Source of the DNA: an uncultured Ignavibacteria bacterium
GTDB taxonomy: Bacteria > Zixibacteria > MSB-5A5 > CAIYYT01
Direction: 5' to 3'
Length of the DNA: 64,000 nt
Assembly (NCBI GenBank): GCA_964584025.1
Contig: CAZOYE010000011.1
Coordinates: 25,588-89,587 of the forward strand
Shown: in pieces, positions 1-64,000 of the stretch
Numbering within the stretch: the stretch's first letter is position 1
How the letters are laid out: each line of letters opens with the position of its first letter
Made by a program: the position numbers and the translations under genes
Notes under the pieces: generated by a model
What the model saw: the letters and a program-made list of their open reading frames with translations, nothing else
What the model was told of the DNA's origin: nothing
The model's database searches: none

Positions 1-218
1 ATTACGTATCAAGGCATTATAGCGGACACATCATGTTTATAGTTAAATCCGCTTTCGAGTGTGGTTTTACTGTTAATCCAACCTTAACCCACTTAGCCAG
101 TGCGAGATAGCATATTCTCTGCAAGGGAGTGCATAGTGGACTTCCGTGGTAATCCGCTGTGGTGATGTGGAATTGTTGGGATTGCAGAGGCCAGTTTAGG
201 TGGTCTGAGAACCAGTGA

Positions 219-1133
219 CTATCTGGCGAAGCGGAAGGAAGCAGTCAACTGGTGTACGCCTTCCTGGGAGGCCGTGGGCCGGTAGGAATAGTCGAGACCC
301 ATCTGGCCGAAGAAAAGTCCGGCGCCGAGAGACAGGCCGTCAGCAGAAGCACCGTTGTCTTCCAATTCGCTGCTGTAGCCGACGCGAACCGCCAGCGCAG
401 AGCTGTAGAGGTACTCTAAGCCACCACCGAGAACGAAGCCCTCGCCATTGGTCTTGGAACCCGCCACCGAGAAGGTTGATGCACCGAGCGTGCGGTAAGA
501 GGCGCCGAGGCGAAGAGTTGCCGGTAAGTTAATGCTCTCTTCGATATACTTCAGGGAGCCCCCAAGATTGGCGTACTGGAGACCCAGGGAGAGCCGTCCA
601 AACTGGGCCATGGCTCCGGCATCGAAGGTAATTGTGCTTGCAGAATAGTCGGCGAGTTTCTCAATGACCGGCTTGGCGGTCACGCCCACAGAGAGGACGT
701 CGCTTAAGCGCTGCGAGTAGCCGAGGCTGATTTGCATCGAGTAGGCAGACAGGTCGCCGGTAGCGACGCCCGCAACGTCGTAGCCCTGGATGTTTCCATA
801 GCCGAGATAGGTGACACCGATACCAAGTCCCCCGCTGCGCAGTGGGATTGCCAAGCTGAGATTGTCGAGGCGCAGGTCCTGCATCAACTCGGAATGGGTA
901 GCGGAAAGCTCGCCAGTGCCGTTTAAAGCGATTGCTGCCGGGTTGTAGAATAGAGCGGCGGCGCCTGAGGCGTTAGAGACACACGCGTTGCCCAGAGCGG
1001 CCCCACGTGAGTAAACAGGAATATTCAGGAAATCTGCCGCGTGAGTGCCGGAACCGGCAAGGACGTTTCCTGACGCCAGAAACAGGTTGAGGGCGGCGAT
1101 TGCTATGTGTCTAATCCAAGTGAACGAGTTCAT
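219..1133 (-). CDS. PorV/PorQ-family (FadL-like) outer-membrane beta-barrel protein, T9SS-associated
   Basis: N-terminal signal peptide (MNSFTWIRHIAIAALNLFLASGNVLA). Motif YSRGAALGNA...SGAAALFYNPAAIA resembles the PorV/FadL N-terminal signature G.A.GGA...D.SA..WNPAGL. Alternating beta-strand-like composition throughout. Confidence 0.45.
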   Translation of the reverse strand: MNSFTWIRHIAIAALNLFLASGNVLAGSGTHAADFLNIPVYSRGAALGNACVSNASGAAALFYNPAAIALNGTGELSATHSELMQDLRLDNLSLAIPLRSGGLGIGVTYLGYGNIQGYDVAGVATGDLSAYSMQISLGYSQRLSDVLSVGVTAKPVIEKLADYSASTITFDAGAMAQFGRLSLGLQYANLGGSLKYIEESINLPATLRLGASYRTLGASTFSVAGSKTNGEGFVLGGGLEYLYSSALAVRVGYSSELEDNGASADGLSLGAGLFFGQMGLDYSYRPTASQEGVHQLTASFRFAR

Positions 1134-1183
1134 TACACCTCTCCCGTCATCGCAATGTTAGTCCATGTACCCGTCGCCAAGAG

Positions 1184-1200
1184 GGCAACGGATGTGCCAA
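1184..1200 (-). promoter_or_regulatory. sigma-54 (-24/-12) promoter candidate, about 45 nt upstream of the PorV/PorQ-like gene
   Basis: Minus strand reads TTGGCACATCCGTTGCC: TGGCAC-N5-TTGC, with GG and GC at the canonical 12-nt spacing. Confidence 0.5.
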
Positions 1201-1742
1201 GGACCAAACAACGGGATGAGGTGCATGCACTACTACCTTCAGATCCGATGAAGATCATTTCTAACTTTATCCCACACAAGATGTTCCGGAGCGCGCCCAA
1301 AAGCGTTTCGTCCATGCGCCGCCGGTTGACACCGTCTTGAAAGAGCGAAGTAGTATTCCCGCGCGTGTTGAATCGTTCAACAGCTTGGGGAGGCTCGTTG
1401 TACTTAGACAGCCCAACCCATTCTCCGACACCCTCCTATGGCCAAGTGTTCAGAGAATGAACTACTGTTTCTAATGTCGGCATGATCCCGGAGAACTTCA
1501 ATCCTTCAAGATCACCGAAAATGCCATTTCTATATATTGCTGTTCTTGGCCAGCAATGCCACTACAGATAGTTTTTGAGGGATCAAAAGTCAAATAAAAC
1601 TTGTGTTTGGATGCACAGTATCTGCAGGGCGAGGACATGCCGAGGGCCGGTCCGTCGGCGCGATTTAATATTGACTTAAGCGGTCGAAGTTGTTACCTTG
1701 CAGCAGAATACAAGATTCCACATCTATCAATTCGGCGGCAGG

Positions 1743-1758
1743 TGGTACCAACGTCGCC
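1743..1758 (+). promoter_or_regulatory. weaker sigma-54-like -24/-12 element upstream of the LOX/dockerin gene
   Basis: TGGTACcaacgTCGCC: GG/GC spacing is correct, with one mismatch in each element. It lies 25 nt upstream of the ATG at 1783, with an AGGAGA Shine-Dalgarno between. Confidence 0.3.
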
Positions 1759-1782
1759 GCCAATAGCTTCTCAGGAGAACCG

Positions 1783-4650
1783 ATGCGCTTGCGAATTCTA
1801 ATCTCATTCCTGCCCATAGGGCTGCTTGCCTACCAGAGCCTCGAGGCTGATATCAAATCTGCGGGCACTCCGAGCCAGATTATTATCGATCAACACAAAG
1901 CGCAAGGGCTGCCCTACCAGGGGGCGTTGTGGCACGCTGCGGAACAGGAATACATCCGACTTCTGGAGATTTCGCGCAGCCGGCCATCAACATCCAGGGA
2001 CGGCGGCAGCACGGCGGCTAATGCCACGCTGATTAGCAGCAGCAATTACCAGGACAACGGCACAACCGTCGGCAAAGGTAACGACGCGTCGATCACTTCG
2101 TGTACAAGCGGCGGCAACGATACAGCGGAAGATGCCTGGTATCGGCTTGAGTTAAGCGAACCCTCCATCGTCGACGTTTGGACGACGTGTGCTGCTTCGG
2201 GCCCACCGAGCTATGATACGCGCTTGGCGATCTTCAACGGCCAGTTTGCTCTCGTCGCCTGCAACGATGATGATCCTGCTTGCGGCAGCCCGAACCTGCA
2301 ATCGAAGATCGAGAGTCAGGCGTTAGGCGCCGGCATCTACTACGTCGTGGTCGACGGCTATAACGGCGCTTCGGGTCCTTACCAGTTGAACGTCGAGTGG
2401 AGCGCCGCGCCGCCGCCTTGCGCGAGCGGATCAAATCAGTCGAATGCGGAAGCGATCTCTTCCCTGCCGTTCAGTGACACGGGCACAACGGCGGGAACGT
2501 GCAATGATATCATCATCCAGTGTGAAAGCAGCGGACCGGACACAGCCCAGGATTACTGGTACTCGGTCGAATTGGATACCACGATGCTGCTAACCGTATG
2601 GACGACGTGCGGACCGCAATATCACGACAGCAAGCTGGCGATCCTGGATTCCAATCTCAATCAGCTCTACTGCAATGACGACAATCCGGGCTGCCCGAAC
2701 GATCAATCGCGGATTTCGCAAGCAGCGCTCCTGCCGGGCGTATATTACGTCATTGTCGACGGCTACCATGCCGAGGCCGGAGACTACGAAATCAACATCG
2801 AGGGTGTTCCGTATGATAGTTCGGTTATCGACACTCTGATGCCTGACATTATTATTCGGGAGGATGACCTCTACGATAACGAAATCTCGACCTCGGTGGT
2901 ACCGGGCCGGCGCCATCTGAAGTTGTCAAACGCGACGCCGAACCTGGGACCCGGGAAGCTCTACCTGTACGGTGTGTTGCCGGGTAATCCAGACGGCACG
3001 CAGGATGTACGGCAGCGAGTGTACCGCAGCGACGGGAGTTTCTTTGATCGCACGGCGGGCAAATTCATCTATCATCCCGGACACGATCATATTCATGTCG
3101 AGAATTGGGCGCAGTTCCGCCTGCGGGAGTTTCTCGCGGATTCGAGTATGGGAGCAATAATCGCAGAGGGCGAGAAGACAAGCTTCTGTATTCTCGATCT
3201 CGGAATCTACAACAGTTCACTTCCCAATTTTGACCCGGATGGTCAATTCCACTCGTGTTCGGGGACGATTCAAGGGCTGTCGGTCGGCTGGGTGGATATC
3301 TACAGTAAGGATCTGCCGGGACAGAATATTGACATCACAGACGTGCCGGATGGAATTTACTGGCTGGAATCGGTGGTTGATCCCGACAGCAATATTCTCG
3401 AAGAAAACGAAGCGAATAACGCATCGCGGATCATCGTGACGCTGGGCGACGGTCCCTTCGCGGTGGCGGATGCTTACGAGCCGAATGATTCATTCGCAGT
3501 CGTTGATTTGCGTCCGGTGGGCACCAACAACAGCCCGAATCTTGGGCCATGCAATCCGGAGCGCACAATTAGCGGACTGAGCATTCATAGCGCGAACAAT
3601 GATGACTACTATCGTTTCTACATGAATGAGACCGGCGGGAGCGGCGATTTCGTCAAGATCAATTTCAATAACGCCGTCGGTGACCTTGATCTCGAGTTGT
3701 ACTTTGGATCGCGATCGTTGGTGGCGATCTCGGCGACATCGGCGGATTCGGAATTTGTGTCAATGTCGGGGCGACCGCAAGGCTGGTACTATGTGAGGGT
3801 AAAGGGCTTCCAGGGAGCGATCAATCCGACGTATTCACTGACGATCAATCCCTCAACAAATGGCGCGCCGGCGGTGACCGTGGTTGATCCTCCGGTGGGG
3901 GACACCACGATGGTGCACGGTGTGGATACCTACAACGTGACGTGGAACTACGGCGATCCGGAAAACGACGAATGCTGGGTGACGGTGTACGTTAACGATA
4001 CCGCTGCTTTCAACGGTCAGGAACTGCTTCTGCCGACGTCTCTAAACGCGGCTGCCGCGCAACAGTTTTACATCGTCAATTCGGCTTACGTGCCGGAGCA
4101 TACGCCACTCTGGGTCTACTGCTCGATAACTGATGGCGGGACGACGACGGGCACGTGGTCGCAGGGCACGGTGACGTTCGTGGACCAGGCACACACGCAC
4201 GGATTGATTTCGGGGACGGTGATCGATGTCGATTCCCTGCCAATCGCGGATGCCGAGGTGGTCCTGAGCAATCATGCGCAGCGCGACACGACCGATGCCT
4301 TGGGAAATTTCCAGATCAACAACATCGAACCGGGATTCTACTCGCTAACGATATCGCATCCGGTCTATGGCGACACGACGCTGACGGACGTGATGATCAA
4401 CATCGCCGGGATCAAATCAAAGATCATTATGCTGGGCTGTGATTACGTCGCCGGCGACGCCGATGGTTCGAAATTAGTCAATATCTCGGACGCCGTTGCA
4501 CTGATTACCTACATCTTTGCAGGCGGACCAGCGCCGGATCCTGTGGAAGCCGGCGATGCCGACTGCAGCGGTACGGTCAATATCAGCGATGCCGTGTACT
4601 TGATTACCTACATCTTCGGTTCTGGCCCGGTGCCGTGCGGAGGGTGTTGA
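1783..4650 (+). CDS. secreted multidomain protein: 2x PPC-like domains, lysyl-oxidase-like catalytic domain, PPC domain, carboxypeptidase-regulatory-like domain, C-terminal tandem dockerin-like repeat
   Basis: The ORF-track frame runs 1690..4650; the likely start is the internal ATG at 1783 (MRLRILISFLPIGLLAYQSLEA signal peptide, AGGAGA RBS). Two repeats, DTAEDAWYRLEL...YYVVVDGY and DTAQDYWYSVEL...YYVIVDGY, look like PPC domains. HPGHDHIHVENW...KTSFCILD...GLSVGWVDIY...NIDITDVPDGIYWL matches the lysyl oxidase copper/LTQ region of animal LOX (WEWHSCHQHYH...ASFCLED...IDITDV). DAYEPNDSFAVV...DDYYRFY is a PPC domain. GTVIDVDSLPIADAEVVL...GNFQINNIEPGFYSLTISHPVYG looks like a CarboxypepD_reg domain. 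The C-terminus GDADGSKLVNISDAVALITYIF...GDADCSGTVNISDAVYLITYIFGSGPVPCGGC resembles a dockerin calcium loop repeated twice. Confidence 0.8.
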   Translation: MRLRILISFLPIGLLAYQSLEADIKSAGTPSQIIIDQHKAQGLPYQGALWHAAEQEYIRLLEISRSRPSTSRDGGSTAANATLISSSNYQDNGTTVGKGNDASITSCTSGGNDTAEDAWYRLELSEPSIVDVWTTCAASGPPSYDTRLAIFNGQFALVACNDDDPACGSPNLQSKIESQALGAGIYYVVVDGYNGASGPYQLNVEWSAAPPPCASGSNQSNAEAISSLPFSDTGTTAGTCNDIIIQCESSGPDTAQDYWYSVELDTTMLLTVWTTCGPQYHDSKLAILDSNLNQLYCNDDNPGCPNDQSRISQAALLPGVYYVIVDGYHAEAGDYEINIEGVPYDSSVIDTLMPDIIIREDDLYDNEISTSVVPGRRHLKLSNATPNLGPGKLYLYGVLPGNPDGTQDVRQRVYRSDGSFFDRTAGKFIYHPGHDHIHVENWAQFRLREFLADSSMGAIIAEGEKTSFCILDLGIYNSSLPNFDPDGQFHSCSGTIQGLSVGWVDIYSKDLPGQNIDITDVPDGIYWLESVVDPDSNILEENEANNASRIIVTLGDGPFAVADAYEPNDSFAVVDLRPVGTNNSPNLGPCNPERTISGLSIHSANNDDYYRFYMNETGGSGDFVKINFNNAVGDLDLELYFGSRSLVAISATSADSEFVSMSGRPQGWYYVRVKGFQGAINPTYSLTINPSTNGAPAVTVVDPPVGDTTMVHGVDTYNVTWNYGDPENDECWVTVYVNDTAAFNGQELLLPTSLNAAAAQQFYIVNSAYVPEHTPLWVYCSITDGGTTTGTWSQGTVTFVDQAHTHGLISGTVIDVDSLPIADAEVVLSNHAQRDTTDALGNFQINNIEPGFYSLTISHPVYGDTTLTDVMINIAGIKSKIIMLGCDYVAGDADGSKLVNISDAVALITYIFAGGPAPDPVEAGDADCSGTVNISDAVYLITYIFGSGPVPCGGC

Positions 4651-4686
4651 GGGGGGACTCTCAAAATCATGATAAGACCAGAAACG

Positions 4687-4724
4687 CAAAAAGCGTCCCG
4701 GGCGACCGGGACGCTTTCTTTTTG
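4687..4724. terminator. bidirectional Rho-independent terminator between convergent genes
   Basis: Perfect 10-bp stem AGCGTCCCGG/CCGGGACGCT (4692-4701 / 4706-4715) with a 4-nt loop, flanked by an A5 run upstream and TTCTTTTT downstream. Confidence 0.75.
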
Positions 4725-4749
4725 AATCCTATGTCGAATCTGACGATCG

Positions 4750-5193
4750 CTACTTCTTCCTCATGAAGACCATTGCTTTGAGGCGATTCTTCGGGAGCGG
4801 CGCCGGTTTCGGCTGGCCGGGTATGAAGACTTCGCTCGGATTAATCTTCTTGGAAAGCTCGCGGGGAATCTGCTTGGACGAGACGAAGTCGAATTTTTCG
4901 AAATACTTCGGCATGTCGGTGGCGAGCCAGACCGTGTCGGGTCCGTGCTCAAGCAGTTTCTTGACGATCAGCTTTCCCCAGCCCTTGCCGCGGAACTCTT
5001 CGGCGACGCCGAGCAGTTCAAGCTCAGTATAGCCGTCGTTGGCGCGCATGGCTCCAAATCCAAGGATCCGTTCATCATTCTTGAGAATGGTGAAGGAGTC
5101 GGGTGGTAGATCGGTCGGCGCGAGATCAAATTTTTCCACCATCCGCATGACCTGCCGGAATTCCATTTCCGACGGTTTCTTGAAGATCAACAT
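4750..5193 (-). CDS. GNAT family N-acetyltransferase
   Basis: Acetyl-CoA-binding motif LLGVAEEFRGKGWGKLIVKKLLE. Start taken at the internal Met (MLIFKK) rather than the longer ORF-track start. Confidence 0.7.
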   Translation of the reverse strand: MLIFKKPSEMEFRQVMRMVEKFDLAPTDLPPDSFTILKNDERILGFGAMRANDGYTELELLGVAEEFRGKGWGKLIVKKLLEHGPDTVWLATDMPKYFEKFDFVSSKQIPRELSKKINPSEVFIPGQPKPAPLPKNRLKAMVFMRKK

Positions 5194-5322
5194 CCTTTCC
5201 CTCCGGGACAATCTCGCAAAAATACGGCATTTGGACGAATCTGACGGCTTTCGCCGTTGCGTCCAAGAGCCCACCTTGACTTAACAGCTACATATTATAC
5301 GATATTTTCGCTCTTTTTCAAG

Positions 5323-5721
5323 CTAAATCTTGATACGGTCGGCGTGCTGACCGATAAACGGGATCGTAAACTCTTTTCCCTGAAGGGAATACAAGATTCC
5401 AAAGACTGCGGATCCGATCGAGAGAATCAGCAATATCCCCCAAAACAGGTTGGAAATAATGTCGAACATAAAGAAGATAGCAAGTATCTCGATAAAGAGC
5501 AGGATCAGACCTTGCTTTCCGTGACGGAATGCAAACTTATTGTGTCGCATTTTGATGAGAGGGACAAAGCAGAGAAACGGGACGTAGCCGAGAATAGCGG
5601 CCGCCTTGCCCTCTTCGATCATTTCCTCTTCACTCGAGTAATGCCTTGCCTCGGCTTCCGGGCCGGAATCGCCAGAATACGTTGCGTCGTCGCCGGTATT
5701 CTCGAATTCTCTATCATCCAT
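5323..5721 (-). CDS. DUF4870-family small membrane protein
   Basis: Acidic N-terminus followed by two transmembrane helices (ILGYVPFLCFVPLI ... LILLFIEILAIFFMF ... GILLILSIGSAVFGILY), which is the DUF4870 topology. Confidence 0.55.
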   Translation of the reverse strand: MDDREFENTGDDATYSGDSGPEAEARHYSSEEEMIEEGKAAAILGYVPFLCFVPLIKMRHNKFAFRHGKQGLILLFIEILAIFFMFDIISNLFWGILLILSIGSAVFGILYSLQGKEFTIPFIGQHADRIKI

Positions 5722-5736
5722 GAGGCCGCCTTCCGC

Positions 5737-7887
5737 CTAAACTTGCCAGAAATGCGCCTGCCCGGGGTCGGGCAGTTCCATCGCTATATAATTGGCCTCG
5801 GGCCATCTTTCAACAATTTTTTCGTTTTCGGCGCAGGCGACGGCGAAGTAGAGATGGCGGTCTTCGGTGAATTTCAACATATCGCGCGGCACCGCGACTT
5901 CGACGATTTGCTCCCAACGTGACTTGGGAGCGATTCCGGCATAGGGTGCACCGCCATCGATGCGGACTTGCGCTTCCGTCTGCGTGATGTCGATCGTCGC
6001 CTTGATGGCGCAGGCGATTTCGAGGCGGATCATGGTTGTTGCCGGTTCGATCGCAGCTTCCCTGTCGAAATCGATGCGGAAATAGAGATACTTGTCGTCG
6101 TAGCCGAAGAGAATGTGCGCAATCCGATTGTCGACACGGTGCATCGCGCCGCCGAGCTTGCTGCACTCGATTCTTCCAGCGCCGAACCACTCAAAGAAGC
6201 TGGTCTGGCGGCCGTCGATTGCGGGATGCAGGTAGTCGGTTGGTTCCTGGACTCCGGGCAAACGCGGGATGCGACGGATCGGACGAAGCAGCGCCAGCGG
6301 CGGCTCGATGCCGAGAGACTCCCAAATGTTCTGCAGATGCCGGCGGAAAAGCGCATCGAAGAGCTGGAAGTGGTCAGTCTGGTGTTCGTCGCCGTACCAC
6401 CAACACCAATCCGAGCCTTCGGCGATGTAGATCTCTTTCCAGCAGAACTCAAGGGTCGCTGCGTCAGGCGGGTCGGCGGAGTTCTGGCGTTCGACGAGTA
6501 TATCGCGGGTCTGAGTCAGCAGGTCCCAGGCGGCGTTATCCTCGGTATGCCCGATCCAGACGCGGAAATTGTGATTAATCCACGAGCCGGGAAAAAGGTG
6601 CGGCAGGTGATGGACGGTTGTGGAGCCGTCGAGAAGCTGTCGGGGAGTTACGGTCTCGATCGACAGTTCACGTTCGAGGCGGCTGTAGAGCGCACGCAGG
6701 AAGTCGTGTCCGTCGTTGGGGTAGTACTCCCAGGCATTCTCGCCGTCGAGAATAATCGAAACGACAGCCTCCTCCCCATTTGCTTTGTATAGCTTGTCGA
6801 GTTGGCGCAGATTGGCGATGAAATCGTCGGCGGCTTTCTCGGCGTTCCAACCGGAATAGACAAAGCCGATTTTGTCGGACATTTTGTGATCGCGGAAGAG
6901 AATCCCGAGCGGCGGCTCACCATCTCCCACGCTGAAGGCGCGATGGAAGCCGTTGCCGGCCACGTCAAGTTTGATGCCGCGATCTGCGGCGAGGCGAACG
7001 GAAGCCTGGTAGATTTCTTCATCGGTGGCGATCCAGCGCACACCGTGCTTGCGCAAGATGGGAAGGATCGACTCGGAGACGGAGCCTTCAGAGGGCCACA
7101 TGCCGAGTGCGGAATCCCCAAAGAGGCTGCGGTAGAGTTCAACCGAACGACGCACCTGCTCGTCGGCGTCCTCCGGGTGCGCGAAGCGCCGTTTCGGAAG
7201 CTCCATGTTGGGCAGCGCGGCGCGGGCGATTTCATGGTCGATCAGCAGCGGCAGGATCGGGTGATAATAGGGTGTGAACGACACTTCGATCTTGCCGGAA
7301 GCCGCGCGTTTCTGGTGTTCGGGAATGATCCGACCCAGCAGTTCGATCTGGAAATCAAGCAATGCGAGCTTTTCTTCCTCCGTGATATTGCGGCCGCGGG
7401 CGTAGAGCGGTTTGACCCGAGGATCGGAGCGAAACATCGGATCGACCCAGACGGCATTGGCCCAGAATTGCAGGTCGCATAGATCCTGCTCGCTGATGGC
7501 ACCGAGGCGCCGGCGTTGCGTGGCCTCTCGCGCCCGCTGTTGGAGTTCGAGGTACCGCGGGTAGGGTTTGATCATCGTCGCCTGATGTGCCGAGAAGAAG
7601 GTCTCGAGAATTTCGAACTTTTCGTCGTCGTGCAGTTCACCGGCGTTCTTGCGCGAAAGTTTCAGATGGCGGTCTTCGGCGCCGTTTTCGACGTAGTCGA
7701 CAATTTGATCAAGAAGCGATGGGACGAGATTGAACGTTTGCCGCAAGCGCGGGAATTCGTCCAGGATCAGCAGCATGTCGAGGTAGTCTTTGGCGCCGTG
7801 CAGACGGACCCACGGCATGAGGATTTCGCCCGACTTTGGATCCTTGTAGAAGGGCTGATGCATGTGCCAGATGAATACCAGCTTCAT
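5737..7887 (-). CDS. glycoside hydrolase family 57 protein (alpha-glucan branching/amylase-type)
   Basis: N-terminal KLVFIWHMHQPFY is the GH57 hallmark motif. 716 aa, consistent with a GH57 catalytic region plus C-terminal domain. Confidence 0.85.
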   Translation of the reverse strand: MKLVFIWHMHQPFYKDPKSGEILMPWVRLHGAKDYLDMLLILDEFPRLRQTFNLVPSLLDQIVDYVENGAEDRHLKLSRKNAGELHDDEKFEILETFFSAHQATMIKPYPRYLELQQRAREATQRRRLGAISEQDLCDLQFWANAVWVDPMFRSDPRVKPLYARGRNITEEEKLALLDFQIELLGRIIPEHQKRAASGKIEVSFTPYYHPILPLLIDHEIARAALPNMELPKRRFAHPEDADEQVRRSVELYRSLFGDSALGMWPSEGSVSESILPILRKHGVRWIATDEEIYQASVRLAADRGIKLDVAGNGFHRAFSVGDGEPPLGILFRDHKMSDKIGFVYSGWNAEKAADDFIANLRQLDKLYKANGEEAVVSIILDGENAWEYYPNDGHDFLRALYSRLERELSIETVTPRQLLDGSTTVHHLPHLFPGSWINHNFRVWIGHTEDNAAWDLLTQTRDILVERQNSADPPDAATLEFCWKEIYIAEGSDWCWWYGDEHQTDHFQLFDALFRRHLQNIWESLGIEPPLALLRPIRRIPRLPGVQEPTDYLHPAIDGRQTSFFEWFGAGRIECSKLGGAMHRVDNRIAHILFGYDDKYLYFRIDFDREAAIEPATTMIRLEIACAIKATIDITQTEAQVRIDGGAPYAGIAPKSRWEQIVEVAVPRDMLKFTEDRHLYFAVACAENEKIVERWPEANYIAMELPDPGQAHFWQV

Positions 7888-7905
7888 CGGCGAAACGCAG
7901 CTTTC

Positions 7906-8604
7906 TTATTTAAAGTCGCCCTGGTCGTAAGTCAGGATGCCCTTTTCGATCAGGATGATCCGGGCACTGCGATAGCGTTCCGAAGTGGTGCTCCGCTTGC
8001 CGAGCAGGTTGAAGGCCTCCTTGGCGGCGGTGGCGTCGCCAGCCTTGACGGCGTTCTCGACGGCATCGAAGAGGTCCTCGTCGTAGGTAGATGCCAGGGT
8101 GTCCGCCTTAGCGACTTCGAGGAAGCTCGCGGCGGCTTCCTGATAGCGCGCCTGGCCGGCGAGCGAGGCCGCGACACCGCGCCGGGCGGAGTGGCGGAAA
8201 TAGTTATCGATGGCGTACTTGTCGACATAGGTCTTGAAGGCCTGCTCGGCTTTGGCATAGTCGCCGGTCTGATACAGCAAGTTGGCCAGTTTAAAAGCGG
8301 CCTGAGCAGCGGCCGGAGTCGAGCCGTACTTGTTAATAACTTCCTCAAAATCGGTGACGGCCAGCTGAGTCTGGTTGGTGCGCATTTCGACCTCAGCACG
8401 TCCCAGCAGTTCGGCGGCCTTCTCTTCGGCGCTGCCAGCCTGCGCGACGTAGACCCAAATAGCGATGGCGATGACGAGCACGGCGACGACGCCGATCACG
8501 ATGTTCTTGAGATTTCCCTCGGCCCACTCTTCCAGTTTGAACATCCCAGTGACGAACTGATCTTCCTTCATTTCGTGCTTGGAGATTCTCTTCTTGGTCG
8601 TCAT
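7906..8604 (-). CDS. membrane-anchored TPR protein (YfgM-like)
   Basis: Single N-terminal transmembrane helix (IVIGVVAVLVIAIAIWVYV) followed by TPR-like Ala-rich repeats. It sits 19 nt upstream of GH57 in the same orientation. Confidence 0.55.
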   Translation of the reverse strand: MTTKKRISKHEMKEDQFVTGMFKLEEWAEGNLKNIVIGVVAVLVIAIAIWVYVAQAGSAEEKAAELLGRAEVEMRTNQTQLAVTDFEEVINKYGSTPAAAQAAFKLANLLYQTGDYAKAEQAFKTYVDKYAIDNYFRHSARRGVAASLAGQARYQEAAASFLEVAKADTLASTYDEDLFDAVENAVKAGDATAAKEAFNLLGKRSTTSERYRSARIILIEKGILTYDQGDFK

Positions 8605-8704
8605 CTAATCCATGGCTCCTGCTTAATCACTACGAATTTATCGACAGTTCTAACAAGACTCATAAGTTAAGGAATTCTTCGGATTTATCAACAGAAATTT
8701 AGGC

Positions 8705-8741
8705 GGAAAAAGCAGCGGGCGGGATAGCGTATCCCGCCCGC
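8705..8741 (-). terminator. Rho-independent terminator downstream of the PorV-like gene
   Basis: 10-bp perfect stem GCGGGCGGGA/TCCCGCCCGC (8715-8724 / 8732-8741) with a 7-nt loop. The A5 run on the plus strand (8706-8710) gives a T-run after the hairpin on the minus strand. Confidence 0.7.
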
Positions 8742-8766
8742 GGGTTGTCCGTTAAATCGTTGTCGC

Positions 8767-10323
8767 TTAGAAGTAGCCGGTGAAATTCACGAAGAAGCGC
8801 GGCGACTTCTTGGTCCGGGTGTTCTCGTACTCGAGAATACTCTGCTCAAGGATTTCGGCGCCCTTCTCGGTCTGCTCTTCGGTACTGAACTCTGCCGCCA
8901 AATCCACGTGGATTTGCGACCAGTGAATTCCCGTGCCGAAGGAGAAGGTCGTTCGCGTGACGTTGTCACCGAGGACGAATCCTTCGAGAGGCTGGTCGTC
9001 TACGTTTCTCTGGAGGTCGCTGACATCGCGGTACGGGAGCTTGGTGTAACGGAAACCGGCACGCAGCGGGAAGGTCCCCAACTTGCTGGGAACCAGGTAC
9101 TCACCACCGAGCCGGATTTGGTAACTGGACTCGAGATCAAGCTCGAACTCGTTGAAAATCTCGATATACTCGCCTTTGGCATCGTAATAGGACGTTTCGG
9201 TCGAATCGACGTAGTAAATCGAGCCGGGGAGAGTGAAGAGATTGACGGAATCAGCGGAGTTATTCGGCGCCTGCTCTGAACGCACGTAATATTTCACACT
9301 GCTCGAACTACGAACCTCGAAGTCAGCAGACACAGTGAATGCCGTCGTCGGTTTGGCGGCAACACCGAAACCGATAGTGAGGGGCTGTTCGACCTTGGTC
9401 TTGGCACGAAAGAGAGTTGGTTTGATCGCTACGGGAGTTCCCTGACCCGGAGCATCCAGGGAACGAAATGAGATCGTATCGGCGCGCTTCAAGTCGTGAT
9501 CAGTCGCCATTTCAAATGGGAGCTGAACATTGACGCCGACCTGGACCTTCTCCGCCTGATAGAGGAAGCCGGCACCAAAGCCGAAGCCGGAGAGATCGGT
9601 TAAATCTTCCATCCTTATTCTGTCGTAGAATTCAACGGAGTCGAGCACCTGTCCGGCGAAGAACAACTCGGTTGAATCGAGAACTGCGCGCAGGTATTCA
9701 CCGCGGCCAGAGCCACTATACACGTTCGCGACGATACCGCCGGAGAGACGACCGTAAATGCCGGTGCCAAAACCGAGGGAGAATTTATCAACGTGGCCGT
9801 TCTGAGTGCTCGTGAAGTTCGCAGCAGTCAACTCCTCCATCTCGTATGCCGTCACCGGCTGCAAGTAGTAGAAGGTGTCATCGCGCTTTCCAAGGCGATC
9901 ATCGCTGTTATCCTGGATTCGTTGATAGGTTCCCGAGCCGACAAAGAGATGACCCTTAATCCGAATCGGGGCTACGAAAGAGCCAAATTCGAGGTTGAGA
10001 AGATCTTTGGTTAGTTTGGTAGTGAGGTTCCTGGATGAGGAGCCAACGTAGTTGAAGGAGTTCTCGGTTTCATGTCGATAGACCGAACCGGCGACAGAGG
10101 CTTGCGTCTTGGTGACCTGAATGAGCCCGGCCGGATTCCAAGTTAGCGCAGAAGCGTCATCGGCGAGGCCGACAAAAGCGCCGCCCATACCGCGAGCGCG
10201 CGCGCCGGCACCGAGGTGCTCCTGGTCGTACATGCTAAATCCATATAAGTGAAAATCTTGCGCAACTGCAGACCCCACCGCCAAAAGGAATATTAGCAAC
10301 CCACTCGCTGCAAATCTCCGCAT
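8767..10323 (-). CDS. PorV-like (FadL-type) outer-membrane beta-barrel protein, T9SS-associated
   Basis: Signal peptide MRRFAASGLLIFLLAVGSAVAQDF. The motif GAGARARGMGGAFVGLADDASALTWNPAGL matches the PorV/FadL N-terminal signature closely. C-terminal aromatic (…FTGYF) gives an outer-membrane beta-signal. Confidence 0.55.
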   Translation of the reverse strand: MRRFAASGLLIFLLAVGSAVAQDFHLYGFSMYDQEHLGAGARARGMGGAFVGLADDASALTWNPAGLIQVTKTQASVAGSVYRHETENSFNYVGSSSRNLTTKLTKDLLNLEFGSFVAPIRIKGHLFVGSGTYQRIQDNSDDRLGKRDDTFYYLQPVTAYEMEELTAANFTSTQNGHVDKFSLGFGTGIYGRLSGGIVANVYSGSGRGEYLRAVLDSTELFFAGQVLDSVEFYDRIRMEDLTDLSGFGFGAGFLYQAEKVQVGVNVQLPFEMATDHDLKRADTISFRSLDAPGQGTPVAIKPTLFRAKTKVEQPLTIGFGVAAKPTTAFTVSADFEVRSSSSVKYYVRSEQAPNNSADSVNLFTLPGSIYYVDSTETSYYDAKGEYIEIFNEFELDLESSYQIRLGGEYLVPSKLGTFPLRAGFRYTKLPYRDVSDLQRNVDDQPLEGFVLGDNVTRTTFSFGTGIHWSQIHVDLAAEFSTEEQTEKGAEILEQSILEYENTRTKKSPRFFVNFTGYF

Positions 10324-10369
10324 AACTCAGACACTCCTTATGTACTTCCCTCTCCAAATTTAAGCAGCC

Positions 10370-10398
10370 AATATAGATTGAGCCGTAAGGCGTGTCAA
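10370..10398 (-). promoter_or_regulatory. sigma-70-type promoter for the PorV-like gene
   Basis: Minus strand TTGACA (10393-10398), a 17-nt spacer, then TATATT (10370-10375). An AAGGAG RBS precedes the ATG at 10323. Confidence 0.5.
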
Positions 10399-10519
10399 CG
10401 CTTTTTTGGCTGCAGCAATTCCCGCTTCGAAGACGCACTCGCACTGCTGGTTGTTTAATGACAATCGGTTAGAGAGACCCGGCGCGACGCCCTCAGAGCC
10501 GATGGGCGTTCGCTGCGGA

Positions 10520-11923
10520 CTAATTGGATTCGCTTTCAGAGTCGCTACCGACGGCAGCTTCGGCGCCGCCCATCATGCCGTATTCGTGGAGTTTGTTGCG
10601 CAAGGTACGAGTGGTGATGCCGAGGGCGTCCGCTGCCTTGGTGCGATTGCCGTCGAAGCCCTCCAGCGCCTTGAGGATCATCAGTTTTTCCATTTCGGCG
10701 AGCGGCAAGATACTGTCGGCTGCGACGGTGGAATGCCGCGCCAGTTCACCGAGGGCCAAATGGCTCGGCAGGTCGGCCTCGGTCAGGCGGTCGGACTTGC
10801 AGAGAACCACGGCGCGCTCGATGTAGTTTTCCAGCTCACGAATATTGCCGGGCCAGTGGTAGCCGAGAAGCAGTTTCATCGCTTTCTCGGTAACTCCTTT
10901 GACCTGCCGCTGGTTTTCCTCGTTGAATTTGCGAATGAAATGATCGGCGAGCATCGGGATATCATTCGGGCGCTTTCTCAAGGGCGGCAGGGTCAGCGGA
11001 ATGACGTTCAGCCGATAGAAGAGATCCTGGCGGAAGCGGCCGGCGGCGATTTCCTCTTCGAGATTACGATTGGTCGTGGCGACGAGGCGGACGTCAACCT
11101 TGATCGTCTGTCCGGAGCCGACGCGTTCGAATTCCCGCTCTTGAATGACGCGCAGGAGTTTGGCCTGAATGCTGGTGGGAATCTCGCTGACCTCATCAAG
11201 GAACAAGGTCCCACCGTCGGCCAGTTCGAAGCGACCGGAGTTCTGCTTGACGGCGTGCGTAAAGGCGCCCTTCTCATGGCCGAACAACTCCGATTCGATC
11301 AGTCCTTCGGGCAATGCAGCGCAGTTCAGTTTAACGAACGGCCCCTGCTTGCGCGGTGAATTGTAGTGAATCGCCCGCGCGATCAGCTCCTTGCCGGTAC
11401 CGGACTCGCCGCGGATCAGGATCGTCGAGCGCGATTTGGCCGCCGAAGCCAGGTCCTCGAGCAAGGTGAGGAGTTGTTTATCGGCGCCGACGATATTGCC
11501 GAAGTTGTAGCGGCTGCGGATTTCGCTGCGGAGAATGCGATTTTCAATAATTAACTGGCGGTGCCCAAGGGCCTTGTTGAGCGAGATTTCGAGTTCATCG
11601 GGGAGGACCGGTTTGAGAATGTAGTCAAAGGCGCCTTTCTTCATGGCGTCGACAGCGTCCTTTACGGTGCCGTGTGCGGTAATCATCATGACGACGGCTT
11701 CGGGAGCTTCGATCTTGATTTTGTCCAGCAGCTCAATGCCGCTCATGCCGGGCATCTTGACGTCGGACATGATGACGTCGAATTCGACGTTCTGAATCAG
11801 CGGCAATGCTGCTTCACCTGACGAGGCCGTTTGGACGTCATGGCCGAGCTTGGTCAAGACCGCAGAGAAGAATTCATTGACCAGGGCGTCGTCATCAACG
11901 ACGAGGATCGAACGCTTGCTCAT
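10520..11923 (-). CDS. sigma-54-dependent response regulator (NtrC family bEBP)
   Basis: Receiver domain (ILVVDDD...[10 protein letters not shown]), AAA+ sigma-54 activation domain ([27 protein letters not shown]-type motif), and a C-terminal Fis-type HTH ([19 protein letters not shown]). Confidence 0.9.
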
Positions 11924-13170
11924 GCCGACCTCAGGGGCAGTTCAATCGTAAAAGTTGAACCGCGATCAGGATTATTGGCGACCAGAATGGCGCCGCGATG
12001 GGCATCAACAACCTTCTTCACAAGCGCCAGACCGAGGCCGGTTCCGCCCTCACGCGTCGTGAAGAACGGAGTGAATATTTTTTCTCGAATGGCATCGGGG
12101 ACACTGCTGCCTTGATCGCAAACCTGGATGCGCGATTGACGACTATCGGCTGAGAGGCGAACGGTTATCGTGCCGCCACCCGGCATGGCTTCGTCGGCGT
12201 TTTTGAGCAAATTGATCAACGCCCCGGAGAGATTTTCACGATCGAAGGCACAGAGGGTCTTGCGGCGCGGCAATTCCAGGTGAAGCTGCGAGGCTGAAGA
12301 GCGCGAGGAGAGATCGACGCGGAAGAAGTCGACGGTTTCCTGCACAAATTCATTGAGGTCGGCTTCGCGCGGCTCGTGGCGCAGATCGCGGGCATATTCG
12401 AGCAGGGACGTCACCGAGCGATTGAGCTTGTCGACACCGGCGATGATTTTGTTCACATAGGCAATCTGCGGATGGTCCTCGCCAAGTTCGGAGCGCAGCA
12501 AGGCGGCGAAACCGGCGATACCGGAAAGCGGATTCCGGACTTCGTGGGCTACCACGGCGGCAACTTCACCCAAAGCGGCGAGGCTTTTGACGCGGGCGAC
12601 TTCGTCTTCCATGCGCCGCAGCTCGGTCAGATCGACAAAGACCTCGAGGGCACCAACGATCTGCTCGTTGGCATCGGTGATGGGGGCACTGGATGCCGAA
12701 ATCGGGACTTCTTCCCCGCCGGCAACCCCGATGCGTTTCTCAACCAGTTTGAAGCTCTTTTTGCCGTCGAGGATACTCAGCAACGAATGCTGGCGCGCGA
12801 GAGCGCCCGAGAGAATTTCGTTGTAGTACTTCCCCACGGCAGCCGAAGGTTTAACGCGCAGAATGTCGCAACCGGCTTTGTTGATCGCGTTGATACGGCC
12901 ATCGAGGTCGACCGTGAGGACACCGGCGGTCAAAGACTCCAAGACATTATGCAGGAAGTTACGGGTGCGAATGTTCTGATCGAGAGCCGCGACCAATTTC
13001 TCATTGGCGGCGGTGAGATCATCGGAAAGCCGCTGGTGCCGCACCTGCAGCGCGCTGTACGACTCGTTAAGCTGGCGGATCGTCTCGTTGAAACTGGCAA
13101 AGGTGTCATTGAAGACGGCCAATTGTTCCGCGCTGATCTCGGGAGTCGTTGCTTTTGGTTGCGGCTTCAT
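11920..13170 (-). CDS. PAS-domain sensor histidine kinase, cognate to the NtrC-like regulator
   Basis: H-box [10 protein letters not shown] and ATPase G-box [15 protein letters not shown] 4-nt overlap (ATGA) with the downstream regulator gene indicates translational coupling. Confidence 0.85.
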
Positions 13171-13235
13171 ATTACTGCAGAATTTGGCGAACTTGGCCGG
13201 ATTTGCAACAAAAACATTGCCCCGGTTGAGATCGA

Positions 13236-14069
13236 TCAGTCGAGTGAGTCGAGAAAGTCAGCGTAAGCGGCCTGAAGCTGCTCTCCTGAGATATTGACCC
13301 CCGAATTGTGTCCGCCCTCGATACGCAGGAACTTCTTCGGTCCGCGAGCCGCTGCAAAGAGCTTTTCAGCCAGTTCAAATGGGACAACTTCGTCGTTCGG
13401 GCTGTGAATGACCAAGACGGGAATGTCCGCTTCCCTCAGAATCACCTCGGAATCGAACTTTTCGGTCAAGATCAAGCTTACGGGGAGATAAGGGAATTTC
13501 TTGCGCGCGATATCGGTCATGGAGTTAAAGGTCGATTCGAGGATCAATCCGGAGAGCGGCAGATGGGTCGAGAGCCTCACGGCCACGGCACCGCCGAGCG
13601 AGCGCCCCATGCCGATGTACTTCACAGAGTCGGCGCCAAAGCGCTGGCGCAGATGAGCTCCGAGTGTGGCCAGGTCCAGATCGAGGGCGCGCTCCGAGAC
13701 GGAACCGGGCGTTCCGGAGTAGCCGCGATATTCGAAGGCGATCACCCCGACGCCGAGATCATGAAGGGTCTGATAGAGGTCGAGATTGGTGGAAATGTTG
13801 TCGGCATTGCCGTGGAAGCAGACGACGAGTTTGCGCGCGCCCTCCCGCGGGATGTACCAACACAAGAAGCGATTGCCGTCGGTCGACTCCAGCCAAATCT
13901 CTTCGAAGGCCAGGCCGGCGTCCGTCGGCGTAGCAATGACGGCGCGGTACGGAAAGTAGATTAGTTGCTTCTGAAACAACCACGCCGCGACGACGATTAA
14001 GAAGTAACCGACAAGCAGCGCGACGAGCACGACATACATACGAGGTTTCTTTCTGGCAGAGTCCGTCAA
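13236..14069 (-). CDS. alpha/beta hydrolase (serine hydrolase, N-terminal membrane anchor)
   Basis: N-terminal transmembrane helix, GMGRSLGG nucleophile elbow (GxSxG), and a downstream Asp/His in alpha/beta-hydrolase order. Confidence 0.7.
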
Positions 14070-14110
14070 TTGGTTTCCTCGCCGCTAAGATACGGTCTTC
14101 GCCGGCTCCC

Positions 14111-14146
14111 CAAAAGAAAAAGGCGACAGCCGAAAGGTTGCCGCCT
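14111..14146 (-). terminator. Rho-independent terminator after the second GWxTD gene
   Basis: Imperfect 10-bp stem (GGCGGCAACC / GGCTGTCGCC, 8/10 paired) with a TTTC loop, followed on the minus strand by TTTTTCTTTTGGGG. Confidence 0.55.
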
Positions 14147-14167
14147 CAAATAGTACGGTTTGTCGGC

Positions 14168-15577
14168 TCAGCGGTAACTTTCGCTTTCGATATCCTTTTC
14201 CCATTCAGGATTCTGGATCTCGCCCTTGATGGTGGAATGGACCAGGCGGTAGTTGCCGTAACCATCCTGATCGACAAAGAGACAATAATCACCGCCGGCC
14301 TGATTGGGCAGACGGTCGTAATACCATTTTTCGTACGGCTTTTGCCCCATTGCCGATGGCTTGCGTTCGACGTTGTCGGGCTGGCCATAAGTGATGTAGA
14401 CTCGGCCGCGATCGGTTTTCCAGCCATCTTCGCGCGCGATCAACGAGGTCGAGTAGTACTGATTGGCATAGGCAAACCGCCGAAAGATCTCGTTCTTGAA
14501 CGTATTGATCTTGCTTCCCGGCGAGGGATTTTTTCTCTCCCAGAACTGGCCGAGAAAGTTCTTCTTGCCCTCGAGGTCGAGATCGCGATAGAGGGCTTTT
14601 TCTTCCTTGGTCGTGACGTACTTGATGACGTTTTCCATCAGGTCAGCATCATCCTGGGTGAACTGGTCGGGCGTGATCTGCGTGGGCGCAAGCTGTTCGA
14701 AATTGTAGATCATCCAGAATTTCTTGGAAGCGCTGGTCTTGTTGCCGGTTGCCAGGTCTTCGACGATCACGCTGAGTTCATAGGTGCCGCCGGGGATGCC
14801 GGCAATGTTGACCTTTTCCATGAGCACGGCGCTCGTCCCCGGTTTGTGCCGACGTTTGACGGGGTACTCACGCATATCGAAGCCGTAGTTGTCGCGGAGC
14901 AAGGTCTTGACTTCAAAGTTCTCCCCTTCTCCCGTACCCGCGGCAAAGTTGTAGACTTCGGCATAGAAGTACACGAGCGTGTCCTCGTTGGAGAAATAGC
15001 GATTCGGGTTTGGCAGAACGCGCCGATTAGCCTTGATCAGCGACGAGAGGGGGTCGAAGCCCGGCGAGTTGACTTCGAGAGTATCGATCGAGTACGCCAA
15101 CTCGAGGTCGGACATCGCGAAGTGATCCGTCGTGAAGTCGCGCACCTGCAAGTCGAAGGTCGCAAGTCCGCTGCGCTTGGTCTTGTAGTCGACAGCGGTC
15201 ACTTTCATGCTATAGGCGCCACTCGGCAACAGCAGGGGCAGAACCTCGAAGATGCGAACGTCGGTCTTGTAGGCGTCATCCAGAAAGCGCACCCCCATCG
15301 GCACGAGTTTAGAACTGGAGTCGATTACGGCGCCGTGGTGGTCTTTGGCTTCAACGTACAACAGCGCCAGAGCCGAGTAGTAGTTGCTGTCGACTTCGAA
15401 CTGGAAGTCGGCCCGCTGGATGGCGACGTAGATTTCGACATAGGTTTTGCTGCGATCCTGGAAATAGATATACGAGCTTCCATCGGCCCAGACGCGAATC
15501 GGCTCGACGCCGCTTTGTGCCTGCAGCGCTGCGGCGCTAACGATCAGGAGCGCCATGGCCCATTGCATTGCTCTCAT
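14168..15577 (-). CDS. GWxTD domain-containing secreted protein (paralogue 2)
   Basis: C-terminal GWKTDRGRVYITYGQPD is the GWxTD motif. Signal peptide MRAMQWAMALLIVSAAALQAQ. Start taken at the internal Met to avoid overlapping the upstream paralogue. Confidence 0.7.
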   Translation of the reverse strand: MRAMQWAMALLIVSAAALQAQSGVEPIRVWADGSSYIYFQDRSKTYVEIYVAIQRADFQFEVDSNYYSALALLYVEAKDHHGAVIDSSSKLVPMGVRFLDDAYKTDVRIFEVLPLLLPSGAYSMKVTAVDYKTKRSGLATFDLQVRDFTTDHFAMSDLELAYSIDTLEVNSPGFDPLSSLIKANRRVLPNPNRYFSNEDTLVYFYAEVYNFAAGTGEGENFEVKTLLRDNYGFDMREYPVKRRHKPGTSAVLMEKVNIAGIPGGTYELSVIVEDLATGNKTSASKKFWMIYNFEQLAPTQITPDQFTQDDADLMENVIKYVTTKEEKALYRDLDLEGKKNFLGQFWERKNPSPGSKINTFKNEIFRRFAYANQYYSTSLIAREDGWKTDRGRVYITYGQPDNVERKPSAMGQKPYEKWYYDRLPNQAGGDYCLFVDQDGYGNYRLVHSTIKGEIQNPEWEKDIESESYR

Positions 15578-15603
15578 ACGAATATTAACTCCTGTCAGGG
15601 GCC

Positions 15604-16914
15604 TTATGGCCCGAGTGTCCCACGACTTCGCCAATCACCGTCGTACGGGTACTGCAACTGCATGTCGCCGTCCCCGCGCGTATCTTCAAAAACGAAAGTG
15701 CGCCGTTGCGTAAAATAGTACCAAACCTGATAGGGCTTGCGTCCGAGTTCGAAGGGATGATTATCGATGTCATCGGGCGCACCGTAGCGGATATAGATCA
15801 TGCCCCGATCCGATTGCCAGCCTTCGCGGTTGACGGTCGAATAGTATTGGTTCGCATAGCGGATGCGGCGATAGTACTCTTCGCGAAACTCGTTTTCAGG
15901 ACTGCTGGGTGTCGGGTCTTTAGACTTCCACCAGTCTTCAAACGCCTGTTCGCGGAGTGAATCGGGCGTCTGCTCGAGGGCCTTTTTTTCATCTTTCTTG
16001 AGCACGTACTTCAACTGGCTCAGCGCATAGTCAAAATCGTTGCGCAAGAGGCTCTGGAGCGACCACTTGACCTGAAAGGCTTCTTCCCGTTCAGCCAGAT
16101 TCTCGCCCTGGTAATCGAGTCGGACCTTGAGGAAGTAATCGCCCGGAACGAGGTCGCCGATCTCAACGAACTGCTGAACGCCGAGGACGGTAGTATCGAC
16201 CGGGACTTCATTGTCTTTGCGAACATCAAAGCCGGAGCGTCGGGCGCGGAGCTCGTACGACAGGGTCATTTGCTTGTTGACGTAGTCGGCTGCATAGATC
16301 TCGACATAGAACCCGAGGGGTTGCTCATCGGAGTCGAAGGCGCGCTCGACTGTCGGAACGGCAGCCAAGCCGTGTTTGTTGAAGGGCGAGCTGCTGTCGA
16401 CCGAAGTGATCTCCTGGATGAACTGAATATCCGAGAGATCGCGGGCGCGTTTGAAGGGGTAACTCTCGATCGTGCCTTCAATCGTCTGGACGTCGTTGGA
16501 GTTGTGGTCGATCAGCTTGCAGACCAGTCGATACTGCCCCGGCGGAATCGGTAGAGTCAGCTGATTGATCAAGAAGCCGCGATCGGACTTGGTGAGGTCG
16601 TAGCTATCAAGGACATAGGTACGCTCGACCGAGCGGCCGGTAACCTGCAGGTCGTGCTCGCCGAGGACGATAACGTTGACTTCGTAGTTGGCGATATACT
16701 TGTCGGCTTTCTTGACGTAGTTCAGGCCGTCATTGAAGATCTTGTAGTAGACCTCAAGACGATTCTGGGCTCCGGTATCGGCGAAGACGGCGACATCCAT
16801 GAAGAACTTCGAACGATCCAGGTTGATATCGTCGCCGCCTTCGGCTAAAAGCGCCGAAGCGGCAGCAAGAACCTGAATAAGAAGGATTGGAAGAAGGCTG
16901 CGAAATCTGGGCAT
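15604..16914 (-). CDS. GWxTD domain-containing secreted protein (paralogue 1)
   Basis: EGWQSDRGMIYIRYGAPDDID GWxTD motif. Signal peptide MPRFRSLLPILLIQVLAAASALLA. Architecture parallels the adjacent paralogue. Confidence 0.7.
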   Translation of the reverse strand: MPRFRSLLPILLIQVLAAASALLAEGGDDINLDRSKFFMDVAVFADTGAQNRLEVYYKIFNDGLNYVKKADKYIANYEVNVIVLGEHDLQVTGRSVERTYVLDSYDLTKSDRGFLINQLTLPIPPGQYRLVCKLIDHNSNDVQTIEGTIESYPFKRARDLSDIQFIQEITSVDSSSPFNKHGLAAVPTVERAFDSDEQPLGFYVEIYAADYVNKQMTLSYELRARRSGFDVRKDNEVPVDTTVLGVQQFVEIGDLVPGDYFLKVRLDYQGENLAEREEAFQVKWSLQSLLRNDFDYALSQLKYVLKKDEKKALEQTPDSLREQAFEDWWKSKDPTPSSPENEFREEYYRRIRYANQYYSTVNREGWQSDRGMIYIRYGAPDDIDNHPFELGRKPYQVWYYFTQRRTFVFEDTRGDGDMQLQYPYDGDWRSRGTLGP

Positions 16915-17038
16915 TGTTCTCTCAATTCTGGTCGCAAAGCTAATTGGTCAAACGGTTACGGCAAGCACTATTTATACGAGGTGACCTGCCCGACTGTTCA
17001 GTGGCAGGCGCCATTCGTTCGATGAGGTTGCGTCGAGG

Positions 17039-18280
17039 CTACTCGTAACGGAGGCTGACAATCGGGTCGACCGAGGCCGCCCGCCAGGCCGGCATGATAC
17101 CGGCGAGCAGGCCGACACCCGCCGCGATGACAAAGCTGATGAAGATCCAGACAAACGGCACCACCATAGGCAGGGGTGACAAGGCAGAAATCACAAAGGC
17201 GAGGACGAGCCCGCAAACGATGCCGATCATGCCACCCGTGCCGGATAGCGTCATGGCTTCCACCAGGAATTGGAAAAAGATATTGGCGCGGCGGGCACCG
17301 ATAGCCTTGCGGATACCGATTTCGCGCGTCCGCTCGGTAACCGAAACCAGCATGATATTAAGCACCCCGATGCCACCGACGAGCAACCCGACTGAGGCGA
17401 TTACCATCATGGCCACCCAGATGCCCAGAGTAAGTTGTTTGTAGGAATCGAGCAGGGTCTCCTGAGTGACGATGGCGAAATTGTCGTCGTCGCTGTACCT
17501 GACACCCCGTAGTCGCCGCAGGGCCTGACGGATTTCATCCTCGGCCTTCCGCATGGTCGTGGGGCTGCTGGCCTTGACGGCGAGCATGAGTTCTTTCTCC
17601 CAGGGATACATTTTCTGAAAGGTTCCGTATGGCAGCATAATGGTGTTGTCATTGGAATCGATCAAGGATGAGCGACGTTTCTCCATGACGCCGACGACGC
17701 GAAGGCGATTGTCGTTGACGAGGATGCTCTTGCCAATGGGCGATTCGTTGGGAAACAAGGTTTCGGAGATATCTTTGCCGATCACGCAGACCATGGCGCG
17801 GTGGAAGTCTTCGGAGGGCAGGAAAAAGCGGCCCTGTCCGATGTAGTGGTTGTTGACGGCTTCGTAATCGACGCTGGTGCCGAAGAGCGCAGAGCGGCTG
17901 GAGCTGTTGTTCTTGTACTTGACGATATTGCCGCCGGGGCGGAAGTAGTAGTTCTGGGGGCTCACGCCGTTGACACTGGGGCAATTCTCACGAATGGCGT
18001 TGGCCTCATCGAGCGTGATCGGTTTACGACTGCGTTCCTTTTCGGTGAGTTCGTTCCAGTTGGTGTTCGGCGGGTATTTCATAACCCAGAAGACATTGGA
18101 GCCCATAGCTTCGATGTCATCCGCGACGGCGCTGTTTAGACCCTGAATGAGCGATACCATCCCGATGACAGAGGCCACGCCGATCAGGACGCCGATGATG
18201 GTCATGATCGAACGGAACTTATTCGAGCGGATGGAATCGAGCGCCATGAGGACGCTTTCTTTGGTCTCGAAGATGTTCAT
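17039..18280 (-). CDS. ABC transporter permease, FtsX/MacB-like (paralogue B)
   Basis: MacB_PCD-like periplasmic domain flanked by a transmembrane helix, then a C-terminal FtsX 3-TM bundle (…[15 protein letters not shown]…). 4-nt overlap with the upstream gene. Confidence 0.8.
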   Translation of the reverse strand: MNIFETKESVLMALDSIRSNKFRSIMTIIGVLIGVASVIGMVSLIQGLNSAVADDIEAMGSNVFWVMKYPPNTNWNELTEKERSRKPITLDEANAIRENCPSVNGVSPQNYYFRPGGNIVKYKNNSSSRSALFGTSVDYEAVNNHYIGQGRFFLPSEDFHRAMVCVIGKDISETLFPNESPIGKSILVNDNRLRVVGVMEKRRSSLIDSNDNTIMLPYGTFQKMYPWEKELMLAVKASSPTTMRKAEDEIRQALRRLRGVRYSDDDNFAIVTQETLLDSYKQLTLGIWVAMMVIASVGLLVGGIGVLNIMLVSVTERTREIGIRKAIGARRANIFFQFLVEAMTLSGTGGMIGIVCGLVLAFVISALSPLPMVVPFVWIFISFVIAAGVGLLAGIMPAWRAASVDPIVSLRYE

Positions 18281-19494
18281 GACTCAAATCTCATGGCATC
18301 GACCGGATCGAGCTTGGCGGCTTTCCAGGCCGGATAGATCCCGAAAAAGATCCCGATGCTGGTCGGGATCAGGAGGCCGGTTGCCACCGCTGTCGGAGAA
18401 ATCACAAACGGTACGCCGAGCCAGTCGGAACAGAAGAACGAGATAAGAAGTCCCAGCGAGAGGCCGATGATACCGCCCTGCAAGGACATCAGGAGAGCTT
18501 CCAGCAAGAATTGCGACAGAATATTGCGACCGCGGGCACCGACGGCTTTGCGGATGCCGATTTCGCGGGTGCGCTCGGTCACGGAGACCATCATGATGTT
18601 CATGACGACAATCCCGGCGACAACCACCGAAATCAGCGGAATCATCATGCCGACGACGCGCGCGACGCCGGTAAAGTTCTCGACGAAGCCCATGATGGAG
18701 TCCTTGGTAAGCATGCCGAAGTCATCGGGATCGTGGTAACCGACATGGCGGCGCGCCCGCATTACCTGTCGAATTTGGTCCATCGCCTGATCCATCAACT
18801 CCTCGGAACGGACCTTGACCATAATGCTGACGTCCTGATGGCGGCCGGTGTATTTGAGCATCGTCTGGATCGGCACGTAACAGAAGCGATCGAGGTTTTC
18901 GCCGAAAATCGAACCGCGCTTCTTGTTGACGCCGATGACGGTGAACGAGGCGCCCCGGATAATGATCTCCTTGCCGAGGGGGTCCTCATAGGGGAAAAAC
19001 TTGTTCTTGATCTCTTCGCCGATGACTACCAGTTGGCGACGATGCTGGTCATCGAGGGCAGTAAAGAAACGGCCTTCCACGATCTCGATGTTGTTGATCT
19101 GGCCGGCATTGGCAGAGAGCCCTTCGATATGGACGTTGTATAGCGATTTGTTGTCACGCTTCACGGTGACGTTGCGTTCGCAAGAGACTCCGACGGCTTC
19201 CGCCAACGGCACCGACCGTTCGATAGCCCGGGCATCTTCAACGGTGATCTTCTTGCGCTTGATCGCCTTGAACCACTCGTCTTCCGACGTGATAATACCG
19301 AATCGCGTGACGTAGACCGTCGAAGCCCCCATTTCGTCAAAAACGTTGGCGATGCGGCGCATCATGCCGTCGAGCACCGAGATGATCGCAATCACTGAAG
19401 CGACGCCGATCATAACGCCGAGCAGCGTCAGGAAGGTGCGCAGCTTGTGTGCCCACAAGGCGGCGCCGGCGAGCTTCAGGGTCTCATAGATCAT
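18277..19494 (-). CDS. ABC transporter permease, FtsX/MacB-like (paralogue A)
   Basis: Same architecture as paralogue B (…[15 protein letters not shown]…). Tandem duplicate. Confidence 0.8.
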
Positions 19495-20195
19495 AGATTG
19501 GCGGTTTCTGAGGAGGTGATAACCTCTTTCTCAATATTGCCGTCGCGGATGTAGATGACCCGATTCGCATGCAGGGCGATGTCGGGTTCGTGGGTGACGA
19601 CGATAATCGTGTTTCCTTCGAGATGGAGTCGCGCAAACAGCCCCATGATTTCCTCGCCGGTCTTGGTATCGAGATTACCCGTCGGTTCGTCGGCGAGGAT
19701 GATCGACGGCTCGTTGACCAGCGCGCGAGCGATCGCGACGCGCTGGCGCTGGCCGCCTGAAAGCTCGTTAGGCTTGTGATACATGCGGTCGGACAAGTCG
19801 ACTAATTCGAGGGCGCGCTTGGCTTTTTCGATACGAGTTTTGGAATCGGTGCCGTTGTAGATCAGCGGTAACTCGACGTTGTGCAGAGCCGTCGCCCGGG
19901 CGAGCAGGTTAAAGGTCTGGAAGACAAAGCCGATTTCGCGGTTGCGAATCAGGGCGAGGTCGTCGTCGTTCATCTTGGCGACTTCCTTGCCGTTGAGCCG
20001 GTAGCTACCCTGCGACGGAGTATCGAGACAGCCGATCAGGTTCATCAGGGTGGACTTTCCGGAACCGGAGGGCCCCATGATCGCCAGGTATTCGCCTTTT
20101 TCGACATAGAAGTTGACTCCGCGCAACGCGTGGAGTTCTTCGCTGCCCATCTTGTAGGTTTTCCAGATGTTTTCGGTCTCGATCAGATGCATCAT
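19491..20195 (-). CDS. ABC transporter ATP-binding protein (MacB/LolD type)
   Basis: Walker [11 protein letters not shown], signature [15 protein letters not shown], Walker [13 protein letters not shown]. Confidence 0.9.
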
Positions 20196-21496
20196 TTCTC
20201 TGTTACTACTTTCGGCGCCGCTTCAACTTTGACCTTGGCTCCGTCTTCCAGCGATCGCAGCACCCGATAGCTGCCGGAGACGATTTCGTCGTCGACGGCC
20301 AATCCTTCGACGATTTCGAGATTCTGTTGGTCGGAAATGCCGGTCTTGACAGTGACGAATTTGGCCACGCCATCTTTGATCACAAAGACACCTTCAATCT
20401 CTTTGGGCTTGGCTGCCTCGTTACTGCTTACAGTCGCGGCTGATTCAACCTCGGCAGCAATCGCGCCGCCGGACGCCGGTTCCTTCGCAGGAGCCTTATC
20501 AAGTGTGTCGATCTTCTCCGGCCGCATCACGACGGCCTGAATCGGGACATACAGGATGTCCTTCTGGCGTGCCACCTCGATATCGGCCGTGGCTGTCATG
20601 CCCGGCTTAATCCCCGGGACGTCATCGGTCAGTAGAATCTTGACGAGGAAATTGGTGACGCGATCAGAAAGCGATGAACCACTCGACTGGGCGGCATTGC
20701 CGATCTCCGAGACTTCTCCCGTGAAAGTTGTGTCGGGAAAGGCGTCCACCGCGATCCTAGCCGGTTGTCCCAGGTGGAGTTTGGCGACGTCGGTTTCGTC
20801 GACTTCGACTTCGACCTCGATTGTGGACAAGTCCGCGACGGTCATAATGACGGTACCGGGATTGTTCATCGTACCGATCATGACGATTTCACCCACTTCA
20901 GCGTTTAATGCCACGATCGTGCCGTCGATCGGCGACGTAATCAGCGTTTTGCGCAGGATGTCGCGTTCCTGTTCGAGCACGGCGATCTGTTGTTTGGTCA
21001 GGAACTGGGAGGACTCATAGTTGGCCTGGGCGACCTGAAAGGAGGTCTCGGCCTGGATATGTTGTTCCTCTGAGATCAATTGCGCCGCGAAGAGCTTTTT
21101 GGCGCGTTCGAAATTCTGGCGCGCCTCGATCAAGCTGGCTTCGGCGCGTTTTTCCGACGCCCGGGCCGAGGCAACGGCGGCTTCCGCCTGGCTGACCGCG
21201 GCTTCATAGCGAGTCGGATCGAGACGGACGAGCACGGCGCCGGCTTTCACTTCATCGCCTTCGCGCACCGGCAGATCGATGATCTTGGCGGAGACGTCCG
21301 CCGAGATCTTTACGGTGGTGCGGGCTTCAACCGCGCCTGTGGCTGTGACCTCCGAAGTGATTTCGCCCTTCTTCACTTTTTCGGTCTGCACCGAGGACAC
21401 ATTGCCACCCTCGCGGCTCATATTGGCGACGACAAAGATCACCAACAGGAGCACGACCCCGGCGACAATGAAAATGTTCCGTTTCTTCTTAGTCAT
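20192..21496 (-). CDS. efflux transporter periplasmic adaptor subunit (HlyD/MacA family)
   Basis: N-terminal transmembrane anchor, coiled-coil hairpin (Ala/Glu/Gln-rich), then beta-barrel/MP domains. Confidence 0.8.
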
Positions 21497-21551
21497 TATT
21501 CAACTCCACGAGTACCCACTCTCAGCAGCCCAACTGGACTGCCATCGGCAA

Positions 21552-22877
21552 TTACATTTGGCCGAGAGAACGCGCCATCGCGGCCACGGCCAGATTCAGC
21601 TCATACAGCGCCTGAATGCGCGAATACTGCGCGTTCGTCAACGAAACTTGCGCGTCGAGCAGTTCAAGAATTGAGGACGCACCGAGACGGTAGCGTTCCT
21701 GCTGCAGTTTCATGTCTTCTTCGGCCGAGCGCTCGGCCAACAGGGCGGCTTCGTGCTGCAGGCGCGCTTTCTGGATGTCGAGATAGGCTTGCCGCACGTT
21801 GAAGACGAGAATGTTGCGCTCGGAGTCATAGTTTTCACGGGCGGTCAACTCGGTCAACTTGGCGCGCGAATAGGCGGTTTTCTTGGTGAAGCCGTCGAAG
21901 AGGCCGTACGACATGCTGATGCCGAAGGAATAGGCGCCGTTGTCGCGCTTGTAAGAGAACCATTCGCCCGATTCGCGCGTGTTCCAACTCCAGGAGAGAC
22001 CGCCACTAATGTTCGGCACCCAGGAGCGCTTGGATATCCAGGTGCCGGCGCGGGCGGCGTCGTAGTTGGCTTTGGTCGCCTTCAGTCCCGGGTTTTCTTC
22101 GAAGGCTGTCTTGATGCAGTCGTCGAGCGACCGCGTGATATCGGCTCGCCCGAGCGTATCGAGCGGTTGCACGGGGAGACTGACATCGCGATTCATCAGG
22201 ATGTTGAGATTAAACTCGGCGGTCGTGATATCGTTGACGCGCTCGAGCAGACGCAACGAGTCGTTGGCAACGTTGACTTCGGCTTTGAGTTTCTCCGAAA
22301 GCGAAGCCGAGCCCAGCTCGTAACGACTGGTGGTCACTTCGAGTTGTTTCTTTGAGCGCGCGAGGGCGTCCTCTTGAACGCGGCGAAGCATATGGGCGCT
22401 GACCAAGCCGTAGTAGGCCTGGCGCACGTTGTAGGCCGTCGAGAGGATTTGTTGACGCAGATCATTGCGCGATGCTGTGCGCGCGAGCGAGTTGCGTTTG
22501 ATATTGAACCAAGTCGCACCACCATCAAACAATGTCATCGAAATGGAGAGCCCGGTGGAATAAGACTTCGTGCCGGGGACTTCGACCTCGATCCCAACGT
22601 CGGGGTTGTACTGCGAGCCGAACGATTTGCTATAGTTGTAGCGGGCCGAGGTGGAAACACTGGGAAGTGCCTCGCCCCAGGCGTCCCACAGGTCCCATTT
22701 CGAGCTCTTATAATTGTTGGTCGCTGCAATGACACCCATGTTGCGCTCGAGCGCGATATCGATGCACTGCTGGAGGGTGAGGCCGTCGGACTGGGCTGAG
22801 ATGCCCGCCTCCGGCGCTATTCCCCAAATGATGACAAACAGGCCAATCAGGATGGTGGTGTTGCGCAATAAAGCCAT
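21552..22877 (-). CDS. TolC-family outer membrane efflux protein
   Basis: Signal peptide plus two internally repeated halves with coiled-coil segments typical of outer-membrane factors. Confidence 0.8.
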   Translation of the reverse strand: MALLRNTTILIGLFVIIWGIAPEAGISAQSDGLTLQQCIDIALERNMGVIAATNNYKSSKWDLWDAWGEALPSVSTSARYNYSKSFGSQYNPDVGIEVEVPGTKSYSTGLSISMTLFDGGATWFNIKRNSLARTASRNDLRQQILSTAYNVRQAYYGLVSAHMLRRVQEDALARSKKQLEVTTSRYELGSASLSEKLKAEVNVANDSLRLLERVNDITTAEFNLNILMNRDVSLPVQPLDTLGRADITRSLDDCIKTAFEENPGLKATKANYDAARAGTWISKRSWVPNISGGLSWSWNTRESGEWFSYKRDNGAYSFGISMSYGLFDGFTKKTAYSRAKLTELTARENYDSERNILVFNVRQAYLDIQKARLQHEAALLAERSAEEDMKLQQERYRLGASSILELLDAQVSLTNAQYSRIQALYELNLAVAAMARSLGQM

Positions 22878-22914
22878 TTAATGCTCCTTAAAGGTTGCTG
22901 AACAAATTCCTACC

Positions 22915-23646
22915 TTAGAACGCCATTGACAGGCCGGTAGTGATCAACGCCAAAACCGCGACGGGAATCAACACGGTCATCGCTGCCCGGCCCGTCTGGA
23001 AGTTGTACAGTACTTTGACGCCGATGATTAACAAGATTATCTGCCAAATGATAAAGACGTCGGTGTAAGTGTTGAGGAAGCTGTACAACGGCGACTCCAA
23101 CGTCTTGAGATCGCTCGGCAACATGAGTGCCAGTGATGTGCGAATATCGATCGAATCCTTGGCAAGCATCAGGGGCAGCTTGACGATCGTCGAAATCACC
23201 CAGGTCATGAAAGAGAGGCAGACTATTGTTAGAAGCTGCACAAAGCGCGCAGAGCCGCCCAGGATGACATTCCCCATGAGAATCAAAAGGCCGGCGCAAA
23301 TGACCATGATGATGCCCCACATGATCGGAGCTGTAATCACGCCGATGATGCGCCCAAACTTCTGGCCCATTTCGTAGTTCTGTTCCGCCTGGGCTTTTTG
23401 TTCCGGGGTGTAGCGGTCGGATTGCATCATGATTTCGTGCCCGTGCTTCATCGCCATCGGTGTGATGATCCAGGCAGAGGCAGTGAAAATCAAGAGAATC
23501 ACTACGAACGGAATGACCCATGCCGGCTTTTCCTTGACGACTTGAAAGACCTTGGTTGGTGAAAACAAGACATTCACCAACATAGACCAAGGCGACATTG
23601 ATTTTGTTTCAGTTACAGGCGTTTGAACGTTATCAAATTCGGTCAT
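22915..23646 (-). CDS. Yip1-domain membrane protein
   Basis: Five predicted transmembrane helices in the Yip1/DUF1282 pattern. Start taken at the internal Met (MTEFDNV), which has a GGGAGG RBS and lies downstream of the sigma-54 element. Confidence 0.6.
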   Translation of the reverse strand: MTEFDNVQTPVTETKSMSPWSMLVNVLFSPTKVFQVVKEKPAWVIPFVVILLIFTASAWIITPMAMKHGHEIMMQSDRYTPEQKAQAEQNYEMGQKFGRIIGVITAPIMWGIIMVICAGLLILMGNVILGGSARFVQLLTIVCLSFMTWVISTIVKLPLMLAKDSIDIRTSLALMLPSDLKTLESPLYSFLNTYTDVFIIWQIILLIIGVKVLYNFQTGRAAMTVLIPVAVLALITTGLSMAF

Positions 23647-23706
23647 ATTACCTCCCTCGACCAGTCTTGACGAACGCAACTTATGAGCAAAAGTTTCAAA
23701 AAACAA

Positions 23707-23723
23707 CCGCTAAGGGTGTGCCA
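23707..23723 (-). promoter_or_regulatory. sigma-54-type -24/-12 element upstream of the yip1-tolC-macAB operon
   Basis: Minus strand TTGGCACACCCTTAGCG: TGGCAC-N5-TAGC, with GG/GC spacing 12 and one mismatch in the -12 box. Confidence 0.4.
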
Positions 23724-23802
23724 ATCAAGATGATATCGGGCGACCTTGGCGATAGCGTTCACAAAGTTCGACCCATGTTCGGGCGATCGGCTTGCGGAGC
23801 TT

Positions 23803-23834
23803 CAAGAAAAAGGCCGGAGCTTTCGCACCGGCCT
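23803..23834 (-). terminator. Rho-independent terminator after the lipoprotein gene
   Basis: 8-bp stem AAGGCCGG/CCGGCCTT with a 10-nt loop. On the minus strand it is followed by TTTTTCTT. Confidence 0.6.
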
Positions 23835-23860
23835 TGAAGACGCTCAGGGACAGTTTTCGA

Positions 23861-24889
23861 TCAGCGTTTCACGAACACTGCTTCGATCACCGGGAAAGTC
23901 ACGCCGGCGACGGAGCCCATCGGGAAATTCGTGCGGCGCGCATCGCCATTCTGTGTTTCAGTCCTGGCCGGGGCATTGCCACGCAGGACAACCAGATTTG
24001 ACGGGCGACGCAGGTCGTTATCAGGGTTCGGTTCGACGGTAATGAATGCGGTTCCGCCCTGCATACAATCCAGCGGCCAGCGCAGCTCCGGAATCCACGC
24101 GGGTCGGTTTTCCAGGAAGTCCTCACCGGGGAAATTGGGGATTGCCCGGAGCTTGCAATGCACGTTGTTATAATCCTGGTAATCGGCGTAGAAGAATTTC
24201 CCCGTGGAGACGGTGTCGCCAATGGCGGTCGCCAACCAGCCTTCGTAGAGATATCCGGTATCAGGAAGCACCGGAAGTTCGAGGGAGACATCGTATTGTT
24301 CTTCGTTTTCAACGCCGGCGCCGCCCACGACGAGACTGAAGAACCAGAGGCCGTAGCGCTCGAGCGCTTTGTCGGGCTCACCCATTTCCTTCCAGTTGCC
24401 ATCCGAGTAGGTGCCGATGTTGAAGCTAGCTGAAGGCACACCGTCAAAGTTGACCGGGAAGCGCATCATCGTTGTGCGGTCGCGGACGATCTCGCTCTGG
24501 GCCACGATGGAGGCCGAGGGTCCCGGATCCGGGTCGTTCGGGAACTGCTCGAGAGTAATGGCGATCAGATTGTAGTCATAGACGTTGACTTTTGCTTCGA
24601 AGACGGAGTCGATTTGCGGGCGACCGGTCGCCGTAGAATAGAACTTGTACTCGTACTCGCTCCAGAAGAAAGTACCGAAGGAGACTTGCTCGGTCCAAAT
24701 ACCATCTTCGGTTGTCTTGACCAGCCAGCCTTCATAGGCGAGGCCCTCGAAGAGGGTCGGGAAACGATCTGGCCGCAGCAATACCGAATTAAAGCCGCTA
24801 TCATTGCCATCTGGTGGATCATCACCGCACCCGGCGATCGCCAAGAGGGCAAGCAAACACACACCCCACACCGTCAGATTTCTTAGCAT
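23861..24889 (-). CDS. lipoprotein of unknown function with an internal duplication
   Basis: Lipobox LLAIAGC. Two related segments (YEGWLVKTTEDG...GTFFWSEYEY and YEGWLATAIGDT...GKFFYADYQDY). Confidence 0.6.
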   Translation of the reverse strand: MLRNLTVWGVCLLALLAIAGCGDDPPDGNDSGFNSVLLRPDRFPTLFEGLAYEGWLVKTTEDGIWTEQVSFGTFFWSEYEYKFYSTATGRPQIDSVFEAKVNVYDYNLIAITLEQFPNDPDPGPSASIVAQSEIVRDRTTMMRFPVNFDGVPSASFNIGTYSDGNWKEMGEPDKALERYGLWFFSLVVGGAGVENEEQYDVSLELPVLPDTGYLYEGWLATAIGDTVSTGKFFYADYQDYNNVHCKLRAIPNFPGEDFLENRPAWIPELRWPLDCMQGGTAFITVEPNPDNDLRRPSNLVVLRGNAPARTETQNGDARRTNFPMGSVAGVTFPVIEAVFVKR

Positions 24890-25085
24890 TTCTGGCTTAC
24901 CTCCCAAACTATATAGAAAACAACAACTTCCAACGTCATAGAACCCTAAGGATATTTCCAGCTCGAAACAGTGTCAAGCGATTATTTTCCCTGTCCTTAT
25001 GACGCGCGAAGGGCTGAAATGCTAAATCCGCGCCGCAGAAGTGTCGATACTTAAAATGATCTAAACCGATAACAGCGGGAGGCTT

Positions 25086-27293
25086 ATGATCGAGTGCAGC
25101 AAGTGCGGCTCAGAAAATCACTTTGACGGCGCAGTGTTTTGCAAGAATTGCGGTGAAGAGCTAGGTAAGGCCGTAGCGGTCGACGTCGCCGAGCAACCAG
25201 AAACGAGGATCGAGGCAGCCCCGGTTAAGCCGGAGGCAACAGCCGATGATGCCGAATTCACGGTGGAAGATGTTGCGGATCCAGATGATCCGGTAGACAA
25301 TCGACCGGAGCCGCGCAGCGAAGGCGGCGGGATCGACAAGCTGCTGAGCCTTTACGGCAACGAATCCAAGGTGGAAGCGGCGCGCTCGCTCGACGAGCCC
25401 GAGAACGCAGGATCGCCGACGCTCGGAATCGAATCAGCCTCCGATTTTCTGATGCGCACTCAAGAAACCGACTCAGAAAGCAAGCCTTCCGTCGAGTCAA
25501 AGACTGAGCGCAACGATGAGCCAAGCGACAACGAAGCTGAAGCCGCTGCCCGCCGCAATCAAGAGATTCTGAGCCGACTCAAGCCGCTCGAAGAGAATGC
25601 TGCTTCCGAGCCGGCCACGGCCGGAAATGTTGAGAGCGGCCAGGTCTCCGCTGCCGACAAAGGGCAGTTACTCGATCGCCTGAACAAATCGCTCCATGTC
25701 GAGCCAAAGTCGCAGGAAGAAGTCGTGGCGGAGTTCAAAGATCCGCTGGGTAATTCACGCTCACTTCGCAACAGCGAACCCGCAACCGTAACCAGTACCT
25801 CCTCGGTTGAGGTCGACGACTCGACCGAGACGCAAGTCGCGGAGCCGCTGTCGCTCACGGCGATTTCCGCTGAACGCGAGTTGGCCGCTTTAAGAAAGCA
25901 GGCGGTCTATTTGCGCGGGCAGAAGCTGACGCTGCCGAAGAACGTCAACTTGCGAAATGGCGACGAGGTCACAATTCAAGGTCAGGAGTACACGGTCAAA
26001 CCGGGCACGCTGGACCGGCGCAATCTGATCATTGGCGCGGCAGCGGTGGCGATCGTAATGATCGTCCTGATCGCGCAGAGTTTCCGGACTCCGGTGACAC
26101 CAAAGGCTACGATCTTCGGCGTGGTGACGAACTCGGAAAGCAGCGAAGTGCTCGCGGGAGTCACGATTAGTATTCCGAGCTTAAATCTGATGACGGTCAC
26201 CGACGAACAGGGCGTGTTTAAGTTTGTGGGGCTTGCCGACGGTCGCTACGATGTCAAGATGGAAGGGGAGCTTTACGAAGAGCGCTATTTCCCTCTCATC
26301 GTCCAAAACGGCCAGTCGGATATCATGTACGGCAGTGTCACGCCGATACTGCCGAAGTCGCGCTCGACAAACATCCGTTCAGTGCAACCCCAGGCAAGCG
26401 TGCCCACCGAAGTCAAGTCGGACTACGGCATGCTGACTGTGAACTGCAACGTGCCGGAGGCGCAAGTGTTTCTTGACGGGAAATCCGCCGGTAAGGTTGC
26501 GCAGGTTCTCAAGCGGATCCGCCCGGGCAATCGCTCGCTGGAAGTGCGCGCGGAGGGCTACGCCACGTTTGCGCAGCCGGTGGAGATCGTCGAGGGCGAG
26601 AGCACGGAACTGGCGATTACGCTGCAGTCGTTGCAGCCCGATCAGCCTACCGAGTACTCGGCGCAAGATTTCTTCGACCAGGCTGAGGCTTTGGCAGGAG
26701 AACAGAAATACACCGAGGCTGTCGGCTATTATACGCTGGCGCTGGCGAAGGACAACACCATGGTTCGCGCCTACTTGCGGCGTGCCGAGGCTCACCTCGC
26801 GGCCGGCAAGAAGCTCAATGCGCGAGCCGACTATCGTTCGGCGGCAGATCTCTACCTCAACTCAGGGCAATACTCACAGGCGATTGTCTGCTACGACAAG
26901 ATTCTCGAATTCCAACCCAATGCTTCCGACGCCTTGACGCTGCGCGGCTGGGCCAAGATCAACTCCGGCAGCTACGATGGCGGAATTGGCGATCTGGAGC
27001 AGGCGTTGCTCTTGTCGCCCGAAGACGTGCAGGCGCAGATTGATTTGGGGAAGGCGCTGTACATCGTCGGTAGATACAAAGATTCAGAGAAGCACCTGAA
27101 GAGGCTCAAGAAGGCGGCGGAAGAGAGTCCGGAGATATTCGGCTACCTGGCATTGACGCACCTGGCTCAGGGCGATGAAAGCGACGCGCGGAAGAACTAT
27201 GAGCAGTTCCGCAAGCGCGCGAACTCGGCGCTCGTAGCCAGAATGTCAACGGAGTCAGGCTGGCAACGCCTGACGGCACTCGCCGGCAATTGA
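25086..27293 (+). CDS. zinc-ribbon / PEGA / TPR-repeat membrane protein
   Basis: N-terminal CxxC...CxxC zinc ribbon (CSKCGSEN...CKNCGEE). Long acidic low-complexity linker. Single transmembrane helix (LIIGAAAVAIVMIVLIAQSF). CarboxypepD_reg-like domain, a PEGA-like beta domain (GMLTVNCNVPEAQVFLDGK...LEVRAEGY), and C-terminal TPR repeats. Confidence 0.7.
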   Translation: MIECSKCGSENHFDGAVFCKNCGEELGKAVAVDVAEQPETRIEAAPVKPEATADDAEFTVEDVADPDDPVDNRPEPRSEGGGIDKLLSLYGNESKVEAARSLDEPENAGSPTLGIESASDFLMRTQETDSESKPSVESKTERNDEPSDNEAEAAARRNQEILSRLKPLEENAASEPATAGNVESGQVSAADKGQLLDRLNKSLHVEPKSQEEVVAEFKDPLGNSRSLRNSEPATVTSTSSVEVDDSTETQVAEPLSLTAISAERELAALRKQAVYLRGQKLTLPKNVNLRNGDEVTIQGQEYTVKPGTLDRRNLIIGAAAVAIVMIVLIAQSFRTPVTPKATIFGVVTNSESSEVLAGVTISIPSLNLMTVTDEQGVFKFVGLADGRYDVKMEGELYEERYFPLIVQNGQSDIMYGSVTPILPKSRSTNIRSVQPQASVPTEVKSDYGMLTVNCNVPEAQVFLDGKSAGKVAQVLKRIRPGNRSLEVRAEGYATFAQPVEIVEGESTELAITLQSLQPDQPTEYSAQDFFDQAEALAGEQKYTEAVGYYTLALAKDNTMVRAYLRRAEAHLAAGKKLNARADYRSAADLYLNSGQYSQAIVCYDKILEFQPNASDALTLRGWAKINSGSYDGGIGDLEQALLLSPEDVQAQIDLGKALYIVGRYKDSEKHLKRLKKAAEESPEIFGYLALTHLAQGDESDARKNYEQFRKRANSALVARMSTESGWQRLTALAGN

Positions 27294-27311
27294 TCCAGAG
27301 TTCATACAATC

Positions 27312-27358
27312 GTTTTGCGGGGTCGCCAAGTACGTTGGCGACCCTGCTCTTTATTTAT
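27312..27358. terminator. bidirectional Rho-independent terminator between convergent genes
   Basis: 11-bp stem GGGGTCGCCAA/TTGGCGACCCT-like (27319-27329 / 27335-27344), with flanking TTTT on the 5' side and TGCTCTTTATTTAT on the 3' side. Confidence 0.65.
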
Positions 27359-27815
27359 GGTATGCGGAACCGGCGTTGATCGAGAGCGCGCGATAGAGTT
27401 GTTCTAATAGCACAACCTGGCACAACTCATGAGGCAGTGTCATCGGCGACAGGGAGAGTCTCTGCCGCCCCGGTTGGTCGAGACTTTTCGCCAAACCAAA
27501 GGCGCCGCCAATGACAAATTGCACGCAGGAATGACGCGACTGAGTCTTGTCGAGGAAGCGCGCAAGTCTCTCTGACGATATTTGCTCCCCCGCTTGATCC
27601 AAAAGGACGGTTAACGCCCTGGGATCGAGAGCAGCTTCGATACGCCCGGCTTCGAGAGCGAGACCGTCGCGGACCGATTGTCCGGTGCCGGCGTCGCGGA
27701 GTACGGTGAGCTTAAGCCGCGCATACTTCCCCAGCAGCTTGCTATAGTGATCGATGCCGCTTTGAATCCAGGCCGCTTTGACCTTACCGACAGCGATGAT
27801 TTCAAGAGTCAACAT
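27351..27815 (-). CDS. rlmH: 23S rRNA (pseudouridine1915-N3)-methyltransferase RlmH
   Basis: About 155-aa SPOUT protein. The MLTLEIIAVGKVK...HYSKLL N-terminus and overall layout are typical of RlmH. Confidence 0.75.
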   Translation of the reverse strand: MLTLEIIAVGKVKAAWIQSGIDHYSKLLGKYARLKLTVLRDAGTGQSVRDGLALEAGRIEAALDPRALTVLLDQAGEQISSERLARFLDKTQSRHSCVQFVIGGAFGLAKSLDQPGRQRLSLSPMTLPHELCQVVLLEQLYRALSINAGSAYHK

Positions 27816-28213
27816 TAGTGCGGGGCGATGCGAACGACGACTTCACGCCGGCGCGGACCGTCAAATTCGCAGAACAAGATTCCCTGCCAGGTGCCGAGCA
27901 GCAGGCGGCCGCCTTCGATCATAACGGTTTCTGAGCAGCCGACCAGCGAGGATTTGATATGCGCGTCGGAGTTGCCTTCGGCGTGACGATACTCATCTCT
28001 CTGAGGGAAGACTTGCTCGAGTTTGCGCAGGATGTCCGACTTTACCGCGGGGTCTGCGTTCTCATTGATCGTGATGGCGGCGGTAGTGTGCGGTGTAAAG
28101 ACGAAACAAAAACCTGTCGTGACGCCGGAGTTGGCGACCAGACGCTCGATATCAGGCGTCATGTCGATCATTTGCTGGCGAGACGAGGTTCGGATGGCGA
28201 GGCGTTCGATCAT
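27815..28213 (-). CDS. YjbQ-family protein (secondary thiamine-phosphate synthase-like, UPF0047)
   Basis: 132 aa. TGFCFVFTPHTTAAITINENADP...GTWQGILFCEFDGPRRR is characteristic of YjbQ. Confidence 0.75.
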   Translation of the reverse strand: MIERLAIRTSSRQQMIDMTPDIERLVANSGVTTGFCFVFTPHTTAAITINENADPAVKSDILRKLEQVFPQRDEYRHAEGNSDAHIKSSLVGCSETVMIEGGRLLLGTWQGILFCEFDGPRRREVVVRIAPH

Positions 28214-29124
28214 TCGAAAAGGGCCTCGACGAAGTCGCGGGGGTTGAATTCGTCCAGGTCGTCCATTTTTTCTCCGATGCCGATCAGAACGACCGGGAGC
28301 TGATACTTGTCGACGATCGAGAAGACGGCACCGCCCTTTGCCGTGCCGTCAAGCTTGGTGATGATGATGCCGTCGAGTTGCACGAGCCGATTGAAGATCT
28401 CGACTTGCTGCAGGGCGTTCTGCCCCGTGGTACCGTCGATAACGAGGAGGGTGCGGTGCGGCGCCGCGGGCATCGCTTTCTTGATTACGCGCTTGACCTT
28501 GCTGAGCTCTTCCATCAGGTTAGCCTTGGTGTGCAGACGGCCGGCGGTGTCGATAATCACGAGGTCGTCGCCGCGCGCCACGGCGGCATTGACTGAGTCG
28601 AACGCAACCGAAGCGCTATCGCCCCCTTCCTGCCCTTTCACGATGTTGCAGCCGACGCGCTCAGCCCAGATCGACAACTGGTCGATAGCGGCAGCGCGAA
28701 ACGTATCGGCGGCGGCCATAGTAACCTTCTTGCCATCGGCGTGGAAGCGGCGGGCGATCTTGGCGATCGAGGTGGTCTTGCCGGTACCGTTGACGCCGAC
28801 AATCATTATGACGTGAGGCTTCTCTGCAACGGAGAAAAACGAGCCGTTTGTCGGAGCGAACAGCTCCACCAAACAGTCTTTCAGTAAACGATAGACGTCT
28901 TCCGAGGCGTCGATTCCCTGCCGGGCGACCTTGTCCTTGAGGTTGCCCATCACTTTCTCGGCTGTTTCCATGCTGATGTCGGTGGTGATGAGAATCTCTT
29001 CGATTTCTTCGAGCAGGGCCTCGTCGACCTTTTTGTGAAGGCCGACCGCGGCTTTGATTTTAGTGACGAGGTTTTCCTTGGTTTTGAGGAGTCCTTGCGC
29101 CAGCTTCTTAAACGAGAAGCCCAT
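28210..29124 (-). CDS. ftsY: signal recognition particle receptor FtsY (NG domain only)
   Basis: SRP GTPase motifs GVNGTGKTTSIAKIA, DTAGR and TKLDGTAKGG. Confidence 0.9.
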   Translation of the reverse strand: MGFSFKKLAQGLLKTKENLVTKIKAAVGLHKKVDEALLEEIEEILITTDISMETAEKVMGNLKDKVARQGIDASEDVYRLLKDCLVELFAPTNGSFFSVAEKPHVIMIVGVNGTGKTTSIAKIARRFHADGKKVTMAAADTFRAAAIDQLSIWAERVGCNIVKGQEGGDSASVAFDSVNAAVARGDDLVIIDTAGRLHTKANLMEELSKVKRVIKKAMPAAPHRTLLVIDGTTGQNALQQVEIFNRLVQLDGIIITKLDGTAKGGAVFSIVDKYQLPVVLIGIGEKMDDLDEFNPRDFVEALFE

Positions 29125-32100
29125 TAATCGTCGTCCTCGTCGTCGTCATCCTCATCGTCGTATTCGTCCTCATCGTCGTCATATTCCCCGGCGGCTTCGG
29201 TTGCCAGGGCGGTCTCGATCGGCGCGGGTGCACGTTCGGGTTCGAGTGTTTCGTCATATTCGGAACCGACATCTTCGAGGTCAACGGCGGACCTTGAAGC
29301 GCGTCCGGGAATTTTGTCGGCATCGGCATCAACCGGCGGCGCTTCATCAAAGGCGAAATTCATGACCTCCAGCTCGGTGCGGCGACCCTTGCCTTCGAAG
29401 TCGACGCTGACAATCTGGCTGACTCCCGGCTGCTGCATGGTCACGCCGTAGAGCCGATCGCACTGCTCCATCGTCCGCTTGTTGTGCGTGATGATAATGA
29501 ACTGGGTGCGGCCAACAAAGCTGCGAACCATGCGCAGGAAGCGCATGACATTGGCGTCATCAAGCGGCGCATCGACTTCATCGAGGATACAGAAGGGCGA
29601 CGGCTTCACCAGATAAATGGCGAACAGGAGCGAAATCGCCGTCAACGCTTTTTCTCCGCCCGACAACTGCGTAATGTTCAGAAAACGCTTGCCGCGGGGA
29701 CGCGCCGAGATCTCGATTGGTGTTTCCAACGGATCGTCTTCGTTTTCCATGCGCAGATCGGCCTCGCCGCCCTGGAACATCTCGGCAAAGACGCGCTGGA
29801 AGTTGGAGCGCACCTTGACGAAGGTCTCATGGAACATGCGTCGGGCGGTGGTGTTGATGCGATTGATCGTCGCTTTGAGATCGTCCTTGGCACGCGTGAG
29901 ATCCTCGATCTGACTGCGCAGAAAACGTTCGCGTTCGGCTTCGCGCTCGTATTCCTCGAGCGCCAGCATATTAACCATGCCGATTTGTTGCTGCTTGGCG
30001 CGGCAATCGGCGAGTTCGGCCTCCAGTTCGTGGAAAGTCTCGTCGGCGAGAGGCTCCGGCATGATCATGGCATCGACCTGGATGTCATAGAGCTCTTTGA
30101 GTTGCCGGGAGATATCATCGCAGCGCGCGTGGAATTCGGTTTCGCTAATCAGCAATTGTTGATTCTGCTCGGAGACCTCGTCGCGATGTTTGCGATTGCT
30201 GCGGACGATCTGATCGAATTCGGATTGTTTTTCGGTAAGCTCGCCCTGGCGCGTCGTTAAAGAGAGTTCTTCGCGCTTAAGAGATTCTCGCTTTTGCCCT
30301 TGTTCATCGAAGGCCACTCTCAATTCGCTGATGCGGGCTTGAAGCGTCTCGACCTCGCCGACGCGCGCGGCAATCGCGGCTTCGCGACGATCGCGCTGGG
30401 TCTGCAACTCGACGGAGACTTCGTCAATACGGCGCAGATTGCCATCGAGAGAGTTGACTTCAGTTTGCAGGCGCAGGAGCTGCAAGCGTTGATCGTCAAC
30501 TTGCTGAGATAAGCGGGCGACTTCGGATTCGAGCGACTCGACGGTGGCGGACTGGCGGCTTAAGGATTCAGCCTTGGAGGCCGAATCTGTCGTCAACTGT
30601 GTGACGCTGGATTGGAGGCTATCAAGTTGTGACCTGAGGCTATCCAATTTCAGTTGACTTGCGCCCACTGTCACGCCCAATTCCTCGAGGGCCTCGCTGG
30701 CCTGCTTCAGCCGCAGATGTTCGCCGGCGATCAGGATTTGCGATTCGGCTGCCTGATCGCGCAGCAGCGCGAGTTGGCGGGATTGATCCTTGAGTTGTTC
30801 CTCCAGCTGAATCCGTTCATCCTGAAGTGCTGCCAGGTGCGCTTCGACCTCACGGCTCCGATCGTCGGCGGCTTCGGCTTCGGCACGCAAACGCTGGAGA
30901 TCCGCATCGCGGCCCAAAAGCGGCAACTGCGCGCTGCCGCCGCCTTCATGCAGCGGGCGGGCGCGATAGAATTCACCATCGAGAGTCACGACGCGCAAGT
31001 CTCCCTGCGCCAGCTCAATTAGTTTCTCGGCGGCATCGCGATCCTGCACGATCCAGACATCGCCCAGTAACAGGTCGGCGAGCTTCTCGAACCCGGGACG
31101 CACGCGGATCACTTCGGTGGCCTGCACCAAGTGTCCGCCGAAGCCGCCGGGGCGGGCGATTTTGCGATCTTTCGTCCAGGCATCGAGTTCGCTCTTGACG
31201 ATAAAGGTCACGCGCCCCTGGGACTGGCTTTTGAGAAACTCGATGGCGCGGTACGCGGCGGGGCGATCTTCAACGACGACGTACTGAGCGGCCTCGGCAA
31301 GCGCCGTTTCCACGGCGCGAAGGTATTCCGGTTGGCCTTCGATCAGGTTCGCCGCGGTATCGATGATACCACCGAGAGAGTCGCGGCCGGCGAAGACCGC
31401 AGTGACACCGGAGCCGTACCCTTCATAGTGGGCGATCATGCGCTCGAGAATCTCGATCTGGGCGCGTTGCGAGCGCGCCTCGAGGCGCAGATCGGAAAGT
31501 TGGGCCTGCCGATCGGCAGATTCGAGTTCGACGGCGTGACGGCGTTCTTCTGCGTGGCTTCGACCGGTCTCGAGTTGCCCAATCTGCGCCTTCAGGTCAT
31601 CGTGTTTCTGTCCGATTTCACGGATGGCATCGGCCGAGCGCGAGCACTCGGTCTGCAGTTGCGCCTTCTTCTCGGCGTTACGTGTCATTGCCGCTTCGAT
31701 TTCAACGACCTGCTGTTCAAGCTGCTGTCGGTTCTGCTCGGTAAGAGAGCGACGGCCCTCGATTTCGAACAAGTCGCGCTGTTCGGACTGCGAGGAACGG
31801 CGCGCCGACTCCAATTCAGTCAGCCTTTCGTTCAGCGTGTGTTCCAGGTTCCCGCTATCGGAATTGAGCTGCTCCAGCAATTGCCGCTGGCCGGCCAGCC
31901 GATCGGAGAGGGTTGATTTCTCGATTACGAGCTGCTCGAGCTTGGCGTTGATGCCGTTGATGTCGCGACGATCGCTCTCGTCGGTCTGGGTGGCGGCGCG
32001 AATGCGCTCGTCATTGACGGAGATCTCGGTTTCGAGACGGTAGCAGGTGGCGGAAACTTCTTCGACCTGCGCCCGCAGTTGCCGCAGTTGCTCGCCCAAT

Positions 32101-32933
32101 TCGAGGGATTGAGCCGCGTACTCTTCGCGCGCCAGGTCCCATTTGTCGATTTCGCCGCTTAATTCAGCCAACTTGATCTGGCTGAGGCGCTTTTCGTCGC
32201 GCACTTGAACCAACTGTGTGTCAAGGCGGCGGTATTTTTCTTTCAACAAGACCTGGCCGGCAGTACGGATGCGATCCTCGAGCGTCTTATAGCGCTCGGC
32301 GCGTTTCATCTGGCGGCCAAGACCGCTGACCTGGGAGGAGACTTCCGCGAGAATATCAAGGAGGCGAAGCAGATCCTGCTCGGTGGCTTCGAGTTTACGC
32401 AGGGCTGCGCGTTTGCGCTGCTTATACTTGGTGATGCCGGCAGCTTCCTCGAAGAGCATGCGACGCTGATCAGCCTTGTCCGAAAGGATAGCTTCGACCA
32501 TGTCGAGTTCGATCGCGGAGTAGGCGTGCGCGCCCATGCCGGTATCGGCGAACAATTCGGTGATATCCTTGAGACGACAGACGACGTTATTGAGCAAATA
32601 CTCGGACTCGCCGGAACGATAAAGGCGGCGCGTGATCGTGATATTATTGTATTCCGTCGGCAGCACGCCGCGGTTATTGACAATGTGAAGCGCCACTTCG
32701 GCCATGCCGATCGGCTTCATTTCGCGTGTCCCGGCGAAGATCACGTCCTCCATCTTGCCGCCGCGCAGAATCGAAATGCGCTGTTCGCCAAGCACCCAGC
32801 GGATGGCATCAAGTACATTGGTTTTGCCACAGCCGTTAGGACCCACGACGCCCGTAATGCCGTTAGCAAACTCGACCGAGGTCTTCAGGGGAAATGATTT
32901 GAATCCGAGTATCTCTAATCCCGATAAATACAA
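29124..32933 (-). CDS. smc: chromosome segregation protein SMC with a C-terminal acidic extension
   Basis: Walker A GPNGCGKTN. Long coiled coils with a hinge. Signature LSGGEKALTAISLLFAIY and Walker B ILDEVDAPLD. An extra ~90-aa tail ends …EYDDDEDEYDDEDDDDEDDD. Confidence 0.9.
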   Translation of the reverse strand: MYLSGLEILGFKSFPLKTSVEFANGITGVVGPNGCGKTNVLDAIRWVLGEQRISILRGGKMEDVIFAGTREMKPIGMAEVALHIVNNRGVLPTEYNNITITRRLYRSGESEYLLNNVVCRLKDITELFADTGMGAHAYSAIELDMVEAILSDKADQRRMLFEEAAGITKYKQRKRAALRKLEATEQDLLRLLDILAEVSSQVSGLGRQMKRAERYKTLEDRIRTAGQVLLKEKYRRLDTQLVQVRDEKRLSQIKLAELSGEIDKWDLAREEYAAQSLELGEQLRQLRAQVEEVSATCYRLETEISVNDERIRAATQTDESDRRDINGINAKLEQLVIEKSTLSDRLAGQRQLLEQLNSDSGNLEHTLNERLTELESARRSSQSEQRDLFEIEGRRSLTEQNRQQLEQQVVEIEAAMTRNAEKKAQLQTECSRSADAIREIGQKHDDLKAQIGQLETGRSHAEERRHAVELESADRQAQLSDLRLEARSQRAQIEILERMIAHYEGYGSGVTAVFAGRDSLGGIIDTAANLIEGQPEYLRAVETALAEAAQYVVVEDRPAAYRAIEFLKSQSQGRVTFIVKSELDAWTKDRKIARPGGFGGHLVQATEVIRVRPGFEKLADLLLGDVWIVQDRDAAEKLIELAQGDLRVVTLDGEFYRARPLHEGGGSAQLPLLGRDADLQRLRAEAEAADDRSREVEAHLAALQDERIQLEEQLKDQSRQLALLRDQAAESQILIAGEHLRLKQASEALEELGVTVGASQLKLDSLRSQLDSLQSSVTQLTTDSASKAESLSRQSATVESLESEVARLSQQVDDQRLQLLRLQTEVNSLDGNLRRIDEVSVELQTQRDRREAAIAARVGEVETLQARISELRVAFDEQGQKRESLKREELSLTTRQGELTEKQSEFDQIVRSNRKHRDEVSEQNQQLLISETEFHARCDDISRQLKELYDIQVDAMIMPEPLADETFHELEAELADCRAKQQQIGMVNMLALEEYEREAERERFLRSQIEDLTRAKDDLKATINRINTTARRMFHETFVKVRSNFQRVFAEMFQGGEADLRMENEDDPLETPIEISARPRGKRFLNITQLSGGEKALTAISLLFAIYLVKPSPFCILDEVDAPLDDANVMRFLRMVRSFVGRTQFIIITHNKRTMEQCDRLYGVTMQQPGVSQIVSVDFEGKGRRTELEVMNFAFDEAPPVDADADKIPGRASRSAVDLEDVGSEYDETLEPERAPAPIETALATEAAGEYDDDEDEYDDEDDDDEDDD
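29127..29400. repeat. GTC/ATC trinucleotide-rich low-complexity tract encoding the acidic SMC tail
   Basis: gtcgtcctcgtcgtcgtcatcctcatcgtcgtattcgtcctcatcgtcgtc on the plus strand. Confidence 0.6.
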
Positions 32934-32953
32934 TTGGCGCTCCTGCTTTCCGT

Positions 32954-33523
32954 TTAAGTTGTCCCTTGGATATCCGGCAATACCGAGCTGATTTGGATAG
33001 AACTCAGCATATCGATCATACTGCGATAGACTTTGAGTTCGTCGTGTTGAAAACTCGACCGGATCTCGAAGTTATGGATGGGCGGGCCCCAGACACCGAC
33101 GAGGCCGACCCGCAACATCGCGCTGGAGTGAATCGCCACGAGCGCATTGAAGACGTTGCGTTTGGTTTCAAAATCGATGAAGACCGAGGCGTCAAATTCC
33201 TCGATCTTCTTGAAGAAATCATTCTTGGGCAGCCCGATGAAATTGGCGGCATACAGGTCGGGCGAAATTGTGTGGATGCCGGTCTTGCGCGCGATCTCGG
33301 TGCAGCCGTTCGGGACGGCGATCATCATATCGCTGCTGGGAAATATGATCGTCAATTCGCTGATCATGCGCAGCAGCACGCTGTTGGTCTGAATGCCGAA
33401 CGGCAGCGTCACCACGATGCGTTTGCTGCCGCGGATCGAAGACGGGAATTCGTAGGCCGTCATCCGCAATTGACGACCTTTCAGCCCGACATAGAGGTGC
33501 TGTAGTTTCTCCCGCAATTTCAT
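32954..33523 (-). CDS. hypothetical protein (189 aa) embedded in the rodZ-smc operon
   Basis: ORF with operon-consistent spacing (4-nt overlap with the upstream gene, 20-nt gap to smc). No motif recognised. Confidence 0.45.
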   Translation of the reverse strand: MKLREKLQHLYVGLKGRQLRMTAYEFPSSIRGSKRIVVTLPFGIQTNSVLLRMISELTIIFPSSDMMIAVPNGCTEIARKTGIHTISPDLYAANFIGLPKNDFFKKIEEFDASVFIDFETKRNVFNALVAIHSSAMLRVGLVGVWGPPIHNFEIRSSFQHDELKVYRSMIDMLSSIQISSVLPDIQGTT

Positions 33524-34368
33524 GGCGCAAGCCTCGTAGTATCGACAAAGTCCTGGTAGTTGTTGCGCGTGAGGGTAAAGGTTTTCACGCTGCCGTCATC
33601 AGGTGTTACCAGCGCCAGCGGCTTGGCGTTGCACCAAACTTCGACCATATTAGCGCGTCCGAACTTGCAGGCAATGCTGTCCTGCATCGCGAACCAGAGC
33701 GTGTCGGGGGCTTTGAGGATTTCCGAGAAGATGCTGTCGCCGTCGATACTGACTTCAATCCAGCATTCGCCCTTACCAATCATCAGCAGGTTTAGCATCG
33801 CCGGTTCGGTCGCCACTTGAACGGTGTCGAGCGGCAACGAATCGGGAATCACCGTTTCCCTGACGGCGGGCGAAACGCCGGCCGGCGCCGAATCTTCGGT
33901 CTTCATGAAATTGTCCCGATAGTACTTGAGGCCGTAGAGACCGACGAAAATCGCGATGATACCGAACAGGAGATAGAGTACGGGACGACCGCCCTTACGG
34001 CGCGGCGTTTCCGGCAGCGGCGCCTGTACGGGAGTTGCGACTGCCGGCGCCTTGACAGGAGGTTTCGTCGGCTCAGACTGCTTGGGTTCTTCCTCGGAAA
34101 CGGCACTCGGTTCGTGCTCGGGCAGACGCAGAAGAAGCTCGTCCAGCGCCACGCCGAGATAATCGGAATAAGCTTTGAGGAACAGCTCTTTGTAGATGGT
34201 GTCGGGGAGATCCTGGTCGCGGCCCTCTTCGAGGGCTGAGAGGTACTTCGAATGAATTTTGATGTGCGCAGCGACGTCTTCGAGCGACAGTTCCTTCGAT
34301 TCGCGCTTACGGCGAAGGTACTCACCAACGGTCTTGATATTGTCTTCGGAGCCGAATTCAAAAGTCAC
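33520..34368 (-). CDS. RodZ-like cytoskeleton protein (XRE HTH + transmembrane helix + C-terminal DUF4115-like domain)
   Basis: N-terminal HTH (TVGEYLRRKRESKELSLEDVAAHIKIHSKYLSALEEG), Pro-rich linker, transmembrane helix (LYLLFGIIAIFVGLYGL), and a C-terminal beta domain. Confidence 0.65.
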   Translation of the reverse strand: MTFEFGSEDNIKTVGEYLRRKRESKELSLEDVAAHIKIHSKYLSALEEGRDQDLPDTIYKELFLKAYSDYLGVALDELLLRLPEHEPSAVSEEEPKQSEPTKPPVKAPAVATPVQAPLPETPRRKGGRPVLYLLFGIIAIFVGLYGLKYYRDNFMKTEDSAPAGVSPAVRETVIPDSLPLDTVQVATEPAMLNLLMIGKGECWIEVSIDGDSIFSEILKAPDTLWFAMQDSIACKFGRANMVEVWCNAKPLALVTPDDGSVKTFTLTRNNYQDFVDTTRLAP

Positions 34369-35003
34369 GAGCGCAACCCTCTCACCATCTTGATAAAGAG
34401 ATTGAGCGGAAACCCAATAACATTGAGCAGGCTTCCCGTCAAGTCCTCGACCAACAATTCGCCCATCCCCTGAATTCCGTAGGCGCCGGCCTTGTCCATC
34501 GGCTCACCGGAGTCGACGTAAACCGCGATCGCAGACTCGTCCAGAGAATGAAACTTCACCCAGCTGACTTCCCCGTCAACGAGGGTACGGCCGCTCCTGT
34601 CGCGGACGGCCAGGGCCGTCAGCACGAAATGCCGATGGCCGGCCAAGTGGCGGAGGATACGGATGGCGTCGGCACGATCGACGGGCTTGCCAAGGATATG
34701 GTTGTCCAACACGACGATCGTGTCCGCAGCTACGGTAAGCGTGCCGTTCGCCGGGATCGCTTCCAGCTTGCGCAAGGCCAGGTCCAGGGCGTAACGTCGC
34801 GGCTCGGCGCCCTCGGGCACGTCTTCGTCGACTACCGGAACTACGACATCGAAGGCAACACCTGCCAGGCGCAGAATCTCCCGGCGACGCGGCGAGCCGG
34901 AAGCCAGAGTGATCCGCTCATTGCCGAGCAGTGAGTGCAGCTCTTCACGGTCGCGTGCGTCGATTGAAAGCTCAAAGCGTTTGCTGATGGTCATATTCGT
35001 CAT
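34365..35003 (-). CDS. maf: Maf-family nucleoside triphosphate pyrophosphatase (septum formation protein Maf)
   Basis: [24 protein letters not shown] matches the Maf N-terminal motif. Confidence 0.8.
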
Positions 35004-35452
35004 GATCGCTTCTCTTCGGAGTTGAGAATGATCGTTACCGGTCCTGCATTACATAGTGATACATCCATAGCTGCACCAAAAATCCCGGACTCGACAGCGA
35101 CACCTCTTGACTTGATCGCAGACTTGAAGTGCTCGAACAGCAGCGCAGCCTTGACCGGCTCCATCGCCTCTGTAAATGCGGGTCGACGGCCTTTGCGCGT
35201 GTCTGCGTAGAGCGTGAATTGGCTCACTGCGAGGAGTGCGCCGCCGACATCAAGCAGAGACAAATTCATCTTGCCTTCAACGTCTTCAAAGATGCGCAAG
35301 TTGACGCACCGTTCAGCCAGCGTCTCAGCGTCACGTTCCGAGTCAGCGTGCGTCGCCCCGACTAAGACCATGAGGCCATTATCGATAACTCCGACGACTT
35401 CATTTTCTACTTCCACGCGCGCCCACTTCACCCGCTGAATTACAAGTCGCAT
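35000..35452 (-). CDS. dtd: D-aminoacyl-tRNA deacylase
   Basis: MRLVIQRV...SQFTLYAD...GAAM pattern of Dtd. Start set at the internal ATG (35452) to give a canonical ~150-aa protein. Confidence 0.8.
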
Positions 35453-35473
35453 CCATAGGCCTTTCAGGCGGTT

Positions 35474-35502
35474 TAGATAGCCCTGATTATATTCAATGTC
35501 AA
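35474..35502 (-). promoter_or_regulatory. sigma-70-type promoter for the dtd-maf-rodZ-smc-ftsY-yjbQ-rlmH operon
   Basis: Minus strand TTGACA (35497-35502), 17-nt spacer, TATCTA (35474-35479). About 20 nt upstream of the dtd ATG. Confidence 0.45.
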
Positions 35503-35613
35503 CTAAAACTGTGCCTGAATTCAGCGCCACGGGCGTGTGGTAGAGTGATACTTTAATTGATGTCCGTAACTGACAGTACACGCGTGCGTTGCTGTGGCTA
35601 ATGAAAGGTACTT

Positions 35614-35640
35614 AGGGCTCCACTCTTTCGCTGGAGCCCT
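35614..35640 (-). terminator. hairpin downstream of the TPR lipoprotein gene (weak terminator or attenuator)
   Basis: 9-bp perfect stem AGGGCTCCA/TGGAGCCCT with a 9-nt loop, but a poor T-tract. Confidence 0.3.
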
Positions 35641-35664
35641 AGACTTAGTGGAATCTCTGTCTTG

Positions 35665-37326
35665 TCAAAGACCGGAGAGCTGTAGTTTGACGTCGGCCTG
35701 AGCCCAAGCGCGCTCGAATTCCAGTTGAACGTTTGCTGCATCGGCGTCCTTCCCCTGTCGCTGGAGCGATTGCCAGAGACCGTATAGCGCACGACCGGAG
35801 CGCGGGTGCACAACCAATTCCGCACGGAATTCTTTCTCGGCATCGGCAGGGCGATCATTGCGGAGCAGTAGTGCACCGAGAGCCTCGCGAGCATTGAAAT
35901 ACCAGCCCTCAGGCTCGTCATAACGCAACGACTCCTGCGCGCCAACGGCGGCACGGAGGAGCTTCTCTGCCTCGTGCGCGTTGCCTTCGGCCTCAGCGAT
36001 CGCTCCACCAAGCATGTTCTCCAAAATCGGAATAGCATTTCGCGCATCGTTATTCATGCTCATGTAGCAGCCTTCCGGGAAGTTCGCCGTGAGCTTCATC
36101 ACTTCTGCAAGTGCAGACTTCGCCTTCTTGACATCGCCCTTCGACGCGTAAGCCATGCCATGAGCGAAATGATGAATGGTTTTGGTGAGGACGTAGCCGT
36201 GATCCGGCAACTTGGTCTTAAGGATCTCATCCCACTTGTTGAAGACCAGAAGCACCAGGTAACGAGTCGGCACCAGGATGCCAACCATCGGATCGACATT
36301 GGCAAACGGCGTGATATGCTGCTCGAGCAAGTCAACAGCCTGCATCGATTCTTCGTAGCGTCCGGCAATCGCGGCGGAAACCGCGAGGAAATGAATGTTG
36401 TGGGGGTAATACATCATCCCGTAGAAACCGACGCCGCCTTCGTTAACATACATGCTGTCGGCATGCACGGCGTAGCGGTTGGCAATTACTGCTCCCATAT
36501 AATCGCCGGAGCGGATGTAAGCGTGCGCCGGCATATGCACCAGATGTCCGGCAGCCGGCACGAGTCTCTCCAGTTTGTAAGCGGACAGGAGCCCGCGGTT
36601 CGGATCGCGCGAGGCTTCAACGGCGTGAATGTAGTAGTGGTTGGCGCCGGGGTGATCCGGGTTGCGCTCCAACACGGTTTCAAGCGCGGCTATAATTTCC
36701 GGCGTCCCTTCGGCCGGTGAACCATCGGCATTCCACAACTGCCAGGGTTTAAGATTCATCATGCTCTCGGCGTAAATTGTGAGAGCGTCCATGTCGTCGG
36801 GATACTTGCCGCTTAGGGCTTTCATGGCATCGCGGTAGGCCATTTCGTTGCGCATGTAGTCGGCCTTGACGTCGGCGGAGTATCGCTTCATCATGGCATC
36901 GATGTAGTCGCACTCAGCCGGCGAGGCGAACGAGCGCAGGCTGTCGGCTTTGCGGATCGCTGCAAAGGCACCCTTGGCCTGCAGCGAGTCGATCGGGCGA
37001 TTGTAGTTGGTCCCCAGCGCGTAGGCGATACCCCAGTGCGCCATCGCGAGATTGGGATCAAGTTCCGCAGCCTTGCGGAAGGAGCGAATGGCTTCGTCGT
37101 GATTGAAGGCAAAACACATGGTCAGCCCCTGGTCGAAATAGGCCTGAGCTTCGGCGTTTTTCGTGCTGACCGGATGATGATGGTTGCCGCGTCCCTCCAT
37201 GAGACTGGTCGGCAACGATTCGAGATAGAGCTTGTTCTTGCCGCAGTACGGGCAGGCGGACAAAGCCGCCGTAAGCGCCATGAGCAGTGCGGTCGTCAGA
37301 AGTACCGTGCGAAAAGTTCGAGTCAT
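35665..37326 (-). CDS. TPR-repeat lipoprotein of unknown function
   Basis: Signal peptide with lipobox-like ALSAC, followed by CPYCGK. Multiple TPR-like helical repeats over 553 aa. Confidence 0.6.
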   Translation of the reverse strand: MTRTFRTVLLTTALLMALTAALSACPYCGKNKLYLESLPTSLMEGRGNHHHPVSTKNAEAQAYFDQGLTMCFAFNHDEAIRSFRKAAELDPNLAMAHWGIAYALGTNYNRPIDSLQAKGAFAAIRKADSLRSFASPAECDYIDAMMKRYSADVKADYMRNEMAYRDAMKALSGKYPDDMDALTIYAESMMNLKPWQLWNADGSPAEGTPEIIAALETVLERNPDHPGANHYYIHAVEASRDPNRGLLSAYKLERLVPAAGHLVHMPAHAYIRSGDYMGAVIANRYAVHADSMYVNEGGVGFYGMMYYPHNIHFLAVSAAIAGRYEESMQAVDLLEQHITPFANVDPMVGILVPTRYLVLLVFNKWDEILKTKLPDHGYVLTKTIHHFAHGMAYASKGDVKKAKSALAEVMKLTANFPEGCYMSMNNDARNAIPILENMLGGAIAEAEGNAHEAEKLLRAAVGAQESLRYDEPEGWYFNAREALGALLLRNDRPADAEKEFRAELVVHPRSGRALYGLWQSLQRQGKDADAANVQLEFERAWAQADVKLQLSGL

Positions 37327-37448
37327 AACTCCCTCCTCCTGTCGTTTCGAAGTCGCCTTCGTTTAACATTACCAATATAGGTCTATAATATGAGTGCTCC
37401 AAGCTGCGGGCAACAGAAAAGTTTGCGCGGGCGCGGAGAGTTTGGCCG

Positions 37449-37477
37449 TTGCTAAAATCGCCATTCGTGGCTATATT
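37449..37477 (+). promoter_or_regulatory. sigma-70-type promoter for the dockerin-tailed secreted protein gene
   Basis: TTGCTA (37449-37454), 17-nt spacer, TATATT (37472-37477). About 60-nt leader with a GAGGAGG RBS before the ATG at 37546. Confidence 0.45.
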
Positions 37478-37545
37478 GTGGCGAAGTGAACAACCCTGCT
37501 CTTTGATCTCATCACCGCTCGTCATTCAACGACGAGGAGGAAGAC

Positions 37546-38844
37546 ATGGGAAGTAGATTCAATCTCGCGTTCTCGGTTTTGGCGGTAGGTGCAGTATCAT
37601 TGTTCCTATCGCAATCGGCAAACCATGATGCCAATGCAACCCAAGTCTGGGGAGGACAGAACGCCATCGCGGATACCGATACCACGTTTCTGCCGCCCGA
37701 CTCTGAGATACGCACTTCCTGTCTGCGTGTCTCGGTGGCGCCGCACTCGCTGATCGGCACCGGCCCGCACTATTGGGAGTACTTTGCGGATGGCCCGACC
37801 GCCCCGGATTATATCTATGAGGGCTACCTGATTCTTGGCAACTCAGCCGAGAATCTAAGTTACATGGGGAGCAGCAGTCGAATTCACCCAAATCCGACTC
37901 CCAGTAATCCCTTCGGTTATCTCCAGAGGGATGAGCAAGTCGTGATGACCGTCGACTCAACTTCGGCCTGGAATCAACGAGTCGCAACCGGTTCGGGGTT
38001 CAATCGTGATTCAACGCTTCAATTCTACGTCAGTTGGTATGCCTCCAAGATCCCCGACTCGTGCAATTTCCTGTTTGGAGCCTTCAAGATTTTCAAGGGA
38101 CCCAATGGCGGCACGGTTGCGGGCTTGACAGTGGCGTACTTCGTCGACTGGGACATTCCCGCTGACACCGGGAGCGACAATTACTGCGGAGTAGACTATC
38201 CAAAATCAATGCTTTATCAGCGCGGATCGCCGACGGGAAGCGCAAGCAATAATGCCTCGCGTTACGGCGCGATGAGCGGATTCTGTGAGCTCGGGAGGAT
38301 CGTCGGAGGATTCGTTTTGGAGTCGCCAACCTACATCTATCCGGAAGCGGCACTTGAAAACGACTCGATTTGGAATCGCATGAGCGGCCTGCAGCAGAAC
38401 CAGTATCACTTCCCAGCGGCTTACGTCGATCCGCTGAGCAGTTCAGGCGCGGCTGAGGACCTTTGTATGGTGTCGGTATTGGCGCGCAATCAGACCATCG
38501 ATAGCGATGACACGCTGCACTGTGGCGTCATACTTGCCTCCCAGCCTTCAGGCGGCACGCTTGCCGGACTGAAGACTGCGATCACTCAGGGCGTCAAATT
38601 TGGTCAATCCCGCAACCTGGTTCCGGGCGCCTTTGCCGAGTGCAAGTGTGGCGATTGCGACAACAACGGCATCTGGACAATCTCCGACGCAGTCTGCCTC
38701 CTTTCGTATTTGTTTTGGGGAGGTCCTTATCCCGGACTCACCTGTCTCGGCGATGCCGATGGAAACAAGATCATCACGATTTCGGATGCCGTGTATATCA
38801 TCACGCACGTCTTCGGAGGCGGACCGCAACCGGGGGGATGTTGA
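37546..38844 (+). CDS. secreted protein of unknown function with a C-terminal tandem dockerin-like repeat
   Basis: Signal peptide MGSRFNLAFSVLAVGAVSLFLSQSA. The C-terminus CGDCDNNGIWTISDAVCLLSYLFWGGPYP...GDADGNKIITISDAVYIITHVFGGGPQPGGC has the same two-repeat module as the protein at 1783..4650. Confidence 0.75.
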   Translation: MGSRFNLAFSVLAVGAVSLFLSQSANHDANATQVWGGQNAIADTDTTFLPPDSEIRTSCLRVSVAPHSLIGTGPHYWEYFADGPTAPDYIYEGYLILGNSAENLSYMGSSSRIHPNPTPSNPFGYLQRDEQVVMTVDSTSAWNQRVATGSGFNRDSTLQFYVSWYASKIPDSCNFLFGAFKIFKGPNGGTVAGLTVAYFVDWDIPADTGSDNYCGVDYPKSMLYQRGSPTGSASNNASRYGAMSGFCELGRIVGGFVLESPTYIYPEAALENDSIWNRMSGLQQNQYHFPAAYVDPLSSSGAAEDLCMVSVLARNQTIDSDDTLHCGVILASQPSGGTLAGLKTAITQGVKFGQSRNLVPGAFAECKCGDCDNNGIWTISDAVCLLSYLFWGGPYPGLTCLGDADGNKIITISDAVYIITHVFGGGPQPGGC

Positions 38845-38874
38845 TTCACTAACGAAGTATTGGGCATTGAAGAG

Positions 38875-38910
38875 CGCCGTCAGGACAGAATCCTGACGGC
38901 GTTTTGCTTT
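38875..38910 (+). terminator. Rho-independent terminator; copy 1 of a repeated 27-nt palindromic hairpin
   Basis: CGCCGTCAGGA-CAGAA-TCCTGACGGCG (11-bp stem) followed by TTTTGCTTT. Confidence 0.7.
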
Positions 38911-38918
38911 GGGGAGAA

Positions 38919-40586
38919 TCAGGATCCACCAGCCAACAATTCCCGCTGACGCGATTGGGCGGTATTGCCGTAGTAGATCTTCCTCCAGGTGTCTTTGTCT
39001 TCAAGATGGCGAAATGCCGTCGCGCCTTGCGCTGCCGGTGAGGCCGCCCATTCGCGGAAGGCATGGTGTTTCCACAGACGCAGAAACTCCGTGAAGTAAA
39101 TGTCGGCGACGGTCGTATCACCGCGAACGACGAGCATGTTTTCGTCGTTATTGGTGGTCGAGGCTTTCGAGAAATTCGCGGATCCCGAAACCACGATCGG
39201 ATCGCTGCCCAGCGGATCGATCAGCATGTACTTCGTGTGAACATAGCGGGCGTGCTGGTTAAGCCCACTAAGCTGCTCACGCAGCCACGCGTCGAATCTG
39301 TTTACTTTCATGAAGTTTCCTACGGCGAACCGATTCCATGGTTTAAACCGCAATTCCTTGACGACACTCTCCTGCGCCGGACCTCCGTCACTGTCGAGCA
39401 ATGCGTAGCGAAGGCCGCTGAAACTGCCTCGCATCATGTCGGCAAACGGCGCGCTGACGCCAAAGGGGAACGTCATGCAGGTCATCGTCTGTGAAGATCC
39501 GGCCAGATCGGCGTACCACTGGAGCAGTTTCTCGCCTTTGCGCGGGCTGAAAAGGATGGTCGTTCCGGTGTTCACCAACGTTGAAGTTGGCGTTGGTGTA
39601 TTGTTGTCGACCCAGGGCCGTAAGACTTTGGCTTCAGGGTCGCCAGCGAGTTCGTTCCAGTAGTCGAGATAGATCTGAGCAACGGTGCGGTCATTCACGA
39701 CATGACCGACATCGGAATGGCCGAAGATGCCGCCGCGAGTGAAGTTCGTTGAGCCTGTCCAGACGGCCTGAGGTACGCCGTTGCGCAGAAGCACGATGAA
39801 TTTATTGTGGGCGATGTAACTCGGATTCTCCTTCCGGGGCGTGCAGAGTACCGCTATGCCGGCAGCCTGAATGGCCGCATCGTTGGGTACCGCTACTTCG
39901 TCTTTGCGCGCGTCGTAGACGATCCTGACATCGGCGCCATCCGCTTTCGCCTTCTTGAGCGCCTCGAGTACAGGAGCGTAGGTGAACTGGTAGGCAGCCA
40001 CGCGGAGGGCAAACGACGCGTTTTTCGCACGGCCGATGAATTCGCCCAATGCTTCATTGAGCCCGCGCGAGAGCCAGTTCCAGGCAGGCTCACCAACTTC
40101 ATCGGGGCGTCGGTTGTTAAAGCGGCGCGCGTATTCCTGGCTGGCAGCGGCACCGCGATTGAACCAGACCTCGTGCGTACCAAGATCTTCCTCCTCGGTG
40201 GTAATCGTCACGCTCACTTCGGCGTCCTCCTGGAGATCGTCAGGCGTGCCCTTGAGCGCGACGACACGATACCGGTATTTGCGACCCGGCTTAGCGGTCA
40301 GGTCAGACCACGTAAAAGCCTGAAGAGGATGCTCGCGGGTGGATACGAGTCCGTCCAGGCCGACGCCCGGATCAGTTAGCGCGAAGGTCTTCATCCCCCG
40401 CAGCCAGTAGAGTTCATCCGCCTCGTAATCGCGCCGCTGGATCGCGAACCCAAGTACGCCACGCGACTTTGCCTCGGTCATGTCCCAGCCGAGCATCACA
40501 ACGTGAGTCCCCGCAACGGCAAGAAGCTTGATGCCGTCGTTGTTAGCCTTTCGTCTCATGTTTTTCCACCTTTCTAAGTTTAGCAT
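38919..40586 (-). CDS. phospholipase D-family protein (two HKD motifs) with an N-terminal beta-sandwich-like domain
   Basis: The ORF 38919..40586 is flanked by copies of the 27-nt hairpin (copy 1 at 38875-38901 between this gene and the upstream dockerin gene; copy 2 at 40788-40814 downstream of dnaK). First HKD motif AHNKFIVL...GSTNF; second VHTKYMLID...GSANFS. Confidence 0.8.
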   Translation of the reverse strand: MLNLERWKNMRRKANNDGIKLLAVAGTHVVMLGWDMTEAKSRGVLGFAIQRRDYEADELYWLRGMKTFALTDPGVGLDGLVSTREHPLQAFTWSDLTAKPGRKYRYRVVALKGTPDDLQEDAEVSVTITTEEEDLGTHEVWFNRGAAASQEYARRFNNRRPDEVGEPAWNWLSRGLNEALGEFIGRAKNASFALRVAAYQFTYAPVLEALKKAKADGADVRIVYDARKDEVAVPNDAAIQAAGIAVLCTPRKENPSYIAHNKFIVLLRNGVPQAVWTGSTNFTRGGIFGHSDVGHVVNDRTVAQIYLDYWNELAGDPEAKVLRPWVDNNTPTPTSTLVNTGTTILFSPRKGEKLLQWYADLAGSSQTMTCMTFPFGVSAPFADMMRGSFSGLRYALLDSDGGPAQESVVKELRFKPWNRFAVGNFMKVNRFDAWLREQLSGLNQHARYVHTKYMLIDPLGSDPIVVSGSANFSKASTTNNDENMLVVRGDTTVADIYFTEFLRLWKHHAFREWAASPAAQGATAFRHLEDKDTWRKIYYGNTAQSRQRELLAGGS

Positions 40587-40779
40587 TCACCCGCAATTTC
40601 CTCGCGGACTGGCTTTGCGAATACATGACTTGCTTTCCGCCTGCCCCGCGAAAAGCATTGGGCATCAGACCCAGAGCGCGGCAGAATAGCCCAGTTGTGA
40701 GATTTGCAGTTTGCCGTTAATTCCTAGACAACATAGTTCTCTCCGGCAAGGATGTCAAGGGAGTCAAGGCGCGTTAATG

Positions 40780-40814
40780 AATGGAAACGCCGTCAGGACA
40801 GAGTCCTGACGGCG
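40780..40814 (-). terminator. terminator for dnaK; copy 2 of the repeated 27-nt palindromic hairpin
   Basis: CGCCGTCAGGA-CAGAG-TCCTGACGGCG (40788-40814), 26/27 identical to copy 1. On the minus strand it is followed by TTTCCATT. Confidence 0.55.
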
Positions 40815-40859
40815 CGGATTTATGTAAAGGGGTTAAAGGGGAACTGATGCAGACGACTC

Positions 40860-42770
40860 TTACTTCACAACTTCATAGTCGGCATCGACGGCTTCCCCAC
40901 CGGACTGGGCTTGCGAACTGTTCGCACCGGCGGGCTCTTGCTGTGGCTGCGCCGACTGCGAACGCTGCTGCGCCGCCTGCTGATAGAGTTGCGACGCCGC
41001 ATTCTGCATGATCGTCTGGAGCCGGTCAGTTTCTGACTTCATGGCAGAGAAGTCGGATCCCTTGGTCAGCTCTTTGACCTTCTCAATCTGGCGTTCCAGT
41101 TCGGCTTTGACAGTCGCATCGATCTTGTCGCCGCTCTCCTTCACGAATTTCTCGCATTGGAAAGCCATCTGGTCGGCGTTGTTCTTGACCTCGACATCCG
41201 CCTTGCGCCTGCGGTCGGCTTCGGCATTGGACTCGGCATCGCGCACCATCTTCTCGATCTCTTGTTTGGAGAGGCCGGAAGAGGACTCAATGCGGATATT
41301 CTGCACCTTACCGGTACCGAGATCGCGCGCTGAGACATTCAGGATGCCGTTGGCGTCGATGTCGAAAGTGACTTCGATTTGCGGAACGCCGCGCGGCGCG
41401 GCCGGGATGCCATCAAGAAAGAAACGTCCGATCGTGCGATTGTCGAGGGCCATCTCGCGTTCGCCCTGCAGCACGTGAATCTCCACCGAGGTCTGGCTGT
41501 CGCCTGCCGTCGAGAACACCTGCGATTTTTTGGTCGGAATCGTCGTGTTGCGCTCGATCAATTTAGTAAAGACACCGCCCAGGGTTTCGATACCGAGCGA
41601 AAGCGGCGTGACATCGAGGAGCAGGACGTCTTTGACGTCGCCCGCGAGCACGCCACCCTGAATGGCGGCGCCGATCGCCACGACTTCGTCGGGATTGACG
41701 CCCTTGTGCGCTTCACGACCGAAGAAGCGTTCGACTTCCTCGACCACTTTCGGCATGCGGGTCATACCCCCCACAAGGACGACCTCGCCGATATCGGACG
41801 GCGAGACCTTGGCATCGGCCATCGCCTTGCGCACCGGTTCCATACAGCGCGTGATCAGGTCCTCGACCATCCCCTCGTATTTCGCCCGCGTGAGCGTGAT
41901 ATTGAGATGGCGCGGGCCGGAAGCGTCGGCAGTGATAAACGGCAGATTGATTGTAGTTTCTTTGACCGTCGACAATTCGATCTTGGCCTTCTCAGCGGCT
42001 TCCTTCAAGCGTTGCAACGCCATCGGATCGCGCGACAGGTCAATGCTGTCGGTTTTCTTGAATTCGGCAACCAGCCAATCGATGATGCGCTTGTCGAAAT
42101 CGTCGCCACCAAGATGCGTGTCGCCGTTAGTAGAGAGCACTTCGAAGACGCCCTCGCCCAATTCGAGTATTGAGATATCAAACGTGCCGCCGCCCAGGTC
42201 GAAGACAGCGATCTTCTGCGCCTTCTTCTTGTCGAGCCCGTAGGCCAGCGCGGCTGCGGTCGGCTCGTTGATAATGCGCATGACCTCGAGACCGGCAATC
42301 TTGCCGGCGTCTTTGGTAGCCTGCCGCTGCGCATCATTGAAATAGGCCGGGACGGTGATGACCGCTTTGGTAACTTTCTGGCCGAGATAGTCCTCGGCGG
42401 CCTGCTTGAGTTTGCCCAGGATCACGGCTGAGATCTCTTGCGGCGTAAACTCCTTGCCCTCAATCTCGATCACAGCCAGGCCGTTGCCGGCGCGCTTGAC
42501 CTTGTACGGGAAGTTCTTGATCTCTTCCGTCGTTTCGTCAAAGCGCCGCCCCATGAACCGCTTAACGGAGAAGACGGTATTGAGCGGGTTCGTGATCGCC
42601 TGGCGCTTGGCAATCTGGCCGACCAGGCGCTCTGATCCTTTCATGCCGACGACGGACGGCGTGGTGCGTCCGCCTTCAGCGTTGGCGATCACGACCGGTT
42701 CCTTGCCTTCCATCACGGAGAGGCAGGAGTTGGTCGTGCCCAGGTCGATGCCGATGATTTTATCTGACAT
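40860..42770 (-). CDS. dnaK: molecular chaperone DnaK (Hsp70)
   Basis: [18 protein letters not shown] and DLGGGTFD motifs plus full Hsp70 architecture. Start set at [11 protein letters not shown], which has an AAGGAGG RBS. Confidence 0.92.
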
Positions 42771-42886
42771 ATCTGTTGTTCCTCCTTCAGCGGGCGATCT
42801 CGAATCGTCCGCCTTTGCATCAGAAAGCCCGCCCAGTGACTCCGAGCGGGCTTGACGTTTCACTCGTCGCGTTTGAGAATTCTCGC

Positions 42887-43336
42887 TTAGCCGATCTTAA
42901 TGTCGATCTGCTTCGGCTTCACCTCTTCAGCCTTCGGCAGGACGATCTCAAGCACACCGTTCTTGTAGTTGGCCTGAATCTTCTGCGCATCGACATCCTT
43001 GGAGAGACGCAGGCTGCGCGTGAAGGTGCCGTAGATCCGCTCGATATGGCGGTAGTCCTTCTCCTCGTTGCGCGACTCGTACTTGCGTTCGCCGGTCACG
43101 ACGAGAGTGTTGTCTTCGAACTGCACCTTGATATCGTTCTTGTCGACGCCCGGCACATCGAGGTGGACGACGAAGCTCTCGGGGGTTTCGTGCACATCGG
43201 CACGCGGGACCCAACCGGCTTCGCTTTCAACCATCGACCCGCCATTGAAGCCGTTGAAAATCTCGGTGAACACGCGGTCCATTTCGTTGCTCAGGAGACC
43301 GAACCGATTCCGGGGCTTGCTGACTGTGAGATACAT
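42887..43336 (-). CDS. Hsp20/alpha-crystallin family small heat shock protein
   Basis: 149 aa with the alpha-crystallin domain pattern (…[21 protein letters not shown]…GVLEIVLPK). Confidence 0.85.
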
Positions 43337-43414
43337 GAGTGTTTCCTCCTCTGCTATCCGTTAGTTTACTTACTTTCGTTCACTTGCCGCGATCTTTGTC
43401 GCGACGCACTAACC

Positions 43415-43436
43415 TATTGCAGAGAGCGTGCCAACG
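43415..43436 (-). promoter_or_regulatory. sigma-54 (-24/-12) promoter candidate upstream of hsp20-dnaK
   Basis: Minus strand TTGGCACGCTCTCTGCAAT: TGGCACG-N4-CTGCA with GG/GC spacing 12, about 80 nt upstream of the hsp20 ATG. No CIRCE element seen. Confidence 0.5.
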
Positions 43437-43588
43437 CTTTGTGCTCTCGCGTAATTCGTTGCAATATCATCGGTTACGCAACACGCAAAAAGTTTGTGAT
43501 GATTGTCAGACAGTGCCACCATGGCAGGATTCATGCCAGAGCGGCACGATCTCTGTCAGGCTGTCAGTTAAGATGGCAGAGGTGAGTC

Positions 43589-44722
43589 TTAACTGCCAAT
43601 AGCGTAGAGACGACGTTGGGTAGTGACCACGTAAACGAATTCGTCAATCACGGCAGGAGAGGCGATGATCGTACCGCCGACGTTGACGCGGCCTTCGAGA
43701 GTGCCGTCATGGGCAAACTGATAAACGGAGCCGGCGCTGTTCGCCACAATGAAGGAATTACCGACGGCGATCGGGGAGGCTTGCACGACGCCGTCAGTTT
43801 CGTAGCGCCAGATGATGCCGCCATCTTCGGCGTTAAGGCAGTAGACCGTGCGATCGTCGGAGCCGAAGACGATCCGGTTACCCTTCAGTACCGCCGTGGT
43901 GTGGATCGAATTGACGGTTTGATGACGCCAGACTTCCGTTCCAGTCTCCGTATCCAGCGCTATGAAGCTGCCATCGCCGACGCCGGCGTAGAGGTATTTT
44001 GCGGCGAGCGGTTGAGCAAAGATCGTACTGCCGGTTTCGAAGCGCCACTTCTCGGCGCCGCTGGCGCGATCCAGGGCGATGATCACCCCGCGGTCGGTGC
44101 CGATGTAGACGGAGTTAGAGTCGATCGCCGGCGGCGCGTAGACGTGGGCGCGGAGATCTTGCTCCCACGTTATCTTTCCGGTGAATCGATTCAGAAGCGT
44201 GACCGTGCCGACTCGAGAGACGACAAAGAGATCGTCACCGTCGATGATTGGAGCCGCGGGCGGGTCGATGACTTTGAAGGTCCACAGTTTCTTCCCGTTG
44301 ACCAGGTTCATAGCTGTGAGCTGATCGGAACCTGATTCGTCGGCGAAGTAGAAGAGTTCGTCTTTCAAGGCAACGGCGGAGCCAACGGAAGAACCGGCTT
44401 CGAGTGAAGTGATCTCGTTACCACTGCGCGGGTTGAGGAAGTAGATTCGTTTATTATAAGAGGGCACGATGATGAACTGCGAGTTCCCGACTACCTGACC
44501 GCCAAGCCCACCGTTGAGTTTGCGCTCGAACTTAATGGTGTCGATTGGCGGCAGATCCATCTCGACGACGGCGTTTCCGGTGGCATTAACGCGATGCTGG
44601 GTGAAGCCGACGCCGGAGGGCGGCACCGACTTGAACGCCTTGAAATGGGGGGCGCAGGCGACGAGCGTAAGTACCAGGAGCAGTAGACTCGTCGGCCGCA
44701 TCATGGACGAAGTCGGAATCAT
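43589..44722 (-). CDS. PQQ-like beta-propeller repeat protein (BamB-like)
   Basis: Signal peptide. Repeated YAxxxxDGxxxWxxxxG propeller blades (LYAIGS, VYCLNAEDGGIIWRYET, IIALDRASGAEKWRFETG, etc.). Confidence 0.7.
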   Translation of the reverse strand: MIPTSSMMRPTSLLLLVLTLVACAPHFKAFKSVPPSGVGFTQHRVNATGNAVVEMDLPPIDTIKFERKLNGGLGGQVVGNSQFIIVPSYNKRIYFLNPRSGNEITSLEAGSSVGSAVALKDELFYFADESGSDQLTAMNLVNGKKLWTFKVIDPPAAPIIDGDDLFVVSRVGTVTLLNRFTGKITWEQDLRAHVYAPPAIDSNSVYIGTDRGVIIALDRASGAEKWRFETGSTIFAQPLAAKYLYAGVGDGSFIALDTETGTEVWRHQTVNSIHTTAVLKGNRIVFGSDDRTVYCLNAEDGGIIWRYETDGVVQASPIAVGNSFIVANSAGSVYQFAHDGTLEGRVNVGGTIIASPAVIDEFVYVVTTQRRLYAIGS

Positions 44723-45076
44723 CTACTGATTAGTCCCCTGCCCCGAATGAGTGAAATCGCGCAGCTGTCGTTTGATGTTCTCAATGCGCAATTCGTAATG
44801 CGCGGCGGCACTCCGCGAATCGCGTGAGGCAATTCGCAGCGAGTCGTTCAGCCGCAGGCCGAGATTAAGCATACCGATCAGCGAGTCGAGCGCGGCGGGC
44901 TCCAGAGCCGAAAGGTCGGTTCTGGAGAACAACTGTGCTGAACCGAGGAGTTCCACCTGCTTGTTCATGGCAATGTCCGATGCCGCCGGCGGAACCGGTT
45001 TGAAAAGCGCGGCTGCAGCGCCGATGACCGCCATCAGGATCACGAGCGCTATGACGATGATTCTACCGTTTACCAT
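44723..45076 (-). CDS. small membrane protein of unknown function
   Basis: Single transmembrane helix (IIVIALVILMAVIGAAAALF). Lies between the Omp85-like and BamB-like genes with no gaps. The start is uncertain (a 45115 alternative overlaps the upstream gene). Confidence 0.45.
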   Translation of the reverse strand: MVNGRIIVIALVILMAVIGAAAALFKPVPPAASDIAMNKQVELLGSAQLFSRTDLSALEPAALDSLIGMLNLGLRLNDSLRIASRDSRSAAAHYELRIENIKRQLRDFTHSGQGTNQ

Positions 45077-45086
45077 GGAGACAAGA

Positions 45087-47843
45087 TCAGAAGTTCCAGC
45101 CGAAGAAGAAATCAAATTTCAAGCCCGGCTCGAATGTTTCGAAGTCTGTCTTCTTGGAAAGATCGAAGCGCAGGACCGCCATGTAGCCCAGGGCTACTCT
45201 CGCGCCGACGCCTGCGGAGCCGTAGAAGCGGTCGAATTCGTCGTTCCAGCCGGAACCGACGTCGGCAAAAAGCGCTCCGCGAATAGCTTGGAAGCCCATG
45301 CGGCCAAAAGGAAAGCCGATAAACAGATTGTCGATGAGCGGAAAACGCAACTCATTGGACAACAAGACGACTTTGCGTGAGTAAAATTCACGGCGGTCGT
45401 AGCCGCGCAGCGACCAGCTGCCGCCGAGATACATCCGTTGCGGTTCTTCGCCGGCCGACCAGAACCCGAAGGCCCGCGTGGCAAATGCCGAGTATTTGCG
45501 AATCCGCAGATAATTGCGAAGGTCAACAAAGACCAGACGATTAAAGAACTGGCCGGAATAGAAATCGGTTGTCAGCCCGACGGTAGCGTTCAAACGCATC
45601 CCGTCGAGAGGACCGGAGATATCCCACAGAGAATTGTCGTGGATGAGCGACGCGTAATTGGTCGCCAGGATGGCATGGCGCTTGTCGAAGAAGAGCGGTC
45701 GTTCTTTGTAAGAGTGACGCAAGAACAACGAGGTCTCGACGCGTGTGAATTTCGACAATGGATACGATAGCAACCCCTGCACACCGCTCTGGCGTTCGTC
45801 GTAGTAGCCTTCGTAGTCGTCGTAGTGCTCATCATACAAGTGATAGGCGCCGAGACCATAGTTGATGCGGTGTGTCTTGTTGATGTAAGTAATGCCAACA
45901 TTGAATGATTCCAGGAGTTCGTTTTTGGAATCGGCTGTATTCGACAACAGGATGTAGTAAAGCTTATCGCCGAGCATGTCGGAAAACACGGCCTGAAATC
46001 CGCCGATCGTTCCGTACACGGCGTCGTAGGCGATGGCCGACTGAGCGACATCGAACGAAAACTCGTTGTTGTAGTCGATAACTCCGGCCTCTTCGCTGCC
46101 ACCCAGGCGATCGGGGTTCCAAGCGGCATACTGCGCTACCGGGGTCTCAACCGGCACAGCCGACGCCGTATCGAGCGGCATGGCGTAGACACTGAAGCTG
46201 AAGTTCTGGTACCCGGAGAACATCAATCGGTCGCCGTACATCACGGGGTCGAAGACGCCGGTAACAAAGGAGGACACCTGCTTGAGGCGCTCCTGGCGAT
46301 CAAGCAGATAGATATTGGAAACGCCGTTGCGGTCGGAGGAAAACAGGATCCCTTCGGAGGTGACATAGGGAGAGCGGTCGTTGAATCGGCCATAGGAGAG
46401 GGGTGCGATAACCGAGTCACGCCACTGATAGCGAAAGAGATTGGTAAACCCTTCATGGCCGTAGCCACCGCGATCGGAGGCAAAGATGATGTCCTCGCCG
46501 TCAAACACCGGCTCTGTGTCGAGGTAGATATCATTGGTCAAGCGTGTCAGGGCCGAGTCGGTCAGGTTCAGTAGGTACAGATCGTGGAAACCGCCGTAGG
46601 TTGCCCCGGAAAATACGATGCGCTTACCGTCCGGAGACCAAGATGGAGACAGCAGTTGGTACAGCTTGGCGAACTCAAAGGTCAGCACAATGTCCTGCTC
46701 GCGGACGTCATAGATATAAAGAACATCCCGGGAATACCGCTTGGAGATGAAGGCAATGCGGCCGTCTCCCGATGCGCTGATACGCGACTGCAGGAGATGG
46801 AGCGATTCAAAGGCGGGCGAGCGCTCGCCCTTGACGAGGGTGACTTCTTCATCCAGCGTCTGCGAGCGCATGTAAATTCCGGAGTAGCCAAGCTTATTGG
46901 CCTTGTAGGCGACCCAGTCGCTGGCGCCGCGAAACTCGATATTGAGCGGAACCGGCTTGACGGCGAACTGCTTTTCGGTAATCGGCGTCGTTGTCTTGGC
47001 CGGCAGATCAGCGTCCTTGAGATCGGGGAAATAGCGTTTTTTGAGCGAGTACACCCATTCGGCGCCAACTTCCTCGAGCGATTTACCGACCGTCACTTTG
47101 AATAACTGGCGAAAGGTCTGGGCTTTCCACCAGTTTTCGAACATCATCTGCAATTTGTCTTCGCCGTAATTGTCGGCAAGGAAATGACAAAACGACTCGC
47201 CATACTTGTACATGAAGAACGAGCCGGAGAGATACTCCAGTTCGTGAATCGGCCGCAGCGTGCCCTCGATAGCCATATCGGAGAGAATCATGTCGGCTTC
47301 GGCGTCCCACTCACGCGACCAGTATTCAGCCAGTCCTTCCGTAAACCACAGGGGAGGGCCGTAGAAGCTCATTTTGCGGTGCTGGGACATGATGGCCTGG
47401 ATTTTGTCGAAGGTGAACACGTGCACGAGTTCGTGGCGGATTACGCGCTGGAATTCGGAGATCGAGCCGTTGAAGGGCACGACCATGCGGCCCTTAAAGA
47501 ACTCGGTGAAGCCGGCCACGCTTTCGGGAAGCAGCGTCGGTGTTACGTTGGTCTGGGTGAAGAAGGTCGGCGCGCTGTAAATGATCAGGGGGATCTTGCG
47601 AAAGATATGGAAATTGAACTTGTCGGCGAGATGATCGTAGCTGGCCTCGGCGGCAGCCGCAGCGATTTCCGGGAGTCCGCCGTCGTCGTCGTAGAAGAAG
47701 ATGCGGAAGTGCTCGGTCTGCAGGACCTTCCACTCGAAGGGCTGGTACTGCACCTTGTTCTTACCGAAGTAGAACTGTGCCGCGGCATCGCTGAAGCCGA
47801 TGCTGAGGGCGACAGCGATGAGAGCGAGTCGACATAGAATCAT
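45087..47843 (-). CDS. Omp85-family outer-membrane beta-barrel protein fused to a PD40 (TolB-like) beta-propeller and an N-terminal HExxH domain
   Basis: Signal peptide. HELVHVF zinc-metallopeptidase-like motif near residue 150. PD40-type repeats (SPSWSPDGKRIVFS, IIFASDRGG, ILFSSDRNGVSNIYLL). C-terminal barrel with a bacterial-surface-antigen-like segment ending …KFDFFFGWNF (aromatic beta-signal). Confidence 0.6.
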   Translation of the reverse strand: MILCRLALIAVALSIGFSDAAAQFYFGKNKVQYQPFEWKVLQTEHFRIFFYDDDGGLPEIAAAAAEASYDHLADKFNFHIFRKIPLIIYSAPTFFTQTNVTPTLLPESVAGFTEFFKGRMVVPFNGSISEFQRVIRHELVHVFTFDKIQAIMSQHRKMSFYGPPLWFTEGLAEYWSREWDAEADMILSDMAIEGTLRPIHELEYLSGSFFMYKYGESFCHFLADNYGEDKLQMMFENWWKAQTFRQLFKVTVGKSLEEVGAEWVYSLKKRYFPDLKDADLPAKTTTPITEKQFAVKPVPLNIEFRGASDWVAYKANKLGYSGIYMRSQTLDEEVTLVKGERSPAFESLHLLQSRISASGDGRIAFISKRYSRDVLYIYDVREQDIVLTFEFAKLYQLLSPSWSPDGKRIVFSGATYGGFHDLYLLNLTDSALTRLTNDIYLDTEPVFDGEDIIFASDRGGYGHEGFTNLFRYQWRDSVIAPLSYGRFNDRSPYVTSEGILFSSDRNGVSNIYLLDRQERLKQVSSFVTGVFDPVMYGDRLMFSGYQNFSFSVYAMPLDTASAVPVETPVAQYAAWNPDRLGGSEEAGVIDYNNEFSFDVAQSAIAYDAVYGTIGGFQAVFSDMLGDKLYYILLSNTADSKNELLESFNVGITYINKTHRINYGLGAYHLYDEHYDDYEGYYDERQSGVQGLLSYPLSKFTRVETSLFLRHSYKERPLFFDKRHAILATNYASLIHDNSLWDISGPLDGMRLNATVGLTTDFYSGQFFNRLVFVDLRNYLRIRKYSAFATRAFGFWSAGEEPQRMYLGGSWSLRGYDRREFYSRKVVLLSNELRFPLIDNLFIGFPFGRMGFQAIRGALFADVGSGWNDEFDRFYGSAGVGARVALGYMAVLRFDLSKKTDFETFEPGLKFDFFFGWNF

Positions 47844-47846
47844 GCG

Positions 47847-50384
47847 TTATTCGGTCGTGGTGACGGTTTTGAGATAGCGTTCTGCCAGTTTAACGGACTC
47901 CGCCTTCCGGAGCTGCCCGAAGAGAGAACGCGTGCTCTGCTTGACGTATTTGCGCAGAATGTCGTCAAAGATGACCGATCTCAACATAATAAACGTCTTA
48001 ACGATCAACTCGTTCAACTCTTCATCGGGCTTGCTGAACAATTTATGGTAGGATTGCGACTCGCCTAAGAGAATTTGAGCCAGAAAAGTCAGGCTGCGCT
48101 GCTTGTCGAGCTTAATCAGGACGGGTAAAATGGCCTGGCGATCGGTCACATTGCGCAGGAAATAGTCTTCGACGTAGGGATACTCGGCGGCGGAGCCGAT
48201 TTGCCCAAGGGCATGAAGGGCCTTGATGCTGATTTCCCGGATCGGGTGCTGCAGGAGGCGGGAGATGCCGCGGGCACCCTCGGTGCCGCCGAGCTTCTCG
48301 AGCGCGACCAGCGACTCCATGACGACGCGTTCGTCGCTATCCTGGATAAAGCGCAAGACCAGGGCTACCGAATCGGGGTGTGGTATGTTACCCAGAACGA
48401 AAAGCACATTTCGGAGCTTGAACCAGTTTTCCGTCGAAAGCTCCGGGTTGTTGGCTGCCCTGGCCGTGAGGCTGCGATCGGAAAGGACCAGCTTAAAAGC
48501 GTTAATGGTCTTCTCGCCGAAGCTTGAGAGGATACGGATCAGTGTGATGCGGACGCCGCGCTCGCGATGGCTCAGGTAGCTGGTGAAGACCAGGATCGGC
48601 TCGAGGTTATTGAACTTCTCCAGCAGCGGAATCATCGGCTTGCCAACGAGGTCAAAGTGCTTGGCGAGCTTGGAGATCAGTGTCTCCGCCAACTGGGCTG
48701 AGGTCATTCGCTGATGGGCCTTGGCGGCGGCATCAGCGACACCCTCCTGATAGATGACGTTGAAATCGAGCTTCTGGACGATCAGGTCAAGCAATGAAGC
48801 CGCTTCTTCATACAGGTCGATATCGATGTAGCTTTGATAATATTTCTCCACGATATCGGCGAGGAGATTGAATTCGCGCAGACTGATGTTCGGTTCGGCG
48901 ATGCGTTCTTTCAACTCCAAGAGCTGCAGCCCGGAAACCGGCGCATTGTTGTTCTCCGCACAGATCGAGGCAAAGCGCAGGAGCGCTTCGTGCTGAGTTT
49001 CGGTCAGTTCATAGCCCTGGCGGTCGAGTCCGGCGTAGAACTTCTTGACGAAGTCCTCGGTGTATTGCATGTCGCTGATGGTTTCGAGCCAGCCGATGAC
49101 ATCATCCACATTGCTGGGGTCGACATCCCCGAGGAAGAAATCAGACTTGAAATTCTCGATCTCGATGTGGGCGATCTTTTTCGGCGAGGCGTCAGTTGAG
49201 AGGATCTCGCGCAGATAGTCGTTGTCAACCAGGTCAAGCTGCTCGATTTCTTCCTTGAGGCGCGGCAACAATTGAATCGCCTCGCGTTCCTGGAGCATTT
49301 CGCGAAAACCGGTGAGAGCTTTGCCGACTTCGGCCCGGCTGGCTTGTTTGCCATCTGCAAATGACATACGCAGAGCGGCTACAAGTAGCCCGAGCAGCTC
49401 TTCATTGTTGACTTCGTTAAACGATTCTTTTAGCCGCTTGTAGTCCTCGGCTGTAAACTTGACGCCGTTACCTGCTCCGCTTCCACCGGCTCCGCTGCCT
49501 CCCCCCCCGCGCCCGATTCCAATCGCGCGTAAGCCTTCCTGCACAGATGCGCTGACTCGGCCCTTCCATTCAACGAAGCCTCCGCCGCCGGTGCCCTGAC
49601 CTGTGCCACCTCCACTGCCACTGCCACCGGATCCCGGCCCGAGTCCACTACCACCACCTTGACCGCTTCCTGAGCCGCCGCCTTCTCCGCTACCAACTCC
49701 GTCGCCGGTGCCTCCCCCGGAACCGGCGCCGCCGCCACCGAGGCGCCGAGTCAGAACCTGCAGGAGCAGTTCCGGATGCTTGCGGAGGACGTCAGACATT
49801 GTTTGTTCGACCTGCTGCATCAATTCTGGTGAGTCGAGACCGCCGCCGGAACCACTGCCTCCGGATCCCAACCCTCCACCTCCGCCGGCAGACAGTTCAT
49901 CCTCCGAGACCACGCGCTCGCCATCACGGACGAGTTGATACTGGAGCTTGCCGACAGTGATGCGCCGGATCTTCTCAGTCTCAAGGAAGTTCTGAATGTC
50001 GCGATGTTCTTTCTTGAGGTTGATGTGCGAAAGGAATTTTTCGAATTCGTCGGGCGTGACGCCGACCTCAAACGAGACGCTGTGCAGACCCGATTCAACC
50101 AGAACCTTCCCCAATCCTTCGGTAAGCATTTTCGCATCAAGCGGGATACCGTCACCGAGAAGAGTGCCTTCGGCGATGGCAAAGACAACAGTCTTGTCGG
50201 CCGCCAGAAGTTCTTTGAGAATCGCGAATGGTCGTTCCGCAGCCTTGGCGGAAATGGGATGACCGGGTGGATATATTCCGAGTTTGCGCGCCGCTGCTGA
50301 GACCTCGCGCAGGAAGGAGACGAGGGTCTCGGGTGAGAGCGCCGATTGCGTGGCTCGCTCCATATCTAAGTTAATCGGCAGCAA
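47847..50384 (-). CDS. HEAT-repeat protein with a long Gly/Ser-rich low-complexity linker
   Basis: C-terminal PBS-lyase/HEAT-like repeats (…VVMESLVALEKLGGTEGARGISRLLQHPIREISIKALHALGQIGSAAE…). A central ~150-aa GGGSG-type tract. Ends 3 nt before the downstream Omp85-like gene. Confidence 0.6.
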   Translation of the reverse strand: MLPINLDMERATQSALSPETLVSFLREVSAAARKLGIYPPGHPISAKAAERPFAILKELLAADKTVVFAIAEGTLLGDGIPLDAKMLTEGLGKVLVESGLHSVSFEVGVTPDEFEKFLSHINLKKEHRDIQNFLETEKIRRITVGKLQYQLVRDGERVVSEDELSAGGGGGLGSGGSGSGGGLDSPELMQQVEQTMSDVLRKHPELLLQVLTRRLGGGGAGSGGGTGDGVGSGEGGGSGSGQGGGSGLGPGSGGSGSGGGTGQGTGGGGFVEWKGRVSASVQEGLRAIGIGRGGGGSGAGGSGAGNGVKFTAEDYKRLKESFNEVNNEELLGLLVAALRMSFADGKQASRAEVGKALTGFREMLQEREAIQLLPRLKEEIEQLDLVDNDYLREILSTDASPKKIAHIEIENFKSDFFLGDVDPSNVDDVIGWLETISDMQYTEDFVKKFYAGLDRQGYELTETQHEALLRFASICAENNNAPVSGLQLLELKERIAEPNISLREFNLLADIVEKYYQSYIDIDLYEEAASLLDLIVQKLDFNVIYQEGVADAAAKAHQRMTSAQLAETLISKLAKHFDLVGKPMIPLLEKFNNLEPILVFTSYLSHRERGVRITLIRILSSFGEKTINAFKLVLSDRSLTARAANNPELSTENWFKLRNVLFVLGNIPHPDSVALVLRFIQDSDERVVMESLVALEKLGGTEGARGISRLLQHPIREISIKALHALGQIGSAAEYPYVEDYFLRNVTDRQAILPVLIKLDKQRSLTFLAQILLGESQSYHKLFSKPDEELNELIVKTFIMLRSVIFDDILRKYVKQSTRSLFGQLRKAESVKLAERYLKTVTTTE
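49440..49900. repeat. GGN-codon low-complexity nucleotide tract (Gly/Ser-rich coding)
   Basis: Plus strand is dominated by imperfect (CCN/GCC/ACC)n runs, e.g. ccactgccactgccaccggatcccggcccgagtccactaccaccacc. Confidence 0.7.
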
Positions 50385-50495
50385 CTGATTAGATATTTAG
50401 AGCGATGTGCTCAAATGCTGCGCTGACGTTCATTGTGAAACAAATGAGCGACAGTCAACTGGGTAAGCTCATGAAGGCAACAGGTTACGGCCCTT

Positions 50496-51689
50496 TTACT
50501 TGAGAAAAAGCAGTTTGAGCGCTCCTGATTTGCCGTATTGACGGCAAAAATAAATGCCGCTGGAAACAACATTTCCTGATGAATCCCGGCCATCCCACAT
50601 GAAGTAGTCTCTCCCATCGACGTTGAAGACGGTCACCAATCGGCGCACTTTGCGACCGAGAAGATCCATGATCACCATCTCCGCGGGGGAATCAGAGACG
50701 ATGGTCGTTTCCGAGTTGAATGGATTGGGGAAGCTCGACATCGAGCCGTTGGATGGGATGTCCTGTGCCGCCTGGTCGCCGGCGCTCGTCATGAGGTCGA
50801 TGAGAAGCGCATCAGACTTCGGCCCCAGATTATCGCCGAGCCAGGCAGCGACTGAAAGGTACTTGCCGTCGATTTCTTCTCGAGAGAAGACATAGTGCAT
50901 CGCCGAGGTGCCAGGCACAATTTGCTCCGGCATAGTAGCGGCTGCATCTCCAATACTGATCATGAAGATCGAAAAGGAATCAGGAAATTCCGCGGAAGGG
51001 GCGAAGCTGCCGATAGTGTCGCAGACGCTATAGGACATGCGCAGATGGACGTTCATATCAGTCAGATCAATCCAGGTGATTGACTCGCCTTCCGGAGTGC
51101 CGAACCACTGCCCCTCGGCGCCGATCGTGTAAGAGACCGCCAAGGCCGGTGCGGACGGAGTTGCTTCGAGCCACTCGACCATGACGTACACGGCATTACC
51201 GACACTGCAAAGCGCTTGAACCGGAAAGCGGCACCATTGCGCCGCTGAAGCGATTGTAGAACAGGCGACAATGTTCTCCCAGAGGGGGGCCTCCGACGAT
51301 GTGCCTGGCAGATGATCATAGATTGCCAGGCGAAACGGCGACATGAAGTCCCCGGGCTCCTCGACGTGCGGATCGCTCGGCCAGAGGCGCAGTTCCACGG
51401 CTTCGACAGCGATCTCCGGCCTTTCAACAGGCAGTTCCCTGACAAATCTGGCGCCGACGTACTCCGACGAATAGAACACAAATGAGATCGGTGTCTCATT
51501 ACGATCGCCGGCGAGTTGGCTGTTTACTCCGGGATAGTACCAGGCGACGACGACACTGTCGTCTCTTGCGGCATAGGAGAGTCCGTATGGCGCGTGGATT
51601 TCATCCGACTTGATTTCAGTTGAAACCGCCATGGCCGCCGCCAGGACGACAGCAAACGGAACCCTTATTTGAGCACCCCTACCATTCAT
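50496..51689 (-). CDS. secreted protein with a T9SS C-terminal sorting domain (CTD)
   Basis: Signal peptide MNGRGAQIRVPFAVVLAAAMAVST. The C-terminal ~80 aa FPNPFNSETTIVSDSPAEMVIMDLLGRKVRRLV...WDGRDSSGNVVSSGIYFCRQYGKSGALKLLFLK matches the Por-secretion CTD pattern (NPFN...DxxGRxV...WDGxxxxGxxxxSGxYF.R......KLLLxK). Confidence 0.75.
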   Translation of the reverse strand: MNGRGAQIRVPFAVVLAAAMAVSTEIKSDEIHAPYGLSYAARDDSVVVAWYYPGVNSQLAGDRNETPISFVFYSSEYVGARFVRELPVERPEIAVEAVELRLWPSDPHVEEPGDFMSPFRLAIYDHLPGTSSEAPLWENIVACSTIASAAQWCRFPVQALCSVGNAVYVMVEWLEATPSAPALAVSYTIGAEGQWFGTPEGESITWIDLTDMNVHLRMSYSVCDTIGSFAPSAEFPDSFSIFMISIGDAAATMPEQIVPGTSAMHYVFSREEIDGKYLSVAAWLGDNLGPKSDALLIDLMTSAGDQAAQDIPSNGSMSSFPNPFNSETTIVSDSPAEMVIMDLLGRKVRRLVTVFNVDGRDYFMWDGRDSSGNVVSSGIYFCRQYGKSGALKLLFLK

Positions 51690-51791
51690 GGATATGTTGG
51701 AAGATATTAGATCGTGCGCTGAGGCGCAAGCCATGAAATGGCTCAAGCATAATAGAATCAGTTCTCGATGATGTAATGATCGAAGAGCGGA

Positions 51792-52652
51792 TTAGTCGCG
51801 CGCCGAACTCAGCAATTCGCCCTTGGTGGTGGAATAGACTTCACGAACGGAGGCGAATTCGAACTCGGAAAGCATGCGGCGAAGTTTGGGTTCGACGGTC
51901 GAGAGATTCGTGTAATGGCGCAGTCGGCTTTTTAAAGCCACGCCGCTCTCGCGCGGTTGATCGGGATCGAGTTCCCAGGGATGAAGGTAGATCATGGCCG
52001 GATAGCCGGCTGCATTATATAAACGAATGGCTCGTCGTGTGTACCAGTACGGAAACATGCGAAAACTTCCGCCGCCACAAGCCGGCAGCCGTTTGCCGAG
52101 AAAGACGCAGGTTACCGGCGGGATTTCCAACAGCCGACCCTGGCTGGTATTGATGAAGTGTGGATAGCGAGGAGCGCTGGGGTCGCCGTAAAGATCGTGG
52201 CGGATCGGATAGATGCTTGAGTCATACTCGATGCCACATTTCACGAGAATTTCCCAGATCCACTCGCGTCCGCGTTCGGCCGAAAAGGTGGGAGCGCGAT
52301 AACCTTTGACCCGGACTCCGGAGGCATCTTCCAAAGCCCCGATCGAGCGGCGGATATCGTCCTCGAATTGCTTCTCGTCGAGGCGTGTCAGCGTATCGTG
52401 GCCGTAGCCGTGGGTCGCCAGTTCGTGGCCGCGCGCCTTGATCATTGCCATAATGTGCGGGAAGCGCTCGGCGAGCCAGCCAAGTGTGAAGAAAGTCGCG
52501 GTGGCGTGATATTCGTCGAGAATATCGAAAATCCGCATCATGTTCATCGTGAGCCGGCTTTGGCGCTTGGACCACTCCGAACGCGGAATGTGGCTGTAAA
52601 ACGCTTCGACCTGGAAGTGCTCTTCCACGTCAAATGACAGAATGTTCTTCAT
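51792..52652 (-). CDS. polysaccharide deacetylase, exopolysaccharide-locus subfamily (XrtA/PEP-CTERM-locus-type)
   Basis: MKNILSFDVEEHFQVEAF N-terminus typical of that subfamily. NodB-like His/Asp residues (HGYGHD). Confidence 0.7.
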   Translation of the reverse strand: MKNILSFDVEEHFQVEAFYSHIPRSEWSKRQSRLTMNMMRIFDILDEYHATATFFTLGWLAERFPHIMAMIKARGHELATHGYGHDTLTRLDEKQFEDDIRRSIGALEDASGVRVKGYRAPTFSAERGREWIWEILVKCGIEYDSSIYPIRHDLYGDPSAPRYPHFINTSQGRLLEIPPVTCVFLGKRLPACGGGSFRMFPYWYTRRAIRLYNAAGYPAMIYLHPWELDPDQPRESGVALKSRLRHYTNLSTVEPKLRRMLSEFEFASVREVYSTTKGELLSSARD

Positions 52653-52655
52653 ATC

Positions 52656-53360
52656 TCACGACTTCTTGGTTGCGTAGTTGTAACCGTAGTACTGATGGTT
52701 GTAGTGGTACGGCAACACGCCGGACACATTGTTCAGTACAACACCGACGATATTCGCATCGGTCTTACTGATTATATCGGCAGCCCGCTTGATAACTTCT
52801 TTCTGCGTTGCTCCTGCCTTGACGACGAGAAGAAGTCCGTCCATGTTTGGACCCAGGACCACCGGGTCGGATACCGGTATTATCGGGGCGCAATCGACGA
52901 AAACCAAGTCAAAATAGAATTTCACCTTTTCAATCGCCTCGATCACTTTATCGCTTTCAAACAGCTCTGTAGGGTTGTGTTTCAGAGTGCCGGCGGTGAG
53001 AATCCAAAGATCGCTGATCTTGGTCGGCTTAAAGGCGTCCTCGGCCTTGGCAGTGCCGTCGATGATATCGGTCACGCCGGGCTCGAGAGGAAGGTCAAAT
53101 ATCTTGTGGATCGTCGGGCGGCGCAGGTCGGCGTCGATAAGGATTGTCTTGCGTTTCTTATAGGAGGCCGCCGTGATCGCCAGATAAGACGACACGGTAG
53201 ACTTCCCCTCCGAGAGCATTGCCGAGGTGACAAGGAAAGACCGTTTCGAGACACCCTTGACAGGCCGGGTGATATTGTGCAGCAGGCGGCGGAATTCGGT
53301 ACCGACAACGGACTCGGGATGGTAATACTCCCAGATCGGTCTGCGCCGCTCCTTGTTCAC
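52656..53360 (-). CDS. CpsD/CapB-type bacterial tyrosine autokinase (cytoplasmic BY-kinase domain)
   Basis: Walker A SAMLSEGKSTVSSYLA, Walker A' ILIDADLRRP, Walker B LVFVDCAP, and a C-terminal tyrosine cluster YHYNHQYYGYNY. Confidence 0.85.
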   Translation of the reverse strand: MNKERRRPIWEYYHPESVVGTEFRRLLHNITRPVKGVSKRSFLVTSAMLSEGKSTVSSYLAITAASYKKRKTILIDADLRRPTIHKIFDLPLEPGVTDIIDGTAKAEDAFKPTKISDLWILTAGTLKHNPTELFESDKVIEAIEKVKFYFDLVFVDCAPIIPVSDPVVLGPNMDGLLLVVKAGATQKEVIKRAADIISKTDANIVGVVLNNVSGVLPYHYNHQYYGYNYATKKS

Positions 53361-53362
53361 AA

Positions 53363-54487
53363 CTATCCTTTCAGGATCGCCTTGACTAAAGCATCGAAGC
53401 CGCGGAATTCGTTCTCCGCGAGGCGCAGGCTCTTCTTTGCGCGCTCGAAGTCCGGATTGATCTTGAGAGCTTCCTGATACTCCTTGATCGCCTTGGAGTG
53501 AATGAACCGCCCCATGAGCGTGTAGGCGACCGCAAGATCGTAGTGAAGGTCCGGGAAATGAGGATTCTTGGCAATGGCGTCCTTGAGATTCTCGATGCGG
53601 CGGCGCAGTGTTTTCTCGTCGATTTTGTCAGTGACGAGCATGAATTTCAGGTAGACGCTGGAGAACTCGCGGAAGCGCTGTTCCTTCTTACGCTCGCGAG
53701 CCAGTACGAGCTTTGTGTAGGCGCCTTCCAGATCGCCCTCGCCAAACAGGCGCCGGCCGTCATCGAAGTTTTTGTCCTGATACTCGGGGCAGACGACAAT
53801 GGCTCGCTCGAGATTTTCGGCGATTTTTTCGGTGGCTTCCGAGAACAGCTTGAAGTCCTCGCGTCTTATCGAATTTAAGACGTAGGTCAGCGCCTTGTTG
53901 TAGTAGGCGTCACCGTAGTAGATGTTGATGGTGATGGCCTCATCGAATTCGATCATGGCGCGCTTGCAGCTCCCGTGCGCCAGATAGGCCTCGCCGAGGT
54001 TGTTGCGATAGTCCGCAAAACGCGGTTGTGAATCGACGCAGCGATTGAAGACTTCGATCGCTTCGGCGAACTTGTTCTGCATCATCAGGACCTGCCCCAG
54101 GTGACACCACTGCTCGTGGCCGTCGGGCCGCAGCGAGACCGCGCGGCGGAACAGGACCTCGGCTTCGTTGTACATCTTCTTGTACATGAGCGCGAGAGCA
54201 AGGTAGTCGATCTGCTCGGCTTCGTTGGAGCTGAGCGCCTCTTTATAACGCTCAAAGATGTGCTCGACTTCTTCTTTGCGTTCTTTGTGGGCGTTCTTCA
54301 CCAGTTCGAGCAGTTCCTGCTCGGGCAGATGCGGGTAGACGTTTTCTTCAACCGTTTCGAGCAACTGACCCTCGGCGAAGATCGACGAGCGAATCTGGTG
54401 ATTCGCCGTGTCGTTCACCGTCTGGATCAGATATTCGCGATCGGTCGAAGCGACCCGCGAGTTGAGTCGATAAGTTTCCATCAGCAC
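53363..54487 (-). CDS. TPR-repeat protein within the exopolysaccharide cluster
   Basis: Multiple canonical 34-aa TPR units (AxxYxxLGxAY-type). Confidence 0.65.
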   Translation of the reverse strand: MLMETYRLNSRVASTDREYLIQTVNDTANHQIRSSIFAEGQLLETVEENVYPHLPEQELLELVKNAHKERKEEVEHIFERYKEALSSNEAEQIDYLALALMYKKMYNEAEVLFRRAVSLRPDGHEQWCHLGQVLMMQNKFAEAIEVFNRCVDSQPRFADYRNNLGEAYLAHGSCKRAMIEFDEAITINIYYGDAYYNKALTYVLNSIRREDFKLFSEATEKIAENLERAIVVCPEYQDKNFDDGRRLFGEGDLEGAYTKLVLARERKKEQRFREFSSVYLKFMLVTDKIDEKTLRRRIENLKDAIAKNPHFPDLHYDLAVAYTLMGRFIHSKAIKEYQEALKINPDFERAKKSLRLAENEFRGFDALVKAILKG

Positions 54488-54490
54488 TTC

Positions 54491-56005
54491 CTATGCCGCC
54501 TTCATTCCCTTGGCTTGCGACGAGGCATCGATATTCGGAATGGTCCCGACCACCTCCAGCCCCAAGAGCTCTTCAATATCTTCAACGCGTTTAATCGAAT
54601 GGTCAACGACCTCGACAACAACGACGGCGCAGCCGCCCAGCACGAGTCCCAGAGCGAGTCCCATCAGGGTGATCTTGCCGCGATCGGGCGAAGAGGGCTC
54701 CAGGGGAATCGTAGCCGGTTCGAGGATCGTATAGCGCGTTTCCGCCTCCGCTTCCTTGCTGGCGCGCGCGATTTTCTGGCGCTGAGCCTCGTCCTGCCAG
54801 TTCAAATATTCTTTCTTCTTTTCTTCAACTTTGTTCTCCAGACGCTTCACCATCTGTTCATAATACGGTTGGCCGGCGATGACGCCCCGAATTTCATTCA
54901 CTGCCGCGGCGAGGATTTCCCGTTTGCGCTGCAGAAAGCTGATTTCGTGAGAGCGGTAGACGAACTCGCCGGCCTCGTTGCGCGCGGCGGTTGCCAGGTT
55001 CGGATACTGCTGCGCAACGATGCGCGTACAGGCAGTTTGCAGTGAATCGAGCGCATCGCGCGTCCGGAGCAGCTGCGATTGGATCTTGCCGTCCTTCCAG
55101 AGATACCGCGAGAGCAGCTCGGCCGTTTCCCGCGTTGACTCCTCGGCGGCGGCTTTGTGGCGGCGGACCTCCGGCGTTACGGCCAGCACTCTTGCGGTGT
55201 CGATCCCTTCCGAGATAAGCTTGCCCGCCAGGAAATTCACCCGGTCAGAAGCTTCACTGGTTTCGATGCGAGTGGCGTCGACTTCCGACTCGATCTGTCC
55301 CAGATTCTGATCGGAATTGATCCCCGCCTGCAGTTGCCGATTGCGGTAGGAAGTCATGAAGTCGGTGAGTTGTTTGTCGGCGTCTTCGTATTCTTTCTTG
55401 GCGATCGAGAGCTGTTTCTCCGCGAGGGACTGGCCTTCGTCACCGGCCAAAACCTGCTCGCTCAGTTTGCGTTCGCGATAGACCTCGGCCAGGGCTGTGG
55501 CCATGCCAGCGGCCTGGCGCGGATTGCGCGAGCGGGCGGTAATGACGACCTGATTTTCCCCGATGAGGCCGACCTCGATATCGTCACGCAATTCCTCGAT
55601 CTGGAGGGTGCGCACCATAGTCGGCAAGTCGTTATCGGGAAAGTCGGATAACATGTTCCGGGCGTCGGCCATCACGCGCTCCGATGGCTCAAGTTTCATT
55701 TGCTCGATCATCCGATTGATATAGCCGGAAGAAGTGATCTCCGAGCGCGTCGCCGCGAGCCAGTACTGGCGCGCCCGAGGTTCGGGCAAGACTCCGGCTT
55801 CGTCCGGGAGCAGCCGCTCGAGTGTTGGTGAGAGGAATTTCTGATTGGAAATCACGACCTTGGTTGCCGATTCGAAAATGGTCGGCAACGCGTAACTGCC
55901 GGCGAAGGCGACTGCTGTGACGACGACCAACGGCGTCACCAGCCAGAACTTCCGCTTCCAAACGATCTGCCAGATGTCGCGCAGTGTGATTTGGCGCTGA
56001 CTCAC
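54491..56005 (-). CDS. polysaccharide chain-length determinant protein (Wzz/GumC family; BY-kinase transmembrane activator)
   Basis: Wzz N-terminal motif (LRDIWQIVWKRKFWLVTPLVVV). Large periplasmic coiled-coil region. C-terminal transmembrane helix (ITLMGLALGLVLGGCAVVVV). Confidence 0.8.
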   Translation of the reverse strand: MSQRQITLRDIWQIVWKRKFWLVTPLVVVTAVAFAGSYALPTIFESATKVVISNQKFLSPTLERLLPDEAGVLPEPRARQYWLAATRSEITSSGYINRMIEQMKLEPSERVMADARNMLSDFPDNDLPTMVRTLQIEELRDDIEVGLIGENQVVITARSRNPRQAAGMATALAEVYRERKLSEQVLAGDEGQSLAEKQLSIAKKEYEDADKQLTDFMTSYRNRQLQAGINSDQNLGQIESEVDATRIETSEASDRVNFLAGKLISEGIDTARVLAVTPEVRRHKAAAEESTRETAELLSRYLWKDGKIQSQLLRTRDALDSLQTACTRIVAQQYPNLATAARNEAGEFVYRSHEISFLQRKREILAAAVNEIRGVIAGQPYYEQMVKRLENKVEEKKKEYLNWQDEAQRQKIARASKEAEAETRYTILEPATIPLEPSSPDRGKITLMGLALGLVLGGCAVVVVEVVDHSIKRVEDIEELLGLEVVGTIPNIDASSQAKGMKAA

Positions 56006-56970
56006 TCTCCCAACCTGTCAATAAGCAGAACGGTCGATGTGATTGTCGTCCCTAACGTGATGATGTCACGGAATAGATTGAACCCGCTGCCGACTCCACC
56101 CGAGCGCGCCGGGATGTAAATGGCATCCTCGGGCTTGAGCAGATAGCGCTGCGGGCTGCCGGTTTTGAGCTGTTTGTCGAGATTCACCTCGTAAACATTG
56201 GCGTAGTCGCCGCTCTTGGAAGAGACGCGGATCTTCTTGAGGTCGGCATCCGGCGTGGTGCCTCCAGCCAGCGCGATCGCCTCAATCAGATCAAGGCGGG
56301 CATCCAGCGTGTACGCATTCGGCCGAGTCACAGCGCCAACGATGTAGAAAACGTTACGTTTGGCTTCACTTTCGGCAAGATTGATATTCGTCGGCACGCC
56401 GCCCAGAGTGGGAGGCACGCGAATGATGTCCTTTGCATGCACTTCCGGGAGTTGCGAAAAATCGCGCGATCGAATCGCCGAGAGTACGTCGACGGTGAGC
56501 ACGGTGCCTGGATCAACGGCGCCGCCGCGGATCAGGCGGACATTGGTTAAGTCGCCGGTAGCAGTCGGGCCGCCCATTTCCTTAATGACCGTCCAGATAT
56601 CAGGAATGACTTCCCTGGCATATCTGCCTGGAGAAACAACCTCACCTTCAACAAAAACGGTCTGAGAATTGAAAGCCGTGACGACAACGGTGGCCTGGCT
56701 GATGTCGCGATTAAATCGCGAGACTTGCTCGACGATCTTACGGGATAGTTGCGATGTGGTCAAGCCGGCCGCCGTGATTTCACCGATGACTGAAAGGGTG
56801 ATTTTGCCGTCGGCATTCACAACAACCGACTGGTCGAGAGTAGGCGCCTGCCAGAACGAGACCTGCAGAACATCATCAATCCCGATGACGTAGTCTGCTA
56901 GGGCGCTCTGCGGGGCCGCTAACCCGAGAAAAACCAGCAACAAGATGGGTAGTAATAACTTCCGAGTCAT
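56002..56970 (-). CDS. polysaccharide export protein (Wza/EpsE-like; Poly_export + SLBB domains)
   Basis: Signal peptide. DYVIGIDDVLQVSFWQAPTLD...NADGKITLSVIGEITAAGLT is the Poly_export signature. Followed by SLBB-like repeats. Confidence 0.8.
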   Translation of the reverse strand: MTRKLLLPILLLVFLGLAAPQSALADYVIGIDDVLQVSFWQAPTLDQSVVVNADGKITLSVIGEITAAGLTTSQLSRKIVEQVSRFNRDISQATVVVTAFNSQTVFVEGEVVSPGRYAREVIPDIWTVIKEMGGPTATGDLTNVRLIRGGAVDPGTVLTVDVLSAIRSRDFSQLPEVHAKDIIRVPPTLGGVPTNINLAESEAKRNVFYIVGAVTRPNAYTLDARLDLIEAIALAGGTTPDADLKKIRVSSKSGDYANVYEVNLDKQLKTGSPQRYLLKPEDAIYIPARSGGVGSGFNLFRDIITLGTTITSTVLLIDRLGE

Positions 56971-56975
56971 AACTC

Positions 56976-58715
56976 CTACTTCTTCACGGTAATCAGATTT
57001 TCATCGAACATAAATGACTTATTCTTGCCGGTGCTCTTCGCCTGCAAGAGCGCCATGTCGGCACAATATATTAATCGGTCAATCCGTTGTGCGTCATTAG
57101 GATAAATCGCTCCCCCCAGTGATACGGTGATTTTGAGACTGGCGGGAGTGAATTTGTCGCGGAATTCGTTTTCGAGAATGGCGTTGCGCAAGCGATCCAT
57201 GAAATTTATGCAGTCGGCGGCGTTGGTATCAGGCATAACAATACAGAACTCCTCGCCTCCATAGCGCGACACGATATCGATAGAGCGTACCGACTTAGTC
57301 AGGAGTCCGCCAAGCTGCTCCAACAGAAAATCTCCTGATTGATGACCGTAAGTATCGTTAAAAACCTTGAACCCGTCAACATCAAAGATGACCAGGCCGA
57401 GGTGGCGATTAAATCGCTGGGCGCGAGTCATTTCCTGCTGAAGCCGCTTGTAGAAGTAGCGGTAGTTGTAGAGACCGGTCATCTCGTCGGTGTACGAAAG
57501 CCGCTCGATTTTCTCGAAATTGGTGAGGTTGTCGAGGATCAAGCCGAACATGCGGCTGAAGGTTGAGAAGACCTCGATATTCTCCGGGCTGAATTTCTCC
57601 GGCGGGCAGTTCATCCCGATATATCCATCTCGCGGATTGGAGCCGTTCAAAAATCCCAGGCAACGAATACCGGCCGCCTTTAACTGGGCAATTGCCTCCG
57701 AGCCGTCCTGGGAGTAGGCCTCCAGAGAAAGGACAGGCCTCTCAGGGCTGAGGAGTTCGAACAAGGAATGATTGGCCGCCAACGTGAAGTCAGCGGGGAG
57801 ATTCGGGAGCTTTCCCCGATCTCCTTGACGCGTGACCGTGCGCCTTTCGGCGTCATGAACCAGAAGAACCGCTGAATCAACTTTGAACTCCTCCGCAAGC
57901 AGCCGCAGGTAGGCCGCGTAGAGCTTGTTGCGATCGTAGATCCGCGCCAGCTTATCGAGCGCCGAAATGAGTACGGTGGGGTTGCGGCGATTCGCGGTCT
58001 CATGCGATGAGCGGTCGTTTTTGAGTGCATCGAGCTGCTGACGCAGTTTCTGGACGGTGAGGTTATGTTTGTAAGTAGCATCGTCGAGATGCTTGAAATT
58101 TCCGACCTGGTCAGCCAGCGACAACAAGAAGGGCCGGATGATTCGAAACGGCACGTCCTGAGGCGTGGAGAAGGCGATGAAATAGTTGCAGCGCCCGCTT
58201 GTCAGAACCGGCACGGCCTGATCGAACGGATGGGGGTCATTGCCCTGGCTGCCGTCCCCGGGGTAGACCTTGCGAAACGGAATCGATGATTCCCGTTTTT
58301 CCAGCATGTGCTCGAGTTCGGGACGGAAGAGGACGCGATAGTTTTTGAGACTTTCGCGCTCTGCGCCAAAGAGATCGGTCAGCATGTAGCCGCGCTTGCG
58401 GCGGGCGAAGACGGCTACCGTGTTAAGTCCAAAATCGTCGTGAAAATAGCGGGCGAGCGAGGTCACCTGTTGATCGAGTTGTCGGCGCTGCGAGAAGTCC
58501 TTGTGAATCTGCTCGACCTGGTGCAGGTAGAGGCGCACGATGGTTTCGAGGCGATCGGTGCCTCGTCTTCTCAGCAGGATAGCATAGCTAAAACCACCGA
58601 CGAGGGCGACGACGATCGCCGCCACAAGCAGCGGGCGCGACCATTGATCGACAAGCAAAGCTCCGCCGATCAGCGCCGTAATGGTCGCCATCAAAGCTGC
58701 CAGAAAATAGAGCAT
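56976..58715 (-). CDS. membrane-anchored diguanylate cyclase (GGDEF) with a GAF-like sensor
   Basis: Two N-terminal transmembrane helices. Central GAF-like region. C-terminal GGDEF domain with RYGGEEFCIVMP and product-inhibition-site-like RxxD. Confidence 0.85.
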   Translation of the reverse strand: MLYFLAALMATITALIGGALLVDQWSRPLLVAAIVVALVGGFSYAILLRRRGTDRLETIVRLYLHQVEQIHKDFSQRRQLDQQVTSLARYFHDDFGLNTVAVFARRKRGYMLTDLFGAERESLKNYRVLFRPELEHMLEKRESSIPFRKVYPGDGSQGNDPHPFDQAVPVLTSGRCNYFIAFSTPQDVPFRIIRPFLLSLADQVGNFKHLDDATYKHNLTVQKLRQQLDALKNDRSSHETANRRNPTVLISALDKLARIYDRNKLYAAYLRLLAEEFKVDSAVLLVHDAERRTVTRQGDRGKLPNLPADFTLAANHSLFELLSPERPVLSLEAYSQDGSEAIAQLKAAGIRCLGFLNGSNPRDGYIGMNCPPEKFSPENIEVFSTFSRMFGLILDNLTNFEKIERLSYTDEMTGLYNYRYFYKRLQQEMTRAQRFNRHLGLVIFDVDGFKVFNDTYGHQSGDFLLEQLGGLLTKSVRSIDIVSRYGGEEFCIVMPDTNAADCINFMDRLRNAILENEFRDKFTPASLKITVSLGGAIYPNDAQRIDRLIYCADMALLQAKSTGKNKSFMFDENLITVKK

Positions 58716-58727
58716 AGACTATCGGTT

Positions 58728-58768
58728 TATATAATCAGCGGCGAGCGCGGTTGCAAGCGCAAAGCCAC
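58728..58768 (-). promoter_or_regulatory. overlapping sigma-54-type (-24/-12) and sigma-70-type promoter signals upstream of the GGDEF-EPS operon
   Basis: Minus strand TGGCTTTGCGCTTGCAA: TGGCTT-N5-TTGCA, spacing 12. The same TTGCAA (58751-58756) plus a 17-nt spacer and TATATA (58728-33) gives a sigma-70 consensus. 12 nt to the ATG. Confidence 0.4.
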
Positions 58769-58798
58769 GCAACCCTTCGGCGTCGGGTGCGCTCCCGG

Positions 58799-59533
58799 TC
58801 AGGCCTTGCGACTATAACGAAAGCGGTTCTTTTTGGACAAAAGCGAATGGCGGCGGAGAATGCTCCAGACGCCCCACCAACCGATCTTCTGGCCATCCCC
58901 GTTGGCATCGCTGCGAATAATGCGCACGATTTCGCCAATGGAGTAGAAGGGGTCGGTCTTGACCAGGCTGAGCACGAGGCTCTCTACGCTGGGGCGAGCG
59001 GTGACTGACGGAGCGGTTTTTGTCTCCGGCGGGGTCACTGCCGAGGCCTTGATTCGGGCCGTCGGCAGATCGGCTTCGGCTGTGGCGACTTCGACCTGGC
59101 GGGCGATGGATGCTTTTTCGGCTTCCTTCTGGTTATGCTGGCGGACTTCCGCGGCGGCGTCTTCACCGGAATGCCCGTTGCCACGAAACTCGATTTTGGC
59201 CTTTTCGATATTGTCGTAGGCTTTCAAGATCGAGTCGAATTCAAGCAGCTCGAAGATCTCATAGACACTGGGGATCATTCGCGCGAGTTTGATGTCGCCG
59301 GAGTTGGACTTGATCTCGCGGATATTGCTGATGAAGATGCCCCAGCCGGCGGAAGAGATATAATCGACGCCGGCAAGATCGATGATGATCTTGTAGCGCT
59401 TCTGCTCCATCAGCGAGTTCATGACGCGTTCGAGTTCGGATGAGGTCATCGTGTCGATGACACCGTCGACGCGCACCAGAGTGACGTCGCCGCTTTGCCC
59501 GGCCGTATCCAGAGAGATTCTTATGTCGTCCAT
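58799..59533 (-). CDS. STAS-domain protein (anti-sigma-factor antagonist-like) with a C-terminal extension
   Basis: TLVRVDGVIDTMTSSELERVMNSL...IIDLAGVDYISSAGWGIFI is a STAS/SpoIIAA fold signature. The extra ~120 aa C-terminal region is Ala/Glu-rich. Confidence 0.75.
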   Translation of the reverse strand: MDDIRISLDTAGQSGDVTLVRVDGVIDTMTSSELERVMNSLMEQKRYKIIIDLAGVDYISSAGWGIFISNIREIKSNSGDIKLARMIPSVYEIFELLEFDSILKAYDNIEKAKIEFRGNGHSGEDAAAEVRQHNQKEAEKASIARQVEVATAEADLPTARIKASAVTPPETKTAPSVTARPSVESLVLSLVKTDPFYSIGEIVRIIRSDANGDGQKIGWWGVWSILRRHSLLSKKNRFRYSRKA

Positions 59534-60312
59534 GCCTGCTTCTCGTCCTTTGCGGCCGCCACCGGATGGCCGTTTTGTGAATAGTTGGCGATTTCCTTTG
59601 CGAACAAGAAGTAATCGAGCGCACCGTTGGAATAAGGCGCATGTTCGAACACCGTCTTGTATAACATCTGCGATTCTTTCAGTTGCGTGTTGATCCGGAT
59701 CTTGGATGCAAACAACTTGTCACCGTACTCCGTGAGCAACTGGTTGTAGATCGTTTTTGAGACCTTGGTCCTCGTGTCAAAAAACGTCGCGAGAATCCCC
59801 AGCAACTCGACCTTGCGGCCGATTTTCCGGTAAAGATCGTCAAGTAACTTAAGGGTCTTCTTGGCGCCCTCACAAGCAAAAAAATCCATCGAGACCGGGA
59901 TCACGACGCCGTCGACGTAGTTGAGGACATTCATATTGATCAGGTTGATTGCCGGGGGGCAATCGCAAATCACGTAATCGGTGCCGCGCAGATTTTCGAG
60001 CACCTGCCGGAGGCGCTGTTCGCGGTCGACCTGGCGCGCCAGGAACAACTCCGTTTCGACGATGCGCGTGTTCCCGGAATCGATCAAGAAGAGGTTGGGG
60101 CGCAGCGGCGCGATCTCGACTTCTCCGGTTGTGAGGAGTTCTGCCAGACCCTTCTGCGGCTGGACGTTGAAAGCCATCGACACGTTCGCCTGGCTGTCGC
60201 AGTCGACGATAAGGGTCCTCTTCCCCGACATGGCGAGACAATGCGCCAGGTTGATCACCGTGGTGGTCTTGCCGGTTCCGCCTTTACAGGTTATGACCGC
60301 AATTTTCTTCAA
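59521..60312 (-). CDS. ParA/MinD-family P-loop ATPase
   Basis: Deviant Walker A KGGTGKTTTVINLA. DCDSQANVS motif. Confidence 0.85.
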   Translation of the reverse strand: MKKIAVITCKGGTGKTTTVINLAHCLAMSGKRTLIVDCDSQANVSMAFNVQPQKGLAELLTTGEVEIAPLRPNLFLIDSGNTRIVETELFLARQVDREQRLRQVLENLRGTDYVICDCPPAINLINMNVLNYVDGVVIPVSMDFFACEGAKKTLKLLDDLYRKIGRKVELLGILATFFDTRTKVSKTIYNQLLTEYGDKLFASKIRINTQLKESQMLYKTVFEHAPYSNGALDYFLFAKEIANYSQNGHPVAAAKDEKQAWTT

Positions 60313-63131
60313 TCTTTTTCATCCTTGCGTTGATCGCCGAGGAGACGTTTTTCGTAATCGGCAAATGAGAGCGAAGGTTCCGCGTCGGGCAGCTCCACCG
60401 TTTCGAGACTGATCCCCTCTTCGGCGCGTTTTTGCCATTCCTTCTCGTCGACAGTCTCGAGACGCGCCGTCGACAAGACGTTGCGCTTCTCGGCCTCGCG
60501 GTCCAGTTCCTTGACTCGGCCGGCGACACGGTCAAATAATAAACGCAACTGATCGGCGGATATTTGACCTTCCATCTCTTCAAACATGGCGGTCAAGACA
60601 TCGGTGCGCTCGTCGTCGACGCCCAATTCGCGTAAGCGATCTTTAAAAGCCGCGAGTTTGTCGTCTTCTTGTTTCTGCAAGTTGTCCTTGATCTGGCCCA
60701 GGTAGGCGGCACGATCCAGGGTCGGATGGGGCGACTCCACCTTCTGCGCCAGCTTGAGGTACTCCTGCTCCTGCTCGGCCGTAAGGGTTCCGCCGAAGCG
60801 GCGGGCAAACTCATAACGTTGGCGTTTGGTGTTAAGCCGTAGGCGCACCAGTTCGGAGTAGATCGTGCGGTCCTCAACACCGACATCTCCCGCCTGCTCG
60901 AGTTCACGTTTGATGCGTGTGGGGCCGTAGTCCGGGTTCTTGCGGATGATCTCGAGCACGGCATTGCGCTCGTTGTAAGAGAGTTGCGCCGGAGCATCGT
61001 CGACGCGCAGGGTCTTATTGAGGAGGCCCTCTTCGCCGAACTGCTCAAAGCGCTTCTTGTAACGATAATAGGTTGAAGTCGAGAGTCCCATCATGCGGCA
61101 CGCTTCCGCCACCGGGACTCTCTGGACATCCACCATTTCGAGCAGTTTCTTGCGGCGGGCGAAGATGTATTCGTCGGCCTCGACCTTTTCCTTGATCGCG
61201 ACCATCGTGATATCGTCGTTCTGCTCGGCGCCCTGGGTGAACTTGCCGAGGTCTTCTTCGAACTTCTCGGCGAATTCATCCGGCGACAGATCCGAGTTGT
61301 CGCGGATGAACTGCAGGAACTTCTCCATGCCGTATTGCTGTTTGCGCGGGTTCATCGCCTCGGTGATACCATCGGTATAGATCACCAGCATGTCGCCCTT
61401 TTTGAGGCGCACGCCCTGGCTCTCGAGATTTTCCTCGAAACTGACTCCGTCAGGCAAGGTTATGCCAAGCGGAATGCCGCGCGGGTTCATGAAGAAGGTT
61501 TTGTCCTCGTCCTTGCGGTAGAGAATCATCGGATTGTGCCCGGCCGAGGCGAAGGAGATTTTGCGCTGCTGGGTGTCGATGACGACCATGAAGATCGTGA
61601 TGAACATCCCTTTGCGGACATCCTCGGTGACGAATTCGTTGACGTTGCAGAGAATATCTACCGGCGAGCGGGCGCCGCGCGACTCGAGGCGAATCGCGGT
61701 GCGGATCATGGTCATCACGAGCGAGCCGGGGACGCCTTTTCCGGAAACGTCGGCCACCACGATACCGAGCGTTTTTTCGTCGAGCCAGACGAAATCGTAG
61801 TAGTCGCCGCCGACGTCCTTGGCCGCGCGATAGATGGTCGCGATGTCGAAGCCCTCGATATCGGGGAAACTCTTGGGCAGCAGCGTGTGCTGGATATCCT
61901 GCGCCACCTGCATCTCTTTGCGCATGCGCTCCTGCTCGACGACGTTGGCCTGGGCTTCTTTGAACTTCACGCGCATCTCATTGAAGGCTTCGGCGATGGC
62001 ATTGTATTCGGCGGCGCCTTCGACTTCGATCTTGGAATCGAGGTCGCCCTTGCCGATGCGCCGCACACCGTCGATCAGGCGTTGAATCGGCCGCACGAAA
62101 TAGTTCGAGAGCAGGTAGACCGCGCCTATAACGATAAACATCGCGATAGCGACGGTTACGAGAATAGTCTGGCGCGCTTCGGCGATGCCCTCGAGCAGGC
62201 GTTCTTCACCGAAGCCGACGTGCAATCTCCCATATGAATTGGCCTGGTAGTTGATCGATTCGACGACGTGATGCAGGCTGCCCCCGTCCTCTGCGACGTA
62301 GGGTTGCGCGACACCGGTTCGATCCGCATCGATACCGTCCGGAGGCTCGTAGGTCGTGTGCAATCGTTCGGGGAGATCGGTTGAGGCAAGGACCTTGTTC
62401 TCCCGGTCGACGACGAAGATGTAGCGAACATCCTGATTCTGGCGCGCGAAGTTCCGGACAAACTCGTCGAACTCGACGTCTGAGGAACGATTGATGAAGT
62501 GATTGGCCGCCTGTGCCGCGATGGCGTTGCCGTATTCGGCGATCGACGCGCTAAATTGCTCCTGCCGCCAAATGACCATGCGCGTTTCCCAGAGGAAGTA
62601 GACCGAGACGATAACGGCGGTCATGATCAGCGAGGTCCAAAGCGCGAATTTCCAGCGGATCGAAACGCCTTCGGTTTTTGCTACCGGTTCGGGCTTAATG
62701 TCCGGGTAACGCTTGACAAGCTTGAGTTCGTTGACGCCGGCGTTGGTGGAGTAGGAGACATCGTCGGTGACTTTGCGAATCAGGTAGATTCCCAAGCCGC
62801 CCTTGCGCCCGGTCTTGATGTAGTGATCGAGATTGGGATCGGTCAGCTTGTCGAAATCGAAACTGCGGCCGCGATCGTAAATGGAGACGCCCATGCGATC
62901 TTTAAAGAGCGATAGGCGGAGCTTGATCGTGCCTTCGCCATAGAGGTAGGCGTGGCGGATAACGTTGGTGCATGCCTCTTCAATTGCCAGAAGAATCGCG
63001 GTCGTGTCCTTACGGCGAAACGGAGTCTCGGCAAGAACCGTCTCGACGAAACTGCGAATGTCCGGCAGCTTAGCTTCCTGCGCCGGAAATTCGGCAAAGA
63101 TTTCTTTCGTGGGACGGGAGAAGAGTCTCAT
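60309..63131 (-). CDS. multidomain partner-switching signalling protein: RsbW-like HATPase_c kinase + 2 TM/periplasmic sensor + HAMP + PP2C (SpoIIE/RsbU) phosphatase + C-terminal transposase-derived HTH/coiled-coil region
   Basis: N-terminus AILLAIEEACTNVIRHAY...GGLGIYLIRKVTDDV is the anti-sigma-regulatory-factor kinase fold. Two transmembrane helices bracket a ~170-aa sensor region. HAMP domain (IQRLIDGVRRIGKGDLDSKIE). PP2C motifs (GGDYYDF, DVSGKGVPGSLVMT, TDGITEA). C-terminal VPVAEACRMMGLSTSTYYRYKKRFEQFGEEGLL...AVLEIIRKNPDYGPTRIKRELEQAG resembles the IS481/IS3 transposase N-terminal DNA-binding region; no DDE domain follows. Confidence 0.8.
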   Translation of the reverse strand: MRLFSRPTKEIFAEFPAQEAKLPDIRSFVETVLAETPFRRKDTTAILLAIEEACTNVIRHAYLYGEGTIKLRLSLFKDRMGVSIYDRGRSFDFDKLTDPNLDHYIKTGRKGGLGIYLIRKVTDDVSYSTNAGVNELKLVKRYPDIKPEPVAKTEGVSIRWKFALWTSLIMTAVIVSVYFLWETRMVIWRQEQFSASIAEYGNAIAAQAANHFINRSSDVEFDEFVRNFARQNQDVRYIFVVDRENKVLASTDLPERLHTTYEPPDGIDADRTGVAQPYVAEDGGSLHHVVESINYQANSYGRLHVGFGEERLLEGIAEARQTILVTVAIAMFIVIGAVYLLSNYFVRPIQRLIDGVRRIGKGDLDSKIEVEGAAEYNAIAEAFNEMRVKFKEAQANVVEQERMRKEMQVAQDIQHTLLPKSFPDIEGFDIATIYRAAKDVGGDYYDFVWLDEKTLGIVVADVSGKGVPGSLVMTMIRTAIRLESRGARSPVDILCNVNEFVTEDVRKGMFITIFMVVIDTQQRKISFASAGHNPMILYRKDEDKTFFMNPRGIPLGITLPDGVSFEENLESQGVRLKKGDMLVIYTDGITEAMNPRKQQYGMEKFLQFIRDNSDLSPDEFAEKFEEDLGKFTQGAEQNDDITMVAIKEKVEADEYIFARRKKLLEMVDVQRVPVAEACRMMGLSTSTYYRYKKRFEQFGEEGLLNKTLRVDDAPAQLSYNERNAVLEIIRKNPDYGPTRIKRELEQAGDVGVEDRTIYSELVRLRLNTKRQRYEFARRFGGTLTAEQEQEYLKLAQKVESPHPTLDRAAYLGQIKDNLQKQEDDKLAAFKDRLRELGVDDERTDVLTAMFEEMEGQISADQLRLLFDRVAGRVKELDREAEKRNVLSTARLETVDEKEWQKRAEEGISLETVELPDAEPSLSFADYEKRLLGDQRKDEKD

Positions 63132-63215
63132 AATATTCTATCGTATGTCATATCAACGGAATTACCAAGCCCGGATATAGTCAGGCAGCAGCCGTTAAGC
63201 ACACTTCCTTGTTAA

Positions 63216-64000
63216 TCAATTGGTTTTGCCGTTTGATTGAAGTCTTAGTTTAGCTTGAACGATGTTCTTTTCGGTTTCGGGATTCCCCGGATACTTTGCC
63301 AACACCTGTTCCCAGAGGCGAATGGCTTCGGCATACGCGCCATTGCGGAACTTATCGATGCCGTCGAGATAGAGCTTCCACACCGCACCATCTTTCTGAA
63401 TTTCGCTCAGGGGGATAGCGCCAGCCGACCTGCCGTTGTCAAGCTTGCTCAGGAGCTCCAATGCTACAGTGTCCTGCGGATTGCTTGAGAGCGCTTGAGA
63501 CAGGAACTGGCGAGCCTGTACGGTGTCGCCGGCACTGTAAGCGGCCACACCGGACCGCAGCAGTCCCAAGGAGGCAATGCGATTATTGATCTGAATCAAG
63601 CTGCGTTGGGCGGCCTGATCGCCGGGATTGAGTTTGAGGATTTCGCCGTAACTCACAGCGGCATCGCTGTACTTGCCGGCATTGGCCTGGCGCGTGGCCT
63701 CAGTGCGCAGCGCCGTGATTCGGTCACCTGTCAGGAGGTTGTACTCGGCTTCGCTTTGCTGGAACCGCTGGTCGGCTCCAAAGGCGGGGCGCAGCCGCGA
63801 GAGCATCACTGAAGCAGCCTCGAGATCCTTGACATCGAGCGCCTCCCGCAGTTCGCCGAAGAGCTCTGCCGCCTTGGCTGAGTCGGTTTCGGCGAGCACG
63901 CCGGCGCGCACGGAAGCGGTCAGTTGGTCGGTGCGCTGGCGGTCGATCTCGGCAAGACGCTCGTCGGCCTCATCGCTGTTGTTGCCGGTCAGTACGTAGA
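63216..64000 (-). CDS. TPR-repeat protein (5' end runs off the window)
   Basis: TPR units throughout. The reading frame continues without stops to position 64000. Confidence 0.6.
   Translation of the reverse strand, partial: YVLTGNNSDEADERLAEIDRQRTDQLTASVRAGVLAETDSAKAAELFGELREALDVKDLEAASVMLSRLRPAFGADQRFQQSEAEYNLLTGDRITALRTEATRQANAGKYSDAAVSYGEILKLNPGDQAAQRSLIQINNRIASLGLLRSGVAAYSAGDTVQARQFLSQALSSNPQDTVALELLSKLDNGRSAGAIPLSEIQKDGAVWKLYLDGIDKFRNGAYAEAIRLWEQVLAKYPGNPETEKNIVQAKLRLQSNGKTN

Follow-up and report, generated by a model that had tools for sequence, protein, structure and literature searches.

The window, i.e., the whole 64,000-nucleotide stretch of DNA that was analysed, which comes from an uncultured member of the Zixibacteria, carries a partner-switching module which we read, with a probability of about 55%, as a SypE/SypA-like switch wired to an exopolysaccharide operon. 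In the proposed mechanism, a membrane sensor would receive an extracytoplasmic cue through a loop of ~135 aa and a HAMP domain, the cue would shift this sensor towards either the RsbW-type kinase at its N-terminus or the PP2C phosphatase in its C-terminal part, and the balance of the two would determine the phosphorylation of Ser61 in a STAS protein. The STAS protein would be the output: one of its phospho-forms, most likely the unphosphorylated one by analogy with SypA and SiaC, would turn on the adjacent, separately promoted operon, in which a membrane diguanylate cyclase gene comes first and the Wza, Wzz and BY-kinase genes follow, leading to higher c-di-GMP and polysaccharide export. Since the STAS protein has a winged-helix/HTH domain (wHTH) of its own, this domain is the most likely means of action of the switch: it could bind DNA at the operon promoter or, alternatively, could dock on a paralogous HTH of the sensor and leave the protein sequestered at the membrane; an action through binding of the cyclase alone seems less likely. 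A Soj-like ATPase encoded within the module would be an accessory that travels with the export genes and probably aids in placing or assembling the export machinery, like BcsQ. The layout of the locus is a novel form of an already known type of biofilm switch.

Pfam and NCBIfam scans recovered the gene order given by a first-pass annotation of this DNA, at the same coordinates. The whole block lies on the minus strand and reads kinase/PP2C fusion, ParA-like ATPase, STAS protein, GGDEF cyclase, and then Wza, Wzz, TPR, BY-kinase and deacetylase. The kinase/PP2C gene overlaps the ParA gene by 4 nt, and the latter overlaps the STAS gene by 13 nt. The gene upstream of the fusion is cut at the window end; in L006, a locus 98% identical to the window, it encodes 615 aa with weak FadL/UPF0164 matches in the N-terminal part and TPR repeats in the C-terminal part. 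The features of the switch module are as follows:

63216..64000, minus strand: 3' part of the upstream gene (outer-membrane beta-barrel-like plus TPR), cut at the window end, with the frame open to base 63998
60309..63131, minus strand: bifunctional sensor, 940 aa (RsbW-type Ser kinase, TM, extracytoplasmic loop, TM, HAMP, PP2C, HTH_28/HTH_32, acidic tail)
62712..63089, minus strand: kinase domain of the sensor, HATPase_c_2, aa 15-140 (PF13581, 4e-26; RsbW models 1e-19)
61191..61778, minus strand: PP2C (SpoIIE) phosphatase domain of the sensor, aa 452-647 (PF07228, 4e-50)
60819..61157, minus strand: transposase-type HTH_28/HTH_32 module of the sensor, aa 659-771 (PF13518 and PF13565), without a DDE catalytic domain
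59521..60312, minus strand: Soj/ParA-type ATPase, 263 aa (ParA/AAA_31, 5e-37), overlapping both flanking genes
58799..59533, minus strand: STAS protein, 244 aa (STAS domain, disordered linker and C-terminal winged-helix/HTH, from AlphaFold models and a homologue alignment)

The first-pass annotation had proposed a complete partner-switching set in which the kinase and the PP2C are fused to a transmembrane sensor, and our results agree with it. The kinase motifs are intact (N-box E51..N56..H60; G1 D86xGxxF) and the metal-binding Asp motifs of the phosphatase are all kept (GGDYYD441, ADVSGKG460, YTDGITE585 and DDIT639). The TM segments were located at aa 161-181 and 316-347, with the extracytoplasmic loop between them, and the HAMP domain at aa 340-387 (2e-11 in the Pfam and NCBIfam scans). 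While the kinase, HAMP and PP2C domains had been recognized before, the HTH_28/HTH_32 module and the acidic tail had been overlooked. The part of the IS481 transposase model that this module matches is the N-terminal 112 aa (1.6e-18). An IS insertion or a fusion artefact as its source was ruled out, given that the module is present in 32 of 40 related loci, down to ~35% identity, and that the DDE domain is absent. The HTH_28/HTH_32 module also appears to recur on processive GT2 polysaccharide synthases in other bacteria.

In the STAS protein, the STAS domain spans aa 13-112 (4e-17 in the same scans). Two further features of this protein bear on its role in the switch:

59351..59353, minus strand: codon of Ser61, the predicted phospho-acceptor, aligned to the phospho-Ser of SpoIIAA and TM1442
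58802..59002, minus strand: C-terminal domain, aa 178-244, with four helices and the basic tail KKNRFRYSRK

The region around DYISSAGWG had been singled out as the place to look for a phosphorylatable residue, and Ser61 was found there. It occupies the position of SpoIIAA Ser58, and also that of the TM1442 phospho-Ser, at the start of helix 2; both S60 and S61 are invariant among 34 aligned STAS homologues, and S61 lies within an 18-residue invariant stretch, DYISSAGWGIFISNIREI. We infer that the kinase and the phosphatase of the sensor act on this residue. The STAS gene and domain had been correctly annotated but the folded C-terminal domain, at aa ~183-243, had gone unseen, so the protein is not single-domain. 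AlphaFold gives this tail a confident fold, which matched DNA-binding wHTH/HTH domains in a fold search, and the homologue alignment showed that the basic peptide KKxRFRYSR is conserved at its end. The tail was recognized only by the fold search and by profile searches: no Pfam family matched it at E<=1, and a PDB sequence search with its profile returned nothing meaningful (best E 0.14). Profile comparison showed the tail to be homologous to the HTH_32 of the sensor, and the two share 38-41% identity by tblastn in L135, L138, L142, L146 and L147. Judging from their sequences, the C-terminal HTH domains of the STAS protein and of the fusion are paralogous, and their presence on both proteins points to a different or additional output. 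Stand-alone matches to the tail domain, of ~90 aa, were also retrieved, but at least some of them are N-terminally truncated STAS proteins (P0122, P0144 and P0163) and therefore we did not count them as a separate architecture.

Downstream of the STAS gene lie the cyclase, its promoter-like element and the export genes:

58752..58767, minus strand: sigma-54-like TGGCTT-N5-TTGCA, judged to be a chance match
58727..58757, minus strand: sigma-70-like element CTTGC(A)-N17-TTATATAA, ending 11 nt before the cyclase ATG, with invariant columns in a 5-locus alignment
56976..58715, minus strand: membrane diguanylate cyclase, 579 aa (2 TM, a cytoplasmic region of ~350 aa without an assigned domain, and GGDEF, PF00990, 5e-43)
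56002-56970, minus strand: Wza-like gene of the export block, which spans 51792..56970 (XrtA-type export model 102 against a cutoff of 180)
54491-56005, minus strand: Wzz/PCP-like gene (XrtA-type chain-length determinant model 114 against a cutoff of 279)
53363-54487, minus strand: TPR protein gene (Pfam and NCBIfam scans)
52656-53360, minus strand: BY-kinase gene (TIGR01007 passes its curated cutoff; XrtA-type kinase model 129 against 231)
51792-52652, minus strand: XrtA-type deacetylase gene (TIGR03006, 339 bits against a cutoff of 276)

The cyclase has a GGEEF active site at 486 and an RxxD I-site (RSID) at 477, and scored 173 bits with TIGR00254 (cutoff 37); a PDB sequence search with its N-terminal region gave no matches. 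Its gene is in fact the first one of the export operon, with a conserved promoter-like element of its own. The gap between the cyclase and Wza genes is 5-12 nt in the 11 Zixibacteria genome loci having both genes, and wider, 34-300 nt, in more distant metagenome loci. A sigma-54/sigma-70 promoter had been proposed in front of the cyclase gene, of which only the second half stood. A search for TGG[CT]NN-N5-TTGC[AT] across 16 orthologous STAS-cyclase intergenic regions found the sigma-54 motif in the window and in the near-identical L006 but not in 15 other loci, and the TTGC half of the motif doubles as the −35-like portion of the sigma-70-like element; we therefore rejected it and prefer the conserved sigma-70-like element. 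The latter, in which TTATATAA is a palindrome, was found in the window and in 10 related loci of the window's subclade, to which it is limited, including loci with genes inserted before the cyclase. A consensus scan detected no terminator between the STAS gene and the cyclase (58716-58798). Within the export block only the deacetylase and the BY-kinase scored above curated cutoffs, none of the export proteins was identified as a c-di-GMP receptor, and no glycosyltransferase, polymerase or exosortase was found within the scanned part of the window (~8.7-64 kb).

SypE/SypA and SiaABCD are closer analogues of this module than the HsbR/HsbA/HsbD circuit of the first-pass annotation. In Vibrio fischeri, SypE, of kinase-REC-PP2C order, controls Ser56 of SypA in the syp polysaccharide locus (PMC4517449, PMC10120452), and SypA is the output rather than an anti-sigma antagonist (PMC4517449, PMC10120452, PMC8256260). 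As in SypE, a single protein combines an N-terminal RsbW-type Ser kinase, a sensory module and a C-terminal PP2C, and here too, as predicted from the genes, the dual enzyme would set the phosphorylation of a conserved Ser on the STAS protein of an exopolysaccharide locus. The differences are several. The central REC of SypE is replaced by a TM-loop-TM-HAMP arrangement in which no REC was found, and the fusion has the additional HTH_28/HTH_32 module and acidic tail. SypA is single-domain, whereas the STAS protein of the window has a linker and a conserved wHTH and its gene adjoins the exopolysaccharide export genes. Moreover, the Soj-like ATPase gene sits between the fusion and STAS genes, a diguanylate cyclase leads the export operon, and the host phylum is a different one.

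In Pseudomonas aeruginosa, SiaA, SiaB and SiaC control SiaD. The likeness lies in the combination of a phosphatase of TM-HAMP-PP2C layout with an RsbW-like kinase and a switch protein open to phosphorylation, which together govern aggregation and a diguanylate cyclase (PMC7647112, PMC8457831). The phospho-acceptor of SiaC is Thr68, and the likeness of this protein to anti-sigma factor antagonists is described as structural only (PMC7647112). SiaA was among the best NCBIfam matches of the sensor (69.9 bits against a cutoff of 700) and SiaD among those of the cyclase (150.5 against 290), both below the equivalog cutoff. The Sia kinase is a separate protein, HTH and ParA are absent from the system, its operon lacks export genes, and we know of no description of SiaD as a membrane protein. 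Regarding the Hsb parallel, the kinase plus PP2C, the STAS phospho-Ser and the cyclase held, but the REC is absent, the domain order is reversed and a membrane anchor is present. HsbR is a soluble REC-PP2C-kinase protein fed by a phosphorelay through HptB, with the opposite domain order. The Hsb cluster, also of P. aeruginosa, shares with the window a dual kinase and PP2C enzyme, a STAS protein with a phospho-Ser (HsbA Ser56) and a membrane diguanylate cyclase encoded beside it (PMC5085249). It differs in that HsbA has FlgM as a further partner, in that HsbD has six TM segments and lacks the long cytoplasmic N-terminal region, and in the lack of export genes, HTH and ParA in the cluster.

Our comparison set comprised 98 related loci, all from uncultured MAGs or metagenome contigs, and the counts given here refer to subsets of it. 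The STAS protein had 1436 database matches, and the typical carriers of its family are Zixibacteria, KSB1 and uncultured sediment bacteria related to them. Across the 98 loci, the constant partners of the STAS-HTH gene are the kinase/PP2C fusion and the upstream outer-membrane/TPR gene, not the cyclase and export genes: 37 of 40 loci have a PP2C gene upstream of STAS, and 25 of 28 have an outer-membrane/TPR homologue upstream of the kinase/PP2C fusion. Roughly two thirds of the loci have a GGDEF gene after the STAS gene (22/36, plus L002) or a Wza gene (21/31). The expectation that the genes are conserved together was borne out in part. The whole block is syntenic across Zixibacteria loci down to 49% identity, and among the Zixibacteria genome loci each of the 12 that continue beyond the STAS gene is syntenic with GGDEF and export genes (with the GGDEF gene missing in L007), but ~1/3 of the wider family has the module without either of them (types B' and C, e.g., L020, L100, L136 and L146), so the output is not obligatorily this operon.

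These data also bear on an Hsb/Sia-type circuit, in which one phospho-form of the STAS protein would bind the cyclase directly and switch its activity, the HTH tail and ParA being peripheral. We consider it unlikely, although it accounts for the 22 of 36 loci in which the cyclase gene follows the STAS gene and for L094, a locus that also fits the SypE/SypA-like reading: there the STAS-HTH gene stands directly at the head of the cyclase-export operon, and the 10 kb before it contain no kinase/PP2C gene. There are experimental precedents of STAS-like proteins binding cyclases (PMC5085249, PMC8457831), such as phosphorylated HsbA, which binds the GGDEF domain of HsbD (PMC5085249). The ~350-aa cytoplasmic region of the cyclase could serve for docking, and the extreme conservation of the STAS surface suggests several protein partners. 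On the other hand, none of our results specifically supports binding of the cyclase by the STAS protein. The cyclase is missing in L007, L092, L096 and L121, which retain ParA-STAS-Wza, as well as in L020 and in all six loci that have the fusion HTH without a following ParA, and unrelated genes are inserted between the STAS gene and the cyclase in L002, L005, L013 and L024. Such a circuit would also leave the strictly conserved HTH tail unexplained, and the SiaA and SiaD equivalog scores are far under their cutoffs.

The best solved relative of the ATPase is Soj of T. thermophilus (1wcv), which aligns over the full length (residues 2-243, E 7e-38), and the deviant Walker A motif is kept (KGGTGKT at aa 10-16). 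Among NCBIfam models the top match was BcsQ (1e-25, below cutoff), a ParA/MinD-type ATPase of a polysaccharide secretion system. We rejected the possibility of a second BY-kinase, as BY-kinase models matched at ~1e-14, much weaker than Soj/ParA or BcsQ. Next to the ATPase gene there is no ParB gene, nor a BcsR or BcsE partner gene; unlike in the Soj and BcsQ systems, it is flanked by one gene for a Ser kinase/phosphatase and another for a STAS-HTH protein, and these HTH-bearing neighbours could be candidate adaptors. Of 61 related loci, 31 have ParA, always together with the HTH on the sensor, and 18 of the 19 ParA-containing loci with sufficient downstream flank have export genes. A search of a literature library for a ParA-like ATPase together with a STAS domain found no paper linking them, and we came across no description of the arrangement.

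It is conceivable, though improbable, that the STAS-HTH protein is a phospho-regulated ParB-like adaptor whose basic tail stimulates the Soj-like ATPase, the pair positioning the export apparatus via the nucleoid or the sensor HTH. Consistent with this are the full-length alignment to Soj with its Walker A motif, the conserved basic peptide, the distribution of ParA and the lack of papers on such a link in the library searched; the overlap between the ParA and STAS genes recurs in Zixibacteria genome loci, and the Arg of the TFFDTRT motif is kept in the ATPase, which we take to be the counterpart of Soj R189 and, like it, required for DNA binding. However, in half of the family ParA is missing beside a STAS-HTH protein that is the same down to its basic tail, hence this tail cannot be dedicated to ParA, and the association of ParA with export genes could stem from shared ancestry inside one clade.

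A mere coincidence, with the switch controlling something else, such as a sigma factor from another part of the genome or envelope functions tied to the outer-membrane/TPR protein and the cyclase-export operon being independent, would fit the constant partners of the STAS-HTH gene, the operon's own promoter-like element and the unrelated neighbours of type C loci (DUF456, DUF4159/DUF4175 and patatin-Omp85 in L146; obg, dprA and gltX in L020), but it is very unlikely given that the cyclase/export adjacency recurs where STAS domains are only 50-60% identical to that of the window and extends over more than one module type, whether or not ParA and HTH are part of it (e.g., L094), and that no sigma factor gene occurs in the window region or in any related-locus neighbourhood inspected.

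To our knowledge, there are no studies of biofilm regulation in Zixibacteria, KSB1 or related uncultured sediment bacteria, and a literature search for Zixibacteria and exopolysaccharide found nothing relevant. For SypA, the best-studied STAS protein linked to exopolysaccharide, the downstream target is still not known (PMC4517449, PMC8256260). In the family described here the STAS domain and a candidate output domain, the wHTH, form one permanent fusion, with a paralogue of the latter on the sensor, which offers a concrete and testable route by which such switches might act on their targets. The link of a Soj-like ATPase to a partner switch and the recurrence of HTH_28/HTH_32 on processive GT2 synthases would both be worth pursuing if confirmed. 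More speculatively, and with little confidence on our part, the STAS-wHTH protein may represent a new class of phospho-switchable effector that, with the sensor HTH and the Soj-like ATPase, makes up an assembly tethered to the nucleoid or the membrane, which places or licenses a polysaccharide export machine. If so, the partner switch would drive ParA-type positioning rather than a sigma factor or a cyclase, and the HTH module on GT2 synthases would serve exopolysaccharide machinery as a regulatory handle that is general and, so far, undescribed.

All genes between 51.8 and 64 kb of the window lie on the minus strand. Pfam and NCBIfam scans bore out the gene set described in the first-pass annotation (a kinase/PP2C fusion, a ParA-like ATPase, a STAS protein, a GGDEF cyclase and export genes), with motifs intact and overlaps of 4 nt between kinase/PP2C and ParA and 13 nt between ParA and STAS. 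The features are:

60309-63131, minus strand: kinase/PP2C fusion (the sensor), 940 aa
Fusion aa 15-140: HATPase_c_2 (RsbW-type Ser kinase)
Fusion aa 161-181 and 316-347: hydrophobic segments enclosing a ~135-aa loop
Fusion aa 340-387: HAMP
Fusion aa 452-647: SpoIIE/PP2C
Fusion aa 659-771: HTH_28/HTH_32 module, unmentioned in the first-pass annotation
59521-60312, minus strand: ParA-type ATPase, 263 aa, KGGTGKT motif
58799-59533, minus strand: STAS protein, 244 aa, STAS domain at aa 13-112
56976-58715, minus strand: membrane cyclase, 579 aa, two TM segments, then ~350 aa, then GGDEF
3' of the cyclase, minus strand: Wza-like, Wzz/PCP-like, TPR, BY-kinase and XrtA-type deacetylase genes

On the kinase side the fusion keeps the N-box and the G1 box, and on the phosphatase side all four metal-binding motifs of PP2C. 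Residues 1-112 of the IS481 transposase model match its HTH module (1.6e-18), with no transposase catalytic domain after the module, and an acidic tail of ~165 aa ends the protein. The next gene upstream (63216 onwards, minus strand) extends beyond the window edge; its reading as a 231-aa GTG-start ORF (63216-63911) was rejected as an edge artefact, as the frame stays open as far as base 63998 and L006, a 98%-identical relative, has an orthologue of 615 aa that is outer-membrane-barrel-like with TPR. Upstream of that orthologue, L006 3795-8069 encodes a protein of 1424 aa whose C-terminal domains are CARDB and FlgD_ig/CHU_C-like (T9SS-type), a neighbour that hints at a link of the module to cell-surface or T9SS cargo.

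A conserved phospho-Ser had been anticipated around DYISSAGWG of the STAS protein, and it is there. In a phmmer search of PDB sequences this motif paired with SYMDSAGLG of TM1442 and FMDSSGLG of SpoIIAA; by position in the alignment, Ser61 matches residue 57 of the 1auz chain, which is Ser58, the known phospho-site, in full-length SpoIIAA numbering; in the 1tid chain this very residue is Ala. S60, S61 and the entire DYISSAGWGIFISNIREI stretch are invariant in 34 aligned homologues down to 51% identity. Because of this alignment and invariance, the predicted phospho-acceptor Ser is present and strongly conserved. The kinase/phosphatase/STAS set is complete and apparently active.

The first-pass domain inventory was confirmed by the scans as far as it went but had overlooked the HTH domains on both the sensor and the STAS protein. 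All full-length homologues of the latter have 225-265 aa and share a STAS domain, a variable low-complexity linker and a conserved C-terminal domain of ~65 aa (the tail), in which the 34-sequence alignment revealed conserved DPF, E, GWW, L and a basic end, KKxRFRYSR. No Pfam model for this domain was found in the Pfam scan; AlphaFold2 with the family alignment predicted four helices at pLDDT ~90, whether the full protein or the tail alone was modelled. Its profile, searched against 1.8 billion representative proteins, matched 145, among them the STAS family itself, short proteins of which several are truncated STAS proteins, and others in which the match partly overlaps a Pfam HTH_32 region. 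Compared directly with sensor residues 655-787, the profile gave a probability of 86% (E 5e-6, hhalign), the two domains share the ending L-x-[ST]-K-[KR]-x-R-[FY]-x-[FY]-[SA]-R, and the sensor HTH region used as a tblastn query matched the STAS tail of five loci of the type C layout described below at 38-41% identity. By these matches, the STAS protein and its kinase/phosphatase bear paralogous HTH_32-type domains. Three of the profile matches from other bacteria (P0205, P0210, P0229) have two tandem HTH_28/HTH_32 pairs, the second HTH of each pair being the one matched, joined via TM segments to a GT2 glycosyltransferase that reads as a processive synthase because of a QxxRW-type motif; a transposase-type HTH on polysaccharide synthases is puzzling.

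A search with the fusion protein recovered loci from MAGs named Zixibacteria or, within a single third-party assembly set, 'uncultured Ignavibacteria'. The order outer-membrane/TPR, kinase/PP2C, ParA, STAS, [GGDEF], Wza, Wzz, TPR, BY-kinase, deacetylase is kept, with exceptions such as the missing cyclase gene of L007, in all 12 Zixibacteria genome loci that reach past STAS, at fusion identities down to 49% (L018). Scanning metagenomes with the STAS alignment contributed 80 further loci. Among the 98 loci bearing the STAS protein, with each count restricted to loci with enough flank, a PP2C domain lies upstream of it in 37 of 40, a kinase domain in 30/32, an outer-membrane/TPR gene in 25/28 and ParA in 31/61; downstream, GGDEF occurs within 5.5 kb in 22/36 (and in L002 behind an insertion) and Wza in 21/31. 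The constant partners of the STAS protein are thus the sensor and the outer-membrane/TPR gene.

Three layouts emerged. Type A, that of the window, has an HTH on the sensor and ParA, with export genes in 18 of the 19 loci with enough downstream flank. Type B has a sensor without HTH and no ParA, and carries cyclase/export genes in L119 and L139 but not in L100 and L104. In type C (L136, L146, L153 and the KSB1 locus L020) the sensor has an HTH and a long C-terminal extension, ParA is absent, and cyclase/export genes were found in none of six loci scored, with unrelated genes downstream; in L146 (10725-18161) the genes after STAS-HTH encode DUF456, DUF4159, DUF4175 and a patatin/POTRA/Omp85 protein. 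L094 has STAS as the leading gene of the cyclase-export operon, and the 10 kb upstream contain no kinase/PP2C gene. On co-conservation in relatives the outcome is mixed: the link to cyclase and export genes is frequent and recurs across module types, yet it is not obligatory. Direct control of the cyclase by the STAS protein, in the manner of Hsb or Sia, is an unlikely rival reading, weakened by the loci that lack a cyclase and by the conserved tail, which it leaves unexplained.

The cyclase looks active, its GGDEF domain being intact with GGEEF at 486 and an RxxD I-site at 477; Pfam/NCBIfam scans and a PDB sequence search recognised no domain in its ~350-aa middle region. Wza begins only 5-12 nt past it in the 11 Zixibacteria genome loci having both genes, so the cyclase behaves like the head of the export operon and not like the end of the signalling operon. 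No terminator-like site was seen in the STAS-cyclase gap. The sigma-54 promoter proposed there did not hold up, since its motif (TGGCTT-N5-TTGCA, 58752-58767, minus strand) occurs only in the window and L006 and is missing in 15 other orthologous regions. The aligned regions instead contain an invariant CTTGC, 17-19 nt, TTATATAA, 11-12 nt and the ATG in the window and 10 related loci, all of the window's subclade; the element is missing from more distant loci. It reads as a sigma-70-type -35/-10 pair with a very short leader, and its placement implies a predicted leaderless or very short-leader cyclase mRNA without Shine-Dalgarno. TTATATAA (58727-58734, 11 nt 5' of the ATG) is a perfect palindrome, invariant in the 10 loci, and could for these reasons be an operator besides a -10 element. 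The element remains beside the cyclase gene despite genes inserted upstream: a putative methyltransferase-like gene separates STAS and cyclase in L002, L005, L013 and L024. The inserts of L005 (14599-15348) and L002 (14544-18226) leave it intact; they encode a 249-aa protein, methyltransferase-like at a guess, and L002 additionally has a 952-aa insert, perhaps a Ser/Thr kinase with TPR repeats. Elsewhere in the window (10520-13170) lie adjoining genes for an NtrC-type sigma-54 activator (REC, Sigma54_activat, HTH_8) and a PAS histidine kinase; given this activator the organism probably uses sigma-54, though the motif 5' of the cyclase is unconserved.

In the export block, only the deacetylase and a generic BY-kinase model (NCBIfam) passed curated cutoffs, and the scanned part of the window (~8.7-64 kb) yielded no glycosyltransferase, polymerase or exosortase. 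Likely orthologues of its TPR protein (374 aa, 53363-54487) directly follow the STAS gene in loci without export genes: L100 (10769-11809; 29% over 229 aa, E 3e-13), L104, L124 and L132. In L020 (3913-7701) the kinase/PP2C protein itself carries a fused TPR region at its C-terminal end. On these grounds the TPR protein may belong to the signalling module and not to export. Past the deacetylase, four genes (43589-51746) encode a 416-aa protein with a weak T9SS sorting-tail match, syntenic in L006, L007 and L011, an 845-aa HEAT-repeat protein, a 918-aa Peptidase_MA/PD40 protein and a BamB-like beta-propeller. At 14168-22877, two GWxTD-domain proteins come first, and after them a MacB-type ABC permease pair, an HlyD-type adaptor and an OEP outer-membrane channel.

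The ATPase aligns over its entire length to Thermus Soj (1wcv, E 7e-38). It goes with the export genes and not with the switch (18/19 versus 5/17 loci, raw counts uncorrected for phylogeny), and because of this a role in assembling or positioning the export system, like that of BcsQ, is more likely for it than one as a core switch component. The basic STAS tail, the overlapping genes and the Soj DNA-binding Arg would suit a STAS protein acting as ParA adaptor, but half the family has the same tail and no ParA, which makes this improbable; a phospho-regulated STAS-HTH/ParA positioning system for the export machinery seems about as doubtful. In the limited literature searched we found no published description of a ParA gene within a partner-switch operon or of a STAS-HTH fusion, which is absence of evidence only. 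Mere adjacency of the module and the cyclase-export operon seems the least probable account.

Overall, we favour, with a probability of roughly 0.55, a partner switch acting via Ser61 of the STAS-HTH protein that turns on the cyclase-export operon, the ATPase being accessory to export. The extracytoplasmic loop and HAMP would tip the balance between kinase and phosphatase, as REC does in SypE (PMC10120452), with Ser61 as the likely target of both activities. One phospho-form of the STAS-HTH protein would then turn on the operon. Since an output domain is built into this protein, we favour action through the HTH, by DNA binding at the operon promoter or by phospho-dependent docking and sequestration at the paralogous HTH of the sensor; this is the least secure element of the picture. 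The c-di-GMP made by the cyclase would then serve the export or synthesis machinery.

Among known partner switches, HsbR/A/D has a reversed domain order and a phosphorelay input. It shares with the window a dual enzyme and a membrane cyclase next door (PMC5085249). SiaABCD is alike in its TM-HAMP-PP2C sensor and cyclase output, but NCBIfam equivalog scores fell far under cutoff and SiaC is not the same protein, its phosphorylated residue being Thr68 (PMC7647112, PMC8457831). SypE/SypA comes nearest, both in its logic and in the order of its domains (kinase, sensor, PP2C); its STAS gene lies in an EPS locus and STAS is the output, although SypE contains a REC domain and SypA is single-domain, both unlike the window proteins (PMC4517449, PMC10120452). 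The first-pass interpretation was right in kind, a partner switch tied to c-di-GMP and exopolysaccharide, and too specific in its Hsb-like wiring. A partner switch of this kind is already known; what is new here is a different layout within it, in a system found widely among uncultured Zixibacteria, KSB1 and related lineages.

Follow-up and report, generated by a model that had tools for sequence, protein, structure and literature searches.

Gene and domain organization of the locus

On the minus strand of the 64-kb window (the whole stretch of DNA analyzed here), the gene for a 940-aa multidomain membrane protein is followed by genes for a ParA-like ATPase, a STAS protein, and a membrane diguanylate cyclase, with the following features:

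60309..63131, minus strand: whole gene of the 940-aa protein (open reading frame and Pfam), comprising kinase, transmembrane/sensor region, HAMP, PP2C, two-part helix-turn-helix (HTH) module, and tail
62712..63089, minus strand: HATPase_c_2 (RsbW-like serine kinase), aa 15-140 (Pfam, E 4.1e-26)
62097..62651, minus strand: two transmembrane helices predicted from hydropathy, at aa 161-181 and ~322-345, flanking an extracytoplasmic sensor
61971..62114, minus strand: HAMP, aa 340-387 (Pfam, E 2.3e-11)
61191..61778, minus strand: SpoIIE/PP2C phosphatase, aa 452-647 (Pfam, E 3.6e-50)
61125..61187, minus strand: linker helix from PP2C to the HTH module, aa 649-669 (AlphaFold models)
61014..61118, minus strand: HTH subdomain 1 (HTH_28/HTH_23 type), aa 672-706 (Pfam; pLDDT >90)
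60792..60989, minus strand: HTH subdomain 2 (C-terminal half of HTH_32; P-x-Y-G ... IYSELVRLRLNT) and basic helix KRQRYEFARR, aa 715-780 (Pfam HTH_32, IS481 model, conservation)
60366..60791, minus strand: acidic/basic helical tail, aa 781-922 (tblastn, composition, AlphaFold)
60342..60365, minus strand: FADYEKRL motif ahead of the charged C-terminal end, aa 923-930; peptide that may dock the ParA-like ATPase
59521..60312, minus strand: ParA/BcsQ-like P-loop ATPase, 263 aa (Pfam AAA_31, E 5e-37)
59198..59497, minus strand: STAS domain, aa 13-112 of a 244-aa predicted substrate protein encoded by the gene at 58799-59533 (Pfam, E 4.3e-17)
58802..58987, minus strand: winged-helix-like domain at the C-terminus of the STAS protein, aa ~183-244; homologue of the enzyme's HTH subdomain 2
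56976..58715, minus strand: membrane GGDEF diguanylate cyclase, 579 aa, the next gene in the same direction (Pfam GGDEF, E 4.8e-43)

From its domains, the 940-aa protein (an identical protein is present in public data, P0142) is predicted to be a bifunctional partner-switching sensor that would both phosphorylate and dephosphorylate a partner. The kinase domain matches the NCBIfam RsbW model (E 1e-19, under the model cut-off) and carries the ATP-binding motifs of the N-box and G-box, EEACTN (51-56), DRGRSF (86-91), and GGLGI (111-115). All PP2C metal-binding motifs (GGDYYD, DVSGKG, DGITEA, and NDDIT) were found in the phosphatase domain, which is the best-conserved segment across the loci. Pfam finds no Response_reg (REC) input domain in the protein, whose input consists of a transmembrane helix, a Cache-like sensor of ~140 aa, a second transmembrane helix, and HAMP; the Pfam matches of the sensor to sCache_3_2 and HK_sensor are weak, with that to sCache being stronger in orthologues.

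An initial annotation of this DNA had placed the last ~280 aa of the protein outside PP2C, which agrees with the Pfam boundary at aa 647 and the 293 residues that lie C-terminal to it. Among the 160 residues at the end of this region, aa 781-940, 40 are acidic and 26 are basic, and AlphaFold models the stretch as long helices with low confidence. This tail is kept within the Zixibacteria-type clade only, since a tblastn search with it finds loci L001-L022 alone.

A transposase-type HTH module follows the phosphatase

The two-part HTH module occupies aa ~659-780 (60792-61157). The initial annotation had described the interval 60640-61150, which corresponds to aa 661-831 and so takes in the module plus the beginning of the tail, as mirroring the N-terminal DNA-binding part of IS481/IS3-family transposases. 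Profile searches show that the two are homologous, with several Pfam HTH families exceeding their gathering thresholds: HTH_28 at aa 659-706 (35.5 bits versus 25), HTH_23 at aa 659-704 (34.0 versus 24.6), HTH_32 at aa 687-758 (41.7 versus 33.7), and HTH_29 (31.2 versus 28.1). In addition, aa 660-771 align with positions 2-112 of the 284 in the NCBIfam IS481 transposase model NF033577 (E 1.6e-19), i.e., with the entire non-catalytic N-terminal region of an IS481 transposase; the whole-model score of 67-70 bits lies below the cut-off of 224. Models of IS3, IS630, and ISNCY transposases match the module more weakly than the IS481 model does.

The likeness to the IS481 N-terminal region extends to its layout, with an HTH, a GL-containing linker, a P-x-[WY]-G winged helix, and a basic R-Y-E junction appearing in the same order in both. 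Unlike an IS481 transposase, the 940-aa enzyme has no terminal repeats or mobility and no rve/DDE catalytic domain (a Pfam scan found none in the protein, as the initial annotation had said), and its HTH module is embedded in a signaling protein that is syntenic across the named lineages listed below. A genuine transposase with HTH_32 and rve domains (P0321) is found among the relatives of the module. When modeled alone, the module gives a confident fold (pLDDT 87), which in structure comparison resembles the DNA-binding domains of TnsB, Tc3, and IstA as well as Pax paired domains; a search of solved structures by sequence returned marginal matches, the best being to an uncharacterised Listeria protein (E 0.0013). 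Across 79 sequences, the mean net charge is +4.1 for subdomain 1 and +2.6 for the helix after subdomain 2, with subdomain 2 itself near neutral on average (+0.9, sd 2.5). In the same 79 sequences, the recognition helix STSTYYRYKKR (aa 684-694) is nearly invariant across lineages, following the pattern S-x-STYY[RK]YKKR.

The module is a constant element of a conserved protein family

A genome search with a profile built from a 5-sequence alignment matched 174 species genomes, and we examined 80 loci, which come from metagenome-assembled genomes labeled Zixibacteria, Krumholzibacteria, Latescibacteria, Gemmatimonadota, and Bacteroidota. Every family member that we encountered belongs to an uncultured organism. 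The order kinase, sensor/HAMP, PP2C, HTH is present in all 80 loci, each of which carries the module behind PP2C, and the same fusion recurs on hundreds of independent metagenomic contigs. When the HTH was left out of the query (residues 1-650), all but four short or truncated sequences among the best 120 matches, which extend to 49% identity, still gave Pfam matches to HTH families. In distant loci, sequence identity is higher in the HTH (40-50%) than in the kinase (35-40%) and the sensor (22-33%), and dN/dS is 0.086 in comparison with the orthologue L002 and 0.12-0.15 with L009, L010, and L014. The G+C content of the segment (0.575-0.593) is the same as that of its flanks, no IS-like terminal inverted repeats were found around 59500-62000, and the 64-kb window contains no second copy of the module.

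The region after the module differs by clade, being a helical tail in the Zixibacteria type, three STAS domains in the Krumholzibacteria type, and TPR repeats in others. The earlier description of a C-terminal extension thus stands insofar as a transposase-type HTH does follow PP2C, but not as a mere appendage: the HTH module is the constant element behind the phosphatase. Its retention in orthologues from at least five named uncultured lineages points to a working part of a signaling system rather than insertion debris. Given the fixed domain order, the purifying selection, the transposase relatives, and the fold matches, the suggestion of domestication made in the initial annotation holds up well. 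We consider it very probable, as judged from sequence comparison, that the segment was once the two-part DNA-binding module of an IS481-type transposase, was domesticated long ago, and is now fixed in a family of membrane sensors with RsbW-like kinase and PP2C domains that would act on STAS (anti-sigma-antagonist-type) proteins.

The STAS protein carries a related winged helix

The predicted substrate scores 64.3 bits against TIGR00377, over the cut-off of 53.45. Its predicted phosphorylatable serine lies in an invariant context, DYISSAGWG, in which both S60 and S61 are invariant in an alignment of 25 homologues. The C-terminal domain of the same protein is homologous to HTH subdomain 2 of the enzyme (hhalign probability 89-95%, E 6e-8 to 5e-7). 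In one STAS orthologue this domain matches positions 28-73 of Pfam HTH_32 (E 2.7e-4), and an HMM built from it matches the enzyme's subdomain 2 in the locus L008. BLASTP of the STAS protein against the enzyme C-terminus gave no match, the kinship being visible by profile-profile comparison only. This copy of subdomain 2 in the gene at 58799-59533 had been overlooked in the initial annotation.

In Krumholzibacteria-type proteins, the three STAS domains are fused right after the HTH. Three loci have neither arrangement; otherwise STAS in every case shares a polypeptide with an HTH_32-type domain, as a free STAS-winged-helix protein in 28 loci or by fusion after the enzyme's HTH in 20, and no locus has both. 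These complementary architectures amount to a natural experiment on which parts cooperate. The HTH module is also kept, with the same motifs, in clades whose free STAS proteins have no winged helix, and it is kept in Bacteroidota-labeled loci without a nearby STAS gene, which speaks for a ligand distinct from the STAS winged helix.

A ParA-like gene co-occurs with a C-terminal motif of the enzyme

The ParA-like gene begins with a TTG codon that shares two bases with the TGA stop of the fusion gene (TTGA). Its product has a deviant Walker A motif, KGGTGKTT, along with CbiA and ParA matches in Pfam, and it matches the NCBIfam models for BcsQ (1.2e-25) and ParA (7.8e-24), both under cut-off. Identification as a BY-type tyrosine kinase is ruled out by the ParA-type Walker A and by the presence of a separate tyrosine autokinase at 52656-53360.

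The strict pattern FxDYEKRL occurs in 44 of the 55 fusion proteins with a ParA gene directly at their stop codon, and most of the remaining ones have close variants; it is found in none of the 16 fusion proteins without an adjacent ParA. The peptide probably engages the ParA-like ATPase, and this link between motif and gene offers a second testable interaction. As in ParABS systems, a deviant-Walker-A ATPase gene here adjoins the gene for a protein with an HTH, a helical stretch, and a short peptide conserved at one terminus. Unlike ParB, however, the 940-aa protein has no ParB/CTPase domain (no match to the ParB family, including the ParB/Srx N-terminal domain, was found among the proteins scanned), its candidate peptide is C-terminal rather than N-terminal, the ParA-like gene is missing from several clades that retain the HTH, and we found no parS-like site.

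Gene neighborhood and search for DNA sites

The GGDEF protein scores over the cut-off of TIGR00254, and its gene is syntenic in Zixibacteria-type loci. The operon lies upstream of an XrtA-type polysaccharide export locus, with nearby genes for polysaccharide export, chain-length determination, a tyrosine kinase, and an XrtA-type deacetylase (above its cut-off). With a diguanylate cyclase in the operon and the export locus downstream, the system probably serves to control the production of matrix or biofilm. We saw no gene for a sigma factor among the neighboring genes examined.

We looked for operator or centromere-like DNA sites in several ways. An alignment of the upstream intergenic regions in 10 close loci revealed no conserved non-coding motif, and no conserved non-coding site emerged from the 8-10-mers that 71 genes share in their 200-nt upstream regions. 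Across the 20-kb neighborhoods of 80 loci, the shared 11-13-mers were all inside the PP2C coding region. The 64-kb window holds no repeated candidate site.

Relation to known signaling systems

Partner-switching modules such as RsbU/V/W, SpoIIE/AA/AB, SypE/A, HsbR/A, and SiaABC operate by protein-protein exchange that ends at a sigma factor or an enzyme. SypE of Vibrio fischeri has an N-terminal RsbW-like kinase and a C-terminal phosphatase (PMC10120452), and in the Hsb system of Pseudomonas aeruginosa signaling by the STAS protein reaches a diguanylate cyclase and not a sigma factor alone (PMC5085249). The 940-aa enzyme has the same kinase-to-phosphatase order as SypE and, as in SypE/SypA and HsbR/HsbA/HsbD, unites an RsbW-like kinase and PP2C on one polypeptide predicted to act on a single-domain STAS partner in which a serine is conserved; the adjoining GGDEF and polysaccharide genes likewise recall the control of polysaccharide or c-di-GMP by Syp and Hsb. 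It differs from SypE and HsbR in its input, which is a transmembrane Cache-like sensor with HAMP rather than a receiver domain, and in three further respects: a two-part HTH after PP2C, a STAS protein with its own winged helix, and a ParA-like ATPase in the operon. To our knowledge, neither that type of input nor any of these three additions has been described for SypE or HsbR.

According to PMC8457831, SiaA of Pseudomonas aeruginosa is a membrane phosphatase of HAMP-PP2C architecture, and the partner protein under its control activates the diguanylate cyclase SiaD. The HAMP-PP2C part of the 940-aa protein alone (aa 320-646) scores 69.9 bits against the SiaA model NF038263, for which the equivalog cut-off is 700, and the GGDEF protein scores 150.5 bits against the SiaD model, for which it is 290. 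In contrast to SiaABCD, kinase and phosphatase here form one protein, a canonical STAS protein serves as the substrate, and an HTH is present, which SiaA lacks.

In regulators of the ToxR/CadC type, transmembrane helices connect an extracytoplasmic sensor with a DNA-binding domain in the cytoplasm on one polypeptide, so that membrane tethering is compatible with DNA binding. The 940-aa protein also joins an extracytoplasmic sensor, transmembrane helices, and a DNA-binding-type module. However, the ToxR/CadC module is an N-terminal OmpR-type winged helix on a protein without enzymatic domains, whereas the transposase-derived module is placed after two opposing enzymes.

A literature search found no description of a PP2C + HTH or a STAS + ParA architecture, nor did it find one in work on Zixibacteria or on domesticated IS481 domains. 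What we describe is a conserved family in a little-studied signaling system, with a transposase-derived module hard-wired in the enzyme and a related domain in its substrate. If the module binds DNA, the family would provide a route from STAS serine phosphorylation straight to DNA, as well as a clear bacterial case of transposase domestication into signaling.

Proposed mechanism and alternatives

The best overall explanation, to which we assign a probability of roughly 0.55, is that the domesticated module serves as the DNA-binding output or anchor of a STAS partner switch. The mechanism that we propose in detail is close to an even bet. An extracytoplasmic signal would act through HAMP on the balance between kinase and phosphatase and hence on the phosphorylation state of STAS. 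The HTH module, as a nucleic-acid-binding output or anchor, would hold the enzyme on DNA, and the homologous winged helix would hold the STAS substrate there too, such that STAS phosphorylation would have a direct DNA-level effect instead of releasing a sigma factor. In the clade of the window, the ParA-like ATPase would probably be engaged by the FxDYEKRL peptide. DNA binding, which we infer here together with its target and the direction of regulation, would fit the fold and the conservation of a basic recognition helix. Against this model we count the membrane embedding of the enzyme, which would restrict its access to DNA, as well as the outcome of the site searches and the near-neutral charge of subdomain 2. 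A bolder version, speculative and in our view unlikely, is a sigma-bypassing partner switch in which the sensor HTH, its copy on STAS, and an ATPase recruited by FxDYEKRL would form a phosphorylation-controlled ParB-like unit, tethering a chromosomal site to the membrane signaling complex or positioning the complex along the nucleoid.

A doubtful but possible alternative to DNA binding is that the enzyme HTH and the STAS winged helix bind each other and thereby place the substrate by the kinase and phosphatase active sites, an outcome that the Krumholzibacteria type would reach by covalent fusion of STAS after the HTH. The homology of the two domains and the strict complementarity of free and in-cis STAS fit such tethering, as does the leucine-zipper dimerisation element of the IS481 N-terminal region, to which the 940-aa protein has a weak match (LZ_Tnp_IS481, E 0.029). 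However, the invariant recognition-helix residues are kept where STAS has no winged helix or no STAS gene is nearby. Moreover, canonical STAS substrates have docking sites on the kinase and phosphatase domains themselves. In the SypA-SypE model, for example, STAS docks on these domains (PMC10120452).

It is improbable that the former DNA-binding module only spaces or dimerises the cytoplasmic domains, without an external ligand. The helical linker that runs continuously from PP2C in AlphaFold models, the variable regions after the module (a possible hub), and the lack of an operator in our searches would suit a spacer, but near-invariance of exposed basic and aromatic recognition-helix residues (STYY[RK]YKKR, RLNT) across the named lineages and a dN/dS of ~0.09 are not expected of one. 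The remaining possibility, a recent IS insertion remnant (also raised in the initial annotation) or an assembly or gene-fusion artefact in frame with the PP2C gene, has the module's likeness to transposase N-termini in its favor and is ruled out, with negligible residual probability, by the HTH-bearing orthologues recovered even with an HTH-less query, the recurrence of the fusion in all loci examined, the purifying selection, and a single-copy segment without terminal repeats, composition shift, or catalytic domain.

A further point against the DNA-binding output that we favor comes from Patescibacteria, in which family-2 glycosyltransferases carry related HTH modules, a hint that such modules may do something else than bind operators in the classical way.

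A transposase-type HTH module on a predicted partner-switch enzyme

The 940-aa enzyme represents a widespread family in uncultured lineages, for which we propose a function from sequence, and its C-terminal HTH module is an unusual addition to a partner-switch enzyme. Its parts are listed below.

60309-63131, minus strand: enzyme ORF, 940 aa
aa 15-140: HATPase_c_2 kinase domain (Pfam)
aa 161-181 and ~322-345: two predicted transmembrane helices (hydropathy)
aa 340-387: HAMP (Pfam)
aa 452-647: SpoIIE/PP2C (Pfam)
aa 659-706: HTH_28 and HTH_23 (Pfam, above gathering thresholds)
aa 687-758: HTH_32 (Pfam, above gathering threshold)
Also HTH_29 (Pfam, above gathering threshold)

The kinase and phosphatase catalytic motifs are intact, and the two predicted helices imply that the kinase, HAMP, PP2C, and HTH are cytoplasmic, with a sensor of ~140 aa outside. 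The initial annotation had likened the segment at 60640-61150 (aa 661-831, which spans the HTH module and the beginning of the tail) to the N-terminus of IS481/IS3 transposases with no DDE catalytic domain behind it, and this observation holds. Positions 2-112 of the 284-position NCBIfam IS481 transposase model, which are the whole region upstream of the catalytic core, align with enzyme residues 660-771 (E 1.6e-19); the IS3, IS630, and ISNCY models match more weakly, and Pfam finds no integrase-core (rve) domain in the 940 aa. Since HTH_23, HTH_28, and HTH_32, three of the profiles proposed as a check, all exceed their gathering thresholds, the module is assigned by sequence to these families. 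The remaining 160 residues form a tail with 40 acidic and 26 basic residues, which a structure model predicts, at low confidence, to be helical.

Modelled alone (aa 648-800), the module folds confidently (pLDDT 87) into a long linker helix, a three-helix HTH (subdomain 1) joined by a flexible connector to a second HTH with three or four helices (subdomain 2), and a basic helix. In 79 family members, almost no variation is seen in the first recognition helix (S-x-STYY[RK]YKKR), P..G, Y.EL.R.RLNT, or a subsequent arginine; mean net charge is +4.1 for subdomain 1, about neutral for subdomain 2, and +2.6 for the helix after it.

The module is a fixed domain

The alternative raised at first, an IS remnant fused in frame, is ruled out. 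The search for inverted repeats returned no terminal repeats flanking the HTH segment, its G+C is that of its surroundings, and the 64-kb window holds no second copy of the module. With the last 297 aa as query, we recovered 21 metagenomic proteins at 35-60% identity; 17 of them have these HTH domains alongside SpoIIE. Relatives of the module are encoded in 174 genomes (one genome scanned per species). Among the best 80 of these matches, fetched as loci for comparison and labelled as Zixibacteria (some "uncultured Ignavibacteria"), Krumholzibacteria, Latescibacteria, UBP1, Gemmatimonadota, and Bacteroidota MAGs, every locus with sufficient sequence encodes kinase, sensor/HAMP, PP2C, and HTH in this constant order in one reading stretch. 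Orthologues retain the extension even when found with an HTH-free query (residues 1-650): HTH_23/28/32 are present in all but four, short or truncated, of the best 120 matches (49-100% identity). At distant loci, identity is higher in the HTH (40-50%) than in the kinase (35-40%) or the sensor (22-33%). Against L002, the nearest relative with unsaturated synonymous sites, dN/dS is 0.086 for the HTH, 0.13 for the kinase, and 0.015 for PP2C. Thus, HTH-less orthologues, terminal repeats, and a lack of profile matches, each named at the outset as evidence against a domesticated module, were all absent.

Searched exhaustively, a set of 1.84 billion representative proteins gave 852 relatives of the module at E <=0.001 and 88 at E <=1e-10. 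Those outside PP2C proteins are known from ten of these matches scanned against Pfam, and include a true HTH_32+rve transposase (P0321) and stand-alone tandem-HTH proteins (P0290 from Microgenomates). Five long proteins (P0296, P0299, P0301, P0303, P0318) carry two tandem transposase-type HTH modules N-terminally, fused to a family-2 glycosyltransferase, and one such protein is annotated from a Patescibacteria MAG. These look like domesticated modules of this kind that sit on another membrane enzyme.

STAS domains are nearly always coupled to an HTH_32-type domain

Two genes downstream of the enzyme lies a STAS protein of the anti-sigma-antagonist type with a conserved C-terminal domain.

58799-59533, minus strand: STAS protein, 244 aa
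58802-58987, minus strand: its C-terminal domain, ~60 aa, without Pfam assignment

This domain (DPFYSI...GWW.VW.ILRR..LLSKKxRFRYSR), common to hundreds of metagenomic STAS homologues of ~235-245 aa, is, on profile evidence, homologous to the enzyme's second HTH subdomain. Profile-profile comparison aligns it with that subdomain plus the basic helix (89-95% probability, E 6e-8 to 5e-7), one orthologue's copy matches Pfam HTH_32 positions 28-73 directly, and an HMM built from it detects subdomain 2 in the enzyme of locus L008.

Enzymes of the Krumholzibacteria/Latescibacteria type (L025-L070, e.g., L065:6161-10495) are single polypeptides of ~1430-1480 aa, ordered kinase, Cache, HAMP, PP2C, HTH, and then three STAS domains; free-standing STAS proteins at these loci have no winged helix. 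NCBI names one such fusion merely "anti-sigma factor antagonist." An intact ORF together with 4.5 kb or more of downstream sequence is available for 51 loci, which divide as follows.

STAS arrangements among 51 loci
Free STAS protein with winged helix, no STAS in the enzyme: 28
STAS in the enzyme, no free winged-helix STAS: 20
Both: 0
Neither: 3

In nearly all cases, therefore, STAS is physically linked to a domain of the HTH_32 type, be it in the enzyme's own chain beside the module or through its own HTH copy.

Role of the module

We favor a nucleic-acid-binding role for the module, with a probability of about 0.5 on sequence grounds, because the entire transposase DNA-binding region is kept and not a fragment of it, because conservation peaks at its recognition helix and basic residues, and because the module is unchanged in clades where docking to a STAS winged helix is not possible. 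Against DNA binding count the failure to find a conserved candidate DNA site for the module, the non-basic subdomain 2, and the presence of related modules on glycosyltransferases. The main rival is pure tethering through mutual binding of the homologous domains on the enzyme and on its substrate. Tethering accounts well for the complementary distribution of free and fused STAS but leaves unexplained the persistence of the module where no partner winged helix exists, and we consider it unlikely. The conserved surface residues are hard to reconcile with a passive spacer or dimeriser, which is more improbable still.

SypE acts on the STAS protein SypA through a serine kinase at its N-terminus and a PP2C at its C-terminus (PMC10120452); HsbR alternates kinase and phosphatase activity on HsbA, whose phosphorylated form binds the cyclase HsbD (PMC5085249); and SiaABCD is described as placing a cyclase under membrane HAMP-PP2C control (PMC8457831). 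The enzyme appears to share the bifunctional partner-switch logic of SypE and HsbR but, having no receiver domain, is not a member of that group, and it scores far below the SiaA equivalog cut-off. By analogy with these systems, the Cache-like domain would detect an external signal that sets the phosphorylation state of STAS, with the adjacent cyclase and polysaccharide genes as plausible outputs. That STAS is physically linked to an HTH domain in every arrangement suggests that this phosphorylation gates the action of the HTH.

The protein is not a transposase, for it lacks a catalytic domain, terminal repeats, and mobility and stays below the score cut-off; "transposase" is a JGI label on some partial sequences. 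Public names are "SpoIIE family protein phosphatase," "HAMP domain-containing protein," "anti-sigma factor antagonist," and a combined RsbU-phosphatase/anti-sigma-factor name, and our literature searches turned up no description of the architecture.

The region after the HTH and the ParA-like gene

The segment after the HTH differs between enzymes: a ~150-aa helical tail in the window's clade, three STAS domains, ~370-420 aa with terminal TPR repeats, ~230 aa of another kind, or ~60 aa. Whatever this segment, enzymes whose stop is abutted by a gene for a ParA-like P-loop ATPase (overlapping at TTGA in the window) end in a common motif.

Zixibacteria type: F-x-[DE]-Y-E-[KQ]-[KR]-L (window copy 60342-60365)
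Krumholzibacteria type: G-W-x-E-Y-G-[KR]-K-L and a polybasic end
Third group: RDWSKYAQRLKRK

At the 3' ends of the fusion genes (L001-L070), its general form is [FW]xx-Y-x-[KR][KR]-L, in many cases with a basic run after it. The strict pattern occurs in 44 of 55 enzymes with an abutting ParA-like gene (most others being close variants) versus 0 of 16 without. These counts are uncorrected for shared ancestry and may come down to three clades that have the motif and three that do not. The motif is possibly a docking peptide for the ParA-like ATPase. P0004, a gene call of 273 aa from an ENA contig of 76.9 kb, joins a frameshifted enzyme tail to the ParA-like start; the merger is probably an assembly or sequencing error, but it nonetheless confirms the gene order.

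Genomic neighborhood

In the window, the enzyme is followed in the same direction by the ParA-like gene, the STAS gene (13-nt overlap with ParA), and a membrane GGDEF cyclase gene. Beyond the latter lie polysaccharide export, chain-length determinant, TPR, tyrosine autokinase, and XrtA-type deacetylase genes; the polysaccharide deacetylase scores 339 bits with NCBIfam TIGR03006 (cut-off 276).

50496-56970, minus strand: XrtA/PEP-CTERM-type exopolysaccharide locus, directly downstream of the signalling genes

Upstream, the inspected loci keep two neighbors (window 63216-63911 and past the window end; L081:288-6409; L071:36-8036). One is a very large protein (~2000 aa in relatives) with a FlgD-Ig-like domain at its end, the other a ~615-640-aa protein whose C-terminus holds TPR repeats; of the second, the window contains just the end. 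Loci titled "uncultured Ignavibacteria bacterium" (L001-L005, L007, L009, L014, L016-L018), including a 98%-identical relative of the window, group with Zixibacteria-titled ones in sequence and gene order, and on this basis the record labels look inconsistent.

Other repeats in the window

Two near-identical 31-nt perfect-stem palindromes, GCGCCGTCAGGACAGA[A/G]TCCTGACGGCG, flank a 555-aa ORF (38919-40586); they may be terminators used in common or a small palindromic repeat element.

38874-38904 and 40785-40815: palindromes
4477-4536, 4576-4635, and 38773-38832: 60-nt direct repeat, 65-70% identity between copies

The direct-repeat copies lie close to where ORFs 1690-4650 and 37546-38844 have their 3' ends, which suggests that these two proteins, otherwise separate, have a C-terminal repeat domain in common.
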